Below, one piece after another: positions 1 through 64,000 of a DNA stretch of 64,000 nucleotides. The notes beneath the pieces were generated by a model that had not been told where the DNA came from, did not search any database, and worked only from the letters and a program-made list of their open reading frames with translations. The translations under genes and the position numbers were made by a program. The DNA lies in assembly GCA_018001935.1 (NCBI GenBank), contig JAGNHB010000005.1, positions 59,618-123,617 of the forward strand. Direction: 5' to 3'. How positions within the stretch are numbered: the first letter of the stretch is position 1; each line of letters opens with the position of its first letter. This DNA comes from Acidobacteriota bacterium. Its GTDB lineage: Bacteria > Acidobacteriota > JAAYUB01.

Positions 1-847
1 GGATGAGGCGCTGGGAAACCACCGCCCGGATCGTTTCCGACAGGCGCAGGCGGACGGCCTGCTGCTCGGAGAGGTCGAAGACGCTGAGAATGCGGCTGAT
101 GGACTTGGGGGCGTCGGTGGTGTGGAGGGTGGAAAAGACCAGGTGGCCGGTTTCCGCGGCCTTGATGGCGGTGTCGATGGTCTCCCGGTCCCGCATCTCG
201 CCCACCAGGATCACGTCCGGGTCCTGGCGGAGGGCGGCGCGCAGGGCCCGGGCGAAACTCTCCGTGTCGGATCCCACCTCGCGCTGAATCACCGAGGCCT
301 TGACCTCCCGGTGGAGGTATTCCAGGGGATCCTCGATGGTCACGATCTTGGCGGGCTTGGCGAGGTTGATCTCCCGGACCATGGCCGCCAGCGTGGTGGA
401 TTTGCCGCTGCCCGTGATCCCCGTCAGGAGGACCAGCCCGCGCTCCTCCATGGCGATGTCCCGGATCACGGGGGGCAGCCCCAGCGCCTCGATGGAGGGG
501 GCCTCGAAGGGAATGACGCGCAGGACGATGGAGAAGGTCCCCCGCTGGCGGCAGATGTTGACCCGGAAACGGCAAACCCCGGGGAGGGAGTAGGAACAAT
601 CGAGGTCCTGCAGTACCTGGATGGCTTGATCGAAGTCGCCCTGCAGGTGTACGTGCCCGGAGCGGACGATGTGCCGTACCAGGGCCTCCGCCTCCTCGAT
701 CTTCATGTTGGGCAGGCTCTTGATGGGGACGATGTGCCCGTGGATCCGGTATTTCCACGGGGACCCCACGCTGAGGTGGCAGTCGGAGGCCCCGATCTCC
801 TTCCCCTTCTTCAGCACCTGATCGAACGTATTTACAATCATGTCCAT
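1..847 (-). CDS. pilT: Type IV pilus retraction (twitching motility) ATPase, PilT family; 3' end runs off the window start
   Basis: Absent from the ORF track because there is no stop in the window. My reverse-strand translation from the ATG at 847-845 reads MDMIVNTFDQVLKKGKEIGASDCHLSVG... It contains Walker A GITGSGKSTT, DPDVILVGEMRD (Walker B/Asp box) and GHLVFSTLHT (His box). Confidence 0.85.
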   Translation of the reverse strand, partial: MDMIVNTFDQVLKKGKEIGASDCHLSVGSPWKYRIHGHIVPIKSLPNMKIEEAEALVRHIVRSGHVHLQGDFDQAIQVLQDLDCSYSLPGVCRFRVNICRQRGTFSIVLRVIPFEAPSIEALGLPPVIRDIAMEERGLVLLTGITGSGKSTTLAAMVREINLAKPAKIVTIEDPLEYLHREVKASVIQREVGSDTESFARALRAALRQDPDVILVGEMRDRETIDTAIKAAETGHLVFSTLHTTDAPKSISRILSVFDLSEQQAVRLRLSETIRAVVSQRLI

Positions 848-1134
848 GGATGAGCCCCCTGCGCGTGATCAGCGGTTAATGATATCTTAAGCCTGGTATA
901 ACTGCAAGGAGAACAACCAACCGTCGGCGGAAACCCCCAGCCCGGGTCAAGCGGAAACCACCCGGTCTTTCTTTGCGAGGCTTGGCGGCTTTGCGACTTG
1001 GTGTGAGGCAAGGACAGATTAATTGAAAGCCGAACTGGAAAACGGCCGCGAAATGAGGTAGCATAGCCAATTGTTTTTCCCTCTGCGGGGCCGAAGCGGT
1101 TGTGCCCCGCCAGTTCAATCCGAGGATGACAACC

Positions 1135-3798
1135 ATGAAAGAAACGCTCCCGAAGTCATACGAGCCCGTTGAAGTGGAAACAAAGTGGTACACCTACTGG
1201 GAGAAGAAGGGCCTGTTCAAGCCCACCCCCGAAGGGAACGGCAAGGACCGTTTCTCCATCGTGATCCCCCCGCCCAACGTCACGGGGACCCTCCACATCG
1301 GGCACGCCTTCTGCTTCACCCTGCACGATGTCATCGTCCGCTGGAAACGGATGCGCGGCTACGACACCCTCTGGCTGCCGGGGACCGACCACGCCGGCAT
1401 CGCCACCCAGAACGTGGTGGAGAAGACCCTCCGCCAGGGCGAGGGCAAGACCCGCCAGGACCTGGGCCGGGAGGCCTTCGAGAAGCGGGTGTGGCAGTGG
1501 AAGGAGGAGTACGGCGGCCGGATCCTGGGGCAGCTCCGGAAGCTGGGGACCTCCTGCGACTGGGAACGCCTGCGCTTCACCCTGGACCACGGCCTCTCCC
1601 GGGCGGTCCGCGAGGTTTTCGTGCGGCTCTACGAGGAAGGCCTGATCTACAAGGGCGAGTACATTGTCAACTGGTGCCCCCGCTGCGGCACGGCCATCTC
1701 CGACCTCGAGACCCAGTACGAGACCCTCGAGGGCAAGCTCTGGTACATCCGCTACCCGGTGAAGGGGCGCCCCGGCGAGTTCGTCACCGTGGCCACCACC
1801 CGGCCCGAGACCATGCTGGGGGACACCGGCGTGGCCATGAACCCGGCCGATGAGCGCTTCGCCCACCTGCGGGGAGCCACGGTGATCCTCCCCCTCCTCG
1901 GCCGGGAGATCCCCCTCGTCGAGGACGAGATGGTGGCCATGGACTTCGGCACGGGCATGGTGAAGGTGACGCCCTCCCACGACCCCAACGACTTCCTCAC
2001 GGGGCAGCGGCACCACCTGCCCTTCGTGCGGGTCATCGACGAGCACGGCCGAATGACGGCCGCCGCCGGGCCCTTTGCCGGCCTGGAGCGCTACGCCTGC
2101 CGGGCGGCGGTCCTGGAGAAACTGGAGGCGGAGGGCCTGCTGGAGAAGGTGGAGAAGCACGTCCACAACGTCGGGCACTGCCAGCGCTGCACGACGGTGG
2201 TGGAACCGCTGGTCTCCAGCCAGTGGTTCGTCAAGGTCAAGCCCCTGGCGGACCGGGCCGTGGAAGCCGTCGAGAAGGGGTTGACCCGGTTCGTTCCCCC
2301 GCGCTACGAGAAGACCTTCTTCACGTGGATGGCGGACATCCACGACTGGTGCATCTCCCGCCAGCTCTGGTGGGGGCACCGCATCCCGGCCTGGTTCTGC
2401 CCCGCCTGCGAGCGGTACACCGTCGCCCGGACCGACCCGGACACGTGCGCACACTGCGGTTCGCCCTCCATCCGCCAGGAGGAGGACGTGCTGGACACCT
2501 GGTTCTCCTCCGCCCTCTGGCCCTTCTCCACGCTGGGCTGGCCGGAGCGGACCCGGGACCTCGAGCGCTTCTACCCCACCGACCTGCTCATCACCGGGTA
2601 CGACATCATCTTCTTCTGGGTCGCCCGGATGATCATGATGGGGATGAAGTTCATGGACGACGCCCCTTTCCGGACCGTCTACATCCACGGGCTGGTGCGG
2701 GACGAGCACAACCAGAAGATGAGCAAGTCGAAGGGGAACGCCCTGGACCCGCTCGAGATCATGTCCAAGTACGGGACCGACGCCGTCCGCTTCACCCTGG
2801 CCATCATGGCCATGCCCGGCAGCGACCTCCCCTTCAGCATGGACCGCATGGTGGGCTACCGGGCCTTCGCCAACAAGATCTGGAACGCCGCGCGTTTCCT
2901 GGTCATGAAGATGCCCGACGACATGGCGCCGGTGGACGAGGCACGGATCCGCGAACTCCTGGCCGGCGGGACGCTGGACGAGACGGACCGGTGGGTCCTC
3001 CACCGGCTGAACGAAACCACCGCGACCATGAACGCCTCGCTGGACGACTTCCTCTGCCACGAGGCGGCGGACGCCATCTACCACTTCTTCTGGCACGAGT
3101 TCTGCGACTGGTACATCGAGTTCGCCAAGCCGCGGCTGGCCGAGGACGCCCCCCGGCGGGCCGAGACCCTCGACCTGCTCCTCTATGTCCTGGACCGGAG
3201 CCTGCGGCTGCTTCACCCCTTCATGCCCTTCATCACCGAGGAGATCTGGCAGAAACTGCCGCGGGAGGGGGAGTCCGTCATGGTCGCCCGCTTCCCGGAG
3301 GCCCTGTCCGGGATGGAGTGCCCCGACGCCGTGCGGCACGTGGAGTTCCTCAAGGAGTTCGTGACGGCCGTCCGGACCATCCGGGCGGAGAACAACATCC
3401 CGCCGGGCAAGCGCCTGCCGCTGGAGTTCGAGGGCGGGGACGAGGCGGCGGCCTCCCTGGCCCTTTTCGACGCGGAGATCCGGCAGCTGGGCGTCCTGGA
3501 CGGCCTCCGCCGGTCGAGCCCCCTCACCGATGCCCCGGGGGCCCTCAAGGGGGCCTGCCCCGGGGTGCGCTTCCAGCTCCTGGCGGAACCGGCGGCCGAC
3601 CCCGGGGCCGAGCGCGACCGGCTCCACCGCGAGATCCGGAAGCTCGAGGACGAACTGCTCAAGATCGAGGTCAAGCTCGCCAACGCCGACTTCCTCGCCA
3701 AGGCCCCGGCGGACGTGGTGGCGAAGAACCGGAAAAAGCAGGCGGAACTCGACGAGAAGGCCGCCACCCTCCGCGCCGCCCTGGCCCTGCTGGGATGA
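1135..3798 (+). CDS. valS: Valine--tRNA ligase
   Basis: The 898-aa ORF spans 1102..3798. It has the class I HIGH-type motif (TLHIGHAF), KMSKS, and a C-terminal coiled-coil typical of ValRS. The ATG at 1135 (MKETLPKSYEP) is the most plausible start; GTG 1102 and ATG 1126 are alternatives. Confidence 0.95.
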   Translation: MKETLPKSYEPVEVETKWYTYWEKKGLFKPTPEGNGKDRFSIVIPPPNVTGTLHIGHAFCFTLHDVIVRWKRMRGYDTLWLPGTDHAGIATQNVVEKTLRQGEGKTRQDLGREAFEKRVWQWKEEYGGRILGQLRKLGTSCDWERLRFTLDHGLSRAVREVFVRLYEEGLIYKGEYIVNWCPRCGTAISDLETQYETLEGKLWYIRYPVKGRPGEFVTVATTRPETMLGDTGVAMNPADERFAHLRGATVILPLLGREIPLVEDEMVAMDFGTGMVKVTPSHDPNDFLTGQRHHLPFVRVIDEHGRMTAAAGPFAGLERYACRAAVLEKLEAEGLLEKVEKHVHNVGHCQRCTTVVEPLVSSQWFVKVKPLADRAVEAVEKGLTRFVPPRYEKTFFTWMADIHDWCISRQLWWGHRIPAWFCPACERYTVARTDPDTCAHCGSPSIRQEEDVLDTWFSSALWPFSTLGWPERTRDLERFYPTDLLITGYDIIFFWVARMIMMGMKFMDDAPFRTVYIHGLVRDEHNQKMSKSKGNALDPLEIMSKYGTDAVRFTLAIMAMPGSDLPFSMDRMVGYRAFANKIWNAARFLVMKMPDDMAPVDEARIRELLAGGTLDETDRWVLHRLNETTATMNASLDDFLCHEAADAIYHFFWHEFCDWYIEFAKPRLAEDAPRRAETLDLLLYVLDRSLRLLHPFMPFITEEIWQKLPREGESVMVARFPEALSGMECPDAVRHVEFLKEFVTAVRTIRAENNIPPGKRLPLEFEGGDEAAASLALFDAEIRQLGVLDGLRRSSPLTDAPGALKGACPGVRFQLLAEPAADPGAERDRLHREIRKLEDELLKIEVKLANADFLAKAPADVVAKNRKKQAELDEKAATLRAALALLG

Positions 3799-3818
3799 CG
3801 GGAGTTCGCCTCTCGCAA

Positions 3819-3984
3819 AGTCGCCAAGGCGCAAAGCCTCGCAAAGCCATGATTTCTGGCGGTTTTTGGACGCAATTTACATTTCTTTGCCCGTCCCGAT
3901 GCGTATCGTAAGGGAAAACAGGCTTCCGCATCCCGCCAGGGATGCGATGTTTGCAGGCTTGGCGCCTTCGCGGCTTTGCGAGAG
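3819..3984. repeat. CGCAAAG-word inverted repeat (long imperfect hairpin, ~36-bp arms, ~100-nt lower-GC loop) just downstream of valS
   Basis: The left arm is CCTCTCGCAAAGTCGCCAAGGCGCAAAGCCTCGCAAAGCC. The right arm is GTTTGCAGGCTTGGCGCCTTCGCGGCTTTGCGAGAGG, its imperfect reverse complement. The same word family occurs at ~37751, ~39945, ~52661 and ~54680. Confidence 0.75.
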
Positions 3985-4024
3985 GCCGGGACCGCCGTCC
4001 AGTCTCCGGGAGGCGCTTTCCTGA

Positions 4025-4435
4025 ATGTGGGGATACACGATTCTTGACTTTCTTTTTCTGGCCTTCCACACGGCGCTGATCGTCTTCAACCTCTTCGGGT
4101 GGGCGTGGAAGCCGACCCGGAAGGCCAACCTCGTCACCCTTCTGCTGACGGGCGCCTCGTGGTTCCTCCTGGGCCTCTGGTACGGGGTGGGGTTCTGCCC
4201 CCTCACCGAGTGGCACTTCCAGGTCCTGGAGAAACTCGGCCACCGGGGGTTGCCCGTCTCCTACGTCAAGTACCTGGCGGACCGGTTGACGGGCCTCGAC
4301 TTCGACCCCGGCCTGGTGGACACCCTCACCGCGGCGTGCTTCGGGGCGGCGCTCGTCGCGTCCGTCGTCGCCAACCGCCGATGGATCCGCGGCGGGTTCC
4401 GGGTCAAAACCACTAATTTCACTAATTCTCACTAA
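4025..4435 (+). CDS. Small integral membrane protein (DUF2784-like); last ~9 codons encoded by repeat DNA
   Basis: The 136-aa ORF has about 4 hydrophobic segments (FLFLAFHTALIVFNLFGW, LVTLLLTGASWFLLGLWYGVGF, CFGAALVASVV). The family assignment is from memory of similar proteins. The tail KTTNFTNSH is coded by CACTAAT repeat words. Confidence 0.65.
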   Translation: MWGYTILDFLFLAFHTALIVFNLFGWAWKPTRKANLVTLLLTGASWFLLGLWYGVGFCPLTEWHFQVLEKLGHRGLPVSYVKYLADRLTGLDFDPGLVDTLTAACFGAALVASVVANRRWIRGGFRVKTTNFTNSH

Positions 4436-4553
4436 ATCAGAGGGAGGGGGAAGCGACGGCCTCGGAAGGATGACGGTTGACGTAATAACCGGTTTCAGGG
4501 CCTGACATCCATGTCCTTATAACCATTAGTGGAGATTAGTGTTCTTAGTGGTT
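4406..4553. repeat. CACTAAT-word inverted repeat
   Basis: The left arm AAAACCACTAATTTCACTAATTCTCACTAA lies at 4406-4435. The right arm ATTAGTGGAGATTAGTGTTCTTAGTGGTT lies at 4525-4553. The arms are three ~9-nt degenerate tandem words. Confidence 0.8.
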
Positions 4554-4620
4554 CAGCCCGGAAGGGCCGACCTCGAGGACGGGTCTGAAATTCCGTTCGC
4601 GTGGTTGGTGTGGTTCGGGG

Positions 4621-5514
4621 TTGATGGCCGGATCGGCTCGGACAACGAGGAGGTGGAGCGTGGTTTCAAGAGACGTTTGTGGTTATGAACCCGATCCCGC
4701 AATGCTGGACGGTTGGCGATTCGTCCGGCGGGTGGTTTCGTGGTCCGTCACCGATTCCACCAACGCCCGGGCGCTGGAGATGGCCCGGCGGAGGGAGGCC
4801 GGGCCCGGGACGCTGCTGCTGGCGGGCGAGCAGACGGCCGGGCGGGGACGGGTGGGTCACGACTGGCACTCGGCGCCCGACACCGGGGTCTACGCCACCC
4901 TGGTCTTGGCCCCCGCCGACTTCCAGCCGAAAGGCGCGTGGGGCGTTTCGGGCGGCGCAAGCCGTGATTTCCAGCCCGGGTGGCTCACCCTGGCGGCGGG
5001 CGTGGCCGTTCACCGGGCGTTGTCGGCACTGATCGGCCCCGACGCCGAGGGGGCCCTCGACCTGAAGTGGCCCAACGACGTGCTCTGGAACGGGCGGAAG
5101 GTCTGCGGCATCCTGGCGGAGTCCGAGGCGGTCGACGGCGGGATCGCCTTCGTGGTGCTGGGGATCGGCATCAATGTCGGCCAGGAGCGTTTTCCCGACG
5201 CGATCCGGGACCGTGCGGTTTCCCTGCGGACGATCACCGGCATCGGCTTTTCCCGGCGCGACGTCCTGGCCCGGGTGCTGGACGCCCTCGATGCCGCCCT
5301 GGCCGCGCTGGCCCAGGGGAGGGCCGGCGGGGTCCTGGCGGAGTGGGAGCGTCGGTCCACCTACGCCCGCGGGCGGCGGGTGGAGGCCCGGACGCCGGGG
5401 GGCGCCCTCCGCGGCGTCACCGACGGCCTCGACCCCGACGGGGCCCTGCGGCTCCGCGCCCCGGACGGGACCGTTCACCTCGTCCACGGCGGGGAGATCG
5501 TCGACTGGGCCTGA
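4621..5514 (+). CDS. birA: Biotin--[acetyl-CoA-carboxylase] ligase (class I, no N-terminal HTH evident)
   Basis: It carries the GRGRVGHDWHS biotin-binding loop motif, then GVYATLVL, KWPNDV and a C-terminal SH3-like tail. The real start is probably the ATG at 4702 (MLDGWRFV...). Confidence 0.85.
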   Translation: MMAGSARTTRRWSVVSRDVCGYEPDPAMLDGWRFVRRVVSWSVTDSTNARALEMARRREAGPGTLLLAGEQTAGRGRVGHDWHSAPDTGVYATLVLAPADFQPKGAWGVSGGASRDFQPGWLTLAAGVAVHRALSALIGPDAEGALDLKWPNDVLWNGRKVCGILAESEAVDGGIAFVVLGIGINVGQERFPDAIRDRAVSLRTITGIGFSRRDVLARVLDALDAALAALAQGRAGGVLAEWERRSTYARGRRVEARTPGGALRGVTDGLDPDGALRLRAPDGTVHLVHGGEIVDWA

Positions 5515-5690
5515 GGCCGCGGGCCCGGAGGATCACCACGAACCACACGGACCACACGAACGGTGAAGGACGAATGGGGCTTCTTGCGGATTCCCTCAGA
5601 AAGCGGCATCGACGCCGGATTCTTCCCCGGTGCCCACGAAGGTGATTCCATAAAAATCCGTGTCAATCCGTGTTCATCCGTGGTTTAATA

Positions 5691-6023
5691 ATGTCGGAGG
5701 AGAGAATGGACGGCCGTGAACTGATCAACCGGGTCGCCGACGTGCTCCGACAGCGCTTCGGGGATGTCATCGGCCCCGTGATCCTCTTTGGCTCGCGAGC
5801 AAGTGCCCGAGCTTTGCCCGACTCGGATTTCGATATCCTCGTCGTGCTCAATTCCCGTTTCGACTGGCGAGTGGAGAATGCCATCCTCGATGCCTGCTTC
5901 GAGCTGGATCTCGAATACGACATCCTGTCCGATGTCAAGGTGATCTCTCGTGAGGACCTGGACACCTGGAAAGGAAAACAGCCGTTCATCCTGAAGGCAT
6001 TCAGTGAGGGTATCTCGGCATGA
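5691..6023 (+). CDS. mntA: Nucleotidyltransferase-domain protein (MNT-type antitoxin of HEPN/MNT module)
   Basis: It has the minimal NTase signature GSRASARALPDSDFDILVV (G-S ... D-x-D). It is small (110 aa from the ATG at 5691). Its stop overlaps the start of the HEPN gene in an ATGA overlap. Confidence 0.8.
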   Translation: MSEERMDGRELINRVADVLRQRFGDVIGPVILFGSRASARALPDSDFDILVVLNSRFDWRVENAILDACFELDLEYDILSDVKVISREDLDTWKGKQPFILKAFSEGISA

Positions 6024-6433
6024 ACCTGACGCCGGATGAGTTGCTTGTTCTGGTCGGCCACAAAATGCAAAGGGCTTCGGAAGCCCTGCGGGACGCTCGA
6101 TTTTTACTGGAGAACAAGCGGAATGCACTGGCCGTCAACCGGGTCTATTACGGGATGTTCTATGCTCTTTCCGCTTTCGCGTTGAAAAAGGGGTTCGCAT
6201 CTTCCAAACATCAACCGCTGATCAGTTGGTTCAATCAGGGTTTTGTCAAAACCGGCAGGGTTGATGGACGATTCGGAAAGGCTCTGCACAGGGCTTACGA
6301 CAAGCGTTCTTTCGCGGACTACGCCGATTATGTGGTCTTCAGCGAAGCGGAAGTCCAGGCGATGATACAGGACCTGGACGAATTCATCACCGAGATGGGC
6401 CGCCTGATCAGTCAGGAGGCTGCGAATCATTAA
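6020..6433 (+). CDS. hepT: HEPN-domain protein (toxin partner of MNT)
   Basis: This 137-aa all-helical protein reads ASEALRDARFLLENKRNALAVNRVYYGMFYA...ADY, consistent with the HEPN fold. It has a 4-nt overlap with the upstream NTase gene. Confidence 0.75.
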   Translation: MNLTPDELLVLVGHKMQRASEALRDARFLLENKRNALAVNRVYYGMFYALSAFALKKGFASSKHQPLISWFNQGFVKTGRVDGRFGKALHRAYDKRSFADYADYVVFSEAEVQAMIQDLDEFITEMGRLISQEAANH

Positions 6434-6524
6434 CCGGCGAGGGTTCATCCGTGGTTAATAACGCGCGTATCCGCGGAACTTTCCTTTCGTGGAGGAAGCG
6501 CGGCCTGGAGGAGGAATAAATCGA

Positions 6525-7451
6525 ATGCTGTCCAGTCTGTTCAACAAGCTGAAGACCGCCGTCAAGTCCACCACGGACAACCTGGCGGGGAAGATCGGGG
6601 ACCTGTTCCTCGGGAAGAAGAAGATCGACGCCGAGGTCCTCGACCAGCTGGAGGCGATCCTGATCGGCGCCGACATCGGGGTGCCGGTCACGATGGAGAT
6701 CCTGGAGCGGGCCCGGAAGGAGATCGGCCGCAACGCCCTCAACGACATGGACCAGCTCGTGGCCGTCATCAAGGACACCCTCCGGGGGATCCTCGAGCGG
6801 CCGGCGGCCGAGGACAAGGCCCTGGCGGCGGCGCCTCCGGGCGTCGTCTTCGTGGTGGGGGTGAACGGCGTCGGCAAGACCACCACCATCGGCAAGCTGG
6901 CCAACCGCTACATCCTGGGCGGCCGGAAAGTCGTGGTCTGCGCCGCGGACACCTTCCGGGCGGCGGCCATCGAGCAGCTCGAGATCTGGGCCCAGCGCTC
7001 CGGCGCCGTCATCGTGCGGAAGTCTCACGGCGCGGACCCGTCCGCCGTGCTTTACGAGTCCGTCGACCGGGCCCGGGCCGACGGGGCCGACCTGGTGATC
7101 GTGGACACCGCCGGCCGGCTTCACACCAAGCACAACCTGATGAAAGAGCTGGAGAAGATGCGCAACATCGCGGGGAAGCGGGTCCCCGGCGCCCCCCACG
7201 AGGTGTACCTGATCATCGACGCCACCACCGGCCAGAACGGCCTCAACCAGGCCCGGGAGTTCCTCCGGACCACGGGCGTGACCGGCCTCGTCGTCACCAA
7301 GCTGGACGGGACGGCCAAGGGCGGCGTCGTGGTGGCCATCTCCCGGGAACTCAACCTCCCCATCCGCTACGTCGGCATCGGGGAGAAGATGGACGACCTC
7401 ATCGAGTTCAACGTGGACGACTACGTCGAATCCATCTTCAGCCGGAACTGA
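6525..7451 (+). CDS. ftsY: Signal recognition particle receptor FtsY
   Basis: It has the SRP GTPase motifs GVNGVGKTTTIGKLA, DTAGR and TKLDGTAKGG. The ATG at 6525 (MLSSLFNKLK) is in frame within ORF 6489..7451. Confidence 0.95.
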   Translation: MLSSLFNKLKTAVKSTTDNLAGKIGDLFLGKKKIDAEVLDQLEAILIGADIGVPVTMEILERARKEIGRNALNDMDQLVAVIKDTLRGILERPAAEDKALAAAPPGVVFVVGVNGVGKTTTIGKLANRYILGGRKVVVCAADTFRAAAIEQLEIWAQRSGAVIVRKSHGADPSAVLYESVDRARADGADLVIVDTAGRLHTKHNLMKELEKMRNIAGKRVPGAPHEVYLIIDATTGQNGLNQAREFLRTTGVTGLVVTKLDGTAKGGVVVAISRELNLPIRYVGIGEKMDDLIEFNVDDYVESIFSRN

Positions 7452-7639
7452 CCGGAGAGACACCATGAGGCTGCCGGTGGCCATCCTCGGTTTCGAGCCC
7501 GGCGAAGCGGGCCGGGCCGGGGTGCTGCCGCCGGGCCGGGGCCGCGAAGCCCGGGCGCCCCGCCGGGTCGGCCTGAAACCGCCCCTTCCCCACGACCCGG
7601 GCTCGGCCGTCCCGGCGCCCGTCGCGAGGTGAGGCCTCC

Positions 7640-8740
7640 GTGGCCCCCCGGAAACCCATCCGCATCGACCCCCGGCGACGGACCGTCGCCGTCGGGGGGG
7701 TTGAAACCCTGGGGGAAGCCCTGATGGCGGTCCCGTCGCTGCGGGAGATCCGCCGTCACCACGAGGGGGTCCGGTTGCTCCTGGTGGCCCCCGCGTCGAT
7801 CGCCAACCTGCTCCGCACCCTGGGGGAGACCGACGATTCGGTGACGTGGAAGACCGACGCCCTGCGGCGGCGCGAGATCCGGGGCACGTTCCGCCTGTGG
7901 AAGGCGGTTCGCCGGAAGCGACCGGGCGTGTTCGTGGGCTTCCGAACGGACCTTCAGACCCGACTGACAGGCCTGGCCTCGGGGGCGAAGCACCGGATCG
8001 GGCACGTGACGGGGCTGTGGTCCCCGCTCCTGACCCGAAGCGTCCGGCTGCCCGAGGAGCTTCGCCGCTTCCACCAGGTCTACCTTCACCTCCAGCTTCT
8101 GCACGAGTCCGGCTTGTCTCCCGTCAACTACCTGAAGGAGCCCCAATTCCGGCCCGACCTCCGGGTCCGCCTGACGGAGCCGCTCGTCCAGACCGCCCGC
8201 GAAGCGCTCGCCAAGCTCGGGGTCGACCCGCGGAACCCCCTGATCGGGCTCTTCGCCGGGTCCGCCGGCTCCTCGGCGGGGCGGTGGCTGCCGGAGCGCT
8301 ACGCGGCCGTCCTCCGGAAGCTGCGCCATCGCATCCCCTTCAACGTGATCCTCTTCGGGGCGAGGGGTGACCGGGCCATCGCCGACCTGGTCATCCAGGA
8401 GTGCGACGGGACGAACCTCTTCAACGCGTGCGGGACCCTCGGCCTGGTGGAGACCGCGGCCCTCATCGCCACCTGCCGGCTCTTCGTCGGGACGGACTCC
8501 GGGATGATGCACCTCGCCGCCGCCTTCGACGTGCCCCAGGTGGCCCTCTTCGGCCCCACGGACCCCGTTATCGGCGGCCCCTTCTCGAATCGGGCCGTCT
8601 CCCTGAGGAAGAACATCTGCGGGCCGTGCTTCACCACGGTGTGCCCCATCGACCGGCGGTGCATGAAGGCGGTGACCATGGAGGAAGTGGTCAAGCGGGC
8701 GCGGGAACTGCTTCAGAAGGAGTATTCCCCGGACGTGTGA
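7640..8740 (+). CDS. Glycosyltransferase family 9 (heptosyltransferase-like)
   Basis: It has the C-terminal GT9 signature CGTLGLVETAALIATCRLFVGTDSGMMHLAAAFDVPQVALFGPTDP. The start is a GTG and is uncertain. Confidence 0.8.
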   Translation: MAPRKPIRIDPRRRTVAVGGVETLGEALMAVPSLREIRRHHEGVRLLLVAPASIANLLRTLGETDDSVTWKTDALRRREIRGTFRLWKAVRRKRPGVFVGFRTDLQTRLTGLASGAKHRIGHVTGLWSPLLTRSVRLPEELRRFHQVYLHLQLLHESGLSPVNYLKEPQFRPDLRVRLTEPLVQTAREALAKLGVDPRNPLIGLFAGSAGSSAGRWLPERYAAVLRKLRHRIPFNVILFGARGDRAIADLVIQECDGTNLFNACGTLGLVETAALIATCRLFVGTDSGMMHLAAAFDVPQVALFGPTDPVIGGPFSNRAVSLRKNICGPCFTTVCPIDRRCMKAVTMEEVVKRARELLQKEYSPDV

Positions 8741-9279
8741 GCGTCGGCCAGCGCGAGGAGTTCCGGGTCCCCCAGGCGCTCGAGGACGCGCCGGGTCAGC
8801 CGGTGCACGCGGGTTTCCTCGGGGAGGCGCTCCGTTTCGGGGGCGTCGTAGTCCGCCTGGTGGAAAAACCGGGCGATGTGGACCAACTCGTGGGTCAGGA
8901 TGAGCAGGAGGAGGCGGTCGAAGTCGGCCTCGGGCCGGCCGGACGTCAACCGGAGGATGTTGGCGTCGTAGAGGACGATGGCGTAGACATCCTGGCACGG
9001 GGGCCCGCCGGCGGGTTTCGCCTCTTGGGCGGCCGCCCCCCGGGGCACGCTCCGGGCCACCTCCGCCAGGACGTGGGGGGGGCGGGGCGGGACACCGGGC
9101 CCCAGGTCCCGCGCCGTCCGCAGGTCGAAGCCGTAGTGGAACCACTCCCGGGGGGAAAAACGGTAGTAGGCCTCGAGGCATTCCACGGCTTTCGACAGGC
9201 TCCGGTGAATGCGCCCGATTTCGGAAGGATTGAAACGGCGGCCTTCATGCGTCACGTTCAAGGCTCGTTTCCTCCGCAC
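8713..9279 (-). CDS. Hypothetical protein with HExxH motif (possible zinc-dependent hydrolase)
   Basis: The 188-aa ORF has protein-like composition. It carries LTHELVHIARFF (HExxH). It converges on the GT9 gene and overlaps its 3' end by 28 nt. Confidence 0.5.
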   Translation of the reverse strand: MRRKRALNVTHEGRRFNPSEIGRIHRSLSKAVECLEAYYRFSPREWFHYGFDLRTARDLGPGVPPRPPHVLAEVARSVPRGAAAQEAKPAGGPPCQDVYAIVLYDANILRLTSGRPEADFDRLLLLILTHELVHIARFFHQADYDAPETERLPEETRVHRLTRRVLERLGDPELLALADAHTSGEYSF

Positions 9280-9375
9280 GATCTGCCAGAAACGAATACG
9301 GACCGTTTTCAGCCCGCGGGCGCTTGCCGAGGGAATTTCTTACCACAAAGAACGCAAGGAACACAAAGAATAATG

Positions 9376-10251
9376 CTATCGGGCCTTCTCCCCCTTTGGG
9401 GTGCTGTCTGCGCGCTTCGGGGCGGCGTAGTGCCCGGCGGTGCCGTGCCACCAGATCCGGAACAGCGCCAGGAACATCTTCAGCGGGTCCCGGACCATGC
9501 GGACCTTCGAGACCTTGTACGAGTGGGTTTCGGAAACGTGCGCCGCGATCTCGCCGACCGAGTATCCCAGTTTCCGCGCGATGTAGATCAGTTCCACGTC
9601 GAAGGTGAAGTCGAAGGTCCGCTGCCGCCGGAAGATCTCCCGGGCGGCGGCCAGGGTGAACCCCTTGAGGCCGGCCTGGGTGTCCCGGTAAGGCAGGCGG
9701 AGCAGGAGCCGGACCAGCCGGTTGAAGACTTCACCGGTGAAGCGCCGGACCAGGCGGATGTTCACCTGGCGCTCGCGGAGGAGGCGCCGGCTCCCGATGA
9801 CGACGTCGTGGCGGGTGAGGGCGTCCGCCAACCGGTGCAGATGGTCGAAGGAGTAGGCCAGGTCCCCGTCGGTGAAGAGGACGTACGACCCCGTGGCCCG
9901 GTCGATGCCCGCGTGGATGGCCAAGCCCTTGCCCCCGTTCCGCGGGAGGAGGCAGCACTCGAGCCGGGGCTGGCCGAGGTCCGCGATCGCTTTCTCCAGC
10001 AGCGCCGGGGTCCCGTCGTCGGAGCCGTCGTCCACGAAGACGGCACGGTAGCGGGGGAACTCCCGGACGAAGCCGGCGACGGAGCGGACGATGCCCGGCA
10101 GGATGTCGGCTTCGTTGTAGACGGGGAGGATGAGCGTGATGTCCGCGGGAGCGTGCGTACCCTTCCCGTCGGCGGAGGGGCGGGCATCGGCCTTCGGCCC
10201 TTCGGCGACGGGTACAGGCGTAGTGATGGCGGCGTCCGGGTTGCGGAACAA
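9376..10251 (-). CDS. Glycosyltransferase family 2 (dolichyl/polyprenyl-phosphate glycosyltransferase-like)
   Basis: It has the GT-A motifs LILPVYNEADIL, FVDDGSDDGT and LFTDGDL. The ORF is open to 10491, but that extension is coded by REP-like hairpins. I favour the TTG at 10251, preceded by GGGAGGG. Confidence 0.75.
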   Translation of the reverse strand: MFRNPDAAITTPVPVAEGPKADARPSADGKGTHAPADITLILPVYNEADILPGIVRSVAGFVREFPRYRAVFVDDGSDDGTPALLEKAIADLGQPRLECCLLPRNGGKGLAIHAGIDRATGSYVLFTDGDLAYSFDHLHRLADALTRHDVVIGSRRLLRERQVNIRLVRRFTGEVFNRLVRLLLRLPYRDTQAGLKGFTLAAAREIFRRQRTFDFTFDVELIYIARKLGYSVGEIAAHVSETHSYKVSKVRMVRDPLKMFLALFRIWWHGTAGHYAAPKRADSTPKGEKAR

Positions 10252-10310
10252 GGCGGCCCTCCCTGAAAACGGGACACCATACCCGCTTTCCGGCCCAAAA
10301 TCAAGTCTCC

Positions 10311-10474
10311 CGTACGCCGGCCGAGCCGAGGCCGGCGTTGGGGCGGTACGCCGGCCGAGCCGAGGCCGGCGTTGGGGTTGCGGAGAAAACAAGGGGCAAG
10401 GGCGCGATCCCGGCCGCCCCTCCCGAGGGAACCGGCATCGGCGCTGCCGCGCGCCTCGGCTCGGCGCGCGTACC
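10311..10474. repeat. REP-like palindromic hairpin units, GTACGC-stem-GAGCCGA-stem (3 copies: 2 tandem direct, 1 inverted)
   Basis: CGTACGCCGGCCGAGCCGAGGCCGGCGTTGGGG occurs twice in tandem at 10311-10377. An inverted copy, CGCGCGCCTCGGCTCGGCGCGCGTAC, lies at ~10447-10474. The same family occurs at 56203-56313. Confidence 0.8.
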
Positions 10475-10495
10475 TTGGGGCGCGCGCGCACGGGG

Positions 10496-11062
10496 TCAAT
10501 TCAAGGGGGATTCGGCCACTTCCTGCATGAAGGTCTCGAAGTTCTCCTCCACGGTGTCGCCGCACTTGTTCCGGATGAAGTCGCTGGACATGAGTACGCG
10601 GACGATGGTGACCATCGCGGCCTTCTGCGTGGGGGAAAGGCCCTTGGCGCCCTTGGGGAAGTCGACCAGGCGGGCGAAGGAAGCCCCCAGTTCCCCGTAG
10701 CTGTTCAGGTACTCCATGGAGAAGTGGTTGAATACCTCGGCCAGGATCTTGGCGAAGGTGGGGTAGGCGTCGAATTCCACCAGGGCGTCGAGGACCTGCT
10801 CCCGGGTGGGGTAGTGGGCGGCGTGAACAGGCGGCGGACCAGGCTTCGACACGTCGGCGGCCTCGGTCTCCCCCCGTTTCCGGAAGATCGTCCAGACGAT
10901 GACGACGATGAGGACCAGGGAAACGGCGCTCCCCGCGATGATAAGTTCCATCCCGTACTTCGAGACGAAGGCGGCGACGGATTCCTGGAGGGTCATCAAC
11001 ATGCCGGGCTCCACCCTTCGAGAATACACCCTTACGATAACCCGCGCGACATCGAATGTCAA
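10496..11062 (-). CDS. Hypothetical single-pass membrane protein
   Basis: The 188-aa ORF has one TM segment (LIIAGSAVSLVLIVVIVWTIF) and a non-repetitive C-terminal domain. An alternative start is the ATG at 11002, preceded by GGAG. Confidence 0.55.
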   Translation of the reverse strand: MTFDVARVIVRVYSRRVEPGMLMTLQESVAAFVSKYGMELIIAGSAVSLVLIVVIVWTIFRKRGETEAADVSKPGPPPVHAAHYPTREQVLDALVEFDAYPTFAKILAEVFNHFSMEYLNSYGELGASFARLVDFPKGAKGLSPTQKAAMVTIVRVLMSSDFIRNKCGDTVEENFETFMQEVAESPLN

Positions 11063-11079
11063 ATCAATTGGTTCGGAGT

Positions 11080-14000
11080 TTACCGGTTCCCGGCGATCTC
11101 CCGGGCCCGCTGGATCTGGGGGCCGTACTCCAGGGCGATCAGCGCGTAGCGGGCCCGGGCCTCACGGAAGGTGTCCGAGGCCCGGACGGCCAGGGTTCGC
11201 CGCGCGATGGGGTCGGGGGCTTCGAGCGCGCGGTCCAGGAGCAGGGTTGCGGATTCCGCGGTCAGGGAGGCGGAGAGTTCCGGTTTGACCTCGCCGGAGA
11301 CGAGCCCGAGCGCAGCCTCTGCCGCGCGGTATTCCTTGTCGGGGGACTTCCCCGTCATCCGGGCGTACTCCCCCCGCAGGCGGTGGAAACGCGCCCGGTA
11401 AAGAAAGAGGTTTGGCTTGTTCTGCCGGGAAATCATCGTCTCGAGGATGGTTTCTCCGGCGGACAGGGCGTCAAACGGTGATTCCTGTTTCGCGAGCCTG
11501 GCCTGCGCTTCCACGTAGTGGAAATGCAGGCGGGTCAGATTGTGCGGTTCGGATGCCGGGGCCGCGGTTTCCCAGTTCCGCAGGGCCTCCACCGCTTCCC
11601 CGAGGGTCGCCCGGGGGTCTTTCCCGCCCGAGAGGTCGTTAAATACGAGGTTGACGAGGGTGTCGAAATGCATGAAGAAGATCTGCTTGCGGGCGGGGCC
11701 CTTCAGGCCCGGGGCCGCGGCCAGGTCCCGCAGGGCGTCGAGGGGTCGCTGGGGGTCCTTCCCCGCCAGGAGGTCCCACGCGACTTCCGCCTGCAGCAGC
11801 ATGGCGGTCCCCAAGCCGGGTAATTCCAGGTCGGGGTCGAGGGCAAGGGCCCTGCCGAGGGAAGTCTTCGCCTCGGCAATGAGGGGGGTTGGGTCCCGCC
11901 CGGCTTTCAGTTCCCAGCGGATTTTCGTCAGGAGGGCGACCCCCAGGTTCTGGTGCATCAAGGCCTCTTCGCTCAGCACGCGAAGGGCCCGCCGGTAGGC
12001 CTGGATCGCCTCGTCCAGGGCCGGGCCGGGGTCTTTTCCCTGGGCGGCGAGGATTCGGCTCTGCCCGAAGCGCGTGTTCCCGAGCTGGACGCTGAAGTTG
12101 GCGCCCCCCTCGCCGGCGAGGGCTTCCCCCTTGCGAAGGACCGCCGTGGCCTCCTCCAGGAGGGCTACGGCCCGGGGGTGGTCGGAAGACGGCAGCGCGT
12201 TGGCCCTGAGCTGCAGGAACGCACCCAGGAACAGGTATCCCTCAGGGAGCGCCGGTGACGCTGCCACCAGTTTGCGGGCTTCCCGCAACCCCTCGTCGAA
12301 AACCGGGGGGGCTGAGTCGATCCCGTTCTGGATCAGGTGTTCCGACAGGATGAATTCGATGTGGAGGACCATGATCGTCTCGGCTGCCGCCGCCGGGTCG
12401 ATGACGAGGCACGCCCGTCGTTCCTGCCGGGACTGTTCCAGGAGTTTTTCGGCGCCGGCGAGGTCCCCGGCTCGCAGGCGTTCCTTCGTGTGGATGTACA
12501 GCAGGTGCATCCGTTGTTTCCGGGGTTCGCTGTCGCTGGGGTAGCGCCGGACCAGGTCGTCCACGAGGGCGGCGGCTTGCGCGAGCGGGGTTGAGGCGTT
12601 CCCCGGCGCTTCCGGTGCGCCCGGTTGGGGGGCGCGTTCGATGAGGATGCTCGTCAGAAGGCCCTGGATGTCGGCCTGCCAGGGGAAGCGGGCCAGCCCT
12701 TCCCGCGCTTTCGCCTCCGCCGCGGCGCTCTTGCCCTCGCGAAAGGCCAGCAGGGCTTCCACGTACTCGGGGGAAGCGCTCATCACGGCCCGGCCTTCCC
12801 GGAGGTAGTCCAGGGCGGGGTTTCGAAGCTCCCGGATGGCTTTTCCCAGGGCCGCCGGGCGCTCCGCCGGGTCCAGGACCTGGATTCGGCGGTCCTCGAC
12901 CTGGTAGAGGCTCATCAGGGTCAACCCGAGGTAGTAGCAGACGTCGGGGGTCCGGAAGTCGTACGCCTCCGCGGCTCTGCGGAGGTGGTCGCGGGCGGGG
13001 GTCAGGTCCCCCAGCGCCAGCAGCCCCCGGCCGAGGGCGTAGTGCCCGGGGCCGAGGGCCACGGGCCCCTCCCGCTCCATCCGCGCCCGGATCCGGTCCA
13101 GGCGGGCCCGGAGAAACGCCAGCTCCTCCCGCGTGTCGTGGAGGGGCCGGCTTTTCACCCAGGCCATGAAGCTCTCCACGTAGCGCACTTCCCGGTCGAA
13201 GAGCGCCGCCAGCTCCACTTTGCGCGCCGATAGGTAGGCGGAGCGGGCCCAGAGCACGGAAAGCGTTGCCAGCAGGGCCAGCGAGACCAGGGCGAGGATG
13301 GCGACGGCCTTGTGTTTCCGGACCTTCTTCCAGGCCCGGTAGGCGACGGACGCCCGGCGCGCCGTGATCGGCTCTCCCTCCAGGTAGCGGCCCAGGTCCG
13401 CCGCCAGTTCCGCGGCGTCGGCGTAACGCTTGGCCGGGTCCTTCTCCAGGCACTTCATCACGACAGTCTCGAGGTCCTCGGGGATCCGCCGGTCGATGGA
13501 CCGCAACGGGCGCGGTTCCTCCAGCACGATGCTGGCGAAGATGGCGATGGGGTTGTCTGCGCTCCAGAGGGGCTGTCCCGCCAGGAGTTCGTACAGGGTC
13601 GCCCCCAGCGCGTAGACGTCCGTCCGGGGCCCGATTTCGTGGACCCTCCCCGACGCCTGCTCCGGCGCCATGTACAGGGGTGTTCCCACCACCTCCCCCG
13701 TGACCGAGACCCCTTTCTCCCCGGTGTCCCGCGCCAGGCCGAAGTCCATGACGAAGGGTTTCCAGGCGCCGCTGGCCGCCTTCTCCAGCATGACGTTACC
13801 CGGCTTGATGTCCCGGTGCACCAGCCCCAGCCGGTGCGCCTCCCCCAGTCCCTCCGCCACCGCCTTCACCAGCCGCAGCTTCTGCTCCTGGTAGAGGTGC
13901 CCGGCCTGCTGCGAGAGGGAGACCCCGTCGATGTACTGCATGGCGATGTAAGGCTTCCCTTCGATCTCCCCCACGTCGTAGACGCGGCAGACGTGGGTGT

Positions 14001-14469
14001 GGTCGAGCTTCGCCAGGGCCTGCGCCTCCTTCAGCAGCCGTGCCACCGACTCCGGGTCGTTCACCCGGAGGAACTTGAGGGCCACCGTGCGCTTGAGCCG
14101 GGTGTCGGTGGCCCGGTAGACCCGCCCCATCCCGCCCACCCCGAGGAAGGCGTTCACCCGGTAGGGGCCCACCGTGGTCCCCACCAGCGGGTCCTTCTCC
14201 GCCTCGCCCGAGGGTCCGAGCAACTTTTCCTCCACCTCGCGGATGGAGGCGGCCAGGTTGTCCTCCGGGGGCACGGGCGTCCGGACGGTGGCCGCGTCGG
14301 CGGAGGACGACCCCTCCGGGACGGGTTCCGGCGCCATCTCCCGGAAATGGCAGGTCGTCTTGTCGATTGGCGTTTTCCCCACGGGAATCTCCCACGGCTT
14401 GCAAAACCGTCGACAGCGAGAGGCCGGGAGGTTTGCCCCGACGCTTCGGCGCTGATCGGACCGGGCCAT
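11080..14469 (-). CDS. Serine/threonine protein kinase with TM segment and long TPR-like C-terminal region
   Basis: It has the Hanks kinase motifs GVGGMGRVY, VALK, HRDIKPGNVML, DFGLA and GTPLYMAPE. A TM segment (VAILALVSLALLATLSVLW) follows, then ~700 aa of helical repeats. An alternative start is the ATG at 14337. Confidence 0.9.
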   Translation of the reverse strand: MARSDQRRSVGANLPASRCRRFCKPWEIPVGKTPIDKTTCHFREMAPEPVPEGSSSADAATVRTPVPPEDNLAASIREVEEKLLGPSGEAEKDPLVGTTVGPYRVNAFLGVGGMGRVYRATDTRLKRTVALKFLRVNDPESVARLLKEAQALAKLDHTHVCRVYDVGEIEGKPYIAMQYIDGVSLSQQAGHLYQEQKLRLVKAVAEGLGEAHRLGLVHRDIKPGNVMLEKAASGAWKPFVMDFGLARDTGEKGVSVTGEVVGTPLYMAPEQASGRVHEIGPRTDVYALGATLYELLAGQPLWSADNPIAIFASIVLEEPRPLRSIDRRIPEDLETVVMKCLEKDPAKRYADAAELAADLGRYLEGEPITARRASVAYRAWKKVRKHKAVAILALVSLALLATLSVLWARSAYLSARKVELAALFDREVRYVESFMAWVKSRPLHDTREELAFLRARLDRIRARMEREGPVALGPGHYALGRGLLALGDLTPARDHLRRAAEAYDFRTPDVCYYLGLTLMSLYQVEDRRIQVLDPAERPAALGKAIRELRNPALDYLREGRAVMSASPEYVEALLAFREGKSAAAEAKAREGLARFPWQADIQGLLTSILIERAPQPGAPEAPGNASTPLAQAAALVDDLVRRYPSDSEPRKQRMHLLYIHTKERLRAGDLAGAEKLLEQSRQERRACLVIDPAAAAETIMVLHIEFILSEHLIQNGIDSAPPVFDEGLREARKLVAASPALPEGYLFLGAFLQLRANALPSSDHPRAVALLEEATAVLRKGEALAGEGGANFSVQLGNTRFGQSRILAAQGKDPGPALDEAIQAYRRALRVLSEEALMHQNLGVALLTKIRWELKAGRDPTPLIAEAKTSLGRALALDPDLELPGLGTAMLLQAEVAWDLLAGKDPQRPLDALRDLAAAPGLKGPARKQIFFMHFDTLVNLVFNDLSGGKDPRATLGEAVEALRNWETAAPASEPHNLTRLHFHYVEAQARLAKQESPFDALSAGETILETMISRQNKPNLFLYRARFHRLRGEYARMTGKSPDKEYRAAEAALGLVSGEVKPELSASLTAESATLLLDRALEAPDPIARRTLAVRASDTFREARARYALIALEYGPQIQRAREIAGNR

Positions 14470-14490
14470 CGGGGCTTGCCGGGGCCCTCG

Positions 14491-15351
14491 TCACTCCACG
14501 GTGCGGGCGGGGGCCGGCGGGATGTTCTCCTTCCGGACCGCGTCGTCGCGCTCGAGGGAGAGGACCGGCGCGGTTTTCCTCGGGCAGCCGCGGAGGACGG
14601 ACTGGCGGATGATCTCCTTCTTGAGGAGCTGGATGGCGAAGGCCGGGTCGATCCCCTTGGGGCAGGCTTCCGAGCAGGCTCCCGCGAAGTGGCAGCGGAA
14701 GATCCCGAAGGGGGTGTCCACCACCTCGGCGCGTTCGTGGAAACCCTCGTCCCGGGTGTCGTAGACGTACCGCAGCGCCTGGCCGAGGGGCTGGGGACCC
14801 GGGAACTCGGGGAGGCTTCCCACCGTGGGGCAGGCGGACATGCAGAGCCCGCACTTGAGGCAGTAGGAGAACTGCAGGTAGGCGACCAGTTCGTCCGGCG
14901 TCTGGCCGAACTCCCCCTCGATCTTTTCGGGGGGCGTGCCCTTGCGGACAATGTAGGGCTTGACCCGGCGATGGGCCTCGAACAGCCGGCTGAAGTCCGT
15001 CACGAGGTCCTTCACCACAGGGTAGTTGGGCAGCGGTTCCAGGACCACCACCTTCGCGTGAAGCTTCATGATCTGCTGCTGGCAGGCCAGGGTGGGGAAG
15101 CCGTTGATGAACATGCCGCACGACCCGCAGACGCCCATGCGGCAGGACGCCCGCCAGGAGAGGGTGGGGTCGACCTCCGCCTTGAGGTGGATCAGGCCTT
15201 CCAGGACGGTCATGCCCTGCATGACGGGGACCTTGTAGTCCTGGAACCGGGAAGGGGCGCCGGGGTCCGTCCCGTCGAAGCGCCGGACCCGGAAGGTGAT
15301 CTCGGCGATGACTTTGCTGTCGTCGATCTCGGGGGCTTGATGGTGTTCCAT
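14491..15351 (-). CDS. sdhB: Succinate dehydrogenase/fumarate reductase iron-sulfur subunit
   Basis: It has a 2Fe-2S cluster motif (CRMGVCGSCGMFINGFPTLAC). It also has two ferredoxin-type Cys clusters (CLKCGLCMSACP and CHFAGACSEACP). Confidence 0.9.
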   Translation of the reverse strand: MEHHQAPEIDDSKVIAEITFRVRRFDGTDPGAPSRFQDYKVPVMQGMTVLEGLIHLKAEVDPTLSWRASCRMGVCGSCGMFINGFPTLACQQQIMKLHAKVVVLEPLPNYPVVKDLVTDFSRLFEAHRRVKPYIVRKGTPPEKIEGEFGQTPDELVAYLQFSYCLKCGLCMSACPTVGSLPEFPGPQPLGQALRYVYDTRDEGFHERAEVVDTPFGIFRCHFAGACSEACPKGIDPAFAIQLLKKEIIRQSVLRGCPRKTAPVLSLERDDAVRKENIPPAPARTVE

Positions 15352-15359
15352 GGGTCCTC

Positions 15360-15779
15360 CTACCGGGGGGTGTTCATCAGGGAGTCCGCCCGGAGGTGCC
15401 CCTGAAGGACCGTCACGACGCCGTAGGCCGCGAGGGCCAACCCGACCACGACCACCAGCACACCTGCCGCCTTCTTGGCGCCCAGGGGGATCTTCAGTTC
15501 CCAGATGATGGACCGGACCCCGTAAAGGCCGTGGAACAGCCCGAAAATCGCCAGCAGGACGTAGACCGCCGTCATGAAGATCGACTGCATGCGGGGGAGC
15601 ACGCTCTCCTGGAAGTTGAGCGCGCCGGAGGGCCCCGCGGCGGTCCAGGCGCTCTTCGGGATGAAGCCGAAGAAGGCCAGGACGGTGTCGAAATGCATGA
15701 TCAGGGTGTGCAGACCCAGCAGGAGGATGAGGATCATCCCCGCCATCATGTGCCAGAACCAGAGTCTAGATTCTTTCAT
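15360..15779 (-). CDS. sdhD: Succinate dehydrogenase membrane anchor subunit (SdhD-like)
   Basis: The 139-aa protein has 3-4 TM helices and an LFHGLYGVRSIIWE motif resembling the anchor-subunit His/Gly/Arg motif. It sits within the sdh cluster. Confidence 0.65.
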   Translation of the reverse strand: MKESRLWFWHMMAGMILILLLGLHTLIMHFDTVLAFFGFIPKSAWTAAGPSGALNFQESVLPRMQSIFMTAVYVLLAIFGLFHGLYGVRSIIWELKIPLGAKKAAGVLVVVVGLALAAYGVVTVLQGHLRADSLMNTPR

Positions 15780-15824
15780 GGGTAACCTCCGGATCCAAAA
15801 AATGCCCTGACGGCATCGTTGTTC

Positions 15825-15893
15825 TCAATAGGCCAGTCCAACATACTCCAGGGCCGTGCGATAGACATCCAAATGTTCGTGGCCGAATGTCAT
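15825..15893 (-). pseudogene. N-terminal 22-codon fragment of a four-helix-bundle (23S rRNA IVS protein family) gene
   Basis: It translates as MTFGHEHLDVYRTALEYVGLAY followed by a stop. The H-E-x-L-D-V-Y-R...A-Y opening matches the N-termini of this family as I recall them. It lies in the spacer between two sdh membrane-subunit genes. Confidence 0.45.
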
Positions 15894-15910
15894 CTTGTTC
15901 TTTCCTGTTT

Positions 15911-15958
15911 CGACTCCCGACCCCGACTCCCGACCCCGATTCCGATTCCGACCCCGAT
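15911..15958. repeat. Hexamer microsatellite (CGACYC/CGATTC)n
   Basis: The sequence is CGACTCCCGACCCCGACTCCCGACCCCGATTCCGATTCCGACCCCGATGG. It is related to the hexamer arrays at 23211-23686 and 54540-54570. Confidence 0.8.
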
Positions 15959-15967
15959 GGGGGTCAG

Positions 15968-16399
15968 CTAGGCGATCAGGTGGAACAGCTCGAAGAAATC
16001 CAGCGTCCCGATCACCGCGAGGACGGCGATGAGGCTGATGCAGAGCCAGAACAGGAGCCGGTTGCGGTCCAGGCACGTCGAGTAGGGGTAGATGTTCTTG
16101 TAGGGCTTGCCCAGGTTGAGCCCCATTTCCGCCCAGAAGAGGCGGAACCCGTTGACGGCGTGGAAGAGGATGCACAGGAAGAGCAGGTACTCGCCCACGT
16201 GAAGCGGCTTCACGGTGTCCATGACCTTGTTCCAGCTCGCTTCGCCGCCCACCTTCTGGGCGGTGACGAAGAGGTGCAGAACCAGGTAGAAGATGATGCC
16301 GAGGCCGGTCAGCCTCTGCAACGTGTAGGCGGGGCGCTGGAGACCGTACTTGCCGGCCCAGACCCAACCCCGGAGCCCCAGGTCGTTTGGTTTCGCCAT
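15968..16399 (-). CDS. sdhC: Succinate dehydrogenase cytochrome b subunit (SdhC-like)
   Basis: The 143-aa protein has 3 TM helices. LFHAVNGFRLFWAE resembles the SdhC heme-ligand region. It lies directly downstream of sdhA. Confidence 0.7.
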   Translation of the reverse strand: MAKPNDLGLRGWVWAGKYGLQRPAYTLQRLTGLGIIFYLVLHLFVTAQKVGGEASWNKVMDTVKPLHVGEYLLFLCILFHAVNGFRLFWAEMGLNLGKPYKNIYPYSTCLDRNRLLFWLCISLIAVLAVIGTLDFFELFHLIA

Positions 16400-16415
16400 T
16401 GGCGCCTCCTGATCC

Positions 16416-18134
16416 TCAGTATTTCCGTTCCACCGGTTTCCAGTGGGTGATGGTTACCGGCAGGTAGTCCAGCCTGACCCCGTCGCCGTCACGGACGGCC
16501 AGGGTGTGCTTGCACCATGTCTCGTCGTTGCGCACGGGGAAGTCGCGGCGCGCGTGACCGCCGCGGGACTCCTCCCGGACCAGTGCGCCCTCCACGGAGC
16601 ACATGGCGCACGTCAGCAGGAAGTCCAGCTCGACGGCCATCATCAGGTCGGTGTTGTAAACCCGGCCCTTGTCCTGCACCCGGATGTTCTTCGCCCGTTC
16701 CCGCAGCTCGGCCACCTTCGCCTTCGCCTCCCGCATCTGTTCACCGGTCCGGAAGACGCCCATGTTCATGTCCATGGTCACGGCCAGCTCACCCCGGAGG
16801 GCGTAGTGGCTCTCCTTTCCCTCCTGCTTCAGCAGGCCCTCGAAGAGGCGCTTCTCCTCGTCGGCCACGGCCGCGTCCTTCGCCTCCGGGACGGCCTTCA
16901 GCGCTTTGCAGTGGGCGGCGGCCTCGGCCCCGGTGATCTTGCCGTACACCAGGCACTCGCCCGTCGAGTTCGCCCCGAGACGGTTGGCGCCGTGCAAGCT
17001 GACGCAGGCGGCCTCCCCGGCGGACCAGATCCCGTCCACGGGGGTCTTCCCGTCGATGTCCGTGTGAATGCCGCCCATGGAATAATGGGCCACCGGGCGG
17101 ATGGGGATGGCCTGCTCCGCCGGCTCGAGCCCGATGAACTTCAGGCAGATCTCGCGGATGAGAGGGAGCCGGTCCTTGATCTTGGCATCCCCCAGGTGGG
17201 TCAGGTCGAGGTGGATGTAATCGAGACCGCGGGGTCCCTTGAAGCCCCGCCCCGCCTCGATCTCCTTCATCTCCGAGCGGGAGACCAGGTCGCGGGGCGC
17301 GAGTTCCATCTTCTCGGCGGCGTAGTTGCTCATGAACCGTTCGCCGAGGCTGTTCTTCAGGTAGCCGCCCTCACCCCGGCACGCCTCGGTCATCAGGATG
17401 CCGGAGGGGATGAGACCGGTGGGGTGGAACTGGAGGAACTCCATGTCCTTGAGGGGAAGGCCCGCCTTGAACGCCAGGGCCATGCCGTCCCCCGTCACGG
17501 TGTGGGCGTAGGTGGTGAAGCCGAACATGCGGCCCGTCCCGCCGGTGGCGATCACCAGGGCCTTGCCCGCCATGGCCAGGAACTCGCCGGTGGCCATGTC
17601 GAGGGCCGTCAGGCCGGCGAAGTGGCCGTTCTCCACCTGGACGGAGGTGACGAAGACCTCGTCGTAGCGCTTCACGTTGGCGAACTTCATCAGGGTGTCG
17701 TAGAGGACCTGCATCTCGAAGAAACCGGTCTTGTCCGCCGCGTAGACCGCCCGGGGGAAGGAGTGCCCCCCGAAGGGGCGCATGTCGATGCGGCCGCCCG
17801 GGGTGCGGGACCAGGGGATCCCCCACTTGTCCAGCAGCAGGATCTCGGCAGGCATGGCCTCCGCGAAACGGAAGACCACGTCCTGGTCCGCCAAAAAGTC
17901 CGAACCCTTCACCGTGTCCCACGCGTGGAGATCCAGCGTGTCCCCCTCGTCGGGCCGGAGGACGGCGGCGGTCCCGCCCTCGGCGGCCACGGAGTGGGAG
18001 CGCATCAGCTGGACCTTGGACACGAGGCCGATGCTCAGCTCCCCGCCGGAGACGATGGAGGCCTCCACGGCGGCCCGGAGTCCCGCCAGCCCCGATCCCA
18101 GAATCAACAGGTCGTGTTTCAGACGTTTGGCCAT
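16416..18134 (-). CDS. sdhA: Succinate dehydrogenase/fumarate reductase flavoprotein subunit
   Basis: It has the N-terminal FAD fold DLLILGSGLAGLRAA. It has SHSVAAEGG (the covalent FAD His region), HPTG, RGEGG and HGANRLG motifs. Confidence 0.95.
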   Translation of the reverse strand: MAKRLKHDLLILGSGLAGLRAAVEASIVSGGELSIGLVSKVQLMRSHSVAAEGGTAAVLRPDEGDTLDLHAWDTVKGSDFLADQDVVFRFAEAMPAEILLLDKWGIPWSRTPGGRIDMRPFGGHSFPRAVYAADKTGFFEMQVLYDTLMKFANVKRYDEVFVTSVQVENGHFAGLTALDMATGEFLAMAGKALVIATGGTGRMFGFTTYAHTVTGDGMALAFKAGLPLKDMEFLQFHPTGLIPSGILMTEACRGEGGYLKNSLGERFMSNYAAEKMELAPRDLVSRSEMKEIEAGRGFKGPRGLDYIHLDLTHLGDAKIKDRLPLIREICLKFIGLEPAEQAIPIRPVAHYSMGGIHTDIDGKTPVDGIWSAGEAACVSLHGANRLGANSTGECLVYGKITGAEAAAHCKALKAVPEAKDAAVADEEKRLFEGLLKQEGKESHYALRGELAVTMDMNMGVFRTGEQMREAKAKVAELRERAKNIRVQDKGRVYNTDLMMAVELDFLLTCAMCSVEGALVREESRGGHARRDFPVRNDETWCKHTLAVRDGDGVRLDYLPVTITHWKPVERKY

Positions 18135-18462
18135 GGGTGTATCCCTCTTGAAGCCGTGAAATTTGCTGACAGTTTAAAGAACCTGCTCCCGGAAGTCAAG
18201 CGTTCCACCGCATGTTTTTCCAGGGACGGGTGTTCCCACGGGTCGTCCCGACCCGGGCGATCAAGGGTGGGCCATGCTGAGAGCGGCGACCCGCGCCGGG
18301 ACGGCGCGTGCCAACCGCCGTTCCCACGGGTCGTCCCGATCCGGGGGGGGACTCCCCGGCGGAGAGGCTTCGCCGTCCGTGGACAACAGAGCGCCTCTCT
18401 CCGCAGAGGCCTCGTCCATCACCTCGACCGAAAGGCTGGGTCCGCCTTTCCCTCAACCTCTC

Positions 18463-18491
18463 TTGACGGGGGCGAAAGGCGGGGCTATGCT
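18463..18491 (+). promoter_or_regulatory. Candidate sigma70-type promoter (TTGACG-17 nt-TATGCT) for the 18540 gene
   Basis: The hexamers and 17-nt spacing were read directly. The site is ~50 nt upstream of the ATG at 18540. Confidence 0.4.
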
Positions 18492-18539
18492 TCCCGCTCC
18501 GGGTGATTCGCCGGAGACCTCCATTGCCGGGTTGGATTC

Positions 18540-19766
18540 ATGGATTATTTCGACCTTTACCACTGCCTGCGGGACCGGGTGACCACCGACGTCGACACGA
18601 TCGATCTCGGAGGCGGAGTCCGGTTGTTCAACCTGGAATTCCGATCGGTGCACGACCGGATCCTGCCCGGGGAGGATACCTATGCCTGCCCGGTCCACGG
18701 GGCGGAAACCTTCGGGACGGGCGAGTTTGCCGACCCGCGCGGGGTGGTCGAGGGGATCCTGGATCTGCGGGATTCCCGCGTTCGGGAGAACCGGGAGTTC
18801 CGTTACCCCGTTTTTCACCCTCGCGGGGACGGGCGTGCCCGGGACGCCCTCCTGTTTTTTCACGGTTTCAACGAGAAATACTGGCACAAGTACCTGCCCT
18901 GGGCCTACCGGCTGGCGGAACGCACCGGCAGGACGGTGATCCTGTTTCCCATCGCGTTCCACATGAACCGGGCGCCGCTGGCCTGGATCGACCGGCGGTT
19001 GATGCACCGGGCCAGCGAACAGCGGAAGCATGAGTTCCCGGCCGTGATCGGCTCCTCTCTGTCCAACGCCGCCATCAGTATCCGCCTGCAGGCGAAGCCC
19101 CAGCGGTTCTGCTGGTCGGGGCTCCAGACCTATCACGACGCGGTCCGGCTGCTGGAGGACATCCGGGCGGGCGAGCACCCTCTGGTCGAACCCGGCGCGG
19201 TCGTGGACCTTTTCGGCTATTCCATCGGGTGCCTGCTGTCCCAGGTCCTCCTGATGACCGACCCGGCAGGGATACTCTCGGACGCGCGCCTGTGCTGCTT
19301 CTGCGGCGGGGCCGTGTTCAACCGGATGTCCCCCGTCTCGCGGTTCATCCTGGACAGTGAGGCCAACGTCGCTCTCTACTCCTGCCTCGTGGAACACCTG
19401 GACAGCCACCTGCGGGACGATGCCCGGCTGCGCCACCACCTGGGCGAGGCCCACCCCGAGGGGGTCAACTTCCGTTCCATGCTCAGCTATAACGTGATGC
19501 GGAAAGAGCGGGAGGCGCATTTCCGCCGGCTGGGGCCGCGCCTGCTGGCGGTGGCGCTGGAGCAGGACACGGTGATCCCCCCCTGGGAGGTGCGGAATAC
19601 CCTGCAAGGCTCCGACCGAGACCTTCCCGCCGGTGTGGAAACCCTGGATTTTCCCTACCCCTGCCGGCATGAAGATCCGTTCCCCGTGGTCGAACCCCTC
19701 CGCGCTCCCGTGGACGAGGCCTTCCGCGGCGTCTTCGATCTCGTGGCGGACTTCTACGCCCGGTGA
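18540..19766 (+). CDS. Alpha/beta-hydrolase-fold protein (uncharacterised family)
   Basis: The 408-aa ORF has HGFNEKYW (oxyanion-region-like) and a GYSIG nucleophile elbow (GxSxG). Confidence 0.65.
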   Translation: MDYFDLYHCLRDRVTTDVDTIDLGGGVRLFNLEFRSVHDRILPGEDTYACPVHGAETFGTGEFADPRGVVEGILDLRDSRVRENREFRYPVFHPRGDGRARDALLFFHGFNEKYWHKYLPWAYRLAERTGRTVILFPIAFHMNRAPLAWIDRRLMHRASEQRKHEFPAVIGSSLSNAAISIRLQAKPQRFCWSGLQTYHDAVRLLEDIRAGEHPLVEPGAVVDLFGYSIGCLLSQVLLMTDPAGILSDARLCCFCGGAVFNRMSPVSRFILDSEANVALYSCLVEHLDSHLRDDARLRHHLGEAHPEGVNFRSMLSYNVMRKEREAHFRRLGPRLLAVALEQDTVIPPWEVRNTLQGSDRDLPAGVETLDFPYPCRHEDPFPVVEPLRAPVDEAFRGVFDLVADFYAR

Positions 19767-19872
19767 TACCCGCACCCCCCGGCAAGTCTGCAGCCTCCGG
19801 CGAGACGCAGCCGGTTCGTAAACCGTGTCCTGCCCCACATCAGCGGGTATTCGCCAGATCGCCGAAAACCCC

Positions 19873-20325
19873 CTATTCCCCCATGCCGAAGAGTTTTTCG
19901 GGGAGCTTGTATTTTCCCGGCCACGGCTCGTAGCAGACGTCGGACGGCCCCCAGACCAACTCGAGGACTCGCCACTCCCCGTTCTTTCCCTGCTCGAGGA
20001 GCACCACGATCAGCCCGCTGAAGACCTCCGCCGCCACTTCCTCGGCGAACTCCGGCCGGGAGGCCCAGTCGATGGGCCCGCGGGTGGCGGCCTTCAGGGG
20101 CTTGAGGATCGCGAAGGCGTGGCCGTGACCGACGTTGAGCACGTCTGCCTGGAACATCACCGACTCCTTGAGCTTCGCCTCCACGGGCTTTCGGACGGCG
20201 TCCATCACGGCCTTGCGCTCCTCGCTGCCCGGCTTGGGCGTGTGGACGTCGTCCCCCGCGCGGAGAAAACCGGCCGGCAGGAGCAGGATGGCCAGGAAAG
20301 GGTATAAGACGGTTCTGACGCGCAT
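19873..20325 (-). CDS. Secreted hypothetical protein
   Basis: The ATG at 20325 gives MRVRTVLYPFLAILLLPAGFLRAG, a signal-peptide-like N-terminus. The mature part is non-repetitive. Confidence 0.55.
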   Translation of the reverse strand: MRVRTVLYPFLAILLLPAGFLRAGDDVHTPKPGSEERKAVMDAVRKPVEAKLKESVMFQADVLNVGHGHAFAILKPLKAATRGPIDWASRPEFAEEVAAEVFSGLIVVLLEQGKNGEWRVLELVWGPSDVCYEPWPGKYKLPEKLFGMGE

Positions 20326-20619
20326 GGTGCCTCCTCGAGCATGAAAGATCGGCGCAGGGTCGCCTTTCATGAATGTCATACCTTATCCTCGCGCCGAATG
20401 GTAGGAAAAAATCCGGAGCAGGAATCCCCCGGTAAAGCTGCCGGGTGCTTTCCCCGGAAGAGGGATCGATCGCGATGCGCCTTCCCGGGAAGCGGTCTGC
20501 TTGAAAAACGAAAAGCCCGCATCGAGAACCAGGCGCTGGAGGGCTTCGGCGGGGTATTTTTCGATGTTTTTGAAAAAAATCCCGAAAGCGGTGCTGGCTT
20601 TGCGTTGACAGAGTGAGCG

Positions 20620-21372
20620 GGAAGGGACGAAAGGACCAAAAGGACCAAAGGGACCCAAAGGACGGCAGGGATGGTAAGCTTGGGCTCTCAGCGGCCCATT
20701 GTGAGGGAGGGCCCGGCACGGCCCGCCGCGAGGAAGTGCCCGGCACGGCCCGCCGCGAGGAAGTGCCCGGCACGGCCCGCCGCGAGGAAGTGCCCGGCGC
20801 CGCCCGCCGAGTGGAAGTGCCCGGCGTGGCCCGCCGAGGGGGAGGGGCCCGGTGTGGCCTGCCGAGGTGGAGCGCCCGTCACGGCTCACCGTGCGGAAGT
20901 GCCCGGCGAAAAACGGCTGTTCGGCCCGTGCCCCGGCGCCGCCGACCGTTACACCCGGGAGTGTTTGCAACCCTCGACGATCGGGCGCCCCGGGAGCTGC
21001 GCGGGCACAAGGCCGGCTTTCCTCGGAGTTGCCGGCAAACCCAGACGCTCCCCGGGCGCCTCCCGGGCGCCCCCGATGCCCCACCCAGGCCGTTCGGTGG
21101 CACGTTCGGTTCTCCAGCCGCGTCGGGCGTGCCCCGGCCATGACGGGCGCCCCCCGGCCTCATCGGGCGTGCCCCGGCCGCGTCGGGCGTGCCCCGGCCG
21201 CGTCGGGCGTGCCCCGGCCGCGTCGGGCGTGCCCCGGCCGCGTCGGGCGTGCCCCGGCCGCGTCGGGCGTGCCCCGGCCGCGTCGGGTGTCCCCCGGCCG
21301 CGTCGGGTGTCCCTTGCGGTTCACGGCTGTCCTTTATGTCCTTTTGGTCGTTTTGGTCCTTTCGTCCTTTCC
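20620..21372. repeat. GGACCAAA-armed cassette 1: inverted terminal arms enclosing a 27-mer array and a 20-mer array
   Basis: The left arm is GGAAGGGACGAAAGGACCAAAAGGACCAAAGGGACCCAAAGGACGG (20620-20665). The right arm is CTGTCCTTTATGTCCTTTTGGTCGTTTTGGTCCTTTCGTCCTTTCC (21327-21372). A 27-mer array (GCCCGGCACGGCCCGCCGCGAGGAAGT) of about 6 units lies at 20711-20872. A 20-mer array (CGTCGGGCGTGCCCCGGCCG) of about 10 units, 5 of them perfect, lies at 21121-21315. Confidence 0.85.
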
Positions 21373-21398
21373 GGCAACTCTCGGCATGGAGGTGTCCG

Positions 21399-21963
21399 AT
21401 GCCCGACCGCTTCATCCCCCCGCATGGCGGTTACCGAAACCTCCTCTCCTACCAGAAGGCGGAAATCGTCTACGACGCCACGGTTTACTTCTGCGGCCGA
21501 TTTTACGCACGCGGCGACCGCACCATCGACCAGATGGTGCAGGCCGCCCGCTCGGGCAAGCAGAACATCGCCGAAGCGAGCCTGGCGTCGGGGACCTCCA
21601 AGGAGATGGAAATCAAGCTGACCAACGTGGCCCGCGCCAGCCTGGAGGAACTCCTGGCTGACTACCGGGACTTCTTGCGGACGCGCCAATCAAGCGAGTG
21701 GGCCCTGGACCACCCCGGCACGCTGCGCCTGCGGGAACTGAACCGTCAGCCCGGCGTTTCCTACGAAGCGTTTCGCCCCGGCATCGAGCACCGCGACCCG
21801 GCGGTCTGCGCCAACGTGGTCATCGGGCTGATCAAGCTGAGCTGCTACCTCCTCGACCGCCAGTTGAAGCGCCTGGAACAGGATTTTTTGAAGGAGGGGG
21901 GGGCTGCGGGAACGCATGACGCGGGTGAGGGTGGAGGTGAGGAAACGGGAGAGCGGGAGGTAG
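21399..21963 (+). CDS. Four-helix-bundle protein (23S rRNA intervening-sequence protein family, with suffix domain); apparent frameshift at a G8 tract near the 3' end
   Basis: It begins MPDRFIPPHGGYRNLLSYQKAEIVYDATVYFCGRF...SGKQNIAEASLASG..., which matches the family pattern as I recall it. As written the frame reads through to 23519, across trpA on the opposite strand. Removing one G from the G8 run at 21896-21903 gives GGLRERMTRVRVEVRKRESGR and a stop at 21961-21963. Confidence 0.65.
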
Positions 21964-21968
21964 AGAAG

Positions 21969-22333
21969 AGAAGGGACGGAAGGACCAAAACGACCAAAGG
22001 GACCAAAAGGACGGCAAAGAAGCCACAGCCCTCAACGGCCCCCTCCCCGCCGCGCCTGCCGCCCCCCGCCGCGCTGCCGGGCCTCGCCGCGCCTGCCGCC
22101 CCCCGCCGCGCTGCCGCGCCCTGTCGCCCCCTGCCGCCCCACTTGCCGCGCCTGCCGGGCCCCGCCGCGCCTGCCGGGCCCCGCCGCGCTGCCGCCCCCG
22201 CCGCGCCTGCCGCCCCCGCCGCGCCTGCCGCCCCCCGCCGCGCCTGCCGCGCCCTGCAGCCCTCTGCCGCCTCTTTGCGGCCCCCTGCCGTCCCTTATGT
22301 CCTTTGGGTCGTTTTGGTCCTTTTGTCCTTTCT
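21969..22333. repeat. GGACCAAA-armed cassette 2 enclosing a ~16-17 nt GC-rich tandem array
   Basis: The left arm is AGAAGGGACGGAAGGACCAAAACGACCAAAGGGACCAAAAGGACGG (21969-22014). The right arm is CCGTCCCTTATGTCCTTTGGGTCGTTTTGGTCCTTTTGTCCTTTCT (22288-22333). The interior is (CCGCGCCTGCCGCCCC)-like units. Confidence 0.85.
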
Positions 22334-22367
22334 CATACGATGTTCCTGCCTTGCGACCGCTTGGCCT

Positions 22368-23174
22368 TTACCCTCTCGTTGCCGCCTTCATGGCCCTTAC
22401 GAAGGCCGCCAGTTCGCTGCGCAGGGCGTCCGGATCGCCGGCGTGGCGCTCGACGAGGGCCACCATGGCCGAGCCGCTGATGGCGCCCGCGGCGCCGGCG
22501 CGAAGGGCGTCGCGGACGTGCTCCGGCTTCGAGATCCCGAAGCCCAGCAGCGCGGGGGGCGCGCCGGCGTCCCGCAGCCGGGCGACCAGGGCGCGGTGGT
22601 CGGTGCGGGCGTGCTCGTCGGCGCCGGTGACGCCGCCGCGGGTCACGACGTAGGTGTAGCCCTCGGCGAGGCGGGCCACCGCGGCAAGGTCCTCGTCCCG
22701 GCTGTTGGGGGCGGCGATCAGGACCGGCGCGATGCCGTGCGCCCGGGCGCCGGCCGCGTAAGGCCCCGCCTCCAGTGTCGGCGCGTCCGCCACCAGGACC
22801 GAGTCGATCCCGACGTCGGCGCACCGCCGGTAGAAGGCGTCCCGTCCCCGGGCCTCCACGAGGTTGGCGTAGACCAGAAGCCCGACCGGAATCTCGCGGT
22901 TCCGCTCCCGGAACCGGCGGACCAGGTCGAGGGCGCCGCCCGGTGTCATGCCGGCCTCCAGGGCCCGGATGTCGGCTTTCTGGATGGTGGGGCCGTCCGC
23001 CACCGGGTCGGAGAAGGGGATGCCCAGCTCCAGGGCGTCGGCGCCGGCGTCCGCGAGGGTGTGGAGGATGGTCAGGCTCCGTTCGGGGTCCGGGTCGCCC
23101 AGGACCGTGAAGGGGACGAAGGCCCCCTCGCCGGAAGCGGCCAGGCGGGCAAACAGGGTTTCGTATCGGGTCAT
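22368..23174 (-). CDS. trpA: Tryptophan synthase alpha chain
   Basis: MTRYETLFARLAASGEGAFVPFTVLGDPD is a typical TrpA N-terminus, and GIPFSDPVADGPTIQ is present. The ORF-track extension to 23231 is coded by hexamer repeats. Confidence 0.95.
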   Translation of the reverse strand: MTRYETLFARLAASGEGAFVPFTVLGDPDPERSLTILHTLADAGADALELGIPFSDPVADGPTIQKADIRALEAGMTPGGALDLVRRFRERNREIPVGLLVYANLVEARGRDAFYRRCADVGIDSVLVADAPTLEAGPYAAGARAHGIAPVLIAAPNSRDEDLAAVARLAEGYTYVVTRGGVTGADEHARTDHRALVARLRDAGAPPALLGFGISKPEHVRDALRAGAAGAISGSAMVALVERHAGDPDALRSELAAFVRAMKAATRG

Positions 23175-23210
23175 GCTTCCTTCCTTTTCAATCCAGGCCC
23201 CCAACCATCG

Positions 23211-23686
23211 GGGTCGGTATCGGTATCGCAATCGGAATCGGTATGGGTATCGGTATCGGTATCGGAATCGGTATGGGTATCGGTATCGGTATCGGAATCG
23301 GTATCGCTATCGGTATCGCAATCGCAATCGGCATCGCAATCGCAATCGCTCTCGCCCTCGCCGTCGATCTCGCAATCGCACCGCACCCCAGGCCCTTCTG
23401 CCCGCTGTCCTCGGGGGCAAGCCCGCGGCACCGCCCGACCACGGCTTCACACGGGCGCCCCGGGCGCCCCCGTTGCGCCAGGGCCGGTCGCAGCCGCAGG
23501 CGGTTCCCCCGGGCCGTGACCTGGCGCAGGGGCGAGGGAACGGGCGATGCCGGTGGGGATTGCGACTTCCTTGCCGGCTGCGGGAGCGAGAGCGAGGGCG
23601 AGGGCGGTACCGATTGCGATACCGATTGCGATACCGATACCGATACCGATACCGATAGCGATAGCGATACCGATGCCGATGGGAGA
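23211..23686. repeat. Hexamer-word inverted repeat filling the trpB-trpA spacer
   Basis: The left arm is a (GGTATC/GCAATC/GGAATC)n array at ~23211-23380. The right arm is the complementary (GATACC/GATTGC/GATAGC)n array at ~23583-23686. A ~200-nt unique GC-rich core lies between them. Confidence 0.85.
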
Positions 23687-23696
23687 TCTCCGAACA

Positions 23697-24920
23697 TCAG
23701 TGCTCCTTAAGGGTTTGGGGGGGAGGAGGGGGATCGGACATCAGGGCGCGCATCCGGGGCTGGGAGCGGACCTGGTCGAGGTCCTTGTCCCCCCGGCCGC
23801 TGAGGTTGACCAGCAGGAGCGTTCCCGGGGCCGCCGATTCCGTCATCTTCAGCGCGTGGGCCAGGGCGTGGGCCGACTCCAGGGCCGGGATGATCCCCTC
23901 GGCCGCCGAGAGGGCGGCGAAGGCTTCCAGGGCCTCGTCGTCCGTGACGCCCACGTACTCGGCCCGGCCCGTGGCCTTCAGCCAGGCGTGCTCCGGCCCG
24001 ACGCCGGGGTAGTCGAGCCCGGCGGCGACGGAGTGGCTCTCCAGAACCTGGCCGTCGTCGTCCTGCAGCAGGTAGCTGAAAGCGCCGTGCAGGACCCCCG
24101 GCCGTCCCGCCTGGAGGCTCATGCAGTGCTTCCCGGTGTGCAGGCCGCGCCCGGCGGCTTCGACGCCCACCAGCCGGACGTCCGTGTCGTCCACGAAGTC
24201 GGCGAAGATCCCCATGGCGTTGGAACCGCCGCCGACGCAGGCCACGACCGCGTCGGGGAGCCGCCCCTCCGCCGCGAGCACCTGGGCCCTCGCCTCGCGG
24301 CCGATCACCCGCTGGAACTCGCGCACCATGAGGGGGTAGGGGTGCGGCCCCGCCACGGTGCCCAGGACGTAGTGGGTGTCCCCGAAGGAGGCGGCCCAGT
24401 CGCGCAGGGCCTCGTTGACGGCGTCCTTGAGGGTGCGGGAGCCGCTCTCCACGCTCACCACCTCCGCCCCCATGAGCCGCATGCGGAAGACGTTGGGCTG
24501 CTGGCGCTCCACGTCCCGCGCGCCCATGTAGACCCGCGTCTTCAGCCCGAAGAGGGCCCCCGCCATGGCGGTGGCGACGCCGTGCTGCCCCGCGCCGGTC
24601 TCGGCGATGAGGCGGGTCTTGCCGGACCGCCGGGCCAGCAGTGCCTGCGCGAGGACCTGGTTGGTCTTGTGGGCGCCGCCGTGCACCAGGTCCTCCCGCT
24701 TGAGCAGGAGGCGGGCGTTCGTGCCCCGTCCCAGGTTGCGGCAGGCGTAAAGGGGCGTGGGGCGGCCGGCGTAATGGGTCAGGAGATCGCCCAGTTCCGC
24801 CTGGAAGGCCGGGTCGGGGCGGGCCGCGAGGAAGTTGGCTTCCAGTTCCTCCAGGGCGGGGAGGAGGATCTGCGGGACGAAGGCCCCGCCGAAGTCGCCG
24901 AATCTGCCGGATTGTTGCAT
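23697..24920 (-). CDS. trpB: Tryptophan synthase beta chain
   Basis: It has [15 protein letters not shown] (the PLP Lys region) and GGGSNAMG. The length is 407 aa. Confidence 0.95.
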
Positions 24921-25107
24921 GGTGGTGTTACCTCGGTGATGATGCTGAAGGAGACAGGAGACAGAAGACAGAAGTCAGGAACTGAAAGCCGGGGAGGGAG
25001 GGGAGGCGAGAACGCCGCAAGGGCGGAGGGAGGGAAAACGCAAAGGGTGCGAAGGGTGCGAAAAGTGCGAAAAGTGCGAAAGGCCAAGGGGAAAGAGGAG
25101 AGTGATG

Positions 25108-25252
25108 GGAATAATGGAAGAAATGGAAGAAATGGAAGAGATGGAAGAGATGGAAGAAATGGGAGAGATGGGAGAAATGGGAGAAATGGGAGAAATGGGA
25201 GAAATGGGAGAAATGGGAGAAATGGGAGAAATGGGAGAAATGGGAGAAATGG
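25108..25252. repeat. 9-mer tandem array (ATGGAAGAA/ATGGGAGAA), about 16 units, last ~10 perfect
   Basis: The array was read directly, including GGGAGAAAT repeated without mismatch from ~25160 to 25252. Flanking shorter arrays are GTGCGAARR 9-mers at ~25047-25083 and GACAGRA 7-mers at ~24950-24990. Confidence 0.9.
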
Positions 25253-25295
25253 GATCGCGTTGACCATGGTTGACATCTCTTAAACAGTTTTCTCT

Positions 25296-25390
25296 GCCAC
25301 AGAGGCACGGAGGCACGGAGAAACGCACTTTGTATTTCATAGACAAAACATGCTTTATGGTTCTTCTCCGTGCCTCTGCGCCTCTGTGAG
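25296..25390. repeat. CACRGAGG-word inverted repeat with AT-rich loop
   Basis: The left arm is CTGCCACAGAGGCACGGAGGCACGGAGAAACGC. The right arm is TTCTTCTCCGTGCCTCTGCGCCTCTGTGAG. The loop is ACTTTGTATTTCATAGACAAAACATGCTTTATGG. Confidence 0.8.
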
Positions 25391-25435
25391 ATTAAAATCC
25401 GGACTCTTTACGCCCGCATCACAGTTATTTGCTCC

Positions 25436-25528
25436 TGAAACCCGACACCCGAAACCCGACACCCGAAACCTGAAACCCGAAACCTGAAACCTGAAACCTG
25501 GAACCCGACACCCGACACCTGACACCTA
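25436..25528. repeat. 7-mer microsatellite (CCGAAAC/CCGACAC/CTGAAAC)n abutting the trpCF stop codon
   Basis: About 13 consecutive 7-nt units were read directly. Confidence 0.85.
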
Positions 25529-26935
25529 TCCTCTCAATTCCTCGAACAGCCGCAGCAGCAGCCCCTCGTCCTTGACCCCCGGGGCCGACTCCACGCCGGA
25601 GTTGACGTCGAGGGCGAAAGCGCCCAGAGTGGCGGCCTCGCGTGCGTTCGCGGGGCGGATGCCGCCGGCGACCACCAGCCGGTCCCGTTCGGGGTGATCC
25701 CGCAGGACCGACCAGTCGAAGGTCTCGCCGGTGCCGCCGCGACGGCCCGACCGTTGGGTGTCCAGCAGCAGCCGGTCCGCGCCGGACGCCGCCAGCGCCG
25801 GGATCATGATGCCCCGCGCCTCCCGGGCCGCCGGCGCCGGGACCGGGCCTGCCACGCGGTGCGCCTTCCAGACCTCCGCGGTGGGCGGGAGCGCGGCCTT
25901 CAGGGTGCGAACGTACCCGGCATCCTCCTCGCCGTGGAGCTGGACGACCGCCAGGTCCAGGTCAACCACCGCCCAGCGGACCCGGTCGATCGGGGCGTTC
26001 ACGAAAACGCCCGCCCACCGGAGCGGGGCGGCGTCCCGGACCCGCCGGGCCTGCTCCGGCGTCACGCACCGGGGCGACTCGGCCGCGAAGATCAGCCCGC
26101 CGTAGACGGCGCCCGCCCGCCAGGCGGCGGCGGCGTCCGCCGGGGACGTAAGGCCGCAGACCTTCACTCGCCCGAAGACCAGTTCGCGGGCGGCCCGCCC
26201 GGGGTCGGGCGTTTCCATGAGGGAGGTGCCCACCAGGAACCCCCCGGCGAGGCGCCGAAGCCGTGCCACGTCCGCCCGTCCGCGGATGCCCGACTCGCAG
26301 ACGAGGGCCACCCCCGGCGGGACGAGGGGCGCCAGCCGTTCCGTCACGGCGAGGTCGGTGCGCAGGGTCCTGAAATCGCGGTTGTTGATCCCCACGACGC
26401 CGGCGCCCAGCGCCAGGGCGCGCCTCAGCTCGGCCTCGTCGTGCACCTCCACGAGGGTGTCCTGGGCGAGGGACCGGGCCGCCTCCAGGCAGGCCGTCGC
26501 CGTGGGGTTGTCCAGGACGGAGAGCATGAGGAGGACGGCGTCGGCGCCGTGCAGGCGGGCCTCGTACACCTGGTAGGGGTCCACCACGAAGTCCTTGCAG
26601 AGGACGGGGAGCGAAACCCGCTCCCGGACCCGGCGGACGTCCGCCAGGCTCCCCTGGAAGAAGGGTTCGTCGGCCAGGACGGAAATGGCGTCGGCGACGG
26701 GGTCGAAAGCCTCCGCCAGCCGGACGGGGTCGAAGTCGGCCCGGATCAAACCTCGGGAAGGGGACGCCTTCTTGCACTCGAGGATGAAGGCGGTCCGGCC
26801 GGGGCGGAAGGCGGCGCGCAGGCTTCGGTCCGACGGCCGAAGGTCCGCGGAGAACGCCGCCAGCGGCCGTCGCGCCATCCGCTCCCGCACATCCTGCCGC
26901 TTCCTCTCCAGGATCTCCTCAAGCACCATGATCAT
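25526..26935 (-). CDS. trpCF: Bifunctional indole-3-glycerol-phosphate synthase / phosphoribosylanthranilate isomerase
   Basis: The N-terminal half has ILECKKASPSRGLI (the TrpC motif). The C-terminal half has VKVCGLTS...GGLIF (TrpF). The length is 469 aa. Confidence 0.9.
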   Translation of the reverse strand: MIMVLEEILERKRQDVRERMARRPLAAFSADLRPSDRSLRAAFRPGRTAFILECKKASPSRGLIRADFDPVRLAEAFDPVADAISVLADEPFFQGSLADVRRVRERVSLPVLCKDFVVDPYQVYEARLHGADAVLLMLSVLDNPTATACLEAARSLAQDTLVEVHDEAELRRALALGAGVVGINNRDFRTLRTDLAVTERLAPLVPPGVALVCESGIRGRADVARLRRLAGGFLVGTSLMETPDPGRAARELVFGRVKVCGLTSPADAAAAWRAGAVYGGLIFAAESPRCVTPEQARRVRDAAPLRWAGVFVNAPIDRVRWAVVDLDLAVVQLHGEEDAGYVRTLKAALPPTAEVWKAHRVAGPVPAPAAREARGIMIPALAASGADRLLLDTQRSGRRGGTGETFDWSVLRDHPERDRLVVAGGIRPANAREAATLGAFALDVNSGVESAPGVKDEGLLLRLFEELRG

Positions 26936-27160
26936 TGGACTCCAACGATGATCTCATTCCGCAAGAAGCACAGAACACGCAGAACAACGCAGCATAAAGG
27001 GCGTGCTGGTATTTCTCGAGCCCGAATACCCGGCCGTTGCCAACGCAGGCGCATTGGCCCAAGGAGAAGGACGCCTTCTTGATGCCAAGAGAACCCGCGG
27101 GAGCCTTCCTTGCGTCCCCGCGTCGCTGTGTCACGTTAAATCTCCCGCTGTCGCCGGGTT

Positions 27161-28192
27161 TCATGATTCTCCCCCCGTTTCCCGATGGGAGCGGGAGAGG
27201 GCGACCCAGCGGTCCAGGAGGGGGGCGGCGAGGCCCTGCGCGAGGGTGTCCAGGGCCCGGCGGGCGCCGTCCCGGAGGTTGGCGGTTTCCCCGGTGACCC
27301 ACAGGAGCGCCCCGGCGTTCAGGGCCACCCAGTGCTGGTGGACAGGGTCCCCTTCTCCGCGGAGGATCCCCCGCAGCCAGGCCCCGTTCTCCGCCGCGCC
27401 GCCGCCCCGGAGCGCCTCGACGGGCGCCCGTTCGAAGCCGGCGTGCGAGGGGTCCAGGACGAAGGCTTCCAGCCGGCCGCCGTCCAGGAGAACGGCGGTG
27501 GTGGGCCCGTGGAGGGCGATCTCGTCCAGCCCGTCCCCGTGCACCACCAGGGCGCGTTCGCAGCCCAGCAGCGCCAGCGTCTCGGCGACGGGCCGGCAAA
27601 GGGCCGCGTCGTAGACGCCCAGGAGCTGGTACCGGGGCGCCGCGGGGTTGCAGAGGGGGCCCAGGAGGTTGAAGATGGTCCGCACCCCCAGGGCCCGGCG
27701 GACCGGCATGGCGTGCCGCACGCCGGGGTGGAAGCGGGGCGCGAAGAGAAAACCGATCCCCACCTCGTCCAGGGCGCGGCGCACGAAGGCCGGGTCGCCG
27801 TCGACCCTCACTCCGCAGGCCTCCAGCACGTCCGCGGAGCCGCACGCGGACGAGACGGAGCGGTTCCCGTGCTTGGCCACGCGGACGCCGCAGGCCGCGC
27901 AGACCAGGGCCGCGGCGGTGGAGGCGTTCACCGTGCCCGTGCCGTCGCCGCCGGTGCCGCAGCTGTCGGCCACGGGGAAGGGGAGGTCGCCCAGGGGCAG
28001 CGCCGAGGATCGCAGCGCCTCGGCCGCCCCGGCCAGTTCGCCCGCCGTCTCGCCCTTGACCTTGAGGGCCGTGAGGACGGCGGCCAGCACGGGCTCCGGG
28101 ACGGATCCCTCCACCACCTGCCGGAAGAGGTCCCGCGCCGCGGCCCGCTCGAGAGATCGCCCGGCGCAGAGCTGTTCCAGGACCTCACGCAC
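27161..28192 (-). CDS. trpD: Anthranilate phosphoribosyltransferase
   Basis: It has DSCGTGGDGTGTVNAST and KHGNRSVSSACGSADVLE motifs. It overlaps the trpG stop by 8 nt. Confidence 0.95.
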   Translation of the reverse strand: MREVLEQLCAGRSLERAAARDLFRQVVEGSVPEPVLAAVLTALKVKGETAGELAGAAEALRSSALPLGDLPFPVADSCGTGGDGTGTVNASTAAALVCAACGVRVAKHGNRSVSSACGSADVLEACGVRVDGDPAFVRRALDEVGIGFLFAPRFHPGVRHAMPVRRALGVRTIFNLLGPLCNPAAPRYQLLGVYDAALCRPVAETLALLGCERALVVHGDGLDEIALHGPTTAVLLDGGRLEAFVLDPSHAGFERAPVEALRGGGAAENGAWLRGILRGEGDPVHQHWVALNAGALLWVTGETANLRDGARRALDTLAQGLAAPLLDRWVALSRSHRETGGES

Positions 28193-28817
28193 GGCCGCCT
28201 CCCGCGACGGCGCCGTCCGGCGTCGCCCGGCCGGCCTGCCGGGCCCCGGCCCACCGGAGGACGTTGTCCAGGATCTTGCCGCCCAGGGGCGTCAGGATCG
28301 ACTCGGGGTGGAACTGAACGCCCGCCAGGGCGAGCGTCCCGTGCTCCACCGCCATGACCACCGCGCCGGTCCGGGCGGTGACCCGCAGGCAATCGGGGAC
28401 CGTCTCCGCCGCCAGGGAGTGATAACGGCCCGCCATAAGCGGCGAGGGGAGACCCTCGAAGATCCCGTCGCCCGTGTGCTCGATCCAGGAGGATTTCCCG
28501 TGGACCACCTCGCCGGCGAACCCCACCACGCCGCCGAAGGCCTCCACGAGGGCCTGGTGGCCGAGACAGACGCCGAAGAGAGGAATTCGACCACCCGCTT
28601 GCCGGATCAACTCCACGCAACATCCGGCGTCGCGGGGCGCCCCGGGGCCGGGCGACACCACGACCAGGGCAGGTTTCGGGAGTGCCATCGCCAGTTCGAG
28701 GGCCCGGTCCGCCGGGATGTCGTTGCGCCACACATCGACCCGGGCGCCGCGAACCCGCAGGTCGTGGACCACGTTGAAACTGAAGGAGTCGAAATTGTCG
28801 ATGAAAAGAATGTTCAT
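28185..28817 (-). CDS. trpG: Anthranilate synthase component II (glutamine amidotransferase)
   Basis: It begins MNILFIDNFDSFSFNVV. It has GVCLGHQ (catalytic Cys) and VQFHPES. The ATG at 28817 lies within ORF 28185..28865. Confidence 0.9.
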   Translation of the reverse strand: MNILFIDNFDSFSFNVVHDLRVRGARVDVWRNDIPADRALELAMALPKPALVVVSPGPGAPRDAGCCVELIRQAGGRIPLFGVCLGHQALVEAFGGVVGFAGEVVHGKSSWIEHTGDGIFEGLPSPLMAGRYHSLAAETVPDCLRVTARTGAVVMAVEHGTLALAGVQFHPESILTPLGGKILDNVLRWAGARQAGRATPDGAVAGGGRA

Positions 28818-28848
28818 GTCGATCACCTCGGAAAAACCATCGGGAATT

Positions 28849-29075
28849 GAAACCACGAACCACACGAACGGGAAACCGGATTGAAACCACGAAATACACG
28901 AAATACACGGACGGGGAGCCGGATGCTGGACCGAACGGTGGAGATTATCTTTTTCAATTTATTAGAGATCACGTTGTCACTCCTGGGTCCATTTTTCGTG
29001 TATTCCGTGTATTTCGTGGTCCAAACTTCTTCTGCAATTCTCCCCGTTCGTGTGGTTCGCGTGGTTCGTGGTTCC
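28849..29075. repeat. CACGAA-word inverted repeat (MITE-like, ~65-80 nt arms, AT-rich centre) filling the trpE-trpG spacer
   Basis: The left arm is GAAACCACGAACCACACGAACGGG...GAAACCACGAAATACACGAAATACACGGACGG. The right arm is TTTTCGTGTATTCCGTGTATTTCGTGG...CCCCGTTCGTGTGGTTCGCGTGGTTCGTGGTTCC. Half-copies lie at ~5534-5563, ~37466-37522 and ~52784-52811. Confidence 0.85.
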
Positions 29076-29095
29076 ATTGTCGTGTCCCTGAATTC

Positions 29096-30679
29096 TTATT
29101 CGATCGCCTTCAGGACCGCTTCCGCCTTTTGGCGGGTCTCGGCGGCCTCCGCGTCGGGGTCGGAGTCGTAGACGATGCCCGCGCCGGCCCGGACGTGGGC
29201 GACCCCGTCGCAGACCCACGCCGAGCGGATCACGATGCAGGTGTCCAGGGAGCCGTCGTGGGCCAGGTAGCCCACGGCCCCGCCATAGGGGCCGCGGCGG
29301 CTTTCCTCGTAGAGGCGGAGGAGTTCGGCGGCCTTCATCTTCGGGGCGCCCACCAGCGTCCCCATGTTCATCCCCGCCACGTAGGCGTGGAGGCCGTCCA
29401 TCCCCTCGTTCAGCTCGCCGCTCACCCGGGAGACGAGGTGCATCACGTGGGAGTAGCGGTCCACCTGCAGGAGCCGGTCCACCCGCCGGGTGCCGGGGCG
29501 GCTCACCCGGGCCACGTCGTTGCGGGCGAGGTCCAGGAGCATCATGTGCTCGGCCACCTCCTTGGCGCTCAGGCGAAGTTCCGCCTCGAGCCGGTTGTCC
29601 AGGTCGGGGTCGATCTCCCCCTCGGCGGTGAACCCCCGCGGGCGGGTCCCGGCGATGGGGCGGATCTCGAAGCGGGGCGGCCGCCCCTCCACCTTCACGG
29701 CGGTCTCGGGGGAGGCGCCGAAGAGGACGCCGTGCTCCCCGTTGAGGAAGAACATGTAGGGGCTGGGGTTGTGGGCCCGCAGCCGGCGGTAGGCCGCGAA
29801 GGGTTGCCGGCAGGGAACGGAGAAGGTCCGGCTGGGGACGATCTGGATCACGTCCCCGGCGACGATGTGTTCCTTCATCCTGCGGACGCACGCCGCGTAC
29901 GCCGCATCGGACAGGTCGGCGACGGGGGCCGGCCGGGCCGTCTCCCCGGGCGTTGCCGGAGCCTCGGGCGCCTCCCCGTGGATCTGGAGCGTCTCGACGG
30001 CGGCCGCCACCTTCCGGATGGACGCCGTGGCGTCGTGGTAGGCGGCCTCGGCGCCGGGCCCGCCGAACACGTGGGCGATGACGGTGGTGGTGTGGGTCCG
30101 GTGGTTGACCCAGGCCATCTCGTCGGGGAGGAGGAACTCGTAGTCCGGCCAGGGCCGCAGGGCGGGTTTGCCGGGCGGGAGGGCCTCGCAGCTGTCGATG
30201 AAGTCGTAAGCGAAGGACCCCGCCAGGATGGGCCCGAGGGAGGACTGGTCCCCCACCACCGACTGGCCGCGGACCAGCGCCCGCAGTGCGTCCGCGGGCG
30301 ACGGGGCGAGGAGCCGGGCGGCGTCCTCGCCGGGCGGGGGCGGCGGGAAGCGAAGGACGAGCCGCCCGGGTTCGTCGGCGACCACCGCGGCCGTCCCGGC
30401 CAGGCGCTCCTTCAGCCAGGCCACCAGCCCCGTGCCGTTGGGGTTGAGAGCCGCCGCCTCGACGTCCCGGCCGAAACAGCGCAGGCGGACCGCGGCACGC
30501 GTTACGAGAAGGCTCTTCTCCCCCTGCTGGGTGCTGCGGTCGCCGGATTCAAGCAGGAGGGTGTCGCGGCGTGTCCCGCGGTCCGTCAGGACGGCGAAGA
30601 GGGCGTGGGGTTCGGGGGCGTCGGCGAGGACGCGCACCAGGGGAAGGCACTGGCCGGTCGCGGGCAGGGGGGTGTTCAT
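29096..30679 (-). CDS. trpE: Anthranilate synthase component I
   Basis: The 527-aa protein belongs to the chorismate-binding family. It has LESGD in the N-terminal region and GAPKMKA...GPYGGAVGY in the C-terminal region. Its start overlaps the DAHP synthase stop (ATGA). Confidence 0.95.
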   Translation of the reverse strand: MNTPLPATGQCLPLVRVLADAPEPHALFAVLTDRGTRRDTLLLESGDRSTQQGEKSLLVTRAAVRLRCFGRDVEAAALNPNGTGLVAWLKERLAGTAAVVADEPGRLVLRFPPPPPGEDAARLLAPSPADALRALVRGQSVVGDQSSLGPILAGSFAYDFIDSCEALPPGKPALRPWPDYEFLLPDEMAWVNHRTHTTTVIAHVFGGPGAEAAYHDATASIRKVAAAVETLQIHGEAPEAPATPGETARPAPVADLSDAAYAACVRRMKEHIVAGDVIQIVPSRTFSVPCRQPFAAYRRLRAHNPSPYMFFLNGEHGVLFGASPETAVKVEGRPPRFEIRPIAGTRPRGFTAEGEIDPDLDNRLEAELRLSAKEVAEHMMLLDLARNDVARVSRPGTRRVDRLLQVDRYSHVMHLVSRVSGELNEGMDGLHAYVAGMNMGTLVGAPKMKAAELLRLYEESRRGPYGGAVGYLAHDGSLDTCIVIRSAWVCDGVAHVRAGAGIVYDSDPDAEAAETRQKAEAVLKAIE

Positions 30680-31692
30680 AACGTTCTCCCCGCCGCTTCG
30701 ACGAAGGGTTTGAGCCGTCGCATCACGGCGGCGAACTGCTCCGGGTAGAGGGACTGCTCGCCGTCGGAGAGGGCCCGCGCGGGGTCGGGGTGGACCTCCA
30801 CGATGATCCCGTCCGCCCCGCAGGCGGCGGCGGCGTAGGCCATGGGCCCCACCAGCTCCCGAACCCCCGTGCCGTGGGAAGGGTCCACGACGACGGGCAG
30901 ATGGCTCCGCTGCTTGACGTAGGGGACGGCGCTCAGGTCCAGGGTGTTGCGGGTGGCGGTCTCGAAGGTCCGGATCCCCCGCTCGCAGAGGATCACGTCC
31001 GGGTTCCCCTCGCTGCAGACGTACTCGGCGGCCAGGAGCAGGTCCTTGACGCTGGCGGCCAGGCCGCGCTTGAGCAGGACCGGCTTGCGGGCCTGCCCCG
31101 CCACCTGGAGCAGTCGGAAGTTCTGCATGTTCCGGGCGCCGATCTGGATCACGTCGGCGTGGCGGGCCACCATCTCCACGTCGCCGATGTCCATGGCCTC
31201 GGTCACCACGGGCATGCCGGTCGCTTTCCCCACGGCGGCCAGGATCTCCAGGCCCTCCACGCCCAGGCCCTGGAAGCTGTAGGGGCTGGTGCGGGGCTTG
31301 AAGGCGCCGCCCCGGAGAGCCCGGGCCCCGTGTTCCTTCACGATCCGGGCGGTGCGGTCCATCAGTTCCGCGGACTCCACGGCGCAGGGGCCGGCGATCA
31401 CCACGAACCGGTCGGCCCCCACCGCTACGCCCTCGCCCAGGTTCACCACCGTGTCGTGGGGGTGCAGCTCGCGGCTGACCAGTTTGTAGGGGGCCAGGAT
31501 GGGCGTGACGCTCTCCACCTGGGGGTAGCTCTCCAGGTGCAGCTTCGCCAGCACCCGCTCGTCCCCGATGGCGCCGAGGACGACCCGCTCGGTGCCGGGC
31601 ATGTAGAGGGGTTTGCAGCCCATCGCCTCGATCCGGTCGAGCAGTTCCTGGGCGGCCGCCTTGTCGCTGCCGGGTTTCAACACGACGATCAT
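30676..31692 (-). CDS. aroF: 3-deoxy-7-phosphoheptulonate (DAHP) synthase, type I-beta with N-terminal ferredoxin-like regulatory domain
   Basis: The real start is the ATG at 31692 (MIVVLKPGSDKAAAQELLDRIE...). It has GPCAVES, KPRTSPYSFQG and VVDPSHG motifs. The upstream part of the 618-aa track ORF is Arg/Pro/Gly shadow sequence overlapping aroC. Confidence 0.9.
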   Translation of the reverse strand: MIVVLKPGSDKAAAQELLDRIEAMGCKPLYMPGTERVVLGAIGDERVLAKLHLESYPQVESVTPILAPYKLVSRELHPHDTVVNLGEGVAVGADRFVVIAGPCAVESAELMDRTARIVKEHGARALRGGAFKPRTSPYSFQGLGVEGLEILAAVGKATGMPVVTEAMDIGDVEMVARHADVIQIGARNMQNFRLLQVAGQARKPVLLKRGLAASVKDLLLAAEYVCSEGNPDVILCERGIRTFETATRNTLDLSAVPYVKQRSHLPVVVDPSHGTGVRELVGPMAYAAAACGADGIIVEVHPDPARALSDGEQSLYPEQFAAVMRRLKPFVEAAGRTL

Positions 31693-32780
31693 GGGGAAAT
31701 CCTCCCTTCCTCGATTTGCGGGGGCCCCGCCGCGTAGGGCCGCTGGCGGAGCCAGGCGTCGCCCAGGACCAGGCAGGCCATGGCCTCGGCGACGGGGACC
31801 AGGCGGGGGCAGATGCAGGGGTCGTGACGGCCGCGGACCTCGAGGACCACGGGGTTCCCGTCGACGTCCACCGTGTCCTGGGGCCTGGCGATGGAGGAGG
31901 CGGGCTTCACCGCCAGGCGGGCCACGACGGTCGCCCCCGTGGAGATCCCGCCCAGGGTCCCGCCGGCGTGGTTGGTGGCGAAGCCGCCCGGCCGGAGGGC
32001 GTCGTTGGCTTCCGATCCCCGCATGCCGGCCAGGGCGAAGCCGTCGCCGAACTCCACGCCCTTCACGGCGCCGATGGAAAGGAAGGCGGCGCCCAAGCGC
32101 GCCTCCAGCTTTCCGAAGACCGGGTCGCCGAGGCCGGCGGGCACGCCGTCGGCCCGGACTTCCACGATGCCGCCCACGGAGTCCCCCGCGTCCCGGGCCT
32201 CGCCGATCACGTCGGCCATCCGCCGGGCGGCCTGCGCGTCGGCGCAGCGAACGGGGTTGCGCTCGATCTCGGTGGGGTCGAAGGCCTCGGCCCAAACCGG
32301 GCCGACCCGCACCACGTGGCCGGTGACCGAGATCCCCTGCGGGGCGAGCAGCTGGCGGACCAGCGCCCCGGCCGCCACCCGGGCCGCGGTCTCCCGCCCC
32401 GAGGTCCGGCCGCCGCCGCGGTGGTCGCGGACGCCGTACTTGCGCCACCAGGTGTAGTCGGCGTGCCCCGGCCGGAAGCGGTCGCGCAGGTCGTCGTAGT
32501 CCGACGGCCGGGCGTCGTCGTTGCGGACCCACAGCGTGAGGGGGGCCCCCGTGGTGCGGCCCTCGAAGAGGCCGGAGAGGACCTCCACGCGGTCCTTCTC
32601 CTGCCGCGGGGTGGCGATGCCGGACTGCCCCGGCCGGCGCCGGTCCATCTCGCGCTGGATCGCCGCGAGGTCCACCGGGAAGGCGGGGGGGTAGCCGTCC
32701 ACCACCACGCCGATCCCGGGCCCGTGGCTCTCGCCGAAGGTGGTGACCCTCAGTATCTCACCGAACGAATTGGATGCCAT
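31689..32780 (-). CDS. aroC: Chorismate synthase
   Basis: It begins MASNSFGEILRVTTFGESHGPGIG, and RPGHADY and GRHDPC are present. It has a 4-nt overlap with the aroF start. Confidence 0.95.
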   Translation of the reverse strand: MASNSFGEILRVTTFGESHGPGIGVVVDGYPPAFPVDLAAIQREMDRRRPGQSGIATPRQEKDRVEVLSGLFEGRTTGAPLTLWVRNDDARPSDYDDLRDRFRPGHADYTWWRKYGVRDHRGGGRTSGRETAARVAAGALVRQLLAPQGISVTGHVVRVGPVWAEAFDPTEIERNPVRCADAQAARRMADVIGEARDAGDSVGGIVEVRADGVPAGLGDPVFGKLEARLGAAFLSIGAVKGVEFGDGFALAGMRGSEANDALRPGGFATNHAGGTLGGISTGATVVARLAVKPASSIARPQDTVDVDGNPVVLEVRGRHDPCICPRLVPVAEAMACLVLGDAWLRQRPYAAGPPQIEEGRISP

Positions 32781-32818
32781 CCTGCCCTCCACTCAGATTC
32801 AAACCGGGAACCGAACAG

Positions 32819-32862
32819 GTCGGACAAGTCAGACCAGTCGGACAAGTCAGACCAGTCGGATG
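32819..32862. repeat. 9-nt periodic tandem repeat (GTCGGACAA GTCAGACCA)x2.3 in the aroAK-aroC spacer
   Basis: The sequence GTCGGACAAGTCAGACCAGTCGGACAAGTCAGACCAGTCGGA was read directly. Confidence 0.85.
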
Positions 32863-32902
32863 CGATTTCGGTGTTTCCCTCTTTCTTTTCAGCTCTTTGG
32901 CC

Positions 32903-34672
32903 TCAGTCATCCTTGAAGCCCTCTTGGCCCTTTGGGTTCCTTTCCCTCGCTCTGTCATCCCCCTCTCTCCCCCACGCCCTCCCGATCTTTTCCGCCGCCT
33001 CCCCGGGGCCGGCCACGCTGGTGTCCACCCTCATCCGGGCGCACTCCCGGTAGAGCGGTTCCCGGAGCGCGAAAACGTTGGGCAGCTCCGCCTCGGGCGG
33101 CTCCCCCGTCAGGCTGGGCCGCCCGGAGCCCCGGACCCGCTGCGCCAGGATCGCCGGGTCCGCGTGCAGCCAGACGGTGAAACGCTCCCGGAGGGCCTCC
33201 CGCACTTTGGCGTGCAACACCGCTCCGCCGCCGGTGGCCAGCACCGTGCCCGGCTCGCCGAGCAATTCGAGCAGCAGGGCGTGCTCCCGCTCCCGGAAGC
33301 CCGCCTCGCCGTGCCGTTCGAAGACCCGGGGGATGTCCAGGCCCGCCCGGCGCTCCAGTTCGGCATCGGCGTCGACGAAGCGCAGGCCCGTCGCCGACGC
33401 CAGCCGGCGGCCGATCTCGGTTTTCCCGGCCCCCCGCATGCCGATCAGCACGGGTCCCCGCAGCGGCCCCGCCGCCCGGATCCGCGCCAGGGTCTCCCAG
33501 AACCCCGGGAAGGACTTGGACACGCACCCCGGGTTGGCGGCCCGGACCCCGGGGGACCGGAGCGAGAGGACCCCGTACGCCATGGCCATGCGGTGGTCGC
33601 CGGCATCGTCCAGGGTCGCGTCCACGGCGGGGGGCGCCGCGAAGGGATGCAGGTCGAGGCCGTCCGCGTGTTCGGTGATGTTCGCGCCCAGCTGCCGGAA
33701 GGCCGCCGCCAGGACGGCGATGCGGTCGCACTCCTTGATCCGGGTGTGCTTCGCCCCCCGGATCCGGACCGGCCCCCGGGCGTAGAGCGCGCAGGCCGCC
33801 AGGGGCGCGATGAGGTCGGGCGTGCGGGCCAGGTCGAACGCCGGGTCGGCCTCGGTCGACAGGGCTTTCAGCATCCCGCCGAAGGCCGCGTCCCCCTGCA
33901 GGGACTCGCCGGGGGAAAGGAGTCCCGGGACGCGGACGGGCCGGCCCGAGACGAAGCCCGCGGCGAGGACGAAGGAGGCCGAGGACCAGTCGGGTTCCAC
34001 CGTGAAGCCCCCCGCGGCCCCGGCGGCGTAGTCCCCCGGGAAGACCCGGATGGTCCGGGTGTCGGGGCGTTCGAGCCGGATCCCCGCCCGCTCCATCATC
34101 CGGACCGTCATCTCCAGGTAGGGCTCCGAGACCAGGTCTCCGGCCAGGCGGACCGTCAGCGGGCGGCCGAGGGCAGGGGCCGCCAGGAGCAGCCCGCTGG
34201 CGAACTGGCTGGAGAGGGAGGTGTCCACAGTCACCTCTGCCGGGGCGGGGCCGGTCCGTTCCAGGCGAAGGGGCGGGAAACCCTGCCGGACGGGATACCC
34301 CACCCGGACGCCCAGCCTCTCCAGGGCGTCGCCGAGTGGTCCGACGGGGCGCTCGCGCATCCGGGCGTCGCCGTCCAGCCACAGCGGGCCATCCGTCACC
34401 AGGGCGAGGCAGCTCCCGAACCGGAGGGTGGTCCCGCCGTTGCCGCAGTACAGGGGCTCCCCGGTCCCCCTGAGCGGGCCCGGCCGGACGCGCGCCGTGT
34501 CGGCGTCCCACGCGACGCTCGCGCCCAGGGCGCCGAGAAGGGCCGTGAGGTGACGGGAGTCGTCGCAGGGGAGCGCCCCGCGGATCTCCAGCGGACGCGA
34601 GGCCAGGGCGGCCATCACCAGGGCCCGCTGGGTCATGCTCTTGCTTCCGGGGACCGGGACGTCGAGGGTCAT
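32903..34672 (-). CDS. aroAK: Bifunctional 3-phosphoshikimate 1-carboxyvinyltransferase (EPSP synthase) / shikimate kinase
   Basis: The start is the ATG at 34672 (MTLDVPVPGSKSMTQRALVMAALA, the AroA motif). The C-terminal ~170 aa carry Walker A GMRGAGKTEIGRRLA and a shikimate-kinase-like sequence. The upstream part of the 1066-aa track ORF is shadow sequence. Confidence 0.9.
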   Translation of the reverse strand: MTLDVPVPGSKSMTQRALVMAALASRPLEIRGALPCDDSRHLTALLGALGASVAWDADTARVRPGPLRGTGEPLYCGNGGTTLRFGSCLALVTDGPLWLDGDARMRERPVGPLGDALERLGVRVGYPVRQGFPPLRLERTGPAPAEVTVDTSLSSQFASGLLLAAPALGRPLTVRLAGDLVSEPYLEMTVRMMERAGIRLERPDTRTIRVFPGDYAAGAAGGFTVEPDWSSASFVLAAGFVSGRPVRVPGLLSPGESLQGDAAFGGMLKALSTEADPAFDLARTPDLIAPLAACALYARGPVRIRGAKHTRIKECDRIAVLAAAFRQLGANITEHADGLDLHPFAAPPAVDATLDDAGDHRMAMAYGVLSLRSPGVRAANPGCVSKSFPGFWETLARIRAAGPLRGPVLIGMRGAGKTEIGRRLASATGLRFVDADAELERRAGLDIPRVFERHGEAGFREREHALLLELLGEPGTVLATGGGAVLHAKVREALRERFTVWLHADPAILAQRVRGSGRPSLTGEPPEAELPNVFALREPLYRECARMRVDTSVAGPGEAAEKIGRAWGREGDDRARERNPKGQEGFKDD

Positions 34673-36108
34673 GGCAGGTACTCCCGCAGGGTTTCGGCGT
34701 CCAGGTCCAGGCCCGTCAGCCAGCGCACCTGGGCGGCGCCCTGGTGGAGCCACATCTCCACGGCGGGGATGGCGACGGCGCCCTCCGTCCAGGCTTGCCG
34801 CAGCAGGCGGCAGGGTTCCGGGCCGAGGGCGAGGTCGAACACCACCCGCTTCCGAAGGGGCGTGTTGTCCGGCCAGGGGCTGTCGGGGCCGCTGGAGGGC
34901 GTCGCGTTGATCAGCACGGCGGCCTCGACCTCCGCGCGCTCCCCCCAGGGGACGCAGCGGGTGCGGGGGCCGAGCTTCCGGGCGGCCTTGCCGAGGTCCC
35001 GCGCCGCGAAGACCACGTCCCACCCGAGGTCCTCGCAGACCGCGCCGGCGGCCCGGGCCGCGCCGCCTGCACCCAGGACCAGCGCCGTGGGGGGCGTGCC
35101 CGGCGTGGCGGCGAGGGAGTACCGGAGGGGCAGGAGGATCCCCTCCAGGTCGGTGTTGGTGCACGACATCCCCTCCGGGGAGAACCGGACCGTGTTGGCG
35201 GCCCCCACCCGGAGGGCGAGTTCGTCGGGGCGGGCACACTCCAGGGCTTCCTGCTTGTGGGGCATGGTGACGCTCGCGCCGACGGCGCCCAGGTCCTGCA
35301 GGAGGGCGAAGGTTTCCGCCGCCTTGTCGGTCAGCACGGGAACGTAGGCGTAGGGGGCCCCGAGGGCCCGGAAGAGCCGGTTGTAAGCCCGCGGCCCCGG
35401 CGAGAACCGCACGGAAGGCCCGCCCACCAGCGCCAGGAAGGGTGCGCGGGAACCGTCCGGGAGGCCCATTTCCGTCGCCTCCCCGAGGGTGAGTTGGCCG
35501 GGGGCGGTGGAGCCCCCCTCGTCGGCGCAGACGTAGGTCCACTCCGAGTGGAAGTGGGTGTAGCGGACCCGGCTCAGGAGGCCGGCGTAGCCCATCCCGA
35601 CCCAGACGCCGGGAAGGCCCGCGTGCTCCGCGAGGAGACGCAGGCGGAGCAGGTCCGCGGCGTCCTCGACGGTGACGGCGACCTTCACCAGGTCGGGCTC
35701 GAACTCCCGGATCCGGGCCAGGGTGGTCTCCAGGTTCGCGGGGACCCCGTTGAAGTCGTGGACGGAGGCCATCAGCCGGCACTCCTCCCCCGGGCGGACG
35801 GTGCGGAAGAACTCCAGGTCGCCCGGGAAGTCCGCATCGAGGACCCCGGCCCCCGCCTCGGCGGCCTGAAAAAGGAGCCGTACCCGCTCCTCCTCCGGAA
35901 GTTGGCGGAACCCGCCCTGCCGGGGGGAGCGGCAGCACACCACGAGCCGGCGGCCCCACCGGGTGACCAGGTCGAAGAGGTCGGCGTCGGGCGTCTCCAG
36001 GGCGTCGAGGCGGACCTCCTGCAGACAGCCCGGCGCCAGCTCGAAGCCCCGCTCGAGGCGCCGGGCCAGGTCCGCCGTCGTGTTTTCCCGGCCGGTCAGG
36101 CACAGCAT
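34669..36108 (-). CDS. aroDE: Bifunctional 3-dehydroquinate dehydratase (type I) / shikimate 5-dehydrogenase
   Basis: The N-terminal half is type I DHQase-like (SVHDFNGVP, DLVKVAVT). The C-terminal half has SVTMPHKQ and the GAGGAARA Rossmann motif of AroE. It has a 4-nt overlap with the aroAK start. Confidence 0.85.
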   Translation of the reverse strand: MLCLTGRENTTADLARRLERGFELAPGCLQEVRLDALETPDADLFDLVTRWGRRLVVCCRSPRQGGFRQLPEEERVRLLFQAAEAGAGVLDADFPGDLEFFRTVRPGEECRLMASVHDFNGVPANLETTLARIREFEPDLVKVAVTVEDAADLLRLRLLAEHAGLPGVWVGMGYAGLLSRVRYTHFHSEWTYVCADEGGSTAPGQLTLGEATEMGLPDGSRAPFLALVGGPSVRFSPGPRAYNRLFRALGAPYAYVPVLTDKAAETFALLQDLGAVGASVTMPHKQEALECARPDELALRVGAANTVRFSPEGMSCTNTDLEGILLPLRYSLAATPGTPPTALVLGAGGAARAAGAVCEDLGWDVVFAARDLGKAARKLGPRTRCVPWGERAEVEAAVLINATPSSGPDSPWPDNTPLRKRVVFDLALGPEPCRLLRQAWTEGAVAIPAVEMWLHQGAAQVRWLTGLDLDAETLREYLP

Positions 36109-37202
36109 GGCTTCCCTCCTTCCGTCAGGGTTTCATAGGCGGCTTCCAGTTCGGGGGTTGTCACGGGAACGGCCCAGCCGGAGTCCTCACCGCCCATCCG
36201 GCCGAGGGCCGCCGGCAGGGCGCAGTGGACGACCCCGTCCCGGGTCTTCTTGTCCGCGGCCAGGTGGGGGGCCAGCGCTTCGAAGGGGCAGGGCGGGCGC
36301 AACGGGAACCCCATCCCCGCGAGGAGTCGAAGCAGCCGGGCCCGGTCCGCCGGGGGGAAGGCGCAGCGGCGCCGGGCCACGGCCGACTCCACCGCCATCC
36401 CCAGGGCGACGGCCTCCCCGTGGGGTACGGCGTAGTCCGTCGCGCGCTCGAGGGCGTGGCCGACGGTGTGCCCGAAGTTGAGCACCCGGCGGAGTCCCGC
36501 CTCGCGGGTGTCGCGGGCCACCACGCCGGCCTTCACCTCCACGCAGCGCCGGATCACGGCGTCGGGGGGGATCGGGCCCCCGCTTTGAACCAGGGTTTCC
36601 AGGGCTTCGAAGAGGTCCCCGCCGGCGATCACGGCGTGCTTGGCGGCCTCGGCCAGGCCGTTGCGCAGTTCGGCCGGCGGGAGGCTCGCCAGCCAGGACG
36701 TGGCCAGCAGGACGGCCCGGGGCTGGTGGAAGGCGCCCACGAGGTTCTTGCCGTGCCGGGTGTTGACGCCCGTCTTGCCGCCCACCGAGGCGTCCACCTG
36801 GGCGAGGAGGCTCGTGGCGACGCCGACGTGGGCGACGCCGCGCAGGTAGGTGGCGGCCACGAAGCCGGCCACGTCCAGGGCGATCCCGCCCCCGAGGCCC
36901 ACCACGCAGGCCTGGCGGTCGGCCCCGGCGTCCAGGAGGGCATCCTCCAGGGCGGCCTTGGTCTCGCGCGTCTTGTGGGCTTCGCCCGGGGGGAAGGACA
37001 GCCGGAGCACCCGGGCGGCGAGGGGTTCGAGGGCGCGGACGACCGCGTCGCCGAACCGACCCAGGGTGTTCTCGTCGCCGATCACCGCCGCGGTGCGCCA
37101 CCCGCTCTCCCAGACTTCCCGGAAGAACGTGCCCGGCGGCGCCCCGACGAAGACCGGGTAGCTCGCTCCCTCGCTGGTACTGACCGTCAACGGCTGGTCC
37201 AT
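36096..37202 (-). CDS. aroB: 3-dehydroquinate synthase
   Basis: The ATG at 37202 gives MDQPLTVSTSEG. It has GLGGGIALDVAGFVAATYLRG, GGKTGVN, and HTVGHALE metal ligands. Confidence 0.9.
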   Translation of the reverse strand: MDQPLTVSTSEGASYPVFVGAPPGTFFREVWESGWRTAAVIGDENTLGRFGDAVVRALEPLAARVLRLSFPPGEAHKTRETKAALEDALLDAGADRQACVVGLGGGIALDVAGFVAATYLRGVAHVGVATSLLAQVDASVGGKTGVNTRHGKNLVGAFHQPRAVLLATSWLASLPPAELRNGLAEAAKHAVIAGGDLFEALETLVQSGGPIPPDAVIRRCVEVKAGVVARDTREAGLRRVLNFGHTVGHALERATDYAVPHGEAVALGMAVESAVARRRCAFPPADRARLLRLLAGMGFPLRPPCPFEALAPHLAADKKTRDGVVHCALPAALGRMGGEDSGWAVPVTTPELEAAYETLTEGGKPCCA

Positions 37203-37750
37203 CGCTGGCTCCGTCCGAAAAAAATCGGGCCCACCGTCCGGTGGGCCCAAGGGTTTGGCTGAATCGGTTCCCGACGCCTTACACTACGGCCCACTCGGCT
37301 CGCGCCGCCAGTGCCACCAGTGAAGGGTCGGGGTCGATATCGCGCTCATAACGCCCCCACGATAAAAGAACGCTTCCGCCGTTGTCAAGGGAAAAGTTGG
37401 GAGGGCCTGGGCCACGGGCGACACGAAGCGCAAACGCGTGGCCCAAACCGGGTGAACCGGAACAGAAACCACGAAATACACGGAATACACGAACGGGAAA
37501 AGAACCACGAACCACACGAACGAAGAATTCTGAATTCAGGAGGCAGGAGGGGGAGACAGCCGTCAGGAGGCCGTCGTCCGGAGGCAGGGGAAAGGATGAG
37601 GATGTTTGGCCGGTTGACTTTTCTCGGGGACGCCGCTTCCCTGTGCCTTCGTGCCTTCGCGAGAACGTCCGGGAGCTTTCTCCAGGAGGCGGCGTGGTCC
37701 GGTGAAGGCGAGCTTTCGTGCCCCTTGGCCGCATCCGGGGGCGATCCGTT

Positions 37751-37827
37751 TTTCTTGGCGATCTTTGCGCCTTGGCGAGATCAGGAACCGGATCGGCTCT
37801 CGCCAAGGCGCAAAGCGCGCCAAGGAA
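37751..37827. repeat. CGCAAAG/CGCCAAG-word hairpin (~30-bp stem)
   Basis: TTCTTGGCGATCTTTGCGCCTTGGCGAGA pairs, across a loop, with CTCTCGCCAAGGCGCAAAGCGCGCCAAGGAA. The pairing was read directly. Confidence 0.8.
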
Positions 37828-37847
37828 AACCGCAAAGCGCCTACAGC

Positions 37848-39752
37848 CTATTCCGATTCCGAACCCGTGGGGTCGTGGGCGGCTGGGCCGCCTTGCGGGG
37901 AACGCATCGGGAAGGGGCTGCGAGGCGGGGCGGCGGCCCGGCGGACCCTCCCGGCGAGGAGTCGGAAGGTCCACCCCAGCGTGCGGCGCAGGGTCGGGAC
38001 CATTCCCACCATGCCGAATACCTGGACGGCCGCGTCGGCGAGGTAGGCCTGGAGCCCGTGGGCGAGGCGTCGGGCGGCGCGCTTGCGCCAGGGCCGCCGG
38101 GCGTCGCCCGCCGCGGGGCGCCCCGCCCCCGACCGGGCCACCGGGCGCCAGCTCTTCGGGGCGACGAGGGCCCAGAGAAAGCGGAGCGGGTTGAAGAAGT
38201 ACGCGTACGCGGCCAGCAGGTTGAGCTGCCGGGCCCCGGGCCGGGCGTGCCGGGTGGCGATCACGTGCATCCCGCTGGTGAGGTGCGGCCCCACGGCCCG
38301 GCCCCCCGCGCCAGCGAGGACCATGCCCGACTCGTAGGTCCCTTCGTAGGACTTCGACCCCGGGGCGGGCGTCAGCACGAGGACCTGCAGGTACACCGCC
38401 CCGGCGCGCCGGAGCCGGCCCACCTGGTTGAGGACCCCGCGCCCCCCGCGGAAGGTGAACAGCGGCTGGTCGTCGTGGTGCATCAGCATGGGGACGGGGA
38501 AAATGCCGTTCTCCCGCAGCAAGCGGAAGGCCTCCACGGTCCGGCCCGGGGACTGCCCCTTGTCCACCAGGGAGCCGCTCATGTCCTCGACGCCCAGCCA
38601 GAGTGCCCAGACGCCCGCCCGGCGCACGAGGGGGAGGTGTTCCTTCATCGCGAGCACGTCATGCACGGAGGCCTCGGTACCGAAGCGGATCTTGCGGTGC
38701 GCCACGGAGCCGGACCCGACCCGGCGGGCCAGGGTCTCCACGATCTCCAGCGCCCTCCGGCGGTCGGCGAAGAAGTTGTCGTCCGTCCCGAAGATCAGCC
38801 GGATGTGGTAGGTGTCGAACAGCCGGCCGATGTCCTCCGCGATCCGCTCCCCGCTCTTGCCGCGGAGCTTCCCCTGGTTGTAGGCGGGGATGGGGCAGTA
38901 GGGGCAGTGGAACCGGCAGCCGGCGGTCAGGACCAGCGAGGCCAGGGGCGAGTGGCGTTTGACCTCCCCGGCGGGGAGGGCGGCAGGGCCGAGGGTGGGC
39001 CGGGAACCCGGGGGCTCCAGGGCCCGGTACCCCAGGGTGACGTCGGGCAGTTCGTCCAGGTCGCCCAGGAGGCGCTGCACGCCGGTGTCCACCAGTTCCC
39101 CGATCCGGCCGTGCGCGTCCGTCCGGGCGTACACCAGGCCCTGCACCCCGTCGAGGGCGCCGGCGTCCCGGGCGCGACGGAAGGCCGAACGCAGGGGCTC
39201 GCCCCCGGCGCGGAACGACAGCAGGACCTCCAGCAGTTCCAGGAGGACGTACTCCTCGCCGGTGACGGCGACGTCGGCCCCCCACGGGTCGTCGGGGTTT
39301 GCCCCGAAAACGCTCCACGGTTCGTAGATGACCCGGGGGCCCCCGGCGACGACCAGGGGCCGCTGCCCGGCCTCGATGCGGCCGGCGTCGCGGATCATCG
39401 CTTCCAGCCGTGCGGCGTGGAGCAGGGCGCCCGAGACGAGGAACAGGTCGGGGACGGCCCCGTCCAGGCGCATCATCGCGGGCCGAAACCGCGGGTTCCA
39501 CTGCCCCAGGACGATGCGTGTGCGCTCAAAGCCCGAGTCCAGCAGCGCCGCGCCGACGGCCCGGACACCCGCGGGGGCCATCTTCGTGTCGGCGTAGAGG
39601 TAGGGCAGCATCCGGCTCCGGGGGTCGAAGGCGAACGCGACCACCGACCTCAGTCCGTGCGCGGGGGCGACCCGGCGGAGCCGCTCCCGGAGCCGGGTCA
39701 TCTCCCCCGGCTTGAGCAGTTCGTCTCCGCGGTCGCGTCGGGGAAGTTCCAC
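37848..39752 (-). CDS. Radical SAM protein with N-terminal B12-binding-like domain and basic/hydrophobic C-terminal extension
   Basis: It has a CRFHCPYC (CxxxCxxC) cluster motif at about residue 290, followed by a TIM-barrel-like region (IFGTDDNF, LWLGVED). The length is 634 aa, and the start is uncertain (M1 or M18). Confidence 0.75.
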   Translation of the reverse strand: MELPRRDRGDELLKPGEMTRLRERLRRVAPAHGLRSVVAFAFDPRSRMLPYLYADTKMAPAGVRAVGAALLDSGFERTRIVLGQWNPRFRPAMMRLDGAVPDLFLVSGALLHAARLEAMIRDAGRIEAGQRPLVVAGGPRVIYEPWSVFGANPDDPWGADVAVTGEEYVLLELLEVLLSFRAGGEPLRSAFRRARDAGALDGVQGLVYARTDAHGRIGELVDTGVQRLLGDLDELPDVTLGYRALEPPGSRPTLGPAALPAGEVKRHSPLASLVLTAGCRFHCPYCPIPAYNQGKLRGKSGERIAEDIGRLFDTYHIRLIFGTDDNFFADRRRALEIVETLARRVGSGSVAHRKIRFGTEASVHDVLAMKEHLPLVRRAGVWALWLGVEDMSGSLVDKGQSPGRTVEAFRLLRENGIFPVPMLMHHDDQPLFTFRGGRGVLNQVGRLRRAGAVYLQVLVLTPAPGSKSYEGTYESGMVLAGAGGRAVGPHLTSGMHVIATRHARPGARQLNLLAAYAYFFNPLRFLWALVAPKSWRPVARSGAGRPAAGDARRPWRKRAARRLAHGLQAYLADAAVQVFGMVGMVPTLRRTLGWTFRLLAGRVRRAAAPPRSPFPMRSPQGGPAAHDPTGSESE

Positions 39753-39875
39753 GTCCTGATCCTCCCTTCAATCCTTGATGCGGTCGTAAAAAGTACCATC
39801 ATCCTCCGGGTGATGGCTCGAGCAAAAGTCTTACAGGCACTTTCCCGCTCGTTTTCCGACTTTTTGCGAACCCGT

Positions 39876-40223
39876 CAAACCGGAAAGAAACCACGGATGG
39901 ACACGGATCATCCGGACGCTCCAGAATAAAGAAACAGGCGGTCTCAATCTCTCGCCAAGACGTAAAGCCGCCAAGCCTCGCAAGGCCTGAACCGGAAAAA
40001 GGGGATCCCTTTGCGAGGCTCTGCATCCTGGCGTCTTTGCGAGAGACCTTTGACGTCGATTCCGGACCCGGATCGGCACAAGCGGGGCGTTCTAGCCTTG
40101 GGGCCTGACGGACGACGCTGCCGGGATTCCCTCCGTCCCTTCATCGGGTTTCCCTGCTCCGAAAACGGTGGGTGATCACCGACGATCTCAAATCTTGCTC
40201 ATTTTACCAAAGATCTTACTTCG
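39876..40223 (+). repeat. Two-copy ~350-nt structured non-coding element, copy A
   Basis: It aligns by eye with 54602-54959 in the same orientation. Shared blocks are ACACGGATCATCCGGACGCTCCAGAA, the long CGCAAAG-word hairpin, ACGTCGATTCCGGA, CGGACGACGCTGCCGGGATTCCCT and GATCTCAAATCTTGCTCATTTTRCCAAAGATCTTACTTCG. Confidence 0.85.
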
Positions 40224-40709
40224 AAGGGCCCGCACCATCGGCGGCCCTGCAACCGGGGAAGCGCCGGTGCTTGCCGACTGGGGCGTCACGGTGACCGCCG
40301 TCCCGATGATAGCGTGAGAACCTCCCGGGTGCAACGTCCGAGTCGGATTCAGGCCGCCGGCACCCCGGGAGAACGCGGGAGGCGATCCCGGGAGCGCCGT
40401 CGGGCGCAAACGGGGGGATCCGCCTGCAGGAGTGACGCGGCGGAATCCGTTTCCGCTTCTTTGACATGAAGGGGATCACCCGCGCGGCTTGCGGATGAGG
40501 TGAGGAGAAGACCGGTGATTTCTCCCAGTTGTTCGGTAAAAAATCCACTTTTGCTTCAGAGATGGATCGATTAGTTTTTAATCGACAAGGGGCTTCACCT
40601 GAAGCGGCCCCACCGGGACAGGCCTGGCGGTTGACGCTCTCGCCGCTCCCCGGCGGCAGCGGTTGCGCAAAGGATGGGTGCATCGGGTTCAAGGGAAGGA
40701 GGAACGCTG

Positions 40710-42833
40710 ATGAGACTTGGTAAATTCATGATCTGGTTGTGGATTTTCATTGCGGTCCCTGGCGGGGATCTTCTGGCCGGCAACAGTTTCTGGAACGGGA
40801 ACGGGCCTTGGGGGGGAGTGATCACGCACCTGGCCGTCTCGCCCGCCGCACCGGAGACAGTGTTCGCCTCGACCTCTCCGGAGGGCTTGTTTCGGAGCCA
40901 CGACGGCGGGCACTCCTGGGCCGCGGTCGATCTCGGTGATGTCAAGCCGGAGGTGACGTGCCTGGCCTTCAACCCGTTTAACCCGGCCATCGTATATGCC
41001 TCGGTTCCCGACGCCGGCCTCCTCTGGAGCACCGATTCCGGCGCCAGTTGGAGCGTTCTGGCTGACCGGTTTGCGAACATGTCCATCGAAGCCCTGGTTT
41101 TCGATCCTGTCATACCCGGCACCCTCTATCTCGGGACGTGCAGTGGGGCAATGTCGGGAATCTACCGGAGCCATGACGGCGGCATGACCTGGGATCTGAT
41201 TTCGGAAGGGTTTGCCGAGCTTCGGGTCACGTCCCTGGTGATCGATCCGGACAACCCGGCCACGCTCTACGCGGGCACCCGTTCCAACGGTGTCTTGAAG
41301 ACCCTCGACAGCGGCGCCAATTGGGTGCCGGTCAACACGAATCTGTTGTCCATGGACATCAAGACCCTGGTCATGGACAGGTCCACAACCAGAGGCTCGA
41401 CGTCCCTGCAGCCTGTTCTGTATGCGGGAACGGCCTCGGGGCTCTTCCAGACCAGCGACGGAGGCGGCCATTGGTCACCCGCCGGCGTCGGCATCCCTTT
41501 CACGGTTATCGATTCGCTGGCGGTTCCCTCCGGATCGCCCGGGATTTTCTATGCGGGGACACGCACGCTGGGTTTGTATCGGAGCACGGACGGTGGCGAT
41601 CATTGGGTTTCGGCCAATAACGGCCTCAGATCCCTGTCGATCAACGTGATCGACACAACCCATTCCGCCAGGCTCTTCGCCGGGACCGACGGGGGACTCT
41701 TCCAGTCGATGGACGAGGGCGACAACTGGAGCAGTTCCGATGCCGGCATTCCGGCCACGACGATCCTCGACCTTGCCTTCGACCCGAAATCCCCATCGAC
41801 GGTCTACGCCGCAACATGGGGGGAAGGGATATTCAAGAGCGTAGACGGGGGCGAAAGCTGGGCTCCCTCCAGCCAGGGGTTGACGGAATTCAACCTCGCC
41901 TCGGTGGTGGCTGACCCCACGAACCCGTCGTTCATCTACACGGCTTCGATTCAGGGTGTCTTCCGGAGCAATGATGCCGGGGCATCCTGGAACACCGCGA
42001 GCACCGGTTTGCCGGAGTGGGCGCTGCCTTCCTGCCTGGCCCTTGACCCGTCATCACCCGGGACTCTCTACGTGGGGGGATTCAAAGGGGTTTTTAAAAG
42101 CCTGGATGGCGGCGGGCAATGGTCTGCTGCCAGCCCGGACTGGGGTGTTGGGATTGTCGGCACGATCCTGATCGACCCCGTTGATCCATCCATCGTCTAT
42201 GCCGTCTGGAACGGCTTACTGCCCCCCTACGATCAGAGCCGGGTGTACCGGAGCCGGGATCGGGCAAACACCTGGACTTCCATGAGTGCCGGGCTGCCCC
42301 AGGAGGGCATCTTGTCTCTCGCTCTCGACCCCTCCGACCATGGCATCCTCTACGCCGGGACGAAGAATGCCCTCTGCCGGTGGAGTGGCGATGGCCCCTG
42401 GCAGAAGGTATGCGCCGACTTCCCCTCCGACGGCCTCTTGAATTCACTGCTCGTGGATCCGTCCCGTTCCAACGTGATTTACGCCGGGACCGACAAGGGC
42501 ATGTGGAAAAGCGTCGACGGAGGCTGCCGGTGGACGGTCTTTGACCGGGGTCTGAACAACCATTCGGTGGATGTGATCCGGATGGATCCCGCGAATCCGG
42601 CCCGACTCCTCGCCGGGACCTCCGGGGGAGGTGTTCTGTCCCTTACGCTGATCCCGGGGGACCTGGATGGGAACGGCTGCGTCGAAGCCGCCGATGTCAT
42701 GCTCCTGAACGCATTTCTGTCCGGCAGCACGGCCTTCCTCACCGAATTCGCCACCCAGGCGGACCTGAACATGGACGGCCGCGTCGATGCGGTGGATCTT
42801 GCACTTCAGCTGCGAGAGGTCGTCACGATTTGA
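40710..42833 (+). CDS. Secreted Asp-box (BNR) beta-propeller repeat protein with C-terminal type I dockerin
   Basis: It has a signal-like N-terminus, MRLGKFMIWLWIFIAVPG. About 12 SxDxGxxW Asp-boxes are present (SHDGGHSW, STDSGASW, TSDGGGHW, SVDGGESW and others). The C-terminus carries duplicated Ca-binding dockerin segments: GDLDGNGCVEAADVMLL and ADLNMDGRVDAVDLALQL. Confidence 0.85.
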   Translation: MRLGKFMIWLWIFIAVPGGDLLAGNSFWNGNGPWGGVITHLAVSPAAPETVFASTSPEGLFRSHDGGHSWAAVDLGDVKPEVTCLAFNPFNPAIVYASVPDAGLLWSTDSGASWSVLADRFANMSIEALVFDPVIPGTLYLGTCSGAMSGIYRSHDGGMTWDLISEGFAELRVTSLVIDPDNPATLYAGTRSNGVLKTLDSGANWVPVNTNLLSMDIKTLVMDRSTTRGSTSLQPVLYAGTASGLFQTSDGGGHWSPAGVGIPFTVIDSLAVPSGSPGIFYAGTRTLGLYRSTDGGDHWVSANNGLRSLSINVIDTTHSARLFAGTDGGLFQSMDEGDNWSSSDAGIPATTILDLAFDPKSPSTVYAATWGEGIFKSVDGGESWAPSSQGLTEFNLASVVADPTNPSFIYTASIQGVFRSNDAGASWNTASTGLPEWALPSCLALDPSSPGTLYVGGFKGVFKSLDGGGQWSAASPDWGVGIVGTILIDPVDPSIVYAVWNGLLPPYDQSRVYRSRDRANTWTSMSAGLPQEGILSLALDPSDHGILYAGTKNALCRWSGDGPWQKVCADFPSDGLLNSLLVDPSRSNVIYAGTDKGMWKSVDGGCRWTVFDRGLNNHSVDVIRMDPANPARLLAGTSGGGVLSLTLIPGDLDGNGCVEAADVMLLNAFLSGSTAFLTEFATQADLNMDGRVDAVDLALQLREVVTI

Positions 42834-43013
42834 TCGCGCGATACGGTCCGGCCGCAAGAGGGGGGAGAAAGATGGATCGGGCCGTCCAATCGTTTGAGGA
42901 ACGGAAACGGGGACGGGATGCGAACCGGGCGGCAACTGCGATTTGTCCCATGGAATCGATGATTTTTCGGCATTGTCGGCCGGAGGGAATTCTGATACCC
43001 TCTGGGTGCGGCC

Positions 43014-43043
43014 TTGACTTCAATCGCGGTGCTCGGTTAGACT
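43014..43043 (+). promoter_or_regulatory. Candidate promoter TTGACT-18 nt-TAGACT upstream of the 43070 gene
   Basis: The hexamers were read directly, ~27 nt upstream of the ATG. Confidence 0.3.
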
Positions 43044-43069
43044 GGATTCAAACAGCGGCGGCGGAAACC

Positions 43070-43666
43070 ATGCCCACCATCGACGAAATGCTCAACGACT
43101 TCGAAAAGAGGATCCGGGTCCTCAAGATCGAGTACGACGTGTTTTTCGTCGGGGGCAAGAAAACGCCGCCCCTCAACCTGCGGCAGAGCCTGGAGACCCT
43201 CATCCAGCGCATGCTGGAGGAGCAGCATTACACCTTTGCCCAGAAGTTCCGCTTCAACACCCTGGTGGCGCGTTACAACGCCTACCGGGAACTCTGGCGG
43301 AAGAAGACGGCGGAGAAGGAGGAGAAGGGCATCCTCCGGGACGAGAGGGAGCTTCAGCAGCTCATCGACCGCGGCCTGACCCAGGCCGCCGAGGCGGACA
43401 AGCCCAGCGACGAGTTCACCTTCGTGACCGACGACCCCGCCCGGCACCGGGACCAGGCCAGGGAGTTCTTCAAGTTCATCCAGGATGCCCACCTCTCCGT
43501 GAGCGGGCAACCCTTCAAGACGGACTTCGAGAAATTTTTCGACCTTCTGCAGGTGAAAACATCGGAATTGTGTGGAAAGTACAAGAGTCCCGCCGTGGAG
43601 TTCCAGGCGGTCATCGACCGGAAGGAGAACAAGGTGAAGTTCTCCGCCAAGGTGAAGAAGACGTGA
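43070..43666 (+). CDS. Conserved hypothetical helical protein (resembles N-terminal region of MXAN_5187-type proteins, from memory)
   Basis: The ATG at 43070 gives MPTIDEMLNDFEKRIRVLKIEYDVFFVGGKKTPPLNLRQ...FRFNTLVARYNAYRELW. The composition is protein-like. The upstream part of ORF 42830.. is unlikely to be coding. Confidence 0.6.
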   Translation: MPTIDEMLNDFEKRIRVLKIEYDVFFVGGKKTPPLNLRQSLETLIQRMLEEQHYTFAQKFRFNTLVARYNAYRELWRKKTAEKEEKGILRDERELQQLIDRGLTQAAEADKPSDEFTFVTDDPARHRDQAREFFKFIQDAHLSVSGQPFKTDFEKFFDLLQVKTSELCGKYKSPAVEFQAVIDRKENKVKFSAKVKKT

Positions 43667-43831
43667 TCGGAGGATCGGGAGGGGATGAAACCGTTTGACG
43701 GCTGCCGGGTTTAACCTTCGGGCGGAAGCCGCTCCCCCCCGTGGTGGGCGGAAGCGGCGGTTCAGAAACCGGCCTGCGGGTTCCCCGGGGCCCGTTCGCG
43801 GGCGCACTCCCCACCGAGTAAAAAAACGATA

Positions 43832-43858
43832 TTGCTTCGTTCGGATTTTTTGTATAAT
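43832..43858 (+). promoter_or_regulatory. Candidate promoter with extended -10 (TTGCTT-15 nt-TGTATAAT)
   Basis: TGTATAAT lies at 43851-43858, 30 nt upstream of the ATG at 43888, in a locally AT-rich stretch. Confidence 0.4.
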
Positions 43859-43887
43859 GAATTTTATCTCGTTTGCGAGGTGATCGT

Positions 43888-45822
43888 ATGAAAAAGAACC
43901 TGGCCGTTTTGTTCCTGCTCCTGTTCTGTGCCGCCCTCGTGCCCGCACAATCGGGGCCGTTCACACCCGCTGCCGCGGTGACCCTGAACATCACCCCGAG
44001 TTCCCCGACCATGGGGGAGGACATCACGGTCGAGGTTTACGTGAACCTGACCGGCGTCACCAATTCCGGTTCCACGGCGGCCGCCCTGGGCGGTTTCTGC
44101 GTCCCCGTCGCCTTCGACAACACGCGCATGCAGCTGAAAACCGTGGTCAAGGGCGCCGCTTCCCAGTTCACCGGGAACATCACCTACACCGACCTGCCGC
44201 GCGCCAACGCCCGCGGGTTCGTCACGGTGGTGAACGCCCAGACCTCCGCCGGGGTGCCGACGGGGAACGTCCACGTGGCCACCCTCACCTTCGGCCTGAC
44301 CGAGGCGGGGAGCATGCTGTTCAACGTGAACTCCGCCCGGACGGACCACGAGGGTTCCCTGGCGTCCACTTACGACCCGGGCCACGGCGGCGGGCCCGCC
44401 CTGATCACCTACAACGACCAGAACACGACCCTGAACGTGGGCGCGGGGACCAACAACTACCACCTGATCTTCCCGGCGTTCGTCTCCAAGTCCTCGGGTT
44501 CGGTGTTGGACTTCCAGGGCGTGACCCTCGTCAACGAGTCCGCGGCGGCCGCGGCGATGACCTTCCGGGCGTACGACGCCACCGGGGCGCTGATCACCGC
44601 CGCCGGGATGGTCAACCCCAACACCCTGGCCACCCCGCTGCCCGCCAACAACCAGTACGTCCGAATGGCGGAGAACCTCTTCGGCGCCTCCGCCGCCCTC
44701 AACATCGAGCAGGGCTGGATCGACGTGGAGTCGCCGGTCCACAACATCAGCGGCTTCTTCCTCCTCGGCCACCTCGTCGGGGCCTCCGTGACCCAGATGG
44801 ACGGCGTGGACGTCAGCCACATCTCCACCTCCCGCCTGATCTTCCCGCTGCTCTGGAAGGAAGCCACCCGTGACACCAAGGTCACGGTGGTCAACCCGTC
44901 CGCCACGCCGGCCGCCGGGACCCTCGAGGTGATGAACGCCGACGCGTCCGTGTTCAGCACCACCCCGATCAACGTCCCCGCCCACGGCATGTACGAGGCG
45001 ACCTTCCCCGCCAACACCCTGGCCGGTGACGGTTACTTCGACGTGACGCTGACCTCCGGCGCGGCCACCGGCCTGGAAACCTTCGGCAACACCAACGCCA
45101 TGGCCGTCCTGGCCGCCATGGACGGGAACCTGATGTCCAACATCCTGTTCGCCCCCCAGATCGAGACGGGTCTCCTCGGCATCCGCTGGTTCACCGACAT
45201 CAACGTGGTCAACCCGGGCACCGAGGCGGCCAACGTAACCTTCCGCCTCTACAACAACACCGGCGCCGAGCAGGTGACCGCCGCCACGCGGACCATCCAG
45301 CCGGGCGCCCAGCTCCGGATCCAGGCCCACACCCTGTTCGGCCTGCCCGACCCCCTGACCGCCACCAACGCCGTCACCGGCTACCTCAAGGTGGAGAGCG
45401 ACAAGGGCCTGGTCGGCAACGTGACCTTCGGCGACGCCCAGAACGGGACGATCCTGTCGAGCCTCCCGCTCATGTCCACTGCCAGTGCCAAGCGGCAGAC
45501 CTACTTCGACCACGTCGCCCTGGGGACCATCAACAACGTCACCTACTACACCGGCATCGCCATGGTCAACCCCAGCAAGGACCGGACGGCCCACGTCACC
45601 GTGACCCTCTACAACGCCACCACCTTCGCCGAGGTCGGCCAGGCGACGGTGAACATTGCCCCCGGCAACCGCTTCATCAACATGGTGTCGGCCATCGACC
45701 CGACCTTCAACGTGACCCAGTTCGGCGGTTTCGTGAAGATCACCTCGGACGTCGAAGTGTACTCCTTCATGCTCTTCGGCGACGTGGCCTCCGTCTTCAT
45801 GTCCGCTGTGCCCGTCCGCTGA
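43888..45822 (+). CDS. Secreted protein with N-terminal cohesin-like domain followed by repeated beta-sandwich-like modules
   Basis: It has a signal peptide, MKKNLAVLFLLLFCAALVPAQS. Residues ~30-170 (ITVEVYVNL...GGFCVPVAFDNTRMQLKTVVKG...VHVATLTFGL) follow the cohesin sequence pattern; this is by-eye inference. The remainder is Thr/Asn/Val-rich and beta-like. Confidence 0.75.
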   Translation: MKKNLAVLFLLLFCAALVPAQSGPFTPAAAVTLNITPSSPTMGEDITVEVYVNLTGVTNSGSTAAALGGFCVPVAFDNTRMQLKTVVKGAASQFTGNITYTDLPRANARGFVTVVNAQTSAGVPTGNVHVATLTFGLTEAGSMLFNVNSARTDHEGSLASTYDPGHGGGPALITYNDQNTTLNVGAGTNNYHLIFPAFVSKSSGSVLDFQGVTLVNESAAAAAMTFRAYDATGALITAAGMVNPNTLATPLPANNQYVRMAENLFGASAALNIEQGWIDVESPVHNISGFFLLGHLVGASVTQMDGVDVSHISTSRLIFPLLWKEATRDTKVTVVNPSATPAAGTLEVMNADASVFSTTPINVPAHGMYEATFPANTLAGDGYFDVTLTSGAATGLETFGNTNAMAVLAAMDGNLMSNILFAPQIETGLLGIRWFTDINVVNPGTEAANVTFRLYNNTGAEQVTAATRTIQPGAQLRIQAHTLFGLPDPLTATNAVTGYLKVESDKGLVGNVTFGDAQNGTILSSLPLMSTASAKRQTYFDHVALGTINNVTYYTGIAMVNPSKDRTAHVTVTLYNATTFAEVGQATVNIAPGNRFINMVSAIDPTFNVTQFGGFVKITSDVEVYSFMLFGDVASVFMSAVPVR

Positions 45823-45843
45823 CGCGGACGTGATACTTCCGAA

Positions 45844-45870
45844 CCCCGCCCCGCGGCGGGGTTTTTTTTT
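45844..45870 (+). terminator. Rho-independent terminator
   Basis: The stem is CCCCGCC / GGCGGGG, the loop is CCGC, and T9 follows. It begins 22 nt after the stop codon at 45822. Confidence 0.85.
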
Positions 45871-45890
45871 GCCGGCCCCGCCCATGGAGG

Positions 45891-46358
45891 ATGAGCGAGC
45901 CCATGAGCACCGCTGCAAGCACGACGCGATCGGACGCGCTGGACCGGGCGGCGGAGGCGCTCCTCGCCTCCCCGTACACGGCGGCCCTGACGGGCGCCGG
46001 CGTCTCGGTGGAGTCGGGGCTCCCCGACTTCCGCTCCGCCGACGGGCTCTGGACCCGCTACGACCCGACGGTCTACGCCCACATCGGGGGCTTTCACCGT
46101 CACCCCGAGAAGATCTGGACCTTCGTGAGGGAACTGATCGTTTCCTTCGGGGATGCGGCGCCCAACGAGGGCCACCGCGCCATGGCCGCGCTGGAGGAGG
46201 CCGGGAGGCTCCAAACCGTCGTCACGCAGAACATCGACAACATCGAGATGAACCTGGAGGAGACCTCCCTTACCCACTCTCTGACCGATATCTTCATCCA
46301 GGGCCCCTTCGGCCGGACCATGCCGGAACTGGCCCGCCGGGTCCTGGCTCGGGCCTGA
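45891..46358 (+). pseudogene. cobB: Truncated Sir2-family NAD-dependent deacylase (N-terminal ~100 aa conserved, catalytic His and Zn ribbon missing)
   Basis: It has GAGVSVESGLPDFRSADGLW and VVTQNIDN motifs. After these the sequence diverges (IEMNLEETSL...) and stops at 155 aa. No LHG or CxxC...CxxC segment is found in any frame downstream. Confidence 0.55.
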
Positions 46359-46605
46359 GCGCCTCCGGGTGTACGCGCCTTCTGCCGGAAGGCGCCGTTG
46401 CGCGGGACGCCGAATGCAAAGGCGAATTGGGCGGGTGACCCTTCTGGCGAGCGTCCCGCAAGGATGCCATGCGGGCGGTTTCGAGAAAGTCGATTCAACT
46501 ACAAAGAACGCAGAGAACGCAAGTGTGACGGAACAGCGGAGGTGGCGATGCCGGCACACGGGAGCGCGAAGATCCGATCGCGGCTGCCCATCTACGGCAA
46601 AGGCG

Positions 46606-46633
46606 TTGCAGAATCGGCGCCGGGTGCTATAAT
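46606..46633 (+). promoter_or_regulatory. Candidate promoter TTGCAG-16 nt-TATAAT
   Basis: A perfect -10 lies at 46628-46633, 30 nt upstream of the ATG at 46664. Confidence 0.45.
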
Positions 46634-46663
46634 GCCGCTTTTACGTTTGCTGCGAGGGTCAAC

Positions 46664-47590
46664 ATGCAAAAGGGAATTCTGAGAAAAGCCGTCCTCCTGA
46701 TCGCCGTCGCGACGGGGGTTTCCTGGGTGGACGCCGCCGAGGCGCTCCCGCTGAGCGACCTCGTCCGGAACCTGTCCCAGTGTCTCCACCGGGGAAGCTG
46801 GTTCCGGGACCGTTCCGACTACTACCAGCGCTTCTACATGGAGCGCTTCAAGGGGCGCAGCGCCGAGGCCGCGGGGAACGTCCCCTTCTACCGGCGCCTG
46901 TCCGTGGCCCTGGTCAGCCCCACCCCGAAGGGCGAGGTCATCGCCCGCCTGGTGTACGACACCGACGGCAACATGAAACCCAAGGAAGTCCGCCCCAGCA
47001 GCAGGAACGTCTTCGGCGCGCCCGGGTTTCTGGAGCTGGTTTTCTTCCCGCTCTACCCCGAACTGGTGTCCAGTTACGAGATCATGGACCTCGGCGCCTC
47101 CAGCGTGAGCGGCCGGGAAACGCGGATGCTGCGTCTTCTGCCCCTGCCCGGCGCCGAGAAAAAGCCGCTGGTGGAAGGTGTTTTCCATGTCGAGCCGGAC
47201 ACCGGCCGTCCGGTCCGCCTCACCGTGACCCGGCTCCACAACTTCGAGGCCCTGGACTCGAAACTGAAGAAACTTTTCGAGTTCAAATGCGAACTCGACT
47301 TCCGCACCCTGCCCAACGAGGTCAGCGTCCCTTGGCGGTGCAAGGGGAGCGGCTACTCCGAGATCATGCGGTGGAACGGATTTTTCACGTTCACCTTCCA
47401 GGAGTGGGACTACCGGCCGTGTTCGCTGCCCCAGTACGCCGACGTGAAGACCTGGTTTGAAAAACTGCAGGGCTTCAGCGACCCCGCTCCGCCCGACACC
47501 CCGCTCCCCGCGGACCGCCTTCCGGAGGCGACGGAGACGGAGCCGACGACCCCGGCCGAGACGGACCTCTCGGACGGGAGCGAACGGTGA
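46664..47590 (+). CDS. Secreted hypothetical protein with acidic/Pro/Thr-rich tail
   Basis: It has a signal-like N-terminus, MQKGILRKAVLLIAVATGVSWVDAAEA. The body is non-repetitive. Its stop overlaps the rsmD GTG. Confidence 0.65.
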   Translation: MQKGILRKAVLLIAVATGVSWVDAAEALPLSDLVRNLSQCLHRGSWFRDRSDYYQRFYMERFKGRSAEAAGNVPFYRRLSVALVSPTPKGEVIARLVYDTDGNMKPKEVRPSSRNVFGAPGFLELVFFPLYPELVSSYEIMDLGASSVSGRETRMLRLLPLPGAEKKPLVEGVFHVEPDTGRPVRLTVTRLHNFEALDSKLKKLFEFKCELDFRTLPNEVSVPWRCKGSGYSEIMRWNGFFTFTFQEWDYRPCSLPQYADVKTWFEKLQGFSDPAPPDTPLPADRLPEATETEPTTPAETDLSDGSER

Positions 47591-48147
47591 GGGTGATCGG
47601 CGGCCGGTTCAAGGGCCGCCGGCTCCACGCCCCCGCCGACCTGGAGATCCGACCCACCATCTCCCGCCTGAAGGAGTGTTACTTCAACATCGTGCAGGAG
47701 CGGGTCCCCGGGGCGCGTTTTCTCGATCTCTGCGCCGGGACCGGGTCCATGGGGATCGAGGCCCTCAGCCGCGGCGCCCGGGAAGCGGTATTCCTGGATT
47801 CGGGACGGCAGGCGGAAGCCTTGATCCGCAGGAACCTTCAAATCTGCGGGGTCCCGGAAGGGGCCCGGCTGATCACCGGGGATTTATTCCGCGAACTTCC
47901 ACGACTTGGGCTGGAGAAGGTCCCCTTCGACCTGGTCTACTTCGACCCGCCCTATTTCCGCGGCATCTACGAGCATGCGCTGGCCCTGGTCGGGGCGCAC
48001 GGCCTGCTGGCGGCGGACGGCCTGCTGGCGGCCAACCACTTCAAGAAGGTAGTGCTCCCGGAGCGGGTCGGCCCCCTGGGGAGGGTCCGGGAGGTCCGGC
48101 AGGGCGACTCGGTGCTCGCTTTCTACGCGCCGCTCACTTCTTCTTGA
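47587..48147 (+). CDS. rsmD: 16S rRNA (guanine966-N2)-methyltransferase
   Basis: It begins MRVIGGRFKGRRL. It has LDLCAGTGSMGIEALSRGA (the SAM motif) and VYFDPPY. Confidence 0.85.
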   Translation: MRVIGGRFKGRRLHAPADLEIRPTISRLKECYFNIVQERVPGARFLDLCAGTGSMGIEALSRGAREAVFLDSGRQAEALIRRNLQICGVPEGARLITGDLFRELPRLGLEKVPFDLVYFDPPYFRGIYEHALALVGAHGLLAADGLLAANHFKKVVLPERVGPLGRVREVRQGDSVLAFYAPLTSS

Positions 48148-49840
48148 ACAGGCTCTTCAGATCGATCTTCATCAGGTTCTTGAGTTCGAAGGGCTTCTTG
48201 TCCTTGATACCCAGGGCGTTTTTGGCCATGGCGTTCTTGGGGTCGGCCTCCAGGGTCAGCTCGTAGTAGCGCCGGGCGCGGTTCTTCAGGTTGACCTTGT
48301 CGTAGAACATGGCGATCTCGATGAGGAACTCCGCGCGTTTCGGGCTGAGTTCGGCCGCCTTCAGGAGCCGTTCCTCGGCTTCCTTGAGTTTCTGGGGGTT
48401 CATCGCGAGGGTCTTGCCCAGCATGTACTGGATCTCCGCTTTCTCCGGCGAAACGCGGACCGCCTCCCGGAAATGCTCCAGGGCCTCGTGGAACTGCTTC
48501 CGCTTGAAGGCGTCCTTCCCGTGGAGGAAGTGCTGCTGGGCCTTGTGCTCGAGGCTCTCGTAGGCCTTCTCCTTGTGCGGGGCCCCGGGGGGGGCGGCAG
48601 AACCGGGAGAAGTCCCGGGAGAAGCCCCGGCGGCGGGGCCCGCTGCGGAGGGCGCGGCGGGCGGGGCCGGCGATTTCACGGCCGAGCGCACACGGCCCGG
48701 CTTGCAGAACTCGGGGAAGCGCTCGTGGTAGGACGCGCGCTTTGAGGTGTCCTTCAGCGTCTCGTGGGCCTCGGTGATGGCCGCGAAGATGGTGTCCACC
48801 TTCTTCGTCAGTTCGGGGTTGCCGTAGCGCTGGAAAACGTCGGGGTGGAATTTCTTGGTCAGCTCCACGAAGCGTTTCTTGATCTCGCCGGTCTCGGCGT
48901 GGGGCGAAACGTCCAGGAGGGCATAATAATCCGACTGGCCGGCGAAGAGGGACAGGTCCTCGATCTCCTCGAGCAGTTCGGGGGGGACGATGATGAACTT
49001 GGCGGTCGTCGATGCGGCCGCGGAGGGCGCCACCGGGGAGTGGGCGGGCGTCGGGCTTGACAGCGTGGGCGCCGGGCGGGGCGGCTCGGTGGAGACCGTC
49101 TCCCGGGAACGGGCAGGCGCCGCCGGCGCGGGCGACGGGGGAGGGCCGGGGGCGGGGCCCCGGAGCGGGCCGGTCTTCTCGCGGGGCGCGGGGGCCAGTT
49201 CCCGGATGATCCCGAAGGAGAGGAACAGGAGGAGGGCCCGGATCACCTGTTCCTCGGGAAGGCCGGAGGAGAGGACGAGGTCGCGGAAGGACAGGCCCTC
49301 CTGGAGCCGGGTGAGGAGGAAGGCCTGCTGGGAGGAGAGCATGATCTTCGAGGCCCGGCCCATGTAGTCGGGCAGCAGCCCGACCCGCTTGTTCTGGTCG
49401 CCGATCTTCCGCTCCACCTCGGCGAGGGGGATGGTCCGGGCGAACACGTGGGAAAGGATGGCGGAGACGGGGATGGGGAAGCACTCGGCCGGGAGGACCA
49501 CCGTGCCCTCGGTGAAACGGATCATGGGGTTGACCCCGAGCCGGCTCAGGTCCCCCACCAGCTTCCCCAGGAAGTCGGTGAGGATCGGGGCCAGGGACTT
49601 GCTGGGGCAGAGCGGGGCGAGGGGGTCGCCGCACGGGGCGCTGCCGGCGTCCCCGGCGGGGTTGACCGGGAGATGGAGGGCGTCCAGGAACTTGGCGCTG
49701 ATGGAGACGAACTTCCCCTCGCGAAGGCCGAGGCAGAGCATGCCGTTGCCCTCGGGAACCGACAGGTGCCCCGTCCGGCCTCCCTGGTGGACGAGGGTCA
49801 GCGTCTCGAGGACGTCCTTGCCCGTGATCTCATTGTTCAT
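48134..49840 (-). CDS. J-domain protein with N-terminal DUF4388-like region, Pro/Ala-rich linker and C-terminal TPR repeats
   Basis: It has DYYALLDVSPHAETGEIKKRFVELTKKFHPD (a J domain with HPD). C-terminal TPR-like helices are present. The ATG at 49840 is preceded by GGAAGGTGA, and the start overlaps the lpxD stop by 11 nt. Confidence 0.8.
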   Translation of the reverse strand: MNNEITGKDVLETLTLVHQGGRTGHLSVPEGNGMLCLGLREGKFVSISAKFLDALHLPVNPAGDAGSAPCGDPLAPLCPSKSLAPILTDFLGKLVGDLSRLGVNPMIRFTEGTVVLPAECFPIPVSAILSHVFARTIPLAEVERKIGDQNKRVGLLPDYMGRASKIMLSSQQAFLLTRLQEGLSFRDLVLSSGLPEEQVIRALLLFLSFGIIRELAPAPREKTGPLRGPAPGPPPSPAPAAPARSRETVSTEPPRPAPTLSSPTPAHSPVAPSAAASTTAKFIIVPPELLEEIEDLSLFAGQSDYYALLDVSPHAETGEIKKRFVELTKKFHPDVFQRYGNPELTKKVDTIFAAITEAHETLKDTSKRASYHERFPEFCKPGRVRSAVKSPAPPAAPSAAGPAAGASPGTSPGSAAPPGAPHKEKAYESLEHKAQQHFLHGKDAFKRKQFHEALEHFREAVRVSPEKAEIQYMLGKTLAMNPQKLKEAEERLLKAAELSPKRAEFLIEIAMFYDKVNLKNRARRYYELTLEADPKNAMAKNALGIKDKKPFELKNLMKIDLKSLFKKK

Positions 49841-50861
49841 GGTCACCTTCCTGGCCATCCAGTTTCGCCTCGAGGCGGCGGAGGCGGTTGTTGATCTCCG
49901 GGAGTTTCGGGAAGAGGAGCACGGCACGACGGTAGACCCTCTGATCGGTGGCCAGCCACCCCCAGAGCTTCTTCCCGTCCTCCACGTCCCCGGCGACACC
50001 GCTCCCGGCGAAGATCATCACGCCGTTGCCGATCCGGCAGTGGCCCGCCACCCCCGACTGCCCCCCGACCATCACGCGGTCGCCCAGAATCGTGCTCCCC
50101 GCCAGGCCGGACTGCGAGGCCATCACGACGTTCCGCCCGACCTCGCAGCCGTGGCCCACCTGGATGAGGTTGTCCAGCTTGGTGCCTGGCCCGATCACCG
50201 TGTCCTCGAGGGTCCCCCGGTCCACGCAGGTGTTGGCCTGGACCTCCACGTCGTCGCCCAGGACGACCTTCCCGGCCTGGACGATCTTGTGGTAGACGCC
50301 CTTCTCGTCCGGGGCGAAGCCGAAACCGTCCCCCCCGATGACGCAGCCGTTCTGGAGGACGACGCGGTTTCCGAGAACGCAGTGTTCCCGGATCACGCAG
50401 TTGGAGTGTACCAGGACGTCGTCCCCGAGGACCGCCCCCGTGTACACGGTGGAGTTGGGCAGGACCCGGACACGACAACCCAGCCTGACGTCCGCGTCGA
50501 TCACCACGTGGGCCCCGATGTAGCAACCGTCCCCCAGGGTCACGCTCGCGTCCACCACGGCGGTGGGGTGCACGAAGGGCCCCTCGGGAAGCGGTTGGCG
50601 GTAGAAAAGGCCCAGGGACCGGGCGAAGGCAAGGTAGGGGTTTTTCGAGCGGATGAGGGGTTTCCCCCATTCCTCCGTGCGCAGGCCGACGATGAAGGCG
50701 GAGGCCCCGGACCGGTGGGCCTCGGTCAGGTGCCGGTCGTCCGTCAAAAACGCCAGCTCTCCCTCGCCGGCCCGCTCCAGGCTCCGCATCCCCCGAATCT
50801 CGACCTCGGCCCCCGAGGTCAGGGTCCCGTCGATGGCGGCGGCGATATCGCCCAGTCTCAT
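49830..50861 (-). CDS. lpxD: UDP-3-O-acylglucosamine N-acyltransferase
   Basis: The ATG at 50861 gives MRLGDIAAAIDG. It has a long left-handed beta-helix hexapeptide repeat region and a C-terminal helical tail. Confidence 0.9.
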   Translation of the reverse strand: MRLGDIAAAIDGTLTSGAEVEIRGMRSLERAGEGELAFLTDDRHLTEAHRSGASAFIVGLRTEEWGKPLIRSKNPYLAFARSLGLFYRQPLPEGPFVHPTAVVDASVTLGDGCYIGAHVVIDADVRLGCRVRVLPNSTVYTGAVLGDDVLVHSNCVIREHCVLGNRVVLQNGCVIGGDGFGFAPDEKGVYHKIVQAGKVVLGDDVEVQANTCVDRGTLEDTVIGPGTKLDNLIQVGHGCEVGRNVVMASQSGLAGSTILGDRVMVGGQSGVAGHCRIGNGVMIFAGSGVAGDVEDGKKLWGWLATDQRVYRRAVLLFPKLPEINNRLRRLEAKLDGQEGDHEQ

Positions 50862-50930
50862 TCCATGCTCCTCCCTGACGACGAATGTTGAACGGTTTCC
50901 AGCGATTGTGGCCCTCGGGGGTGAAAGAAC

Positions 50931-50959
50931 TGGAAACGCAAATCCCATCATAGTATAAT
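50931..50959 (+). promoter_or_regulatory. Candidate promoter TGGAAA-17 nt-TATAAT for murJ, followed by an AT-rich palindrome (ATAAGCC-13 nt-GGCTTAT)
   Basis: A perfect -10 lies at 50954-50959. It sits in the lpxD/murJ divergent spacer. Confidence 0.4.
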
Positions 50960-51030
50960 CCGGCGTCGGTGTCAATATAAGCCTTTCTATATTATGGGCT
51001 TATTGTCAGATTCAAGGAGAGGTGGCCCCG

Positions 51031-52638
51031 ATGGCGGCGGACCCGGAAAAGGCGGACCCCCCGCGGAACCCGTCCCAGGGCGGGACGGGCCGTTTTGCGT
51101 TCTGGGTGGCCGCGGGCATTCTCCTCAGCCGGGTGGCCGGGTTGATCCGGGACCGGGTCTTCGCCCACTACTTCGGGAATTCCGATGCCGCCGACGCCTT
51201 CCGGGCGGCCTTCCGGATCCCCAACTTCCTGCAGAACCTCTTCGGGGAAGGGGTCCTCTCGGCGTCCTTCATCCCGGTCTACGCGGGGCTCGTCGGCCAG
51301 GGGAGGCGGGAAGAGGCGAAGCGGGTGGCCGGGGCCGTGCTCGGGCTGCTCTCGCTGCTCACCGCGCTCCTGGTGGCGGTCGGGGTCCTGGCGACGCCCT
51401 GGCTCATCGATGCCATCGCGCCCGGCTTCACCGGCGAGAAGCGGGAACTGGCGATCCTCCTGGTCCGGGTCCTCTTCCCCGGGGCCGGCCTCTTCGTGGT
51501 GTCGGCCTGGTGCCTGGGGATCCTCAACAGCCACCGGAAATTCTTCCTCTCCTACTCGGCCCCCGTTATCTGGAACGCGGCCATCATCGCCGTGCTCGTG
51601 GCGGGGGGCGGCAACCCGCAGAACCGGCTGGCCGTTCTCGTCGCCTGGGGTTCGGTGGCGGGGAGCCTCCTCCAGTTCCTGGTGCAGGTCCCCGGGGTGG
51701 TGCGCTGCCTGAGGGGGCTCCGCGTCACGCTGAACGCCCGGATCGCCGACGTGCGGACGGTGATCCGCAACTTCGTCCCGGTCTTCCTGGGCCGGGGGGC
51801 CGTCCAGATCAGCGCCTACGTGGACTCCCTCCTCGCCAGCCTCCTCCCGACGGGCGCGGTGGCGGCCATGGCCTACGCCCAGACCCTCTACCTCCTGCCC
51901 GTCAGCCTCTTCGGGATGTCGGTCTCCGCGGCGGAACTGCCGGTCCTGTCCGAGGAGGCGGGGGCGGACTCCCTGGACCGGGAGGCGCTGAGACGGCGCA
52001 TCGGCACCGCCCTGCGGCGCATCGGATTCTTCATCGTCCCGGCCTCGGTGGCCCTGCTCGCCCTGGGTGACCTCGTTTCGGGCGCCATCTACCAGACCGG
52101 CCGCTTCACCCGCGCCGACGCCGTCTACGTCTGGGGCATCCTGGCAGGTGCGGCCGTGGGGCTCCCGGCCACCACCTTCGGGCGACTCCTGGCCTCGGTG
52201 TTCTACGCCTTCAAGAACACGCGGACCCCGCTGCGCTTCTCGGTCCTGCGCGTCGGCCTGTCCGTCGCCCTCGGGGTCCCCCTCGCCCTCTGGGTGCCCG
52301 GCCGGCTGGGCCTGGACCCCCGGTGGGGCGTGGCGGGCCTGACCACGGCGGCGGGAATCGTGGGGTGGGTCGAGTTCCTGTGCTTGAAGCGCGCCCTGGG
52401 AAGACAGATCGGCCGTGTGCCGGTCCCCTGGGCGTTCCTGGGCGAGTTGCTGGCCTGCGCCGCCGCGGGGGCCGCCGCCGGCTGGCTGCTGCGGCCGCTG
52501 TGCGCCGGCTGGCACCCCCTGCCGGGGTCCCTCGCCCCCCTGGCGGCTTTCGGGGTTGTCTTCGGCGCCCTGGCCGTCGTCTTCGGCTTCCCGGAAACCC
52601 GCCGTTTCCTCCCCGCCCGCTTCCGTAATCCCCGATGA
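51031..52638 (+). CDS. murJ: Lipid II flippase MurJ
   Basis: It has FGNSDAADAFRAAFRIPNFLQNLFGEGVLSASFIPVY, a typical MurJ N-terminal motif, and about 14 TM segments. The ATG at 51031 is preceded by AAGGAGAGG; GTG 51022 is an alternative start. Confidence 0.9.
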   Translation: MAADPEKADPPRNPSQGGTGRFAFWVAAGILLSRVAGLIRDRVFAHYFGNSDAADAFRAAFRIPNFLQNLFGEGVLSASFIPVYAGLVGQGRREEAKRVAGAVLGLLSLLTALLVAVGVLATPWLIDAIAPGFTGEKRELAILLVRVLFPGAGLFVVSAWCLGILNSHRKFFLSYSAPVIWNAAIIAVLVAGGGNPQNRLAVLVAWGSVAGSLLQFLVQVPGVVRCLRGLRVTLNARIADVRTVIRNFVPVFLGRGAVQISAYVDSLLASLLPTGAVAAMAYAQTLYLLPVSLFGMSVSAAELPVLSEEAGADSLDREALRRRIGTALRRIGFFIVPASVALLALGDLVSGAIYQTGRFTRADAVYVWGILAGAAVGLPATTFGRLLASVFYAFKNTRTPLRFSVLRVGLSVALGVPLALWVPGRLGLDPRWGVAGLTTAAGIVGWVEFLCLKRALGRQIGRVPVPWAFLGELLACAAAGAAAGWLLRPLCAGWHPLPGSLAPLAAFGVVFGALAVVFGFPETRRFLPARFRNPR

Positions 52639-52660
52639 ATCTTGACATCCCCGTGGTGAC

Positions 52661-52731
52661 CCTTCGCACGCTTTGCGCCGGGTGAGCGCCGGCCCGGATC
52701 CTGATCTCGCAAAGGCGCAAAGCTCGCAAAG
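52661..52731. repeat. CGCAAAG-word hairpin downstream of murJ
   Basis: CCTTCGCACGCTTTGCGCC pairs with GGCGCAAAGCTCGCAAAG. A CACGAA-family half-arm follows at ~52784-52811. Confidence 0.7.
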
Positions 52732-52849
52732 AAAACCGGATCGCCCCGCCTTTCGGAAGCTCTCTCGCAAAGGCCCGGAAGCCCTTCGTGTATTCCGTGT
52801 ATTTCGTGGTGCCTTCCCCGGTTTGTCCAGGTTGGGACAGACGAAGGGG

Positions 52850-54304
52850 TCAGCGGTCGGGGGTTTCGGGGAGGCAGGCGCGGCAGATGGTGTCCCCCGG
52901 CTTGAGGGGGGCCCCGCAGAAGAGGCACTTTTCGGGGGTTTTGTCCTTGAGGGGCGCGCGGGATTTCCGCTTGTCGCCCCCGGCGGCGGTGCGACGCTGC
53001 AGGACCGCCTCGCAGCGCCAGACCAGGCCCTGGATCTCCGGGGCGGTCTTGTCGATCCGCGCCCGCCACGTCACCTCGTCGTAACGGTCGAGCAGGTCGA
53101 GGACGCGGCCGGCGCGTTCGGGCCCGCCCTTGACGAACCGCTCCAGGGAACGGTAGGCGAGCTTCCGGAGGTCGGCCACCGTGGTGGTGAAGGTGCACAG
53201 GAGGGCCAGCAGGACGGCCTGGACCCGGCCCGAGATGTCCTCGCCCGTGAGCTGCATCTGCTCGAGGTAGAACGCGAGGCCGTCCAGGACTTCCGGGGAA
53301 GGGGACTCGAAGAAGGGGGTCACGATGTCCGACTGCTCCGGGTGGAGCCGGAAGAGCATCTTGTCGCTGTTGGCCTCGTCCACGAAGGGGGCGTCGTCCC
53401 ACTCCATGTAGAAGTAGGTCCAGCACTGTGGGCAGCGCCGCATGTGCGGGCCGATGGCCTCGATCCGGCGGGCCGCCTCGGGGAACTCGGCGGAGAGGGC
53501 CCGGAAGGTGATGGAGTCCGGGAGGGCCCGGCAGACGGGGCAGTTGGACCGGAGGGTGTTCTCGCAGCCGCTCAGCATGGCCTGGAGGTGGGGGTCCTTG
53601 TCGAGGCCCCGGGCCCCGAGGGCCTCCCGGACCGCGTCCAGCCGTTGCCGGTCTTGGGCGCCCAGGGCGGAGAGCGTGGACATGATGGTGACGAAGGCGT
53701 CGCTGTTCCGGTTGATCACCCCCAGCGCCTGGGTCAGGGCCGGGATGGCCGGGGTGATGTCGCATCCCTTCCGCCGGTTTTCCGCAAAGAAGCGGGCCGC
53801 GCGGTCCACCTTCACCGGGTGGCGGGGGGCGTCGAGCAGGGCCTCGAGGTGGGCGGGGGCCTTCTCGGTGAAGTCGGCCGCCAGCTTCCGGATGTAGCTG
53901 AGGGCGACGGCGGTTCGCCGGGCGCCTTCCTGGCGGCTCAGGCGGGTCAGGGTGATCTCGTCCTCGGAGCCGTCGACGCGGTGCTCGTAGTCGAAACGCC
54001 ACGCGTACAGGGTCCCGCAGTCGGGGCACTCGAGCAGGCAGTGGTTGGGGTGGCTGGTGTCGGTGTCGAAGTAGGGGGCGCCCAGGACCCGGAGGCACTT
54101 GAGGTTCCGGGGAAGGGTGTCGGTCAGCATCTGCCCCGCCTTCCACCGGGCCCATGATCGGTCGGCGATCTCCCGGCAGAGGGGGCAGGCGGTGTGCGGG
54201 TGGCGGTGCGTTTCGCCCGGCCCGGCCGCGGAACGGGGTCTCCGGCGGGGTTTGCCCCCCGGGCCCGAGGCGTCCGGATCGGTCGGATGGTCTTTTTCGC
54301 TCAT
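52850..54304 (-). CDS. Hypothetical protein with several CxxC pairs (zinc-ribbon-like) and a helical core
   Basis: The ATG at 54304 gives MSEKDHP. The CxxC pairs are CPLC, CPDC, CPVC, CPQC and CLFC...CRAC. The composition is protein-like and I recognise no family. Confidence 0.6.
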   Translation of the reverse strand: MSEKDHPTDPDASGPGGKPRRRPRSAAGPGETHRHPHTACPLCREIADRSWARWKAGQMLTDTLPRNLKCLRVLGAPYFDTDTSHPNHCLLECPDCGTLYAWRFDYEHRVDGSEDEITLTRLSRQEGARRTAVALSYIRKLAADFTEKAPAHLEALLDAPRHPVKVDRAARFFAENRRKGCDITPAIPALTQALGVINRNSDAFVTIMSTLSALGAQDRQRLDAVREALGARGLDKDPHLQAMLSGCENTLRSNCPVCRALPDSITFRALSAEFPEAARRIEAIGPHMRRCPQCWTYFYMEWDDAPFVDEANSDKMLFRLHPEQSDIVTPFFESPSPEVLDGLAFYLEQMQLTGEDISGRVQAVLLALLCTFTTTVADLRKLAYRSLERFVKGGPERAGRVLDLLDRYDEVTWRARIDKTAPEIQGLVWRCEAVLQRRTAAGGDKRKSRAPLKDKTPEKCLFCGAPLKPGDTICRACLPETPDR

Positions 54305-54601
54305 GGTCTCATCGTGAAAAACCGTGCCCGCCCTGGTCGGCGGGCGGTGGAACCGTGGCCGTGAACACGACCCCAGCATACCCGCAAGCGGGCCCTTTGT
54401 CAAGGCTCGACGTCGAGGCCGTGTCAGTGCCGTGCCGCTCCGGCGGCCCGCGCGGCGCGGTCAAAACGGCGATCCGGGCCTGCGCGTCGCACGCCGCATG
54501 GCGGGCAGGAGTTTTTCCTGTACCGTCGCGGATCCCGTCGCGATACCGATAGCGATACCGATGCCGATAGGTCACTCTCCGAACCTGCAGCCCAACCCGG
54601 A

Positions 54602-54959
54602 CAAACCGGGAAGAAACCACGGATGAACACGGATGGACACGGATCATCCGGACGCTCCAGAAAAATAACAGGCGGTCTTTACCTCTCGCAAAGGCGCAAA
54701 GACGCAAAGCCTCGCAAAACCGGAACCGGAAAAGGGGGATTCCTTTGCGAGGCTTTGCGTCCTGGCGTCTTTGCGAGAGACCTGATACGTCGATTCCGGA
54801 ACCGGATCAGCACCAGTGGGGCATTTTAGCCCCGTGGCATGCGGACGACGCTGCCGGGATTCCCTCCTCCGTCCCCGCATCGGGTTTCCCCGCTCTGAAA
54901 GCGGTGGGAGCCCACCGATGATCTCAAATCTTGCTCATTTTGCCAAAGATCTTACTTCG
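54602..54959 (+). repeat. Two-copy ~350-nt structured non-coding element, copy B
   Basis: See copy A. Copy B carries one extra CACGGATGAA word and a better-paired central hairpin: CTCTCGCAAAGGCGCAAAGACGCAAAGCCTCGCAAA against TTTGCGAGGCTTTGCGTCCTGGCGTCTTTGCGAGAG. Confidence 0.85.
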
Positions 54960-55029
54960 TAGGGACTACAGCCCACAGCCTATCAACCTCCCCCATCGGC
55001 TTCTCCCCCGGATTTCCCCGCCGAATCGC

Positions 55030-55058
55030 TTGACAGGCACACCCCCGAGTGCTAGGCT
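55030..55058 (+). promoter_or_regulatory. Candidate promoter TTGACA-17 nt-TAGGCT for the gcv operon
   Basis: A perfect -35 lies at 55030-55035. The site is ~45 nt upstream of the gcvT GTG. Confidence 0.4.
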
Positions 55059-55101
55059 TCACCCTTGTCCCGACACTCGAATCCCCAAGCCGGAGGTCCC
55101 C

Positions 55102-56202
<1,101 letters not shown>

Positions 56203-56313
56203 GTACGCGGCCCGAGCCGAGGGCCGCGCCCGGATTGAAAACGAAAGCGCCCGCCTCGGCTCGGCGGGCGTACGGGTGGAAAGATGCCGCCCGCCTCGGC
56301 TCGGCGGGCGTAC
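56203..56313. repeat. REP-like palindromic hairpin units (3 copies) in the gcvT-gcvH spacer
   Basis: The three units are GTACGCGGCCCGAGCCGAGGGCCGCGCC, GCGCCCGCCTCGGCTCGGCGGGCGTAC and GCCGCCCGCCTCGGCTCGGCGGGCGTAC. They belong to the same family as 10311-10474. Confidence 0.8.
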
Positions 56314-56332
56314 TTTAGAGGAGGTTAACCCC

Positions 56333-56722
56333 ATGTATTCCGATGATTTTCTCTACACCAAGGACCACGAGTGGGTTCGGGTTGAAAACGGCGACGCCAC
56401 GGTGGGGATCACCAACCACGCCCAGCACGAGCTGGGGGACATCGTCTTCGTCGAGCTGCCCGACATCGGGAAAACCCTGGAGGTCGGCGAGAAACTGGCC
56501 ACGGTGGAGTCCGTGAAGGCCGTGTCCGACGTGTACTCGCCCGTGGGCGGGGAAGTGCTCCAGGTGAACGACGTCCTCACCGAGAAGCCCGAGCTGGTCA
56601 ACCAGGACCCGCACGGGGAAGGGTGGATCGCCAAGCTTCGCCTGGCCGACCGGAAGGACCTGGAAGGCCTGATGTCCGCCGACGAGTACGAGACGTACCT
56701 GGCGGAGGTGGAGAAGTCCTGA
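56333..56722 (+). CDS. gcvH: Glycine cleavage system H protein
   Basis: It has YTKDHEWV and the lipoyl-lysine motif ESVKAVSDVYSP. An RBS, AGAGGAGG, precedes the ATG at 56333. Confidence 0.95.
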   Translation: MYSDDFLYTKDHEWVRVENGDATVGITNHAQHELGDIVFVELPDIGKTLEVGEKLATVESVKAVSDVYSPVGGEVLQVNDVLTEKPELVNQDPHGEGWIAKLRLADRKDLEGLMSADEYETYLAEVEKS

Positions 56723-58071
56723 TGGCCTACATACCCAATGCGCAGCGCGAGGTGGCCGCCATGCTCGCGGAGCTGGGGCTGCCGGATGTCAACGCCCTCT
56801 TTGCGTCCATCCCCGGGGCGGTCCGGCTCGAGGGGCCGCTCCCCATGCCGGAAGGGAAATCGGAACTCGAGGTGGACCGCCACTTCCAGAACCTGGGCCG
56901 CCTGAACACGGGCGTCCTGGAGTTCGCCACCTTCCTGGGCGCGGGGGCCTACCGGCATTTCGTCCCCTCGGTGATCGATGCCCTGATCTCACGGTCGGAG
57001 TTCTTCACGGCCTACACGCCCTACCAGCCCGAGATCAGCCAGGGGACGCTCCAGGCCGTCTTCGAGTACCAGAGCATGGTCTCGATGCTCACCGGGCTCG
57101 ACGTGACCAACGCCTCCATGTACGACGGCGCCACCGCCGTAACCGAGGCCGTCCTCATGGCCAACCGCGCCAACAACCGCAAGCGGGTCCTGGTGGCCGG
57201 CAGCCTCCACCCCTTCTACCGCGAGGTGATGTCCACCTACGTCCGCAACTTCGAGATCGTGCTGGAGACCCTGCCCTGGGGCCCCGACGGTCGCCTCGAT
57301 GCGGCGTCCCTCCAGTCGAAGCTGGGGGATGACGTGGCCGCCGTGGTGGTGCAGTCGCCCAACGTCTTCGGCGTGGTGGAGGACCTCCCGGCGGCCGCCG
57401 ACGCGGCGCACGGGAAGAAGGCCCTCCTGGTGGCCGCCTTCACCGAGGCGCTCTCCCTGGCCTACCTCCGGCCGCCGGGGGAGTGCGGCGCCGACGTGGC
57501 AGCCGGCGAGGGGCAGTCCTTCGGGATCCCGCTCTCGTTCGGCGGGCCCTACCTGGGGATCTTCTCCACCACCAACGCCCACGTCCGGCGCATGCCGGGG
57601 CGCGTGGTGGGCCTGACGAACGACACCCAGGGGCGCCGCGGCTTCGTGCTGACCCTCTCCACGCGCGAGCAGCACATCCGGCGGGAGAAGGCCACCTCCA
57701 ACATCTGCACCAACGAGGGGCTTTGCGCCCTCATGGCGTCGGTGTACCTCTCGTATGCCGGCCGGTCCGGTCTGAAGGCCGTGGCCGAACAGAATGCCGC
57801 CAAGGCCGCCTACGCGTCGGAGGTTCTCGCCCGCGTGCCCGGCGTGCAGCGACGTTTCACCGGCCCCTTCTTCAACGAGTTCGTCCTGACGCTGCCGCGA
57901 GACCCCCAGGCCTTCGCCCGCTACTGCAAAACGCGGAGGATCGTCCCGGGCGTGCCCCTGAAGTGGTTCTACCCGGAGATGACCCGGGAGATCCTGGTGA
58001 GCGTCACCGAGATGAACACCCGGCAGGAGATCGACGCGCTGGCGTCGGCCCTCGCCGAATTCTGCCGGTAG
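56722..58071 (+). CDS. gcvPA: Glycine dehydrogenase (decarboxylating) subunit 1
   Basis: It begins MAYIPNAQREVAAMLAELG and has FLGAGAYRHFVPSVID and QPEISQGTLQ. Its start overlaps the gcvH stop (TGATG). Confidence 0.95.
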   Translation: MAYIPNAQREVAAMLAELGLPDVNALFASIPGAVRLEGPLPMPEGKSELEVDRHFQNLGRLNTGVLEFATFLGAGAYRHFVPSVIDALISRSEFFTAYTPYQPEISQGTLQAVFEYQSMVSMLTGLDVTNASMYDGATAVTEAVLMANRANNRKRVLVAGSLHPFYREVMSTYVRNFEIVLETLPWGPDGRLDAASLQSKLGDDVAAVVVQSPNVFGVVEDLPAAADAAHGKKALLVAAFTEALSLAYLRPPGECGADVAAGEGQSFGIPLSFGGPYLGIFSTTNAHVRRMPGRVVGLTNDTQGRRGFVLTLSTREQHIRREKATSNICTNEGLCALMASVYLSYAGRSGLKAVAEQNAAKAAYASEVLARVPGVQRRFTGPFFNEFVLTLPRDPQAFARYCKTRRIVPGVPLKWFYPEMTREILVSVTEMNTRQEIDALASALAEFCR

Positions 58072-58086
58072 CGGGAGGAAGCGGCC

Positions 58087-59565
58087 ATGACCCAACGCGT
58101 ACGAAAAACCATTTCCATCGACGAACCGTTGCTGTTCGAGAAGCCGGGCGCGCGCGAGAGCAGCCTCCGCCTTCCCGCCCTGGACGTTCCGCCGGCCAGC
58201 GCCGTTCCGGAGGGCCTCCGCCGGGGCGACATCCCCCACTTCCCCGAACTGGGCGAGGTGGACGTGGTCCGTCACTTCACCCGCCTCTCCACCTGGAACT
58301 ACCACGTGGACCTCGGCCTCTACCCGCTGGGGTCCTGCACCATGAAGTACAACCCGAAGCTGAACGAGAAGGTGGCCCGCATCGCCAGCCTGGCGGAGGC
58401 GCACCCCCTCCAGCTTCACGAGAACACCCAGGGGAGCCTGCAGCTCATGAAGGAGCTGGAGGAGGCCCTGCTGGCCGCCACCGGCATGGACGGCGTGACG
58501 CTGCAGCCGTCCGCGGGCGCCCACGGCGAACTGACGGGGATGATGCTCATCCGGGCCGCCCTGACCCGCCGCGGCAACCCCCGGAAGAAGGTCCTGATCC
58601 CCGACTCGGCCCACGGCACCAACCCTGCCAGCGCGGTGCTGTGCGCCTACGAGACCGTCACCCTCAAGTCCAACGCCAAGGGGTGCGTGGACCTCGAGGA
58701 ACTCAAGGCCCACCTGGACGCCGACGTCGCCTGCCTGATGGTCACCAACCCCAACACCCTGGGGGTTTTCGAAGAGAACATCCGGGAGATCGCCCGGCTC
58801 CTCCACGACAACGGGTCCTTCCTCTACATGGACGGCGCCAACTTCAACGCCTTCCTGGGCGTCGCCCGGCCGGGGGACATGGGCGTGGACGTGATGCACA
58901 TCAACCTCCACAAGACCTTCTCCACGCCCCACGGCGGCGGCGGCCCGGGCGCCGGGCCCGTGGTGGTGGTCCGGGAGCTGGTGCCCTTCCTGCCGGTGCC
59001 CGTGATCTCGGCTCACGGCGACGGAAGCCTCTTCCTCGACTATCAGCGCCCCGACACCATCGGGAAGGTGTCCGCGTTCTACGGGAACTACGGCGTGCTG
59101 ATCCGGGCCCTGGCCTACATCCTGCGCCTGGGTTCGGACGGTCTCCGAGGCGTGGCCGAGAACGCGGTGCTCAACGCCAACTACCTCCGGCACCGCCTCC
59201 GGGACGTGCTCAGCCTCCCTTACGACCAGCCGACCCTCCACGAGGTGATCTTCAACGACCAGAAGCAGTCGGCGAAGGGCGTCACCACCATGGACATCGC
59301 CAAGCGGCTGCTGGATAAAGGTTTCCACCCGCCCACGGTCTACTTCCCCCTGATCGTCCACGGGGCGTTCATGGTGGAGCCCACCGAGACCGAGCCGCGG
59401 GAGGAACTGGACGCCTTCATCGCCGCCGTGAAGGCCGTCGCCCGGGAAGCGGAGGAGGACCCCGAGGGCCTGCACGCGGCCCCCCGGGACGTCCGCAACA
59501 CCCGTTTCGACGAGACCCAGGCGGCGCGCAAGCCCGTCCTCACCTGGATGCAGGCCGGAAAATAG
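58087..59565 (+). CDS. gcvPB: Glycine dehydrogenase (decarboxylating) subunit 2
   Basis: It has LGSCTMKYNP and NLHKTFSTPHGGGGPG (the PLP Lys region). The length is 492 aa. Confidence 0.95.
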   Translation: MTQRVRKTISIDEPLLFEKPGARESSLRLPALDVPPASAVPEGLRRGDIPHFPELGEVDVVRHFTRLSTWNYHVDLGLYPLGSCTMKYNPKLNEKVARIASLAEAHPLQLHENTQGSLQLMKELEEALLAATGMDGVTLQPSAGAHGELTGMMLIRAALTRRGNPRKKVLIPDSAHGTNPASAVLCAYETVTLKSNAKGCVDLEELKAHLDADVACLMVTNPNTLGVFEENIREIARLLHDNGSFLYMDGANFNAFLGVARPGDMGVDVMHINLHKTFSTPHGGGGPGAGPVVVVRELVPFLPVPVISAHGDGSLFLDYQRPDTIGKVSAFYGNYGVLIRALAYILRLGSDGLRGVAENAVLNANYLRHRLRDVLSLPYDQPTLHEVIFNDQKQSAKGVTTMDIAKRLLDKGFHPPTVYFPLIVHGAFMVEPTETEPREELDAFIAAVKAVAREAEEDPEGLHAAPRDVRNTRFDETQAARKPVLTWMQAGK

Positions 59566-59592
59566 GGCTGCCCGGACTTTTTCCAACGACAA

Positions 59593-59621
59593 CGCGGGGG
59601 CTCCCACCCCCGCGTTTTTTT
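59593..59621 (+). terminator. Rho-independent terminator of the gcv operon
   Basis: The stem is CGCGGGGG / CCCCCGCG, the loop is CTCCCA, and T7 follows. It begins 28 nt after the stop. Confidence 0.85.
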
Positions 59622-59726
59622 ATCTTACCCTGGCCTGGCGGAAACCGGGGGGCTGGGTGAGGAAGGCTGCGGGTTGAAGGCCCGGTGGCGGCTTTCCCCC
59701 CGCCGGGGCTCCCTCGGGCGGTGGCC

Positions 59727-60125
59727 GGAAAGGACGAAAGGACCAGAAGGACCAAAAGGACCAAAGGGACGGCCGGGGGAGACAAGGCGGAGACAAACAG
59801 GGGACAAAGGGAGCATCGGCGGGGGGGGCGCCGCGCGTCGCAGGCAGACCTGCCTGGCTTTGCGCTTCCCGTCACCCCAAGCCCCCGTTGCCGAAGCACC
59901 CCGCCTGCCGAAGCACCCCGCCTGCCGAAGCACCCCGTCTGCCTAAGCCCCTGTCGGCCCAAGCCCCCGTCGGCCCACGCACCCCATCTGCCGAAGCCCC
60001 CATCGGCCCAAGCTCCCCGTCGGCCCACGCACCCTTCGACCCTTCGGCTTCGTCGGCCGCGCAGGCCCCGTCGGCCTCGCCGGTTTCGTCTGTCCCTTTG
60101 GTCCTTTTGGTCCTTTCGTCCCTTC
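59727..60125. repeat. GGACCAAA-armed cassette 3 enclosing ~17-nt GC-rich tandem array
   Basis: The left arm is GGAAAGGACGAAAGGACCAGAAGGACCAAAAGGACCAAAGGGACGG (59727-59772). The right arm is CTGTCCCTTTGGTCCTTTTGGTCCTTTCGTCCCTTC (60090-60125). The interior has (CCGAAGCACCCCGCCTG)x3 followed by degenerate units. Confidence 0.85.
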
Positions 60126-60278
60126 GCACCCCCGTGTTCCCGCATGCCGAAACCGAGTGGTTTGCGCGGGGCCGCGCCGCAGTCCGCGGGGCAGCCGAAA
60201 AAGCGCTTGCCAATTGACCGGCAGCTTCCTATGATGGTCGTCAGGACCCGGGAATTCCGAGGAGGATGGAACCAACGC

Positions 60279-63200
60279 ATGCTCTGCCGTTTTCGATGGA
60301 CGCTCGTGATGCTGTTCTCGCTGGGGGTGTTGCCCCGGGGCATCGCGGCACACATCCCCGGCATCGACATCGTCTCCGGTTCCCCCCTGGTCCGGTTGTG
60401 GTCCACCGAGCAGGGGCTGCCCAACAACTCCGTCATCGACCTCTGCCTCTCCCGGGACGGGTCTCTGTGGCTCGCCACCCTCGAGGGCCTGGCGCGGTTC
60501 GACGGCAGCGAGTTCGAGGTGTTCAACGAGACCACGTCCCCCGGGATGAACACGAGCCGCCTCCTGAGTGTGGTGGAGAGCCGCAACGGCGATCTCTGGG
60601 CGGGGAGCGAGGCGTCCGGGCTGCTGCACCTCCGGGGGGGGCGGTGGACCCGGTACGACCATCGGACGGGGCTCCCCGGGAACCGTATCCGGGACCTCTG
60701 CGAGGACGCGCGGGGGACCCTCTGGGTCGCCACCGACCGCGGACTGGCCCGGGGCGGGACCGCCGGCTTCCGGCCTGTCGCCCTCCCGGCCCCGTGGGGC
60801 CGCCAGGAGGTGCTCCGGTTGAGCCCGGACCCGCGCGGGTGGCTCTGGGTCAGCTTCCTGAACGGGGTGGACCCCGTGGCCGTGGACATGGAGGGACGGG
60901 TCCTGAGGGGGCCGTCGGCCCAGTTGTCGGGTTACGACGCCTGCATCGTCCAGGCCGACGCCCGGGGGTACCTGTGGCTGGGCTGCTGGACCGACGGGCT
61001 CTGGAAGCTGGACGCCCGAGGACTGGAGAAGCCGGTTCACGTCATCGAGAAGAAGAACGTCCGGTCCCTGGCCTGTGACCCGGACGGGGTCGTGTGGGTC
61101 GGAAGCGACCCGGAACTCTACCGGGTCACGGCGGAGGGGGCGGCCGAGAAAATCCTCACCACCGGCGGTGACGGCCGGTTCCTCTCGCTGCTGGCCGACG
61201 CGGACCACAACCTCTGGGTCGGTTTCGAGCGAGTCGGGCTGCTGCGGGTGGGGCGCCCCCTGGTCCGGATGCACGCCACGGGGCTCGGCGGGGACGGCGA
61301 GATCATCCTGTCCCTGGCGGACGACCACCAGGGCGGGGTTTACGTGGGGACCAACGGCGGCGGCCCGGTCCGCTGGCAAGACGGGCGGTTCGCCCGGATC
61401 ACGGCCGAGGTCCCCCAGGCGTCGTGGGAAAGGGAACCGGTCGAGGGGGCGCACGGGGCCCGCCCCCCCGGTACCATCCCCTTGCAGTACGTCTGGGCCG
61501 TCCTGTGCGACCGCCGGGGCCGGATGTGGATGGGGACGGAACGCTACGGTCTCTGGCGGAAGGAGGGCGAGGGGTTCATTTCGCTCCGGGGCGGGCCGGA
61601 CCGGCACCCGTTGACGGTCCGCTGCCTGATGGAGGACCGGGCCGGGAACGTGTGGGCGGGCGACCAATCGGGGACCCTGACCCGTTTCGACCCCCGGGAT
61701 GCCGCCCGGACGTTCGGCCCCGCCGACGGCCTGCCGGGGACCGCCGTCATCAGCCTCCTGGAAGGACGCGACGGCACGATCTGGGTGGGCACCATCGACC
61801 GGGGGGCCTACCGGATCAAAGACGGCCGGATCCGGGCCGCAGGCGATCACCCCGCCCTGGCGGGCGCCGACGTCCGCGTGTTCCGGGAGTACCCCGACGG
61901 GACCCTGCTGGTGGGGACCTACGGCCGGGGCCTCTTCGTGATCTCGGGCGGACGGACCGTCCGCCTGTCCAGCCGGGAGGGCTTCCCCACCGACATCGTG
62001 TCCTCGCTCCTCTCGGGCGGCGGGTGGCTCTGGATGGGGACCAACCGGGGCATCTACGCCGTTCGGGAGCCGGACCTGCTTGCGTTCGCCCTCGACCCCG
62101 GCCGTGAACTGTGGGCGGTCCGGATCGATCGCGAGGAGGGGCTCGTCCCGGAGGAGACCAACGGCGGAAGCCAGCCGGCCGCCCTCCGGCTCCCTGACGG
62201 TCGGCTCCTGTTCCCCACCATCCGGGGGATCGCCGAAATCAACCCGGGGGATTTCGAGCCCGACCTGAACCCCCCGGCGGTCCGGATCCGGAAGGTCCGG
62301 GTGAACGACCGTCCCGTGCCGACGAACGCCCCGATCCAGCTGGGGGCCGGTTCCCACAACCTCGCCTTCGAATTCGGCGCGGTCTGCCTCGTCGGGGGGG
62401 ACAAGGTCCGTTACCGTTATCGCCTGGAAGGGTACGACACCGGCTGGTCGCGGCCCGACCCTCATCGCAGCGTCCAGTACACCGGCATACCGCCCGGGGA
62501 GTACACCTTCCGGGTGACCGCCTGCAACAGCGACGGGGTGTGGAACCCCGGCGGCGTCTCGGTGCGGGTTTCCATCGCCCCCCACTTCTACCGGACGCCC
62601 TGGTTCATCGTCCTGGCCGTGGTGGTGCTGGCGTTGGCCGTCTTCGGGGTATTCCGCTGGCGGACCCTCGCCATCCGGCGGCGGGCCCGGGGCCTGTCCC
62701 GCATGGTGGACCTCCGGACGGCGGACCTCCGGCGCGAGGTGGAGGAGCGAAAGACCGCGGAAGCCGCTCTTCGGGAAAGCGAGGCGATGTTCCGCAGCCT
62801 GGCCGAGGAGTCCCTGGTGGGGGTGTTCATCCACCAGAAGGGCAAGGTCGTCTACCTGAACACCCAGATGGCCCAGATCATCGGCCGGGACCGCGCGGAG
62901 CTGGTGGGCCGCGACCCCCTGCTGGAGAACGTCGATGCGGCGGACCGGGAGCGGCTGACGGAGAAACTGGCCCGCCTGGCGAGCGGGGAACTCCGCGCCG
63001 CGCACTTCCAGTTCGGGGCGAAACGGGCCCTCGACCGGCAGGGCTATTTCGAGGCCTACATGGCGGGCATCGTCTTCCACGGCGAACCGGCGGTCCTCGG
63101 TTCGCTGATCGACATCACCGAGCGCCGGCTCTCGGAAACGGCCCTGGCCGACAAGACCCGCCAGCTGGAGGAACTCACCGTGTACCTGGAGCAGCGGGTC

Positions 63201-64000
63201 CAGGAGGAGATCTCCCGGCGGACCCAGCAGGAACGGATTCTGCTCAAGCAGTCCAAGCTCGCCGCCATGGGGGAGATGCTCGGGGCCATTGCCCACCAGT
63301 GGCGCCAGCCCCTGTCCACCCTGGCGATGATCGTGCAGAACATCCGCAAGGCCAGCGAGACAGGCCGCTTGAGCGACGCCTTCGTCGATCGCTCCGTCAG
63401 CGAGGCCATGACGCAGTGCAACTTCATGTCGCGAACCATCGAGGACTTCCGGAATTTCCTCAAGCCGGCGAAGGACAAGCGCGTCTTCGACGCCGCGGCC
63501 GTCGCCCGGGATGCCCTCTCCATGCTGGAGCCCCAGCTGAGCGCGCACCACATCGGGGTGGTCGTGTCGGTCGACGAGACGCGGCCCCCCCGGGTCCTCG
63601 GAGAGCCCAACGAGCTCAAGCAGGCCCTGCTCACCCTGCTGATGAACGCCCGGGATTCCGTCAACCTCCGGCGGGTCGTCGAAGGGCCCGACGCCGAGGG
63701 AACGATCGCCGTGACCCTCGTCAGCGGCCCGGAGTCGGTATCCATCGCGGTGACGGACACGGGGACCGGGATGACGCCCGAGGTCCTCGAGGGGCTGTTC
63801 CAGCCCTACTTTTCCACCAAGGACGAGCACAGCGGGACCGGCATCGGCCTGTACCTGGCCCGGACCATCGTGGAGATCGGCCTGGGCGGGAGCCTGACGG
63901 CCGTCAACGGGGAAAAGGGGGCCGTTTTCACCATCACCCTGCCCGCACAGCGGGAAAGCGAGGTATACGATGACCCGGAAAACCGGGAGCAACCCCTATC
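60279..64000 (+). CDS. Hybrid-architecture sensor histidine kinase: periplasmic Reg_prop beta-propellers + Y_Y_Y domain, TM, PAS, HisKA, HATPase_c; 3' end runs off the window
   Basis: It is absent from the ORF track because there is no stop in the window, and no listed + strand ORF uses this frame. My translation begins MLCRFRWTLVMLFSLGVLP...LWSTEQGLPNNSVIDLCLSRDGSLWLAT (propeller repeats). It continues through VRYRYRLEGYDTGWS (Y_Y_Y), the TM segment WFIVLAVVVLALAVFGVF, a PAS region, and AIAHQWRQPL (H box). It ends with DTGTGM and GTGIGLYLA (G boxes). Confidence 0.85.
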   Translation, partial: MLCRFRWTLVMLFSLGVLPRGIAAHIPGIDIVSGSPLVRLWSTEQGLPNNSVIDLCLSRDGSLWLATLEGLARFDGSEFEVFNETTSPGMNTSRLLSVVESRNGDLWAGSEASGLLHLRGGRWTRYDHRTGLPGNRIRDLCEDARGTLWVATDRGLARGGTAGFRPVALPAPWGRQEVLRLSPDPRGWLWVSFLNGVDPVAVDMEGRVLRGPSAQLSGYDACIVQADARGYLWLGCWTDGLWKLDARGLEKPVHVIEKKNVRSLACDPDGVVWVGSDPELYRVTAEGAAEKILTTGGDGRFLSLLADADHNLWVGFERVGLLRVGRPLVRMHATGLGGDGEIILSLADDHQGGVYVGTNGGGPVRWQDGRFARITAEVPQASWEREPVEGAHGARPPGTIPLQYVWAVLCDRRGRMWMGTERYGLWRKEGEGFISLRGGPDRHPLTVRCLMEDRAGNVWAGDQSGTLTRFDPRDAARTFGPADGLPGTAVISLLEGRDGTIWVGTIDRGAYRIKDGRIRAAGDHPALAGADVRVFREYPDGTLLVGTYGRGLFVISGGRTVRLSSREGFPTDIVSSLLSGGGWLWMGTNRGIYAVREPDLLAFALDPGRELWAVRIDREEGLVPEETNGGSQPAALRLPDGRLLFPTIRGIAEINPGDFEPDLNPPAVRIRKVRVNDRPVPTNAPIQLGAGSHNLAFEFGAVCLVGGDKVRYRYRLEGYDTGWSRPDPHRSVQYTGIPPGEYTFRVTACNSDGVWNPGGVSVRVSIAPHFYRTPWFIVLAVVVLALAVFGVFRWRTLAIRRRARGLSRMVDLRTADLRREVEERKTAEAALRESEAMFRSLAEESLVGVFIHQKGKVVYLNTQMAQIIGRDRAELVGRDPLLENVDAADRERLTEKLARLASGELRAAHFQFGAKRALDRQGYFEAYMAGIVFHGEPAVLGSLIDITERRLSETALADKTRQLEELTVYLEQRVQEEISRRTQQERILLKQSKLAAMGEMLGAIAHQWRQPLSTLAMIVQNIRKASETGRLSDAFVDRSVSEAMTQCNFMSRTIEDFRNFLKPAKDKRVFDAAAVARDALSMLEPQLSAHHIGVVVSVDETRPPRVLGEPNELKQALLTLLMNARDSVNLRRVVEGPDAEGTIAVTLVSGPESVSIAVTDTGTGMTPEVLEGLFQPYFSTKDEHSGTGIGLYLARTIVEIGLGGSLTAVNGEKGAVFTITLPAQRESEVYDDPENREQPL

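Follow-up and report, generated by a model that had tools for sequence, protein, structure and literature searches.

The window analysed here, a stretch of 64,000 nucleotides from an Acidobacteriota bacterium, carries many arrays of short phased words in its non-coding DNA, and one family of these words accompanies a gene for a four-helix-bundle (4HB) protein. We propose, with a little less than even confidence, that the elements built from these arrays belong to a class of modular hairpins found beside 4HB genes (S23p, 23S-intervening-sequence or Avd-like), and that most of the copies in this window are gene-less.

To count as an array for our motif-blind detector, a 7-mer had to occur at least 3 times at a spacing of 7–12 nt, with no more than 1 mismatch. 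This detector found 38 arrays in the window, against 4.6, 5.7 and 5.8 in Markov order-1, order-3 and order-5 simulations, whose maximum was 12. Non-coding DNA makes up 14% of the window, yet it holds 32 of the 38 arrays (binomial p = 5e-22). The intergenic arrays most often have a period of 9 nt (16 arrays), followed by 8 (6 arrays), 10 (4) and 7 nt (2). A preliminary description of this sequence had noted periods clustering at 9 nt and had proposed tests for intergenic enrichment and against shuffled controls; the observation is real, the arrays exceeding chance, being enriched between genes, and having 9 nt as their commonest period. The argument from one helical turn, to which it had likened this period, is not supported: the same architecture has 7- and 8-nt periods elsewhere, and what repeats is a helix some 7 bp long with 0–3 unpaired nucleotides added, not a phase on B-DNA. 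With tandem units of 5–11 nt, above chance and mainly non-coding, the arrays also belong among the long simple sequence repeats, or STRRs. Two independent assemblies are 100% identical over positions 3817–6971, and the sequence is therefore no assembly artefact.

An inverted partner lies within 800 nt of 18 of the 32 intergenic arrays, and 3 have a separate direct partner. The remaining intergenic arrays are orphan or one-sided (971, 9346, 24949, 25046, 25108 with 17 copies, 25437, 26961, 32819, 37466, 46499, 52707, 54531 and 54617), giving an orphan share of about 44% of arrays. The preliminary description had proposed a shared, word-independent architecture in which all families are inverted repeats; the architecture is real and reaches well past this genome, but the inverted arrangement is not universal. 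It had also counted at least ten sequence-unrelated families. All other sites that it listed contain the words given for them, as read directly from the sequence, but the families are not all unrelated, since CACGAAC, CACGAAATA, CACGGAT and CACTAAT all vary a single pattern, CAC-N-R-A-Y.

The CACTAAT hairpin at 4406–4553 is built on this architecture. Each of its arms (4410–4437 and 4525–4551) holds three 7-nt words separated by non-complementary spacers of 2–3 nt, and the arms enclose a centre of about 88 nt. The words of the left arm, CACTAAT-tt-CACTAAT-tct-CACTAAA, occupy 4411–4436, where the DUF2784 reading frame also has its stop codon, and the right arm is ATTAGTG-gag-ATTAGTG-tt-CTTAGTG. 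This element folds as one long interrupted hairpin with an RNA dG of -58.8 kcal/mol (z -4.2, equalled by 0 of 200 shuffles; z -3.3 as DNA). Six elements in all are long-stem inverted repeats with z between -4.2 and -10.5 (4400–4560, 25290–25402, 28880–29022, 37750–37828, 39944–40048 and 54678–54782); 5534–5683 (z -0.7) gives no significant stem of this kind, nor do the orphan arrays. G-U pairs, compared with A-C as a pointer to the RNA strand, show no strand asymmetry across 17 hairpins (29 sense, 46 antisense), and so lend no support to a function as sense-strand RNA.

In the comparison with related genomes that the preliminary description had recommended, two further species (L082 and L084) carry this element at the orthologous position, with arms 79–94% identical and centres that are unalignable and at background identity. 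Over orthologous sites, arms are 72–94% identical between species, whereas centres are 31–50% identical against a shuffled background of 46% and differ 2–3-fold in length. A reading of the arms as being under strong purifying selection was dropped once the four-fold-site identity of the flanking genes had been measured (0.57–0.73 for DUF2784 and BirA, 0.83 for ValRS). Arm identity equals or exceeds these values for DUF2784 and BirA; the arms are conserved about like coding DNA and the centres are at background. In the neighbouring CGCAAAG/CGCCAAG hairpin at 3809–3984 (40-nt arms at 3809–3848 and 3945–3984 with four words each, and a 96-nt centre), a compensatory change is seen between CTCTCGC/GCGAGAG in the window and CTCACGC/GCGTGAG in L084. 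The CGCAAAG arm is itself a 40-nt dispersed repeat with internal periodicity (repeat families D13 and D17). An orphan GTTCGCGTGG/GTTGGTGTGG array at 4596–4618, the reverse complement of CACGAAC-type words, is shared by all three species, and a left partner accompanies it in L084 only.

The elements lie between protein-coding genes, many of them intercistronic in one operon or after stop codons, and several separate cistrons of the aro/trp operon. The trpB/trpA spacer holds inverted arrays of ATCGGT/ATCGCA hexamers (23205–23682; 153-nt arms, 71% complementary). A run of arrays fills 24949–25527 in the trpCF/trpB spacer: AGGAGAC x4.6, GTGCGAAAA x4, ATGGGAGAA x17, a CACRGAGG hairpin (25296–25392, z -7.1) and GAAACCC x12. 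In the trpE/trpG spacer, a nested hairpin (28845–29088) has outer arms of CACGAAC/GTTCGTG and inner arms of CACGAAATA/TATTTCGTG, the inner part having a z of -6.3. Two orphan arrays on the forward strand occupy the trpD/trpCF spacer (CRCAGAACA x3, 26961–26992) and the interval between aroA-aroK and aroC (GTCGGACAA/GTCAGACCA, 32815–32860, 5 units of 9 nt).

Several other elements combine words or carry a single arm. At 5534–5683, CACGAAC x3 (5537–5561) faces ATCCGTG x3 (5655–5683), so that the arms of this weak hairpin have different sub-words. The region 37454–37828 contains left-type arrays of CACGAAATA and CACGAAC (37454–37520) and a CTTGGCG/CGCCAAG hairpin (37750–37828, z -7.6; family D16). 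At 39880–40048, a CACGGAT array (39889–39915) is followed by a CGCAAAG hairpin (39944–40048, z -5.8) within a composite repeat of about 350 nt (D10, D14), and at 54528–54782 a CGATAC hexamer array and a CACGGAT x3 array (54617–54645) accompany a CGCAAAG hairpin (54678–54782, z -10.5). A CGCAAAG x3 array, a single CTCTCGCAAAGG word and a right-arm-type array of CGTGTATTC share 52700–52810. The other orphans are a right-arm-type CGCAAAG array made of CTTTGCG words (968–1007) and, on the forward strand, CRCARRGAA x3 (9344–9372) and a CRCARRGAA-type array (46499–46525). Arms start with CCTCTCGCAAAG, AACCACGAA, CCACTAAT or AAGGGAC. Minisatellites of 17–27 nt occupy the same spacers as the arrays, and a toxin-antitoxin cassette that adjoins one array is flanked by a direct repeat of that array's last word.

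It is also possible, although in our view less likely, that these are generic long simple sequence repeats with no dedicated protein. In non-coding DNA, which tolerates unit lengths not divisible by three, replication slippage would make tandem words of 7–10 nt; inverted pairs would persist as useful or harmless REP-like hairpins (mRNA 3' stabilisers, terminators or insulators), and 4HB cassettes would carry them or land in them. The large copy-number expansions (17 x ATGGGAGAA, 12 x GAAACCC), the minisatellites beside them, the many orphan arrays and the REP-like placement between aro/trp cistrons all agree with such an origin, as do the variable heptamer copy number among Coxiella strains (PMC4990558) and the occurrence of 5–11 nt long simple sequence repeats in several phyla (PMC4679880). 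The retention of arms at orthologous sites where the centres turn over speaks against it. Quasipalindrome correction by template switching would render the spacers complementary too, and they are not.

A gene at 21399–21965 on the forward strand encodes a 4HB protein with a suffix domain, S23p/Avd-like by NCBIfam and fold match. The protein matches TIGR04258 (3.7e-13, 49.2 bits; cut-off 40) and TIGR02436 (2.7e-5, 24.3 bits; cut-off 24), whereas Pfam PF05635, precomputed for many homologues, is weak and below cut-off for this copy. A phmmer search of PDB sequences with this protein gave no match, and a fold search was therefore needed: the AlphaFold model (pLDDT 85) has as its best PDB fold matches 2GSC (target TM 0.79), 2RLD and the Avd chain 8UB7_B of a diversity-generating retroelement (DGR). 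By profile and by fold, the product is a 4HB-suffix protein with the S23p fold. It has more than 8000 homologues.

The word partner of this gene is the GGACCAAA family, whose GGAC words form three hairpins in the window. The first (20617–21372; left arm 20617–20670, right arm 21320–21372, period 9; families D5 and D11) has a loop swollen by GC-rich minisatellites, and its right arm ends 28 nt upstream of the 4HB start codon. The second (21966–22334) has arms at 21966–22019 and 22283–22334 that are 84% complementary, around a loop made of a 19-mer x12 minisatellite. The third, at 59719–60134, is gene-less, with arms at 59719–59788 and 60065–60134 and a 17-mer x10 minisatellite as its loop.

This partnership recurs widely. 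Among 80 unrelated metagenome loci with a 4HB-suffix gene, at least 3 [G/T]GAC words phased by 9–10 nt lie within 250 nt of the gene in 58, compared with 1 of 593 control windows. The loci inspected range in GC from 0.42 to 0.66, and their flanking sequence differs. Counted blind to motif, arrays number 2.0 per kb beside the gene and 0.18 per kb elsewhere; of 80 flank arrays, 65 are GAC-type and 63 have period 9. The words are spaced by 9 nt in 183 of 206 steps, and GGAC hairpins terminate 0–39 nt upstream of the 4HB start codon. Some of this linkage may be due to descent from a single mobile cassette.

The two GGAC arms are under selection to pair. At variable word positions, arms pair more often than with shuffled partners (92% vs 71% at offset -2; 85% vs 73% at offset -1), whereas spacer positions pair near chance (48% and 44% vs 37% and 39%) and carry 0.04–0.11 bits of information. 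Word positions covary and spacers do not. A slippage-prone context, one of the mechanisms put forward in the preliminary description, leaves this inter-arm covariation with uninformative spacers unexplained when taken alone, and it fares no better with the concentration of information in the words or with the same word and 9-nt period accompanying one gene across very different genomes.

Words and genes are also linked outside the suffix subfamily. We examined 13 classical 4HB genes from cyanobacterial plasmids, Riemerella (Bacteroidota), Gemmatirosa (Gemmatimonadota), a Nitrospinota MAG and an Azospirillum plasmid, and 12 of them have a detector-positive array within 150 nt, as against 7 of 293 control windows. 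The Azospirillum copy (L176) is negative by the strict detector, and word-built arms are seen by eye around its ORF; it is apparently a 23S rRNA intervening sequence. The flanking words vary from one classical gene to another, TCAGGAG words being common to three proteins that are 76–83% identical. At two loci (L174 and L177) the flanks are direct rather than inverted. At a further locus (L473), a classical 4HB gene lies 100–350 nt downstream of CACGAAT, CACGAAC, ATTAGTG and GTCCGTG arrays, which is the word set of our window. The idea of paralogous binding proteins with different word specificities, also raised in the preliminary description, thus has real but incomplete support: at least 12 of 13 classical genes have their own words and the GGACCAAA family has its suffix gene, but the 64 kb of the window contain no 4HB gene with the CACNRAY, CGCMAAG, CACRGAGG or other non-GGAC families.

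The statement that no described system explains these elements is only partly true, as there are piecemeal precedents. In Coxiella, tandem GACAGAT heptamers occur in the stem or 5' part of a 23S intervening sequence that carries an S23p ORF; RNase III cuts there, at the first repeat, and the repeat number varies among strains (PMC4990558). Such intervening sequences with an S23p/4HB ORF (Leptospira, Coxiella, Xanthomonas, Brucella and apparently L176) likewise have a long stem of terminal inverted repeats enclosing or adjoining a 4HB gene. The window elements, known here from sequence, differ in being intergenic or intercistronic, mostly without an ORF, mostly of period 8–10 nt and with unpaired spacers; Rfam finds no rRNA in the window, so none of them lies in helix 25 or 45 of 23S rRNA. 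Rfam covariance models gave 0 matches at gathering score in the window and one irrelevant match at E below 1. A second precedent is the inverted GGGAATC arrays of Xanthomonas, which are intergenic, form 70 convergent pairs in X. campestris, and keep position and type between related species while their lengths vary (PMC4692102). A third is the long simple sequence repeats of 5–11 nt reviewed from scattered phyla (PMC4679880). Like the cyanobacterial STRR heptamers, both consist of intergenic tandem words, often in convergent inverted pairs; unlike the window, these reports describe one word per genome and discuss it in terms of G-quadruplexes, slippage or translation, whereas many families coexist here, a 4HB gene being linked to one of them. 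Neither PMC4692102 nor PMC4679880 draws a link from repeats to 4HB genes, and our literature searches returned no paper linking 4HB genes in general to tandem-word arms.

The Avd protein of DGRs belongs to the same fold family as the 21399–21965 protein. Avd, which is S23p-like, forms a barrel of five subunits; the RNA stem-loops that it binds commonly have 9 bp and flipped-out bases (bioRxiv 10.1101/2023.10.23.563531). Neither a reverse transcriptase nor a template or variable repeat accompanies the window element, and the Avd stem-loop is single rather than a series of word helices. A functional analogy is offered by TRAP, a ring-shaped homo-oligomer that reads (G/U)AG words with non-conserved spacers of variable length in single-stranded RNA; its fold is unrelated, its words are 3 nt long, and they have no inverted partner arm.

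In the modular hairpin element that we propose, an arm is a string of 3–5 short words, each pairing on folding with its inverted copy to give a helix of about 7 bp, while spacers of 0–3 nt are free to vary and form small internal loops. Families differ in their words and share this plan. On this reading the full form carries or abuts a 4HB gene, represented in this window by 21399–21965 with its GGAC words and 9-nt period, and most window copies are derivatives lacking the gene, or orphan arms, scattered between genes and between cistrons. The Avd pentamer serves as the analogy for a further inference, that 4HB proteins form rings which bind either the folded stem or the words repeated in it, probably in RNA. 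A bound stem upstream of its own gene might then act as a translational operator; gene-less copies may offer the protein additional sites, or may be relics with stems that undergo processing, in the way that RNase III cuts out 23S intervening sequences, or that stabilise mRNA.

A broader suggestion, which we put forward only speculatively, is that free-standing 4HB rings are sequence-specific readers of phased hairpin-arm words, each subfamily having its own word, and that gene and arms make up a small cassette that spreads horizontally and has many derivatives lacking the gene. To our knowledge, some thirty years of cataloguing tandem 5–11-nt repeats, STRR heptamers and ORF-bearing 23S intervening sequences have yielded no mechanism, and we know of no function for the 4HB/S23p family outside DGRs despite its thousands of members and solved structures. 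If the suggestion is true, one protein–element partnership would account for ORF-bearing 23S intervening sequences, cyanobacterial STRR heptamers and Xanthomonas inverted heptamer arrays, and also for the surplus of simple repeats with 7-nt units in bacteria and for the many repeat families present side by side in this genome. The reproducible gene-to-word linkage, combined with the defined build of the stems from 7-bp word helices and free spacers, makes this a question of protein–nucleic-acid recognition that can be put to the test, and provides a simple genomic rule for predicting candidate binding sites. For annotation, it would account for intergenic DNA that looks full of unrelated repeats, and it flags intra-operon hairpins that may shape mRNA processing.

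The words could instead be sites in double-stranded DNA for cooperative DNA-binding proteins of the ribbon-helix-helix omega/ParR type, with inverted blocks bracketing promoters as operators or centromere-like arrays. Such proteins bind heptad or 11-bp iterons cooperatively, and short words repeated every 7–10 bp in direct and inverted blocks are reminiscent of omega heptads and parC iterons, as are the heptads AATCAC(T/G/A) of locus L032; the position of the GGAC hairpins shortly before the 4HB start codon would also suit an operator. We nevertheless find this improbable: many elements are intercistronic or follow stop codons, a scan of 3750–5750 found neither a sigma-70-like promoter nor an intrinsic terminator, and the scanned ORFs include no ribbon-helix-helix or partition gene. 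DNA sites would not require covariation that preserves pairing between arms, and the sole characterised relative of the linked 4HB protein binds RNA.

With gene-less copies and orphan arms scattered between genes, the genomic behaviour of the proposed hairpin elements is REP- or MITE-like. The preliminary description had suggested diversified REP/BIME elements, and the intergenic, intercistronic, dispersed and hairpin-forming character of the families agrees with that. They resemble REP/BIME and REPIN-RAYT systems in their abundant hairpins between genes and cistrons, their genome-specific families and a single-copy gene that has the repeats on its flanks, RAYT in those systems and 4HB in this one. 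REP stems, however, are not built of tandem words, and the hallmarks of REP are absent: the arms have no GTAG/CGTC heads, and Pfam finds no Y1 transposase domain, RAYT or other transposase among the scanned ORFs. The preliminary description had named 4HB genes among those to correlate with the repeats, and one is present here with its GGAC words. Mobilisation by a transposase encoded elsewhere (RAYT, IS200/IS605-like or other), the words being its subterminal binding repeats, would be in keeping with the dispersed families, the conserved 40-nt arms and leader motifs, the nested arrangements and the direct repeats around the toxin-antitoxin cassette. It strikes us as a poor candidate, since no target-site duplications surround the copies at 39944 and 54678 and, unlike recently transposed MITEs, loops are wholly different between copies and between species.

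Window words also recur in other phyla. We had taken this as strong evidence of conserved readers, and abandoned that view given controls with scrambled words, except for CACRGAGG and period-8 CGCAAAG. As tandem triples in IMG/VR, the scrambled words gave 53–87 matches, with 3–13% in inverted pairs, which also agrees with slippage as the origin; since scrambled words recur too, recurrence across phyla is weak evidence. Across 4.77 Mb of viral loci selected for their arrays, CACRGAGG, CGCAAAG, CACGAA and CACTAAT arrays have just one 4HB gene near them, and 87 IMG/VR loci with CACRGAGG hairpins showed no 4HB gene and no recurrent neighbour gene, their largest cluster comprising 7 loci. In IMG/VR, 46% of CACRGAGG arrays are inverted, and their three-word order is fixed.

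The element at 4406-4553 carries three CACTAAT-type words at 4411-4436, overlapping the stop codon of the DUF2784 gene, and, about 88 nt away, three ATTAGTG-type words at 4525-4551. These words match the preliminary description, and so do those at every other site it lists. The element folds as an extended hairpin with interruptions, at -58.8 kcal/mol (z -4.2) for RNA and z -3.3 for DNA. We scanned the window, in a motif-blind way, for 7-mers repeated three or more times at a spacing of 7-12 with no more than one mismatch. This gave 38 arrays, whereas sequences simulated under Markov models of order 1, 3 and 5 gave 4.6-5.8 and never more than 12; 32 of the 38 lie within the non-coding 14% of the window (p = 5e-22). 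In five other elements the fold is much more stable than that of shuffled sequence (z -5.8 to -10.5). The word grammar is genuine, statistically significant and found widely. Misassembly does not account for the repeats, since two independent assemblies match 3817-6971 at 100% identity.

The initial generalizations hold only in part. An inverted partner within 800 nt was found for 18 of the 32 non-coding arrays (a separate direct partner for 3), and nearly half are orphans. At 5534-5683 the two arms are built from different sub-words, and the hairpin is not significant (z -0.7). The arm with CGCAAAG words is a dispersed repeat of 40 nt. Different words do exist, but several of the supposedly unrelated families are variants of CAC-N-R-A-Y. 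Periods of the non-coding arrays have their mode at 9 nt (16/32), with 8 nt in 6, 10 nt in 4 and 7 nt in 2; since the same plan also commonly occurs with periods of 7 and 8 nt, the 9-nt period does not reflect a turn of the B-DNA helix, to which it had been likened.

The host chromosome is ordinary and high in GC (~68%), without a close sequenced relative: ValRS best matches Acidobacteriota MAGs at 55-61% identity, and near relatives are short Logan contigs only. The window encodes valS, the DUF2784 gene, birA, ftsY, sdhABCD, murJ, gcvT/gcvP and a long aro/trp operon (22368-37250, minus strand). We were able to compare two related species (BirA 75-79% identical, coding DNA 78-94%, four-fold-site identity 0.57-0.83), and in both the CGCAAAG hairpin, the CACTAAT hairpin and the CACGAAC array occupy intergenic positions matching those in the window. 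Between species the arms are 72-94% identical, while the centres are 31-50% identical, no better than shuffled sequence (46%), and vary 2-3-fold in length; the arms therefore persist while the loops are wholly turned over. One compensatory change was seen, CTCTCGC/GCGAGAG in the window versus CTCACGC/GCGTGAG in one relative (L084).

Between two GGACCAAA hairpins lies an ORF (21399-21965, plus strand) that NCBIfam assigns to four-helix-bundle (4HB) proteins with a suffix domain (TIGR04258 3.7e-13; TIGR02436 barely over cut-off). Its AlphaFold model (pLDDT 85) best matches two structures of the S23p family, 2GSC and 2RLD; the Avd chain 8UB7_B of a diversity-generating retroelement (DGR) is a match too. 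It has more than 8000 homologues; those listed, Desulfuromonas and Hydrogenedentes included, are 73-79% identical, whereas housekeeping proteins of the window reach only 40-61% with anything outside the lineage, a difference in protein identity that fits horizontal spread of the gene. In a run of eight G (21896-21903) the window copy has a +1 frameshift (or a sequencing error) near its 3' end, because beyond the run the annotated frame reads ...GGAAGTHDAGEG... and the next frame LRERMTRVR..., matching the family consensus GGLRERMTRAR.

GGAC words are tied to this gene. In a sample of 80 metagenome loci carrying it (GC 0.42-0.66 in the 21 inspected, with differing flanking sequences), at least three [G/T]GAC words phased at 9-10 nt occur within 250 nt of the gene in 58/80 loci, against 1 of 593 control windows from the same loci. 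Motif-blind counts give 2.0 arrays per kb in the gene flanks versus 0.18 per kb elsewhere, and the flank arrays are GAC-type in 65/80 and of period 9 in 63/80. With the GGAC core as search anchor, the unit is (A/C)-A-(A/G)-GGAC-N-N, the two spacer positions carrying 0.04 and 0.11 bits. Predicted folds alternate 7-bp helices (AAGGGAC with GTCCCTT) with 2x2 internal loops and end 0-39 nt upstream of the 4HB start codon. When the register was taken from GAC/GTC pairing alone, variable word positions paired in 92% (71% with shuffled partners) and 85% (73%), A-T to T-A swaps included, while spacer positions paired near chance (48% and 44% versus 37% and 39%); this covariation shows that the GGAC stem is under selection for pairing, word by word. 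Replication slippage, put forward earlier as a possible source of the words, clearly alters copy number but as the sole mechanism leaves covariation with free spacers unexplained. G-U counts show no strand asymmetry in these hairpins, whose folded form may be RNA or single-stranded DNA. GC-rich minisatellites, each different, fill the loops of all three GGAC hairpins of the window (20617-21372, 21966-22334, 59719-60134): a 27-mer x7.6 (20703-20907), a 20-mer x9.6 (21117-21307), a 19-mer x12 (22045-22271) and a 17-mer x10 (59868-60034). Loops of the other GGAC hairpins folded are at most a few tens of nt.

Other words accompany classical 4HB genes. A TIGR02436 gene sits between TTGCAAG heptamer arms in a Nitrospinota MAG, and tandem words flank a classical 4HB gene, inverted in 10/12 cases, on twelve plasmids of Nostoc, Trichormus, Aulosira, Picosynechococcus, Geminocystis, Pseudanabaena, Leptolyngbya, Riemerella, Gemmatirosa and Azospirillum. 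By the strict detector, an array lies within 150 nt of 12/13 classical genes and is present in 7/293 control windows. The words change from gene to gene (TCAGGAG, GTAGGGA, AAGGGAA, CTAAAAG, GGAGATA, AAGGTTY and others), TCAGGAG being common to three proteins 76-83% identical. On cyanobacterial plasmids (L171, L174, L170), genes with their arms are wedged between cmr2 and cmr3, between cas6 and cas4, and between the two ribonucleotide reductase subunit genes, with spacers of only 35-100 nt per side, and look like small cassettes inserting between operon genes. The Azospirillum flanks resemble 23S rRNA, and that cassette looks like an intervening sequence.

The Coxiella 23S intervening sequence has an S23p ORF, a 28-bp stem and tandem GACAGAT heptamers, RNase III cutting at the first repeat (PMC4990558). 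Xanthomonas carries ~186 GGGAATC arrays, 70 as inverted pairs, and their positions are kept from one species to another (PMC4692102); a review covers TAACTGA arrays and long simple repeats with units of 5-11 nt (PMC4679880). The S23p-like Avd pentamer binds RNA stem-loops in the DGR ribonucleoprotein (bioRxiv 10.1101/2023.10.23.563531). Our literature search found no paper tying 4HB genes in general to tandem-word arms. The best reading of the word grammar is that it represents the stem plan of hairpin elements of the 4HB or intervening-sequence type. We propose that 4HB rings would read the words and that the gene-less families of the window may have cognate 4HB paralogues.

The 4HB explanation has limits. 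Three-word relatives nearly identical to the CACRGAGG hairpin (25296-25392) occur in MAGs of Nitrospirota and Nitrospinota and at 87 IMG/VR loci (GC 0.41-0.71, 46% with an inverted partner), and we could find neither a 4HB gene nor a recurrent neighbour gene at these relatives. Word recurrence is weak evidence, because scrambled control words too form tandem triples in IMG/VR (53-87 times, with inverted pairs in 3-13%); the architecture seems to accept almost any word. Array-selected viral loci totalling 4.77 Mb yielded only one 4HB gene. Upstream of it are arrays of CACGAAT, CACGAAC, ATTAGTG and GTCCGTG, the word set of the window, a single case that lends suggestive support to the link.

Some hairpins are nested in layers, each with its own word: in other loci at L032 2420-2510 and 3780-4030 (TTCACRG / GTGATTN / AATCCAAAG), L242 4966-5109 (CACAGAGG outside AATTTTGA) and L011 2040-2350, and likewise in the window at 28845-29088 (CACGAAC outside CACGAAATA). 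This layering suggests repeated insertion into loops. Immediately 3' of the ATCCGTG array, a nucleotidyltransferase/HEPN toxin-antitoxin pair (5706-6023, 6020-6433) of lower GC has on either side, at ~5670 and 6443, one copy of a direct repeat, TTCATCCGTGGTT(T)AATAA, which consists of the last word of the array and its tail. In a related species (L082) the sequence after birA differs, and the segment 5670-6465 appears to be a cassette that was inserted at the array. A composite repeat of ~350 nt (39870-40230 and 54600-54964, 83-89% identical) consists of a CACGGAT array, a CGCAAAG hairpin and another ~200 nt of conserved sequence that ends in CTCAAATCTTGCTCATTTTRCCAAAGATCTTACTTCG. Its second copy immediately precedes gcvT, and Rfam gave no glycine riboswitch or other family there.

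A 34-nt unit is tandemly duplicated without mismatch (1.9 copies, 100% identical; 10312-10377) inside a predicted family-2 glycosyltransferase ORF (9376-10491, minus strand), whose start or reading frame is doubtful since 34 is no multiple of three. ARAGORN places a tRNA-Arg(ACG) at 15380-15455 (minus strand), within an ORF that matches Sdh_cyt weakly (15360-15779); even at E up to 1 Rfam returns no tRNA there, and one of the two calls is probably wrong. GC dips to 0.61-0.62 at 40000-44000 (surroundings ~0.68-0.73), where the gene for a dockerin-containing BNR/sortilin-repeat protein lies (40674-42833); this region is possibly acquired DNA.

Follow-up and report, generated by a model that had tools for sequence, protein, structure and literature searches.

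The question raised by this locus is what relation a gene for a four-helix-bundle (4HB) protein bears to the inverted repeats on either side of it. The gene lies in a stretch of 64,000 nucleotides from an Acidobacteriota bacterium (the window), between trpA (22368-23174, − strand) and a gene encoding a protein with a signal-peptide-like N terminus. A first-pass annotation had placed it in the loop of its own dedicated stem, as in the intervening sequences (IVSs) of 23S rRNA. In the Coxiella IVS, a 28-bp terminal stem is cut by RNase III and an S23p ORF lies in the loop (PMC4990558). The features of the window are given below, with H1 to H3 denoting hairpin cassettes and a1 to a6 their arms.

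20620-20668, + strand: arm a1, left arm of H1, with five GGAC cores at 8-9 nt spacing
20703-21307, unstranded: H1 loop, GC-rich tandem repeats of 27-nt and 20-nt units
21326-21371, − strand: arm a2, right arm of H1 and first arm of the annotated gene stem, five cores
21388-21392, + strand: GGAGG, Shine-Dalgarno-like, 6 nt 5′ of the ATG, read from the sequence
21399-21963, + strand: 4HB suffix-domain gene, 187 aa once one G is removed
21968-22016, + strand: arm a3, left arm of H2 and second arm of the annotated gene stem, five cores
22045-22271, unstranded: H2 loop, GC-rich tandem repeat, 19-nt unit ×12
22286-22334, − strand: arm a4, right arm of H2, five cores, 34 nt past the trpA stop
59727-59775, + strand: arm a5, left arm of the ORF-less H3, five cores
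59868-60034, unstranded: H3 loop, tandem repeat, 17-nt unit ×10
60090-60127, − strand: arm a6, right arm of H3, four cores

The arms that bracket the gene lie where they had been annotated, to within about 4 nt (21326-21371 and 21970-22015). The ATG at 21399 follows arm 21326-21371 after 27 nt, as described. A run of eight G residues (21896-21903) has one G too many and disrupts the frame; the tail in the following frame is GGLRERMTRVRVEVRKRESGR, and the corrected stop, TAG at 21961-21963, falls 4-9 nt short of the second arm, likewise close to where it had been put. The frameshift may have inactivated this copy of the gene, provided that the additional G is not a sequencing error in the homopolymer. 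Scanning 20300-22450 for sigma-70 promoters returned no sites. Rfam 15 gave no match in 20300-22500 at E-values up to 1 or in the 64-kb window at the gathering score; with no rRNA found in the window, the locus lies outside rRNA, as had been claimed.

The encoded protein had been assigned to the 4HB/IVS-protein family. Residues 134-182 matched the full TIGR04258 model (Four helix bundle suffix domain-containing protein; model positions 1-49) with 76.3 bits against a cut-off of 40, a match that depends on correcting the frame by one base in the G8 run. TIGR02436 (Four helix bundle protein / 23S rRNA IVS protein) was passed narrowly, with 24.4 bits against 24, whereas PF05635 scored 21.3 bits, under its gathering score of 33.8; many close homologs of the window protein have a precomputed PF05635 match. 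A confident, all-helical structure model (pLDDT 87) had as its best PDB match by Foldseek the S23-family protein BT_0352 (2RLD; probability 0.96-0.99, E-value 0.09-0.4), and searching PDB sequences with the family profile brought up chance matches only. TIGR04258, TIGR02436 and the fold match support membership of the 4HB/IVS-protein superfamily, which for the N-terminal bundle is borderline by the profiles. Its close homologs are ~75% identical across phyla, and Arg and Lys make up 16 of the about 60 residues that are invariant.

All six arms of the window are copies of one consensus, with five GGAC cores 8-9 nt apart, and are 84-100% alike in pairwise comparison. Matches to a 13-mer arm pattern with up to two mismatches number 16 in the window, against 2.1 expected and a shuffle maximum of 7, and four GAC cores at 9-nt spacing occur eight times against an expectation of 0.00. 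Every arm has a distinguishable outer and inner end (in a1, GGAAGGGACGAAAGGACC and GGACGGCAGG, respectively), and these ends delimit three self-contained hairpin cassettes, H1 (20620-21371, a1/a2), H2 (21968-22334, a3/a4) and H3 (59727-60127, a5/a6), each laid out as a + arm, a GC-rich tandem-repeat loop and a − arm. The three ORF-less cassettes reported earlier are present, and two of them contribute the arms of the supposed gene stem. GC-rich tandem repeats enlarge the hairpin loops in this lineage, the loop of H1 containing a 27-nt unit ×7.6 (20703-20907) and a 20-nt unit ×9.6 (21117-21307). The outer end of a2 points toward the suffix gene, ahead of its ATG, and that of a3 toward its stop codon. 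It follows from the orientation of the ends that the gene is situated between H1 and H2 and not inside a loop, contrary to the idea that it occupies the loop of a stem of its own.

A stem bracketing the gene can form in isolated RNA. Arms a2 and a3 are complementary over 46 nt (87%), and as four of the six mismatches are G·T, 44 of the 46 positions can pair in + strand RNA; a2:a3 is the MFE pairing in folds of both 21310-22030 and 20600-22350 (z = −3.7). Duplexes among a1-a4 are 7-15 kcal/mol more stable in + strand RNA than in − strand RNA. These data favor an explanation in which a2:a3 makes a ~46-bp mRNA stem around the ORF that would be cut by RNase III, as in the 23S IVS. However, the arms are generic and interchangeable: a2 is equally close to every other arm in the pairwise comparison, and we rejected a2 and a3 as privileged partners. 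The summed duplex energies, −152 kcal/mol for a1:a2 plus a3:a4 and −150 kcal/mol for a1:a4 plus a2:a3, are equal, and neither MFE nor duplex energy discriminates between the pairings. Whole-region folds of sense and antisense RNA showed no strand preference (p = 0.74) and so no sense-RNA signal. Moreover, H3, which has no ORF, may not be transcribed, since it is preceded by a terminator-like site (59591-59616) and followed by a promoter-like site (60207-60235). We infer that the a2:a3 stem arises as a by-product of the hairpins on either side of the gene, although a transcript beginning inside the H1 loop could still fold into this stem and be cut there by RNase III.

We examined 60 loci with related genes from metagenomes for three GAC cores at 9-nt spacing in the 250 nt that precede the gene. 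Such an array was present at 38 of the 60, whereas 220.8 kb of background sequence contained 21, a rate of 2.3% per 250 nt (binomial p about 1e-46). The enrichment beside the suffix-gene family is about 27-fold; a strict arm detector found no arms in 163.5 kb of background. The association of arm type and gene family is strong across metagenomes. The array detector found none at 17 of the 60 loci, chiefly in a clade at ≤62% identity. Arrays end a median 23 nt before the start codon (interquartile range 19-48). The pairing of array and gene also occurs in Geobacter sp. SVR (L006), in a Verrucomicrobiaceae MAG (L076) and on a 3-Mb contig (L002), there with a dihydrolipoyl-dehydrogenase-type (Pyr_redox) gene on one side and an EF-Tu gene on the other, and what look like N-terminal extensions in mis-called public homologs are arms that have been translated. 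An Rfam scan of 20 related loci returned tRNAs only and no rRNA. The array is thus a conserved companion of the suffix-gene family across many phyla, usually ending about 20 nt before the start codon, and the recurrence of the same repeat beside the same gene family in so many phyla suggests a protein-repeat partnership.

The stem around the gene, by contrast, is seldom shared. Arrays flank the gene on either side in some relatives, but the enclosing arrangement (− arm upstream, + arm downstream) was seen at only 7 of the 60 loci, against 17 with a complete upstream hairpin and the 38 with any upstream array; what is conserved is an array or hairpin just 5′ of the start codon. Mismatches inside the upstream stems, typed across loci, comprised 41 G·T and 65 A·C, with no excess of G·U on the sense strand. 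RNase III processing, if it occurs, is not the conserved feature, and we regard the explanation of the locus as an IVS-like processable unit as improbable. The likeness to 23S rRNA IVSs with an S23p/4HB ORF (Coxiella, Leptospira and others) is nonetheless real in that the ORFs are of one superfamily and are flanked by complementary sequences, and in that a long duplex that might serve as an RNase III substrate can form. The window locus differs in lying outside rRNA and hence at neither the helix 25 nor the helix 45 site, in encoding a 187-aa protein of the suffix subfamily (TIGR04258) rather than the S23p type of about 120 aa, in having flanking repeats that belong to a dispersed element also found without an ORF, and in that the conserved element is the array or hairpin upstream of the suffix gene and not a stem around the ORF. 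The Coxiella IVS also has short GAC-containing tandem repeats (GACAGAT ×3-4) immediately 5′ of the S23p start codon (PMC4990558), with a period of 7 nt as opposed to 9 nt in the window arms.

In the GAC/GTC self-lag profile the sole peak was at lag 9, where relatives of at least 66% identity gave 3.06 per sequence against 0.12 in controls and more distant relatives 1.67 against 0.02. Complementarity in the upstream stems of the related loci is no more than about 75-85%, many of the mismatches being non-wobble, and at some loci (L143 and L147) the upstream arrays have a single orientation, without a hairpin. Judged from these sequences, the conserved feature is the core with its 9-nt spacing rather than the pairing. 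Gene-adjacent arrays (n = 74) have three to five cores, never more, and of the six window arms all but a6 have exactly five; a number fixed at five was rejected, given this range and ORF-less or coding arrays of up to 23 cores. Arm variants track protein clades, which vertical co-inheritance alone could account for.

Most copies of the arm have no such gene beside them. The motif is dispersed without ORFs in Verrucomicrobiota, Planctomycetota, chlamydial, Lentisphaeria, Acidobacteriota and Hydrogenedentota MAGs, and only 3 of 120 arm-bearing stretches carry a 4HB gene, so another factor could be what reads the arrays. The ORF-less copies are intergenic, mostly past the 3′ ends of genes in tandem or convergent spacers, and adjoin unrelated housekeeping genes; those at L018, L020 and H3 come after intrinsic terminators. 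Such placement would suit generic intergenic hairpins, acting as terminators or mRNA stabilisers with no functional link to the protein and adjacent to the gene merely where a small gene is tolerated. Set against this are the about 27-fold enrichment at one gene family with a short, fixed distance between array and start codon, the single-orientation arrays, and the conservation of core and spacing over pairing. The neighbors of the arms point the same way: BLAST clustering of 1672 ORF segments revealed no other recurring gene family near arms besides the 4HB-suffix family, a profile search of 129 arm-adjacent ORFs recovered two known suffix genes only, and in a Pfam scan of 40 plausible arm-adjacent ORFs, PF05635 was the sole family found more than once, the rest being single housekeeping families. 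We consider generic hairpins very unlikely.

The arms might also have arisen as artefacts in assembly, or belong to coding sequence of low complexity. Read in frame, GGACCAAAA encodes Gly-Pro-Lys or Asp-Gln-Lys, and some exact matches to a 22-mer of the arm clearly fall within low-complexity ORFs (L055, L092, L096, L012, L025, L068 and L086), as coding KDQ/GPK repeats, so the 22-mer is not fully specific; the homopolymer frameshift in the suffix gene is a further point in favor. The window arms are, however, short, intergenic, paired and in both orientations, and independent assemblies from other samples have the same architecture (L001, from SRR22973708, and L207, from SRR11804637). This is the least credible of the explanations, and hardly one we entertain.

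The dispersal of the arms recalls REP/REPIN elements, and a spread of selfish palindromes, with the 4HB gene as a RAYT-like maintenance or mobilising factor or as a passenger, would explain several observations. Like REPs, the palindromes are intergenic, chiefly after gene 3′ ends, and numerous in a genome (three cassettes in the 64-kb window, several loci each in MAGs JAYVTN01 and JAYRNE01), they far outnumber the genes, and one gene is flanked by inverted copies; RAYT genes have inverted repeat copies on both sides. The suffix-gene/array module is absent downstream of trpA in L208, the next relative, whose TrpA identity of 71% is too low for the ends of an element to be placed. Other evidence is opposed. 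The partner here is a small helical bundle, whereas RAYT is a Y1 HUH transposase; profile and fold searches on the suffix protein recovered 4HB families only and no recognisable nuclease or transposase domain. Gene neighbors are kept: the suffix gene adjoins trpA in both the window and L207 (identities of 86% for the arms, 85% for the suffix gene and 80% for trpA, with an unalignable loop), comes after one and the same Pyr_redox gene in both L002 and L129, and has common flanks in L173, L182 and L191. Between the window and L207 the arms are thus no less conserved than coding sequence. The family is almost absent from viral contigs, with a single distant homolog there. Inverted arms would also suit a MITE, but inspection by eye showed no direct repeat of the target-site-duplication type at the outer borders of any of the three cassettes. 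Finally, the repeat is internally periodic (9 nt) and one 22-mer is conserved across phyla, while REPs are species-specific. A REPIN-like spread is thus, in our estimation, also a poor prospect, on a par with the IVS-like unit.

The explanation that we favor, tentatively and at somewhat less than an even chance, is that the suffix protein, which is predicted to form a ring, binds the arrays as its cognate nucleic-acid sites. The basis is homology with the pentameric, toroidal S23p/Avd proteins: S23p of X. campestris is a toroidal homopentamer (PMC4990558), and Avd, of diversity-generating retroelements, is a positively charged pentameric barrel described as “similar to S23 ribosomal proteins”, in which the same residues of all five protomers touch one RNA stem-loop encoded beside the Avd gene itself (bioRxiv 10.1101/2023.10.23.563531). 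By this homology, each protomer of the suffix-protein ring would contact one repeat unit. Binding next to its own ribosome-binding site would give autoregulation, and ORF-less arrays at the 3′ ends of other genes would either be further sites of action or have arisen as the site spread. Avd has the same fold family but differs from the present case, where neither a reverse transcriptase nor a template/variable repeat is found near the window gene or was seen among the genes that flank related loci, the protein is marginal to PF05635, and the site is a periodic array dispersed genome-wide.

Arrays of short, spaced repeats are read by ring proteins and repressors such as TRAP, which recognizes GAG/UAG triplets, and the iteron-binding proteins. 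These resemble the proposed system in a core at fixed spacing and a repeat number matching the oligomer; the parallel is an analogy only, as they have no homology to the suffix protein and period, core and fold are all different. A broader form of the favored explanation is a cross-phylum partnership in which a ring-forming 4HB suffix protein would read 9-nt GGAC arrays, autoregulate, and act on or seed hundreds of ORF-less hairpins at the ends of genes, the rRNA IVSs with a 4HB ORF being the same module landed in rRNA helices. We think this extended form doubtful, though less so than the IVS-like or REPIN-like explanations.

Literature searches by family names and motif strings found no description of the repeat or of its partnership with the suffix protein, the strings matching only primers, and we regard the repeat as a dispersed family, conserved across phyla and absent from Rfam. 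It has a practical consequence, because it makes gene callers append false N-terminal extensions. S23p/IVS/4HB proteins are abundant, the suffix subfamily alone numbering 4765 clusters at 50% identity (E-value up to 0.001), and S23p proteins are without known function (PMC4990558). The conserved companion array provides a concrete hypothesis and a ready binding ligand, (GGACCAAAA)3-5, as duplex, hairpin or RNA, and the suffix-gene family has cultured hosts in Geobacter sp. SVR and Desulfuromonas versatilis. If true, the reading of gene and array as one module would give the S23p/IVS-protein superfamily its first testable function, and it may bear on the origin of rRNA intervening sequences.

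The four-helix-bundle suffix-domain (4HB) gene occupies 21399-21963 on the + strand. Its ATG, at 21399, stands 27 nt past the first of two flanking repeat arms, as the first-pass annotation described; a GGAGG precedes this ATG by 6 nt. A run of eight G (21896-21903) interrupts the frame, and seven G would restore it; the post-break frame continues as GGLRERMTRVRVEVRKRESGR and ends at TAG 21961-21963, placing the frame-corrected stop a few nucleotides short of the second arm. The shifted-frame tail is fully conserved and the orthologs on contigs L001 and L207 are intact at 185 aa. A homopolymer sequencing error would explain the G run; otherwise the frameshift is very recent or phase-variable.

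Once one G is taken out, the gene encodes 187 aa. This protein clears TIGR04258 (four helix bundle suffix domain) with 76 bits (cut-off 40) and narrowly passes TIGR02436 (24.4 versus a cut-off of 24), while scoring below threshold with PF05635 (21.3 versus 33.8). These searches bear out the proposed membership of the superfamily that includes the proteins of 23S rRNA intervening sequences (IVSs). An AlphaFold model computed from 19 homologs is confident and all-helical (pLDDT 87, pTM 0.80); its top PDB matches are chains of 2RLD, a Bacteroides four-helix bundle of the "S23 ribosomal protein family", matched at probabilities of 0.96-0.99 but weak E-values. The suffix family is large and unusually conserved: a homolog search gave >8000 matches, the best 120 sharing 71-89% identity (named sources include Geobacter sp. 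SVR, Desulfuromonas versatilis and a Hydrogenedentes MAG), there are 4765 representatives at 50% identity (E-value up to 0.001), and Arg or Lys make up 16 of its ~60 invariant residues. Viral contigs yielded one distant homolog only, so that the family is almost absent there. Public homologs of 205-241 aa carry extra N-terminal residues (TKGTKRT...LSSFRSLSSL) that are translated arms; gene calls begin too far upstream in many members, for example P0006, P0016, P0017, P0022, P0023 and P0062 (211-241 aa).

The window contains six arms (a1-a6), which, with their associated features, are as follows:

20620-20668, + strand, arm a1 of hairpin cassette H1
20703-20907 and 21117-21307, H1 loop tandem repeats, units 27 and 20 nt
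21326-21371, - strand, arm a2 of H1
21968-22016, + strand, arm a3 of hairpin cassette H2
22045-22271, H2 loop tandem repeat, unit 19 nt
22286-22334, - strand, arm a4 of H2
59591-59616, intrinsic-terminator-like strong hairpin with T-run, flanking H3
59727-59775, + strand, arm a5 of hairpin cassette H3
59868-60034, H3 loop tandem repeat, unit 17 nt
60090-60127, - strand, arm a6 of H3
60207-60235, promoter-like site TTGCCA-17-TATGAT, flanking H3

Every arm consists of GGAC cores (sometimes CGAC) in a row 8-9 nt apart, with five cores in five arms and four in the other, and pairwise comparison of all six gave 84-100% likeness. Matches to the arm motif in the window far exceed chance: 16 to a 13-mer at <=2 mismatches (2.1 expected) and 8 to four GAC cores at 9-nt spacing (0.00 expected). 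The outer arm end has the sequence GAAAGGACGAAAGGACC, the inner one GGACGGCA, and GC-rich tandem repeats lie on the inner-end side in all cassettes; the units are thus the three hairpin cassettes H1, H2 and H3, and the 4HB gene sits between H1 and H2, adjoining a2 and a3 at their outer ends. The loop repeat units seem loosely related (GTGCyyCGGC...) despite their differing lengths of 27, 20, 19 and 17 nt.

The two arms that had been taken to form a stem with the gene in its loop are real: a repeat finder recovered 21326-21371 and 21970-22015 (46 nt, 87% complementary), and inspection of the single bases shows G.T at four of the six a2/a3 mismatches, leaving 44 of 46 positions pairable in + strand RNA. 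The stem is nonetheless not dedicated to the gene, as the arms are all alike and their pairing energies interchangeable. Arm a2 matches a3 at 40/46 positions, a4 at 42/46, a1 at 46/55 and a5 at 48/55, so a3 is not its closest partner. In the minimum free-energy RNA structure of 20600-22350, a1:a4 and a2:a3 are nested, and the duplex energies are -152 kcal/mol for a1:a2 plus a3:a4 and -150 for a1:a4 plus a2:a3; the choice of pairing would depend on transcript ends. A scan of 20300-22450 found no sigma-70-like promoter. H3 may lie in untranscribed spacer DNA, because it is placed between terminator-like and promoter-like sites.

The locus is, as proposed, outside rRNA: Rfam gave no match, rRNA included, for the window or the 4HB/arm region and only tRNAs in 20 related loci, and no curated family for the arm motif in any of these. 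The locus resembles an rRNA IVS in having a 4HB ORF, complementary flanking repeats and GAC repeats before the ORF. It is not itself an IVS, however, given its site outside rRNA and its stem not gene-dedicated. An IVS-like unit processed by RNase III is, in our judgment, unlikely.

Two independent read-set assemblies contain the orthologous locus (L207, with TrpA 84% identical, and L001) in the window's order of trpA, hairpin, convergent 4HB gene, hairpin. Between the window and L207, the arms (86%) match coding sequence in conservation (4HB gene 85%, trpA 80%). The L207 loop is half as long as that of the window and unalignable to it; thus, loop repeats turn over fast while arms are retained. 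The next relative, L208 (TrpA identity 71%), has neither 4HB gene nor arms after trpA.

Across 80 homolog loci from a metagenome scan, the association between the gene family and GAC cores at 9-nt spacing is tight, position-specific and cross-phylum. A strict detector placed an arm <=400 nt upstream in 26/77 loci and downstream in 22/64, with none in 163.5 kb of flanks >600 nt from the genes, confirming the anticipated enrichment. A relaxed detector, requiring three GAC cores spaced exactly 9 nt, placed arrays upstream in 38/60, downstream in 26/60 and at neither side in 17/60, over a background of 21 arrays in 220.8 kb (p ~1e-46). Upstream arrays accompanied 27/33 loci at >=66% identity to the window protein and 22/46 below. 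A detector-free GAC/GTC self-lag count over 120 nt upstream peaked solely at lag 9 (per sequence, 3.06 versus 0.12 in controls for close relatives and 1.67 versus 0.02 for distant ones). Between array end and start codon the median distance is 23 nt. An array of this kind directly precedes the homolog in Geobacter sp. SVR, and so it does in the 3-Mb contig L002, at a site flanked by a dihydrolipoyl-dehydrogenase-type (Pyr_redox) gene and an EF-Tu gene. Generic hairpins unrelated to the protein are, in our judgment, improbable. A Verrucomicrobiaceae MAG has hairpins on both sides of its homolog. On a Parachlamydiaceae contig (L011, 6512-6877), a 4HB-suffix ORF matches residues 1-102 only and then runs into arm sequence DQKDLKDEKTRTKG; it looks like a truncated copy near several arms.

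A complete hairpin was upstream in 17/60 loci, and the enclosing geometry, arm(-) upstream and arm(+) downstream, occurred in only 7/60. Family, non-rRNA site and enrichment stand from the first-pass interpretation, but a gene enclosed by a stem of its own is not the conserved architecture.

The arm motif also occurs without the gene. An exact 22-mer, GGACCAAARGGACCAAARGGAC, scanned against species-representative genomes, matched at least 120 stretches, often several loci per MAG; among the matches listed, sources were Verrucomicrobiota, Planctomycetota, chlamydial, Lentisphaeria, Acidobacteriota and Hydrogenedentota MAGs and others. At least 36 of these listed matches are arm(+)...arm(-) hairpins (median loop ~20 nt), 3/120 carry the 4HB gene, and no other gene family was found recurring beside arm copies. 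Among the same matches, copies in lower-GC genomes are intergenic, near gene ends, mostly in tandem or convergent spacers, and some ORF-less copies follow intrinsic terminators. Others, in unrelated genomes, are coding KDQ/GPK low-complexity repeats:

L055 4230-4413, 22-mer in KDQ/GPK-type coding repeats
L092 6135-6282, the same
L096 1303-1405, the same
L068 5901-5949, the same
L086 7294-7315, the same

Because of such matches the 22-mer is not fully specific and motif scans alone overcount the hairpin family; that the arrays as a whole are an artefact or coding repeat is very improbable. The dispersed palindromes, and a single gene flanked by inverted copies, recall REPIN-RAYT systems, and a REPIN-like selfish repeat would have the 4HB gene as partner or passenger. 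The defining feature, a Y1 transposase, is lacking here, however. We consider the selfish-repeat reading unlikely, to the same degree as the IVS-like one. A search of the accessible literature found no description of the suffix family's function or of the arm motif.

Other short repeats were observed in the window. The trpB-trpA spacer has inverted hexamer arrays, (ATCGGT)n / (ACCGAT)n, at 23207-23380 and 23608-23680 around a ~230-nt GC-rich stretch, a second hairpin type with short-tandem-unit arms of another unit. Upstream of the trpB start, 25047-25519 holds one hairpin (~25296-25385) and three short-unit arrays:

25047-25081, array (GTGCGAAAA) x4
25105-25254, array (ATGGGAGAA) x17
25437-25519, array (GAAACCC/GACACCC) x12

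At 32815-32860, a 9-nt GAC array, GTCGGACAA GTCAGACCA (~2.5 copies of an 18-nt unit with palindromic GTC..GAC cores), immediately precedes the start of an ORF on the - strand that resembles chorismate synthase; this unit type also precedes the distant 4HB-suffix homolog of viral contig L210 (~2900-2935). A perfect 34-nt direct repeat (GTACGCCGGCCGAGCCGAGGCCGGCGTTGGGGCG, 1.9 copies) is at 10312-10377.

We infer, tentatively, that the arrays are candidate binding sites of the 4HB suffix protein itself, the likeliest of the readings weighed, though short of probable. Core and spacing are conserved rather than base pairing: stems are ~75-85% complementary with many non-wobble mismatches, show no sense-strand G.U excess (41 G.T versus 65 A.C), and at some loci give way to same-orientation arrays alone. 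In addition, gene-adjoining arrays have 3-5 cores, never more, and relatives in the fold family make pentameric rings: X. campestris S23p forms a toroidal homopentamer (PMC4990558), and Avd, described as "similar to S23 ribosomal proteins", forms a pentameric barrel of positive charge in which all five protomers touch one RNA stem-loop beside its own gene with the same residues (bioRxiv 10.1101/2023.10.23.563531). In the Coxiella IVS, (GACAGAT) x3-4 immediately precedes the S23p ORF (PMC4990558). The 4HB suffix protein would bind GAC arrays as its own cognate sites, and an array whose end is ~20 nt from the start codon is well placed for autoregulation. H3, L018 and L020 lie downstream of terminators, which favours DNA as the ligand at ORF-less copies; at L002 the array is intercistronic, which favours its transcription there. 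By analogy with Coxiella, the wider superfamily may share the trait of short GAC repeats ahead of the ORF. On the sequence evidence, the finding is more general than a gene in a stem-loop: a gene-repeat partnership kept across phyla.

Follow-up and report, generated by a model that had tools for sequence, protein, structure and literature searches.

A dispersed repeat of about 360 nt was found twice, in the same orientation, in the 64-kb window (the whole stretch of DNA analysed), each time between divergently transcribed genes. According to ORF calling based on GC3 and to Pfam, copy A (39869-40228, plus strand, 360 nt) has on its left a gene for a YgiQ-like radical SAM protein (37848-39752, minus strand) and on its right a BNR/Sortilin and dockerin gene (40674-42833, plus strand). 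Copy B (54594-54964, plus strand, 371 nt) lies between an orphan gene on the left (52850-54304, minus strand), whose product had a single homologue among 5.8 billion proteins, and gcvT on the right (55102-56202, plus strand). The flanking genes of the two sites (radical SAM, dockerin, orphan and gcvT) are unrelated and share no common family or pathway, and this also holds for the two minus-strand neighbours, radical SAM and orphan, when compared with each other. When looked up by exact sequence, neither the dockerin nor the orphan protein was on record. An earlier note on this DNA had described two copies in one orientation, both set between divergent genes. The copies are present where it placed them, although the homology extends slightly wider than it had reported, and the divergent setting was borne out at both sites.

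The two copies matched each other by blastn within the window with E = 8e-79, far beyond chance, and a repeat search of the window returned the pair as families D10 and D14. When the copies were aligned together with their flanks by MAFFT, column identity was 88% and the similarity ended at both borders; the flanks of the two copies showed no mutual similarity by either MAFFT or blastn. A formal alignment of the element alone, which the earlier note had recommended, gave 87.3% identity over 354 aligned columns, with 45 substitutions (27 transitions and 18 transversions) and 16 gap columns. Copy B is the more intact and copy A the more decayed; relative to copy A, copy B has an insertion of 3 nt and one more CACGGATGAA word, besides small indels.

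The element consists of three parts, and every module listed in the earlier note was found in both copies and in the same order. The first part is a left-end module, AACCCGG-ACAAACCGGG-AAGAAACCACG, followed by two to three CACGGATGNA words (in short form AACCCGG..ACCACGGATG, or AACCCGG..ACCACG with CACGGATG words). In copy A this module (39869-39911, plus strand) reads AACCCGTCAAACCGGAAAGAAAC and then two CACGGAT words, and in copy B (54594-54647, plus strand) it reads AACCCGGACAAACCGGGAAGAAAC and then three. An intrinsic terminator predicted at the left end was rejected, as the stem reported by the tool has five pairs, two of them G-T, and is formed by the word repeat itself. The second part is a hairpin of about 110 nt built from CGCAAAG words, which is long and imperfect in copy A (39940-40048, CGCAAAG/GCCAAG words, -61 kcal/mol) and nearly perfect in copy B (54674-54782, CGCAAAG words, -72 kcal/mol). 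The third part is a segment of 185 nt with a terminal AT-rich patch. It comprises the right-half segment (40053-40183 in copy A, plus strand, ACGTCGATTCCGGA ... CGGTG..CACCG; 54787-54919 in copy B, plus strand) and the AT-rich tail (40184-40228 in copy A, 54920-54964 in copy B), and it finishes at a right boundary, ..CTTACTTCGNAGGG, that is common to both copies.

Terminal inverted repeats, by which the earlier note would have recognised an IS or MITE, were not found. The two ends, AACCCGG..CAAACCGG and ..CTTACTTCGNAGGG, are not complementary, and none of the inverted pairs listed for the window joins the two termini of the element. Inspection of both sites also showed that a direct repeat shared by the flanks is absent at either copy. 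Among the ORFs of the window scanned with Pfam there was no transposase or integrase, and no RAYT, TnpA or TnpB.

The element is non-coding. Six-frame translation detected no open frame kept in both copies, in agreement with the earlier observation that the ORFs crossing them are not conserved in frame, and the concatenated six-frame translation of copy B had no match at E <= 1e-3 among 5.8 billion predicted proteins. A small protein gene was considered for the tail and rejected, as the ORFs there have just 4 and 14 codons, and the 14-codon one has both start and stop in copy B alone. With regard to known RNAs, an Rfam search of the window at gathering level gave no match, Rfam in E-value mode over both element regions gave matches with E > 1 only, and ARAGORN reported nothing within the element. 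No match to the element was obtained from phage and plasmid records using blastn in distant mode, and viral scans yielded chance matches or nothing. The Rfam search that had been suggested in the earlier note is thus empty, as are the phage and plasmid records, consistent with its failure to match the element to a known RNA.

The earlier note had also proposed that the element is conserved at the level of nucleotides or structure, with several hairpins in each copy. The whole of copy B folded more stably than shuffled sequences (z = -8.0 on the plus strand and -5.6 on the minus strand), whereas for copy A as a whole the fold was not distinguishable from shuffles (z = -1.1 on either strand). 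Only the long CGCAAAG-word hairpin of about 110 nt exceeded the shuffles in both copies (z = -7.8 in copy B and -3.9 in copy A), whereas the 140-nt right half with the short hairpins did not (z = -1.3 in copy B and +0.2 in copy A). The long hairpin described earlier is therefore stable, but the short hairpins of the right half are not distinguishable from shuffled sequence.

When the minimum-energy structure of copy B was mapped onto copy A, 21 changed pairs were broken, 12 were kept and none was changed on both sides; 16.1 +/- 2.4 broken pairs were expected under a position-shuffled null, and the minus strand behaved alike. RNAalifold on the two sequences found a single double change on each strand, no more than expected, and in the alignment the hairpin of copy A differs from that of copy B at seven positions in the 5' arm and two in the 3' arm, none of them compensatory. 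These covariation tests rest on two sequences and have low power. The substitutions between copies A and B ignore the predicted stems, which is one half of what the earlier note had said would speak against its own proposal. With more pairs broken than the roughly 16 expected, no compensatory double changes and an unstructured right half, the interpretation of the element as a structured RNA is not supported.

The differences between the two copies are evenly spread. Their longest identical run is 34 nt, and a run of at least 34 nt arises by random placement of 46 differences over 353 positions with P = 0.29; for the number of identical runs of at least 20 nt, P = 0.22. The near-identical AT-rich tail, which had appeared conspicuous in the earlier note, is within chance at 13% divergence (P about 0.3) and therefore needs no special explanation. 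Moreover, since the neighbours of copies A and B are unrelated, the element is not a gene-specific leader or riboswitch, and this candidate was ruled out.

A homologue of the radical SAM protein with 91% identity is encoded on the Logan contigs L126 and L127. The closest relative contig is L126, with genes about 90% identical to those of the window at the DNA level and gene order kept. Its positions 191-3617, 3623-3676 and 3760-5711 match window positions 46397-42933, 40349-40295 and 39821-37870, respectively, and all three matches are collinear. The 473 nt of the window that include copy A (39822-40294) correspond to 83 nt in L126, and the dockerin gene with its flanks (40350-42932, GC about 62%) corresponds to 5 nt. 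After removal of the element's 360 nt, the leftover flanks of site A align weakly with L126, with the right-hand junction falling between ..CCGGTTTG and ACGGGT... Compared with L126, the junction at site A shows at most an ACGGGT microhomology, and the L126 site is too diverged for base-exact junctions. According to this comparison, close relatives differ in whether they have copy A; the L126 site being diverged, a precise deletion in L126 instead of an insertion at site A may have produced it.

The 14.4 kb between the copies consist of housekeeping DNA (LpxD, MurJ, RsmD-like, DnaJ-TPR and SIR2). Given this content and the collinearity of 42933-46397 with L126, the interval is ordinary chromosome and not an island, and the possibility that the copies are att-like or LTR-like repeats around an island was rejected for the same reasons.

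Several contigs end at modules of the element. L126 ends 35 nt past the radical SAM stop codon, inside CCCCAACCCGGACCCACCGGGAGAAAACCACGGATGAACACGGATGAACACG, a sequence that shares 90% identity with copy B at its left end. The contig of the same lineage that carries the relative's orphan gene (L132) stops inside the left-end module, directly past that gene's stop codon, and the start of a same-strain contig (L133) corresponds to a point 13 nt short of copy B's end. Judged from assembly behaviour, such contig ends fit repeated or hairpin-forming DNA. The left-end modules on L126 and L132 suggest that the family of the element sits elsewhere in the closest relative.

At site B, both neighbouring genes have sigma-70-like promoter-like sites of their own outside the element. 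The site of the orphan gene (54403-54375, minus strand, TTGACA-17-TATGCT) is kept in the relative's contig L132. The site of gcvT (55030-55058, plus strand, TTGACA-17-TAGGCT) begins 66 nt past the end of copy B; it is below the scan threshold and was read from the sequence. These predicted sites place the element in dead space between back-to-back promoters.

The AT-rich tails also have promoter-like readings on the minus strand. In copy B, where the tail reads TTGGCA-17-GATCAT with TG before the second hexamer, the promoter scan detected a site from 54946 to 54918 on the minus strand, as a consensus match only. The tail of copy A reads TTGGTA-17-GATCGT and TGGTAAAAT, and the scan of copy A did not report a tail site. 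Such sites could be taken to indicate a minus-strand small RNA gene or a long structured leader, in which the tail promoter would drive a transcript of about 250-300 nt through the right half that would end at the CGCAAAG hairpin and a U-rich run, or would read through into the downstream minus-strand gene. An AT-rich promoter-like patch followed by a long hairpin and a T-rich run does resemble a small transcription unit on this strand: the hairpin is significant in both copies, UUAUUUUUCU in copy B and UUUCUUUAUUCU in copy A are found about 5 nt past it, and the minus strand aims at a gene in both cases. However, each candidate promoter is good in one copy only, the right half, which would be the body of the RNA, does not fold beyond the level of shuffled sequence, the substitutions break an excess of pairs and include no compensatory doubles on the fold of copy B, and there is no Rfam match. 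The downstream genes are also unrelated, the orphan gene has its own conserved promoter-like site, and the relative L126 is without the element at site A. A small RNA or leader is thus considered unlikely.

Searches with blastn and nhmmer showed that the left ~200 nt of the element are composed of modules that recur in the window and in relatives. The left-end module was found with other words (CACGAAATA and others) at window positions 28872, 37439 and 52839-52782. A solo array of CACGGATG words (5656-5686, minus strand, 31 nt), which is 97% identical to positions 54614-54644 of copy B, adjoins a nucleotidyltransferase/HEPN-like gene pair. Related hairpins of CGCAAAG/GCCAAG words lie at 3809-3985, ~972-1015, 37738-37830 and 52681-52775. 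The right 185 nt were confined to copies A and B when an nhmmer --max profile was run against the window and the loci of all relatives, and profiles built from the right half and from the entire element found no further right-half copy in the same material. In total, two full copies were found, from 64 kb of genome. In genome contigs, a 20-mer from the tail gave four chance matches (Leptospira, Bacillus and Ruminococcus), and in metagenome contigs an 18-mer gave chance matches, with blastn similarity to the element of at most 42 nt among the 120 loci listed; these tail k-mers are too short and AT-rich to be specific for copy searches.

It was also observed that the spacers of the window are full of matched inverted arrays of 6-10-nt words. 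Even the spacers that separate trpCF, trpB and trpA, and the one that separates sdhC from sdhD, contain such arrays.

In three contigs whose radical SAM protein is about 70% identical (L138, L139 and L141), a conserved nested inverted repeat lies upstream of one particular gene, which encodes 404-410 aa. The outer arms of this repeat match each other and consist of CACGGATG words, and in L139 the repeat is flipped. The retention of these words in such relatives, together with the flipped unit, would be consistent with a DNA platform for protein binding, copied from one promoter region to another. The words (CACGGATGNA and CGCAAAG), phased at 9-10 nt, would then be putative site arrays for a conserved DNA-binding protein, for instance a regulator, a nucleoid protein or a recombinase, and the unit would act on the divergent promoters via binding, bending or looping. 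The word period of 9-10 nt is near the DNA helical repeat, and both copies lie between back-to-back promoters in the same orientation. In spite of this, a platform appears quite improbable. No candidate protein was found, the word array in copies A and B is without an inverted partner, the word count is two in one copy and three in the other, and the hairpin words have drifted in copy A. The element is also dispensable at site A in L126, and nothing tells binding sites from inherited repeat sequence.

A solo remnant of one end of a larger mobile element (IS, transposon or integrative element), with the word array as the transposase-binding end and the AT-rich patch as an inward or outward promoter, would account for the lack of inverted terminal repeats and of a clear target duplication, as in a fragment, and for arrays of short direct repeats that are confined to one terminus, which resemble multi-site transposon ends such as the arrays of short repeats at Tn7- and Mu-type ends, but it is very improbable, as both copies have an identical right boundary (..CTTACTTCGNAGGG), which is unlikely for independent truncations, the Pfam-scanned ORFs of the window include no transposase or integrase, the housekeeping DNA between the copies, collinear with L126 over 42933-46397, is no bracketed island, and similarity to phage or plasmid records is absent.

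These results favour, with a little better than even confidence, the interpretation of the element as a dispersed repeat of mosaic structure, non-coding, specific to this lineage, probably mobile and similar in kind to BIMEs, BOX elements or MITEs. It is a new family of a known kind, the dispersed mosaic intergenic repeats, and stands outside any named family. As the alignments show, the complete unit of 360 nt has been copied into two or more intergenic sites that are unrelated to each other, and A and B have since diverged by about 13%, evenly and regardless of RNA pairing. The sequence comparisons further indicate that the left-end module and the hairpin are widespread in the intergenic DNA of the lineage and that the third part is private to copies A and B. 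The element would spread as DNA and then decay, moved either by a transposase acting in trans or by recombination primed by the shared word modules. Back-to-back promoters may leave room in which it is tolerated, as an insertion between them disrupts nothing. Effects on the neighbours, such as DNA bending, hairpin extrusion or a stray minus-strand promoter in the tail, would be secondary and not the reason why the element is kept. The lack of terminal inverted repeats and of a clear target duplication argues against a classical DDE-type MITE, which leaves a tyrosine (HUH-type) transposase acting in trans, REPIN-like or IS200/IS605-like, or recombination between word modules.

It is conceivable, if rather doubtful, that the 360-nt repeat is one piece of a lineage-wide and so far undescribed system of modular 'word-hairpin' intergenic elements. 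Members of such a system would have a constant lead-in (..AACCGG..ACCAC) followed by tandem words of 7-10 nt. The words would vary between elements, but within an element those of one arm would match those of the other, and the arms would enclose AT-rich or GC-rich cores. If these elements were active DNA switches, mobile or invertible, that a recombinase of their own served, or if a protein that reads the words bound to them, the 360-nt repeat would be a composite member that carries cargo and could bring a promoter-like patch to new promoter regions. A search of the literature on such repeats in Planctomycetes found nothing specific.

What had been described as a two-copy, multi-hairpin non-coding element thus behaves like a neutral, insertion-polymorphic intergenic repeat, and its pursuit as a riboswitch or small RNA is unwarranted without transcript data. 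The finding is ordinary in kind; it is the genomic backdrop that is unusual. An uncultured, GC-rich lineage fills its spacers, those in the trp and sdh clusters included, with short words in inverted arrays that match each other. Named homologues of about 60% identity bear varied labels, with Planctomycetota, Phycisphaerae, Thermoguttaceae and Lentisphaerae recurring among other phyla, and on these labels alone the lineage is tentatively placed in or near Planctomycetota. The word repeats appear, from the contig ends, to break short-read assemblies of the lineage, they reshuffle between genomes whose genes are 90% identical, and they may supply promoter-region variation, inversions and the insertion of gene cassettes.

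Among known repeat systems, the element works most like the BIME/REP mosaics and the BOX elements, which are modular, non-coding intergenic units with hairpins, and it is MITE-like in its presence or absence between relatives. The BIMEs of enterobacteria, which are built from REP sequences, are likewise non-coding, strictly intergenic mosaics in which short motifs and imperfect palindromes follow a fixed order. Like the element, they are without terminal inverted repeats; they also have no target duplications, of which the element shows no clear case, and they occur between genes and inside operons, as do the word repeats of the window in the trp and sdh spacers. A REP is a palindrome of 20-40 bp with a GTAG or CGTC tag (PMC3733652). 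In contrast, the palindrome of the element is about 110 nt long, is made of tandem words of 8-9 nt and is joined to a private segment of 185 nt. A CGTC is present near the hairpin but does not tag a short stem-loop, and no RAYT (REP-associated tyrosine transposase) was detected among the window ORFs scanned.

The BOX elements of Streptococcus pneumoniae are intergenic and structured, with the arrangement boxA-boxB(n)-boxC, and the mechanism of their mobilisation is unknown. The element resembles them in its modular order, its variable number of internal subunits (two versus three CACGGATGNA words), its intergenic location and its strong predicted structure. Unlike boxA and boxC, which are partly complementary and so resemble inverted-repeat ends, the two ends of the element are unrelated, and it has no sequence similarity to BOX.

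The Correia elements of Neisseria are inserted near promoters and can carry promoter-like ends. As with these and other MITEs (Correia/NEMIS, RUP and ERIC), the element is short, dispersed and non-coding, is present or absent in close relatives and lies near promoters, with a promoter-like tail. Its size and lack of coding capacity fit a MITE (about 70-300 bp, non-coding), 360-371 nt being slightly above the usual range. MITEs are short and non-coding, with terminal inverted repeats of 15-30 bp and a target-site duplication (PMC3733652); the element, unlike these, has neither terminal inverted repeats of 15-30 bp nor a convincing target-site duplication.

REPINs are doublets of about 100 nt formed from a 25-nt REP, and a tyrosine (HUH-type) transposase encoded by a single-copy gene moves them in trans (PMC3116915). 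Like REPINs and the palindrome-associated elements derived from IS200/IS605, the element can form a hairpin and is without inverted terminal repeats or a clear target duplication, so that this mechanism is compatible with it. It differs in lacking a REP doublet, and from two copies a target tetranucleotide common to the flanks could not be established.

For the word arrays in the left half and in the spacers, the nearest parallel described so far is provided by the short tandemly repeated repetitive sequences of cyanobacteria and the intergenic TAACTGA repeats of the Beggiatoaceae (PMC4679880). These too are intergenic arrays of 7-10-nt words, many per genome and of several word types. They are, however, mostly simple direct arrays, whereas the words described here form matched inverted arms around AT-rich or GC-rich cores, inside a longer unit.

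The gene for the BNR/Sortilin and dockerin protein near copy A of the intergenic repeat lies within a segment (window 40350-42932, 2583 nt with its flanks) that is missing from contig L126 of the closest relative, where 5 nt are found instead. The GC content of this segment is about 62%, compared with 68% for the window. The dockerin segment represents the insertion of a single gene only 120 nt away from copy A, and this proximity indicates that the promoter region carrying copy A is a hot spot for insertions.

A low-GC gene pair was located at 5535-5700 and 5706-6460. One gene encodes a nucleotidyltransferase (Pfam NTP_transf_2), and from its position only, the second protein looks HEPN-like. 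A direct repeat, TCATCCGTGGTT(T)AATAA, stands on either side of the pair (5675-5692 and 6443-6460) and gives it the appearance of a cassette; it looks like one inserted where an array of CACGGATG words, short tandem motifs also present in the left-end module of the repeat copies, comes to an end.

Three units of one common design (20617-21375, 21968-22334 and 59719-60134) have a 5' arm of GGACCAAAA words, a 3' arm of TTTTGGTCC words and a GC-rich tandem array inside, the unit of which differs among them (27 and 20 nt; 19 nt; 17 nt). Further word hairpins at 4400-4560, 28850-29090, 37439-37830 and 52660-52840 have the common lead-in ..AACCGG..ACCAC, followed by words that vary (CACTAAT, CACGAAATA, CACGAACCA). 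The arms match within each of these elements, but the words are unlike from one element to another.

Between the minus-strand genes trpCF (25526-26935), trpB (23697-24920) and trpA (22368-23231) lie two spacers, each 470-600 nt long (23207-23682 and 24920-25526). It was also found that these spacers are packed with tandem words of 6-9 nt; their content includes inverted arms, about 150 nt long and made of ATCGGT/TACCGA, together with GAAATGGGA (17 times) and GAAACCC (12 times). A similar array, of CGACCC, lies between the two Sdh_cyt genes (15911-15957). ARAGORN predicted a tRNA-Arg(ACG) within the sdhD-like ORF (15380-15455, minus strand), but no tRNA was reported when the window was searched against Rfam at gathering level, and the call is therefore probably a false positive.

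In L128, a contig of a relative about 70% identical (GCA_040768985.1), a single spacer (12780-13210) contains CACGCCAAGGCGCGAAGACGCCAAGCG followed by TTCTTTTTGTCAATGGAATG in four direct copies, and other word-type inverted repeats occur at 7591/7867 and 5385/5767. These repeats show that the word-repeat habit is lineage-wide.

Three relatives carry a nested inverted repeat upstream of one and the same unknown gene of 404-410 aa (L138, 4684-4868; L139, 3975-4159; L141, about 6795-6970). The outer arms consist of three CACGGATG words, the inner arms of AAATTCAACGCAGAT.., and the core is AT-rich and about 55 nt long. When the L139 unit was aligned to that of L138, the reverse complement gave the better match (153/189, compared with 137/201 for the same orientation); the entire unit is therefore inverted in L139 relative to L138. 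The nested repeat could be an invertible switch, or else could reflect inversion between its arms.
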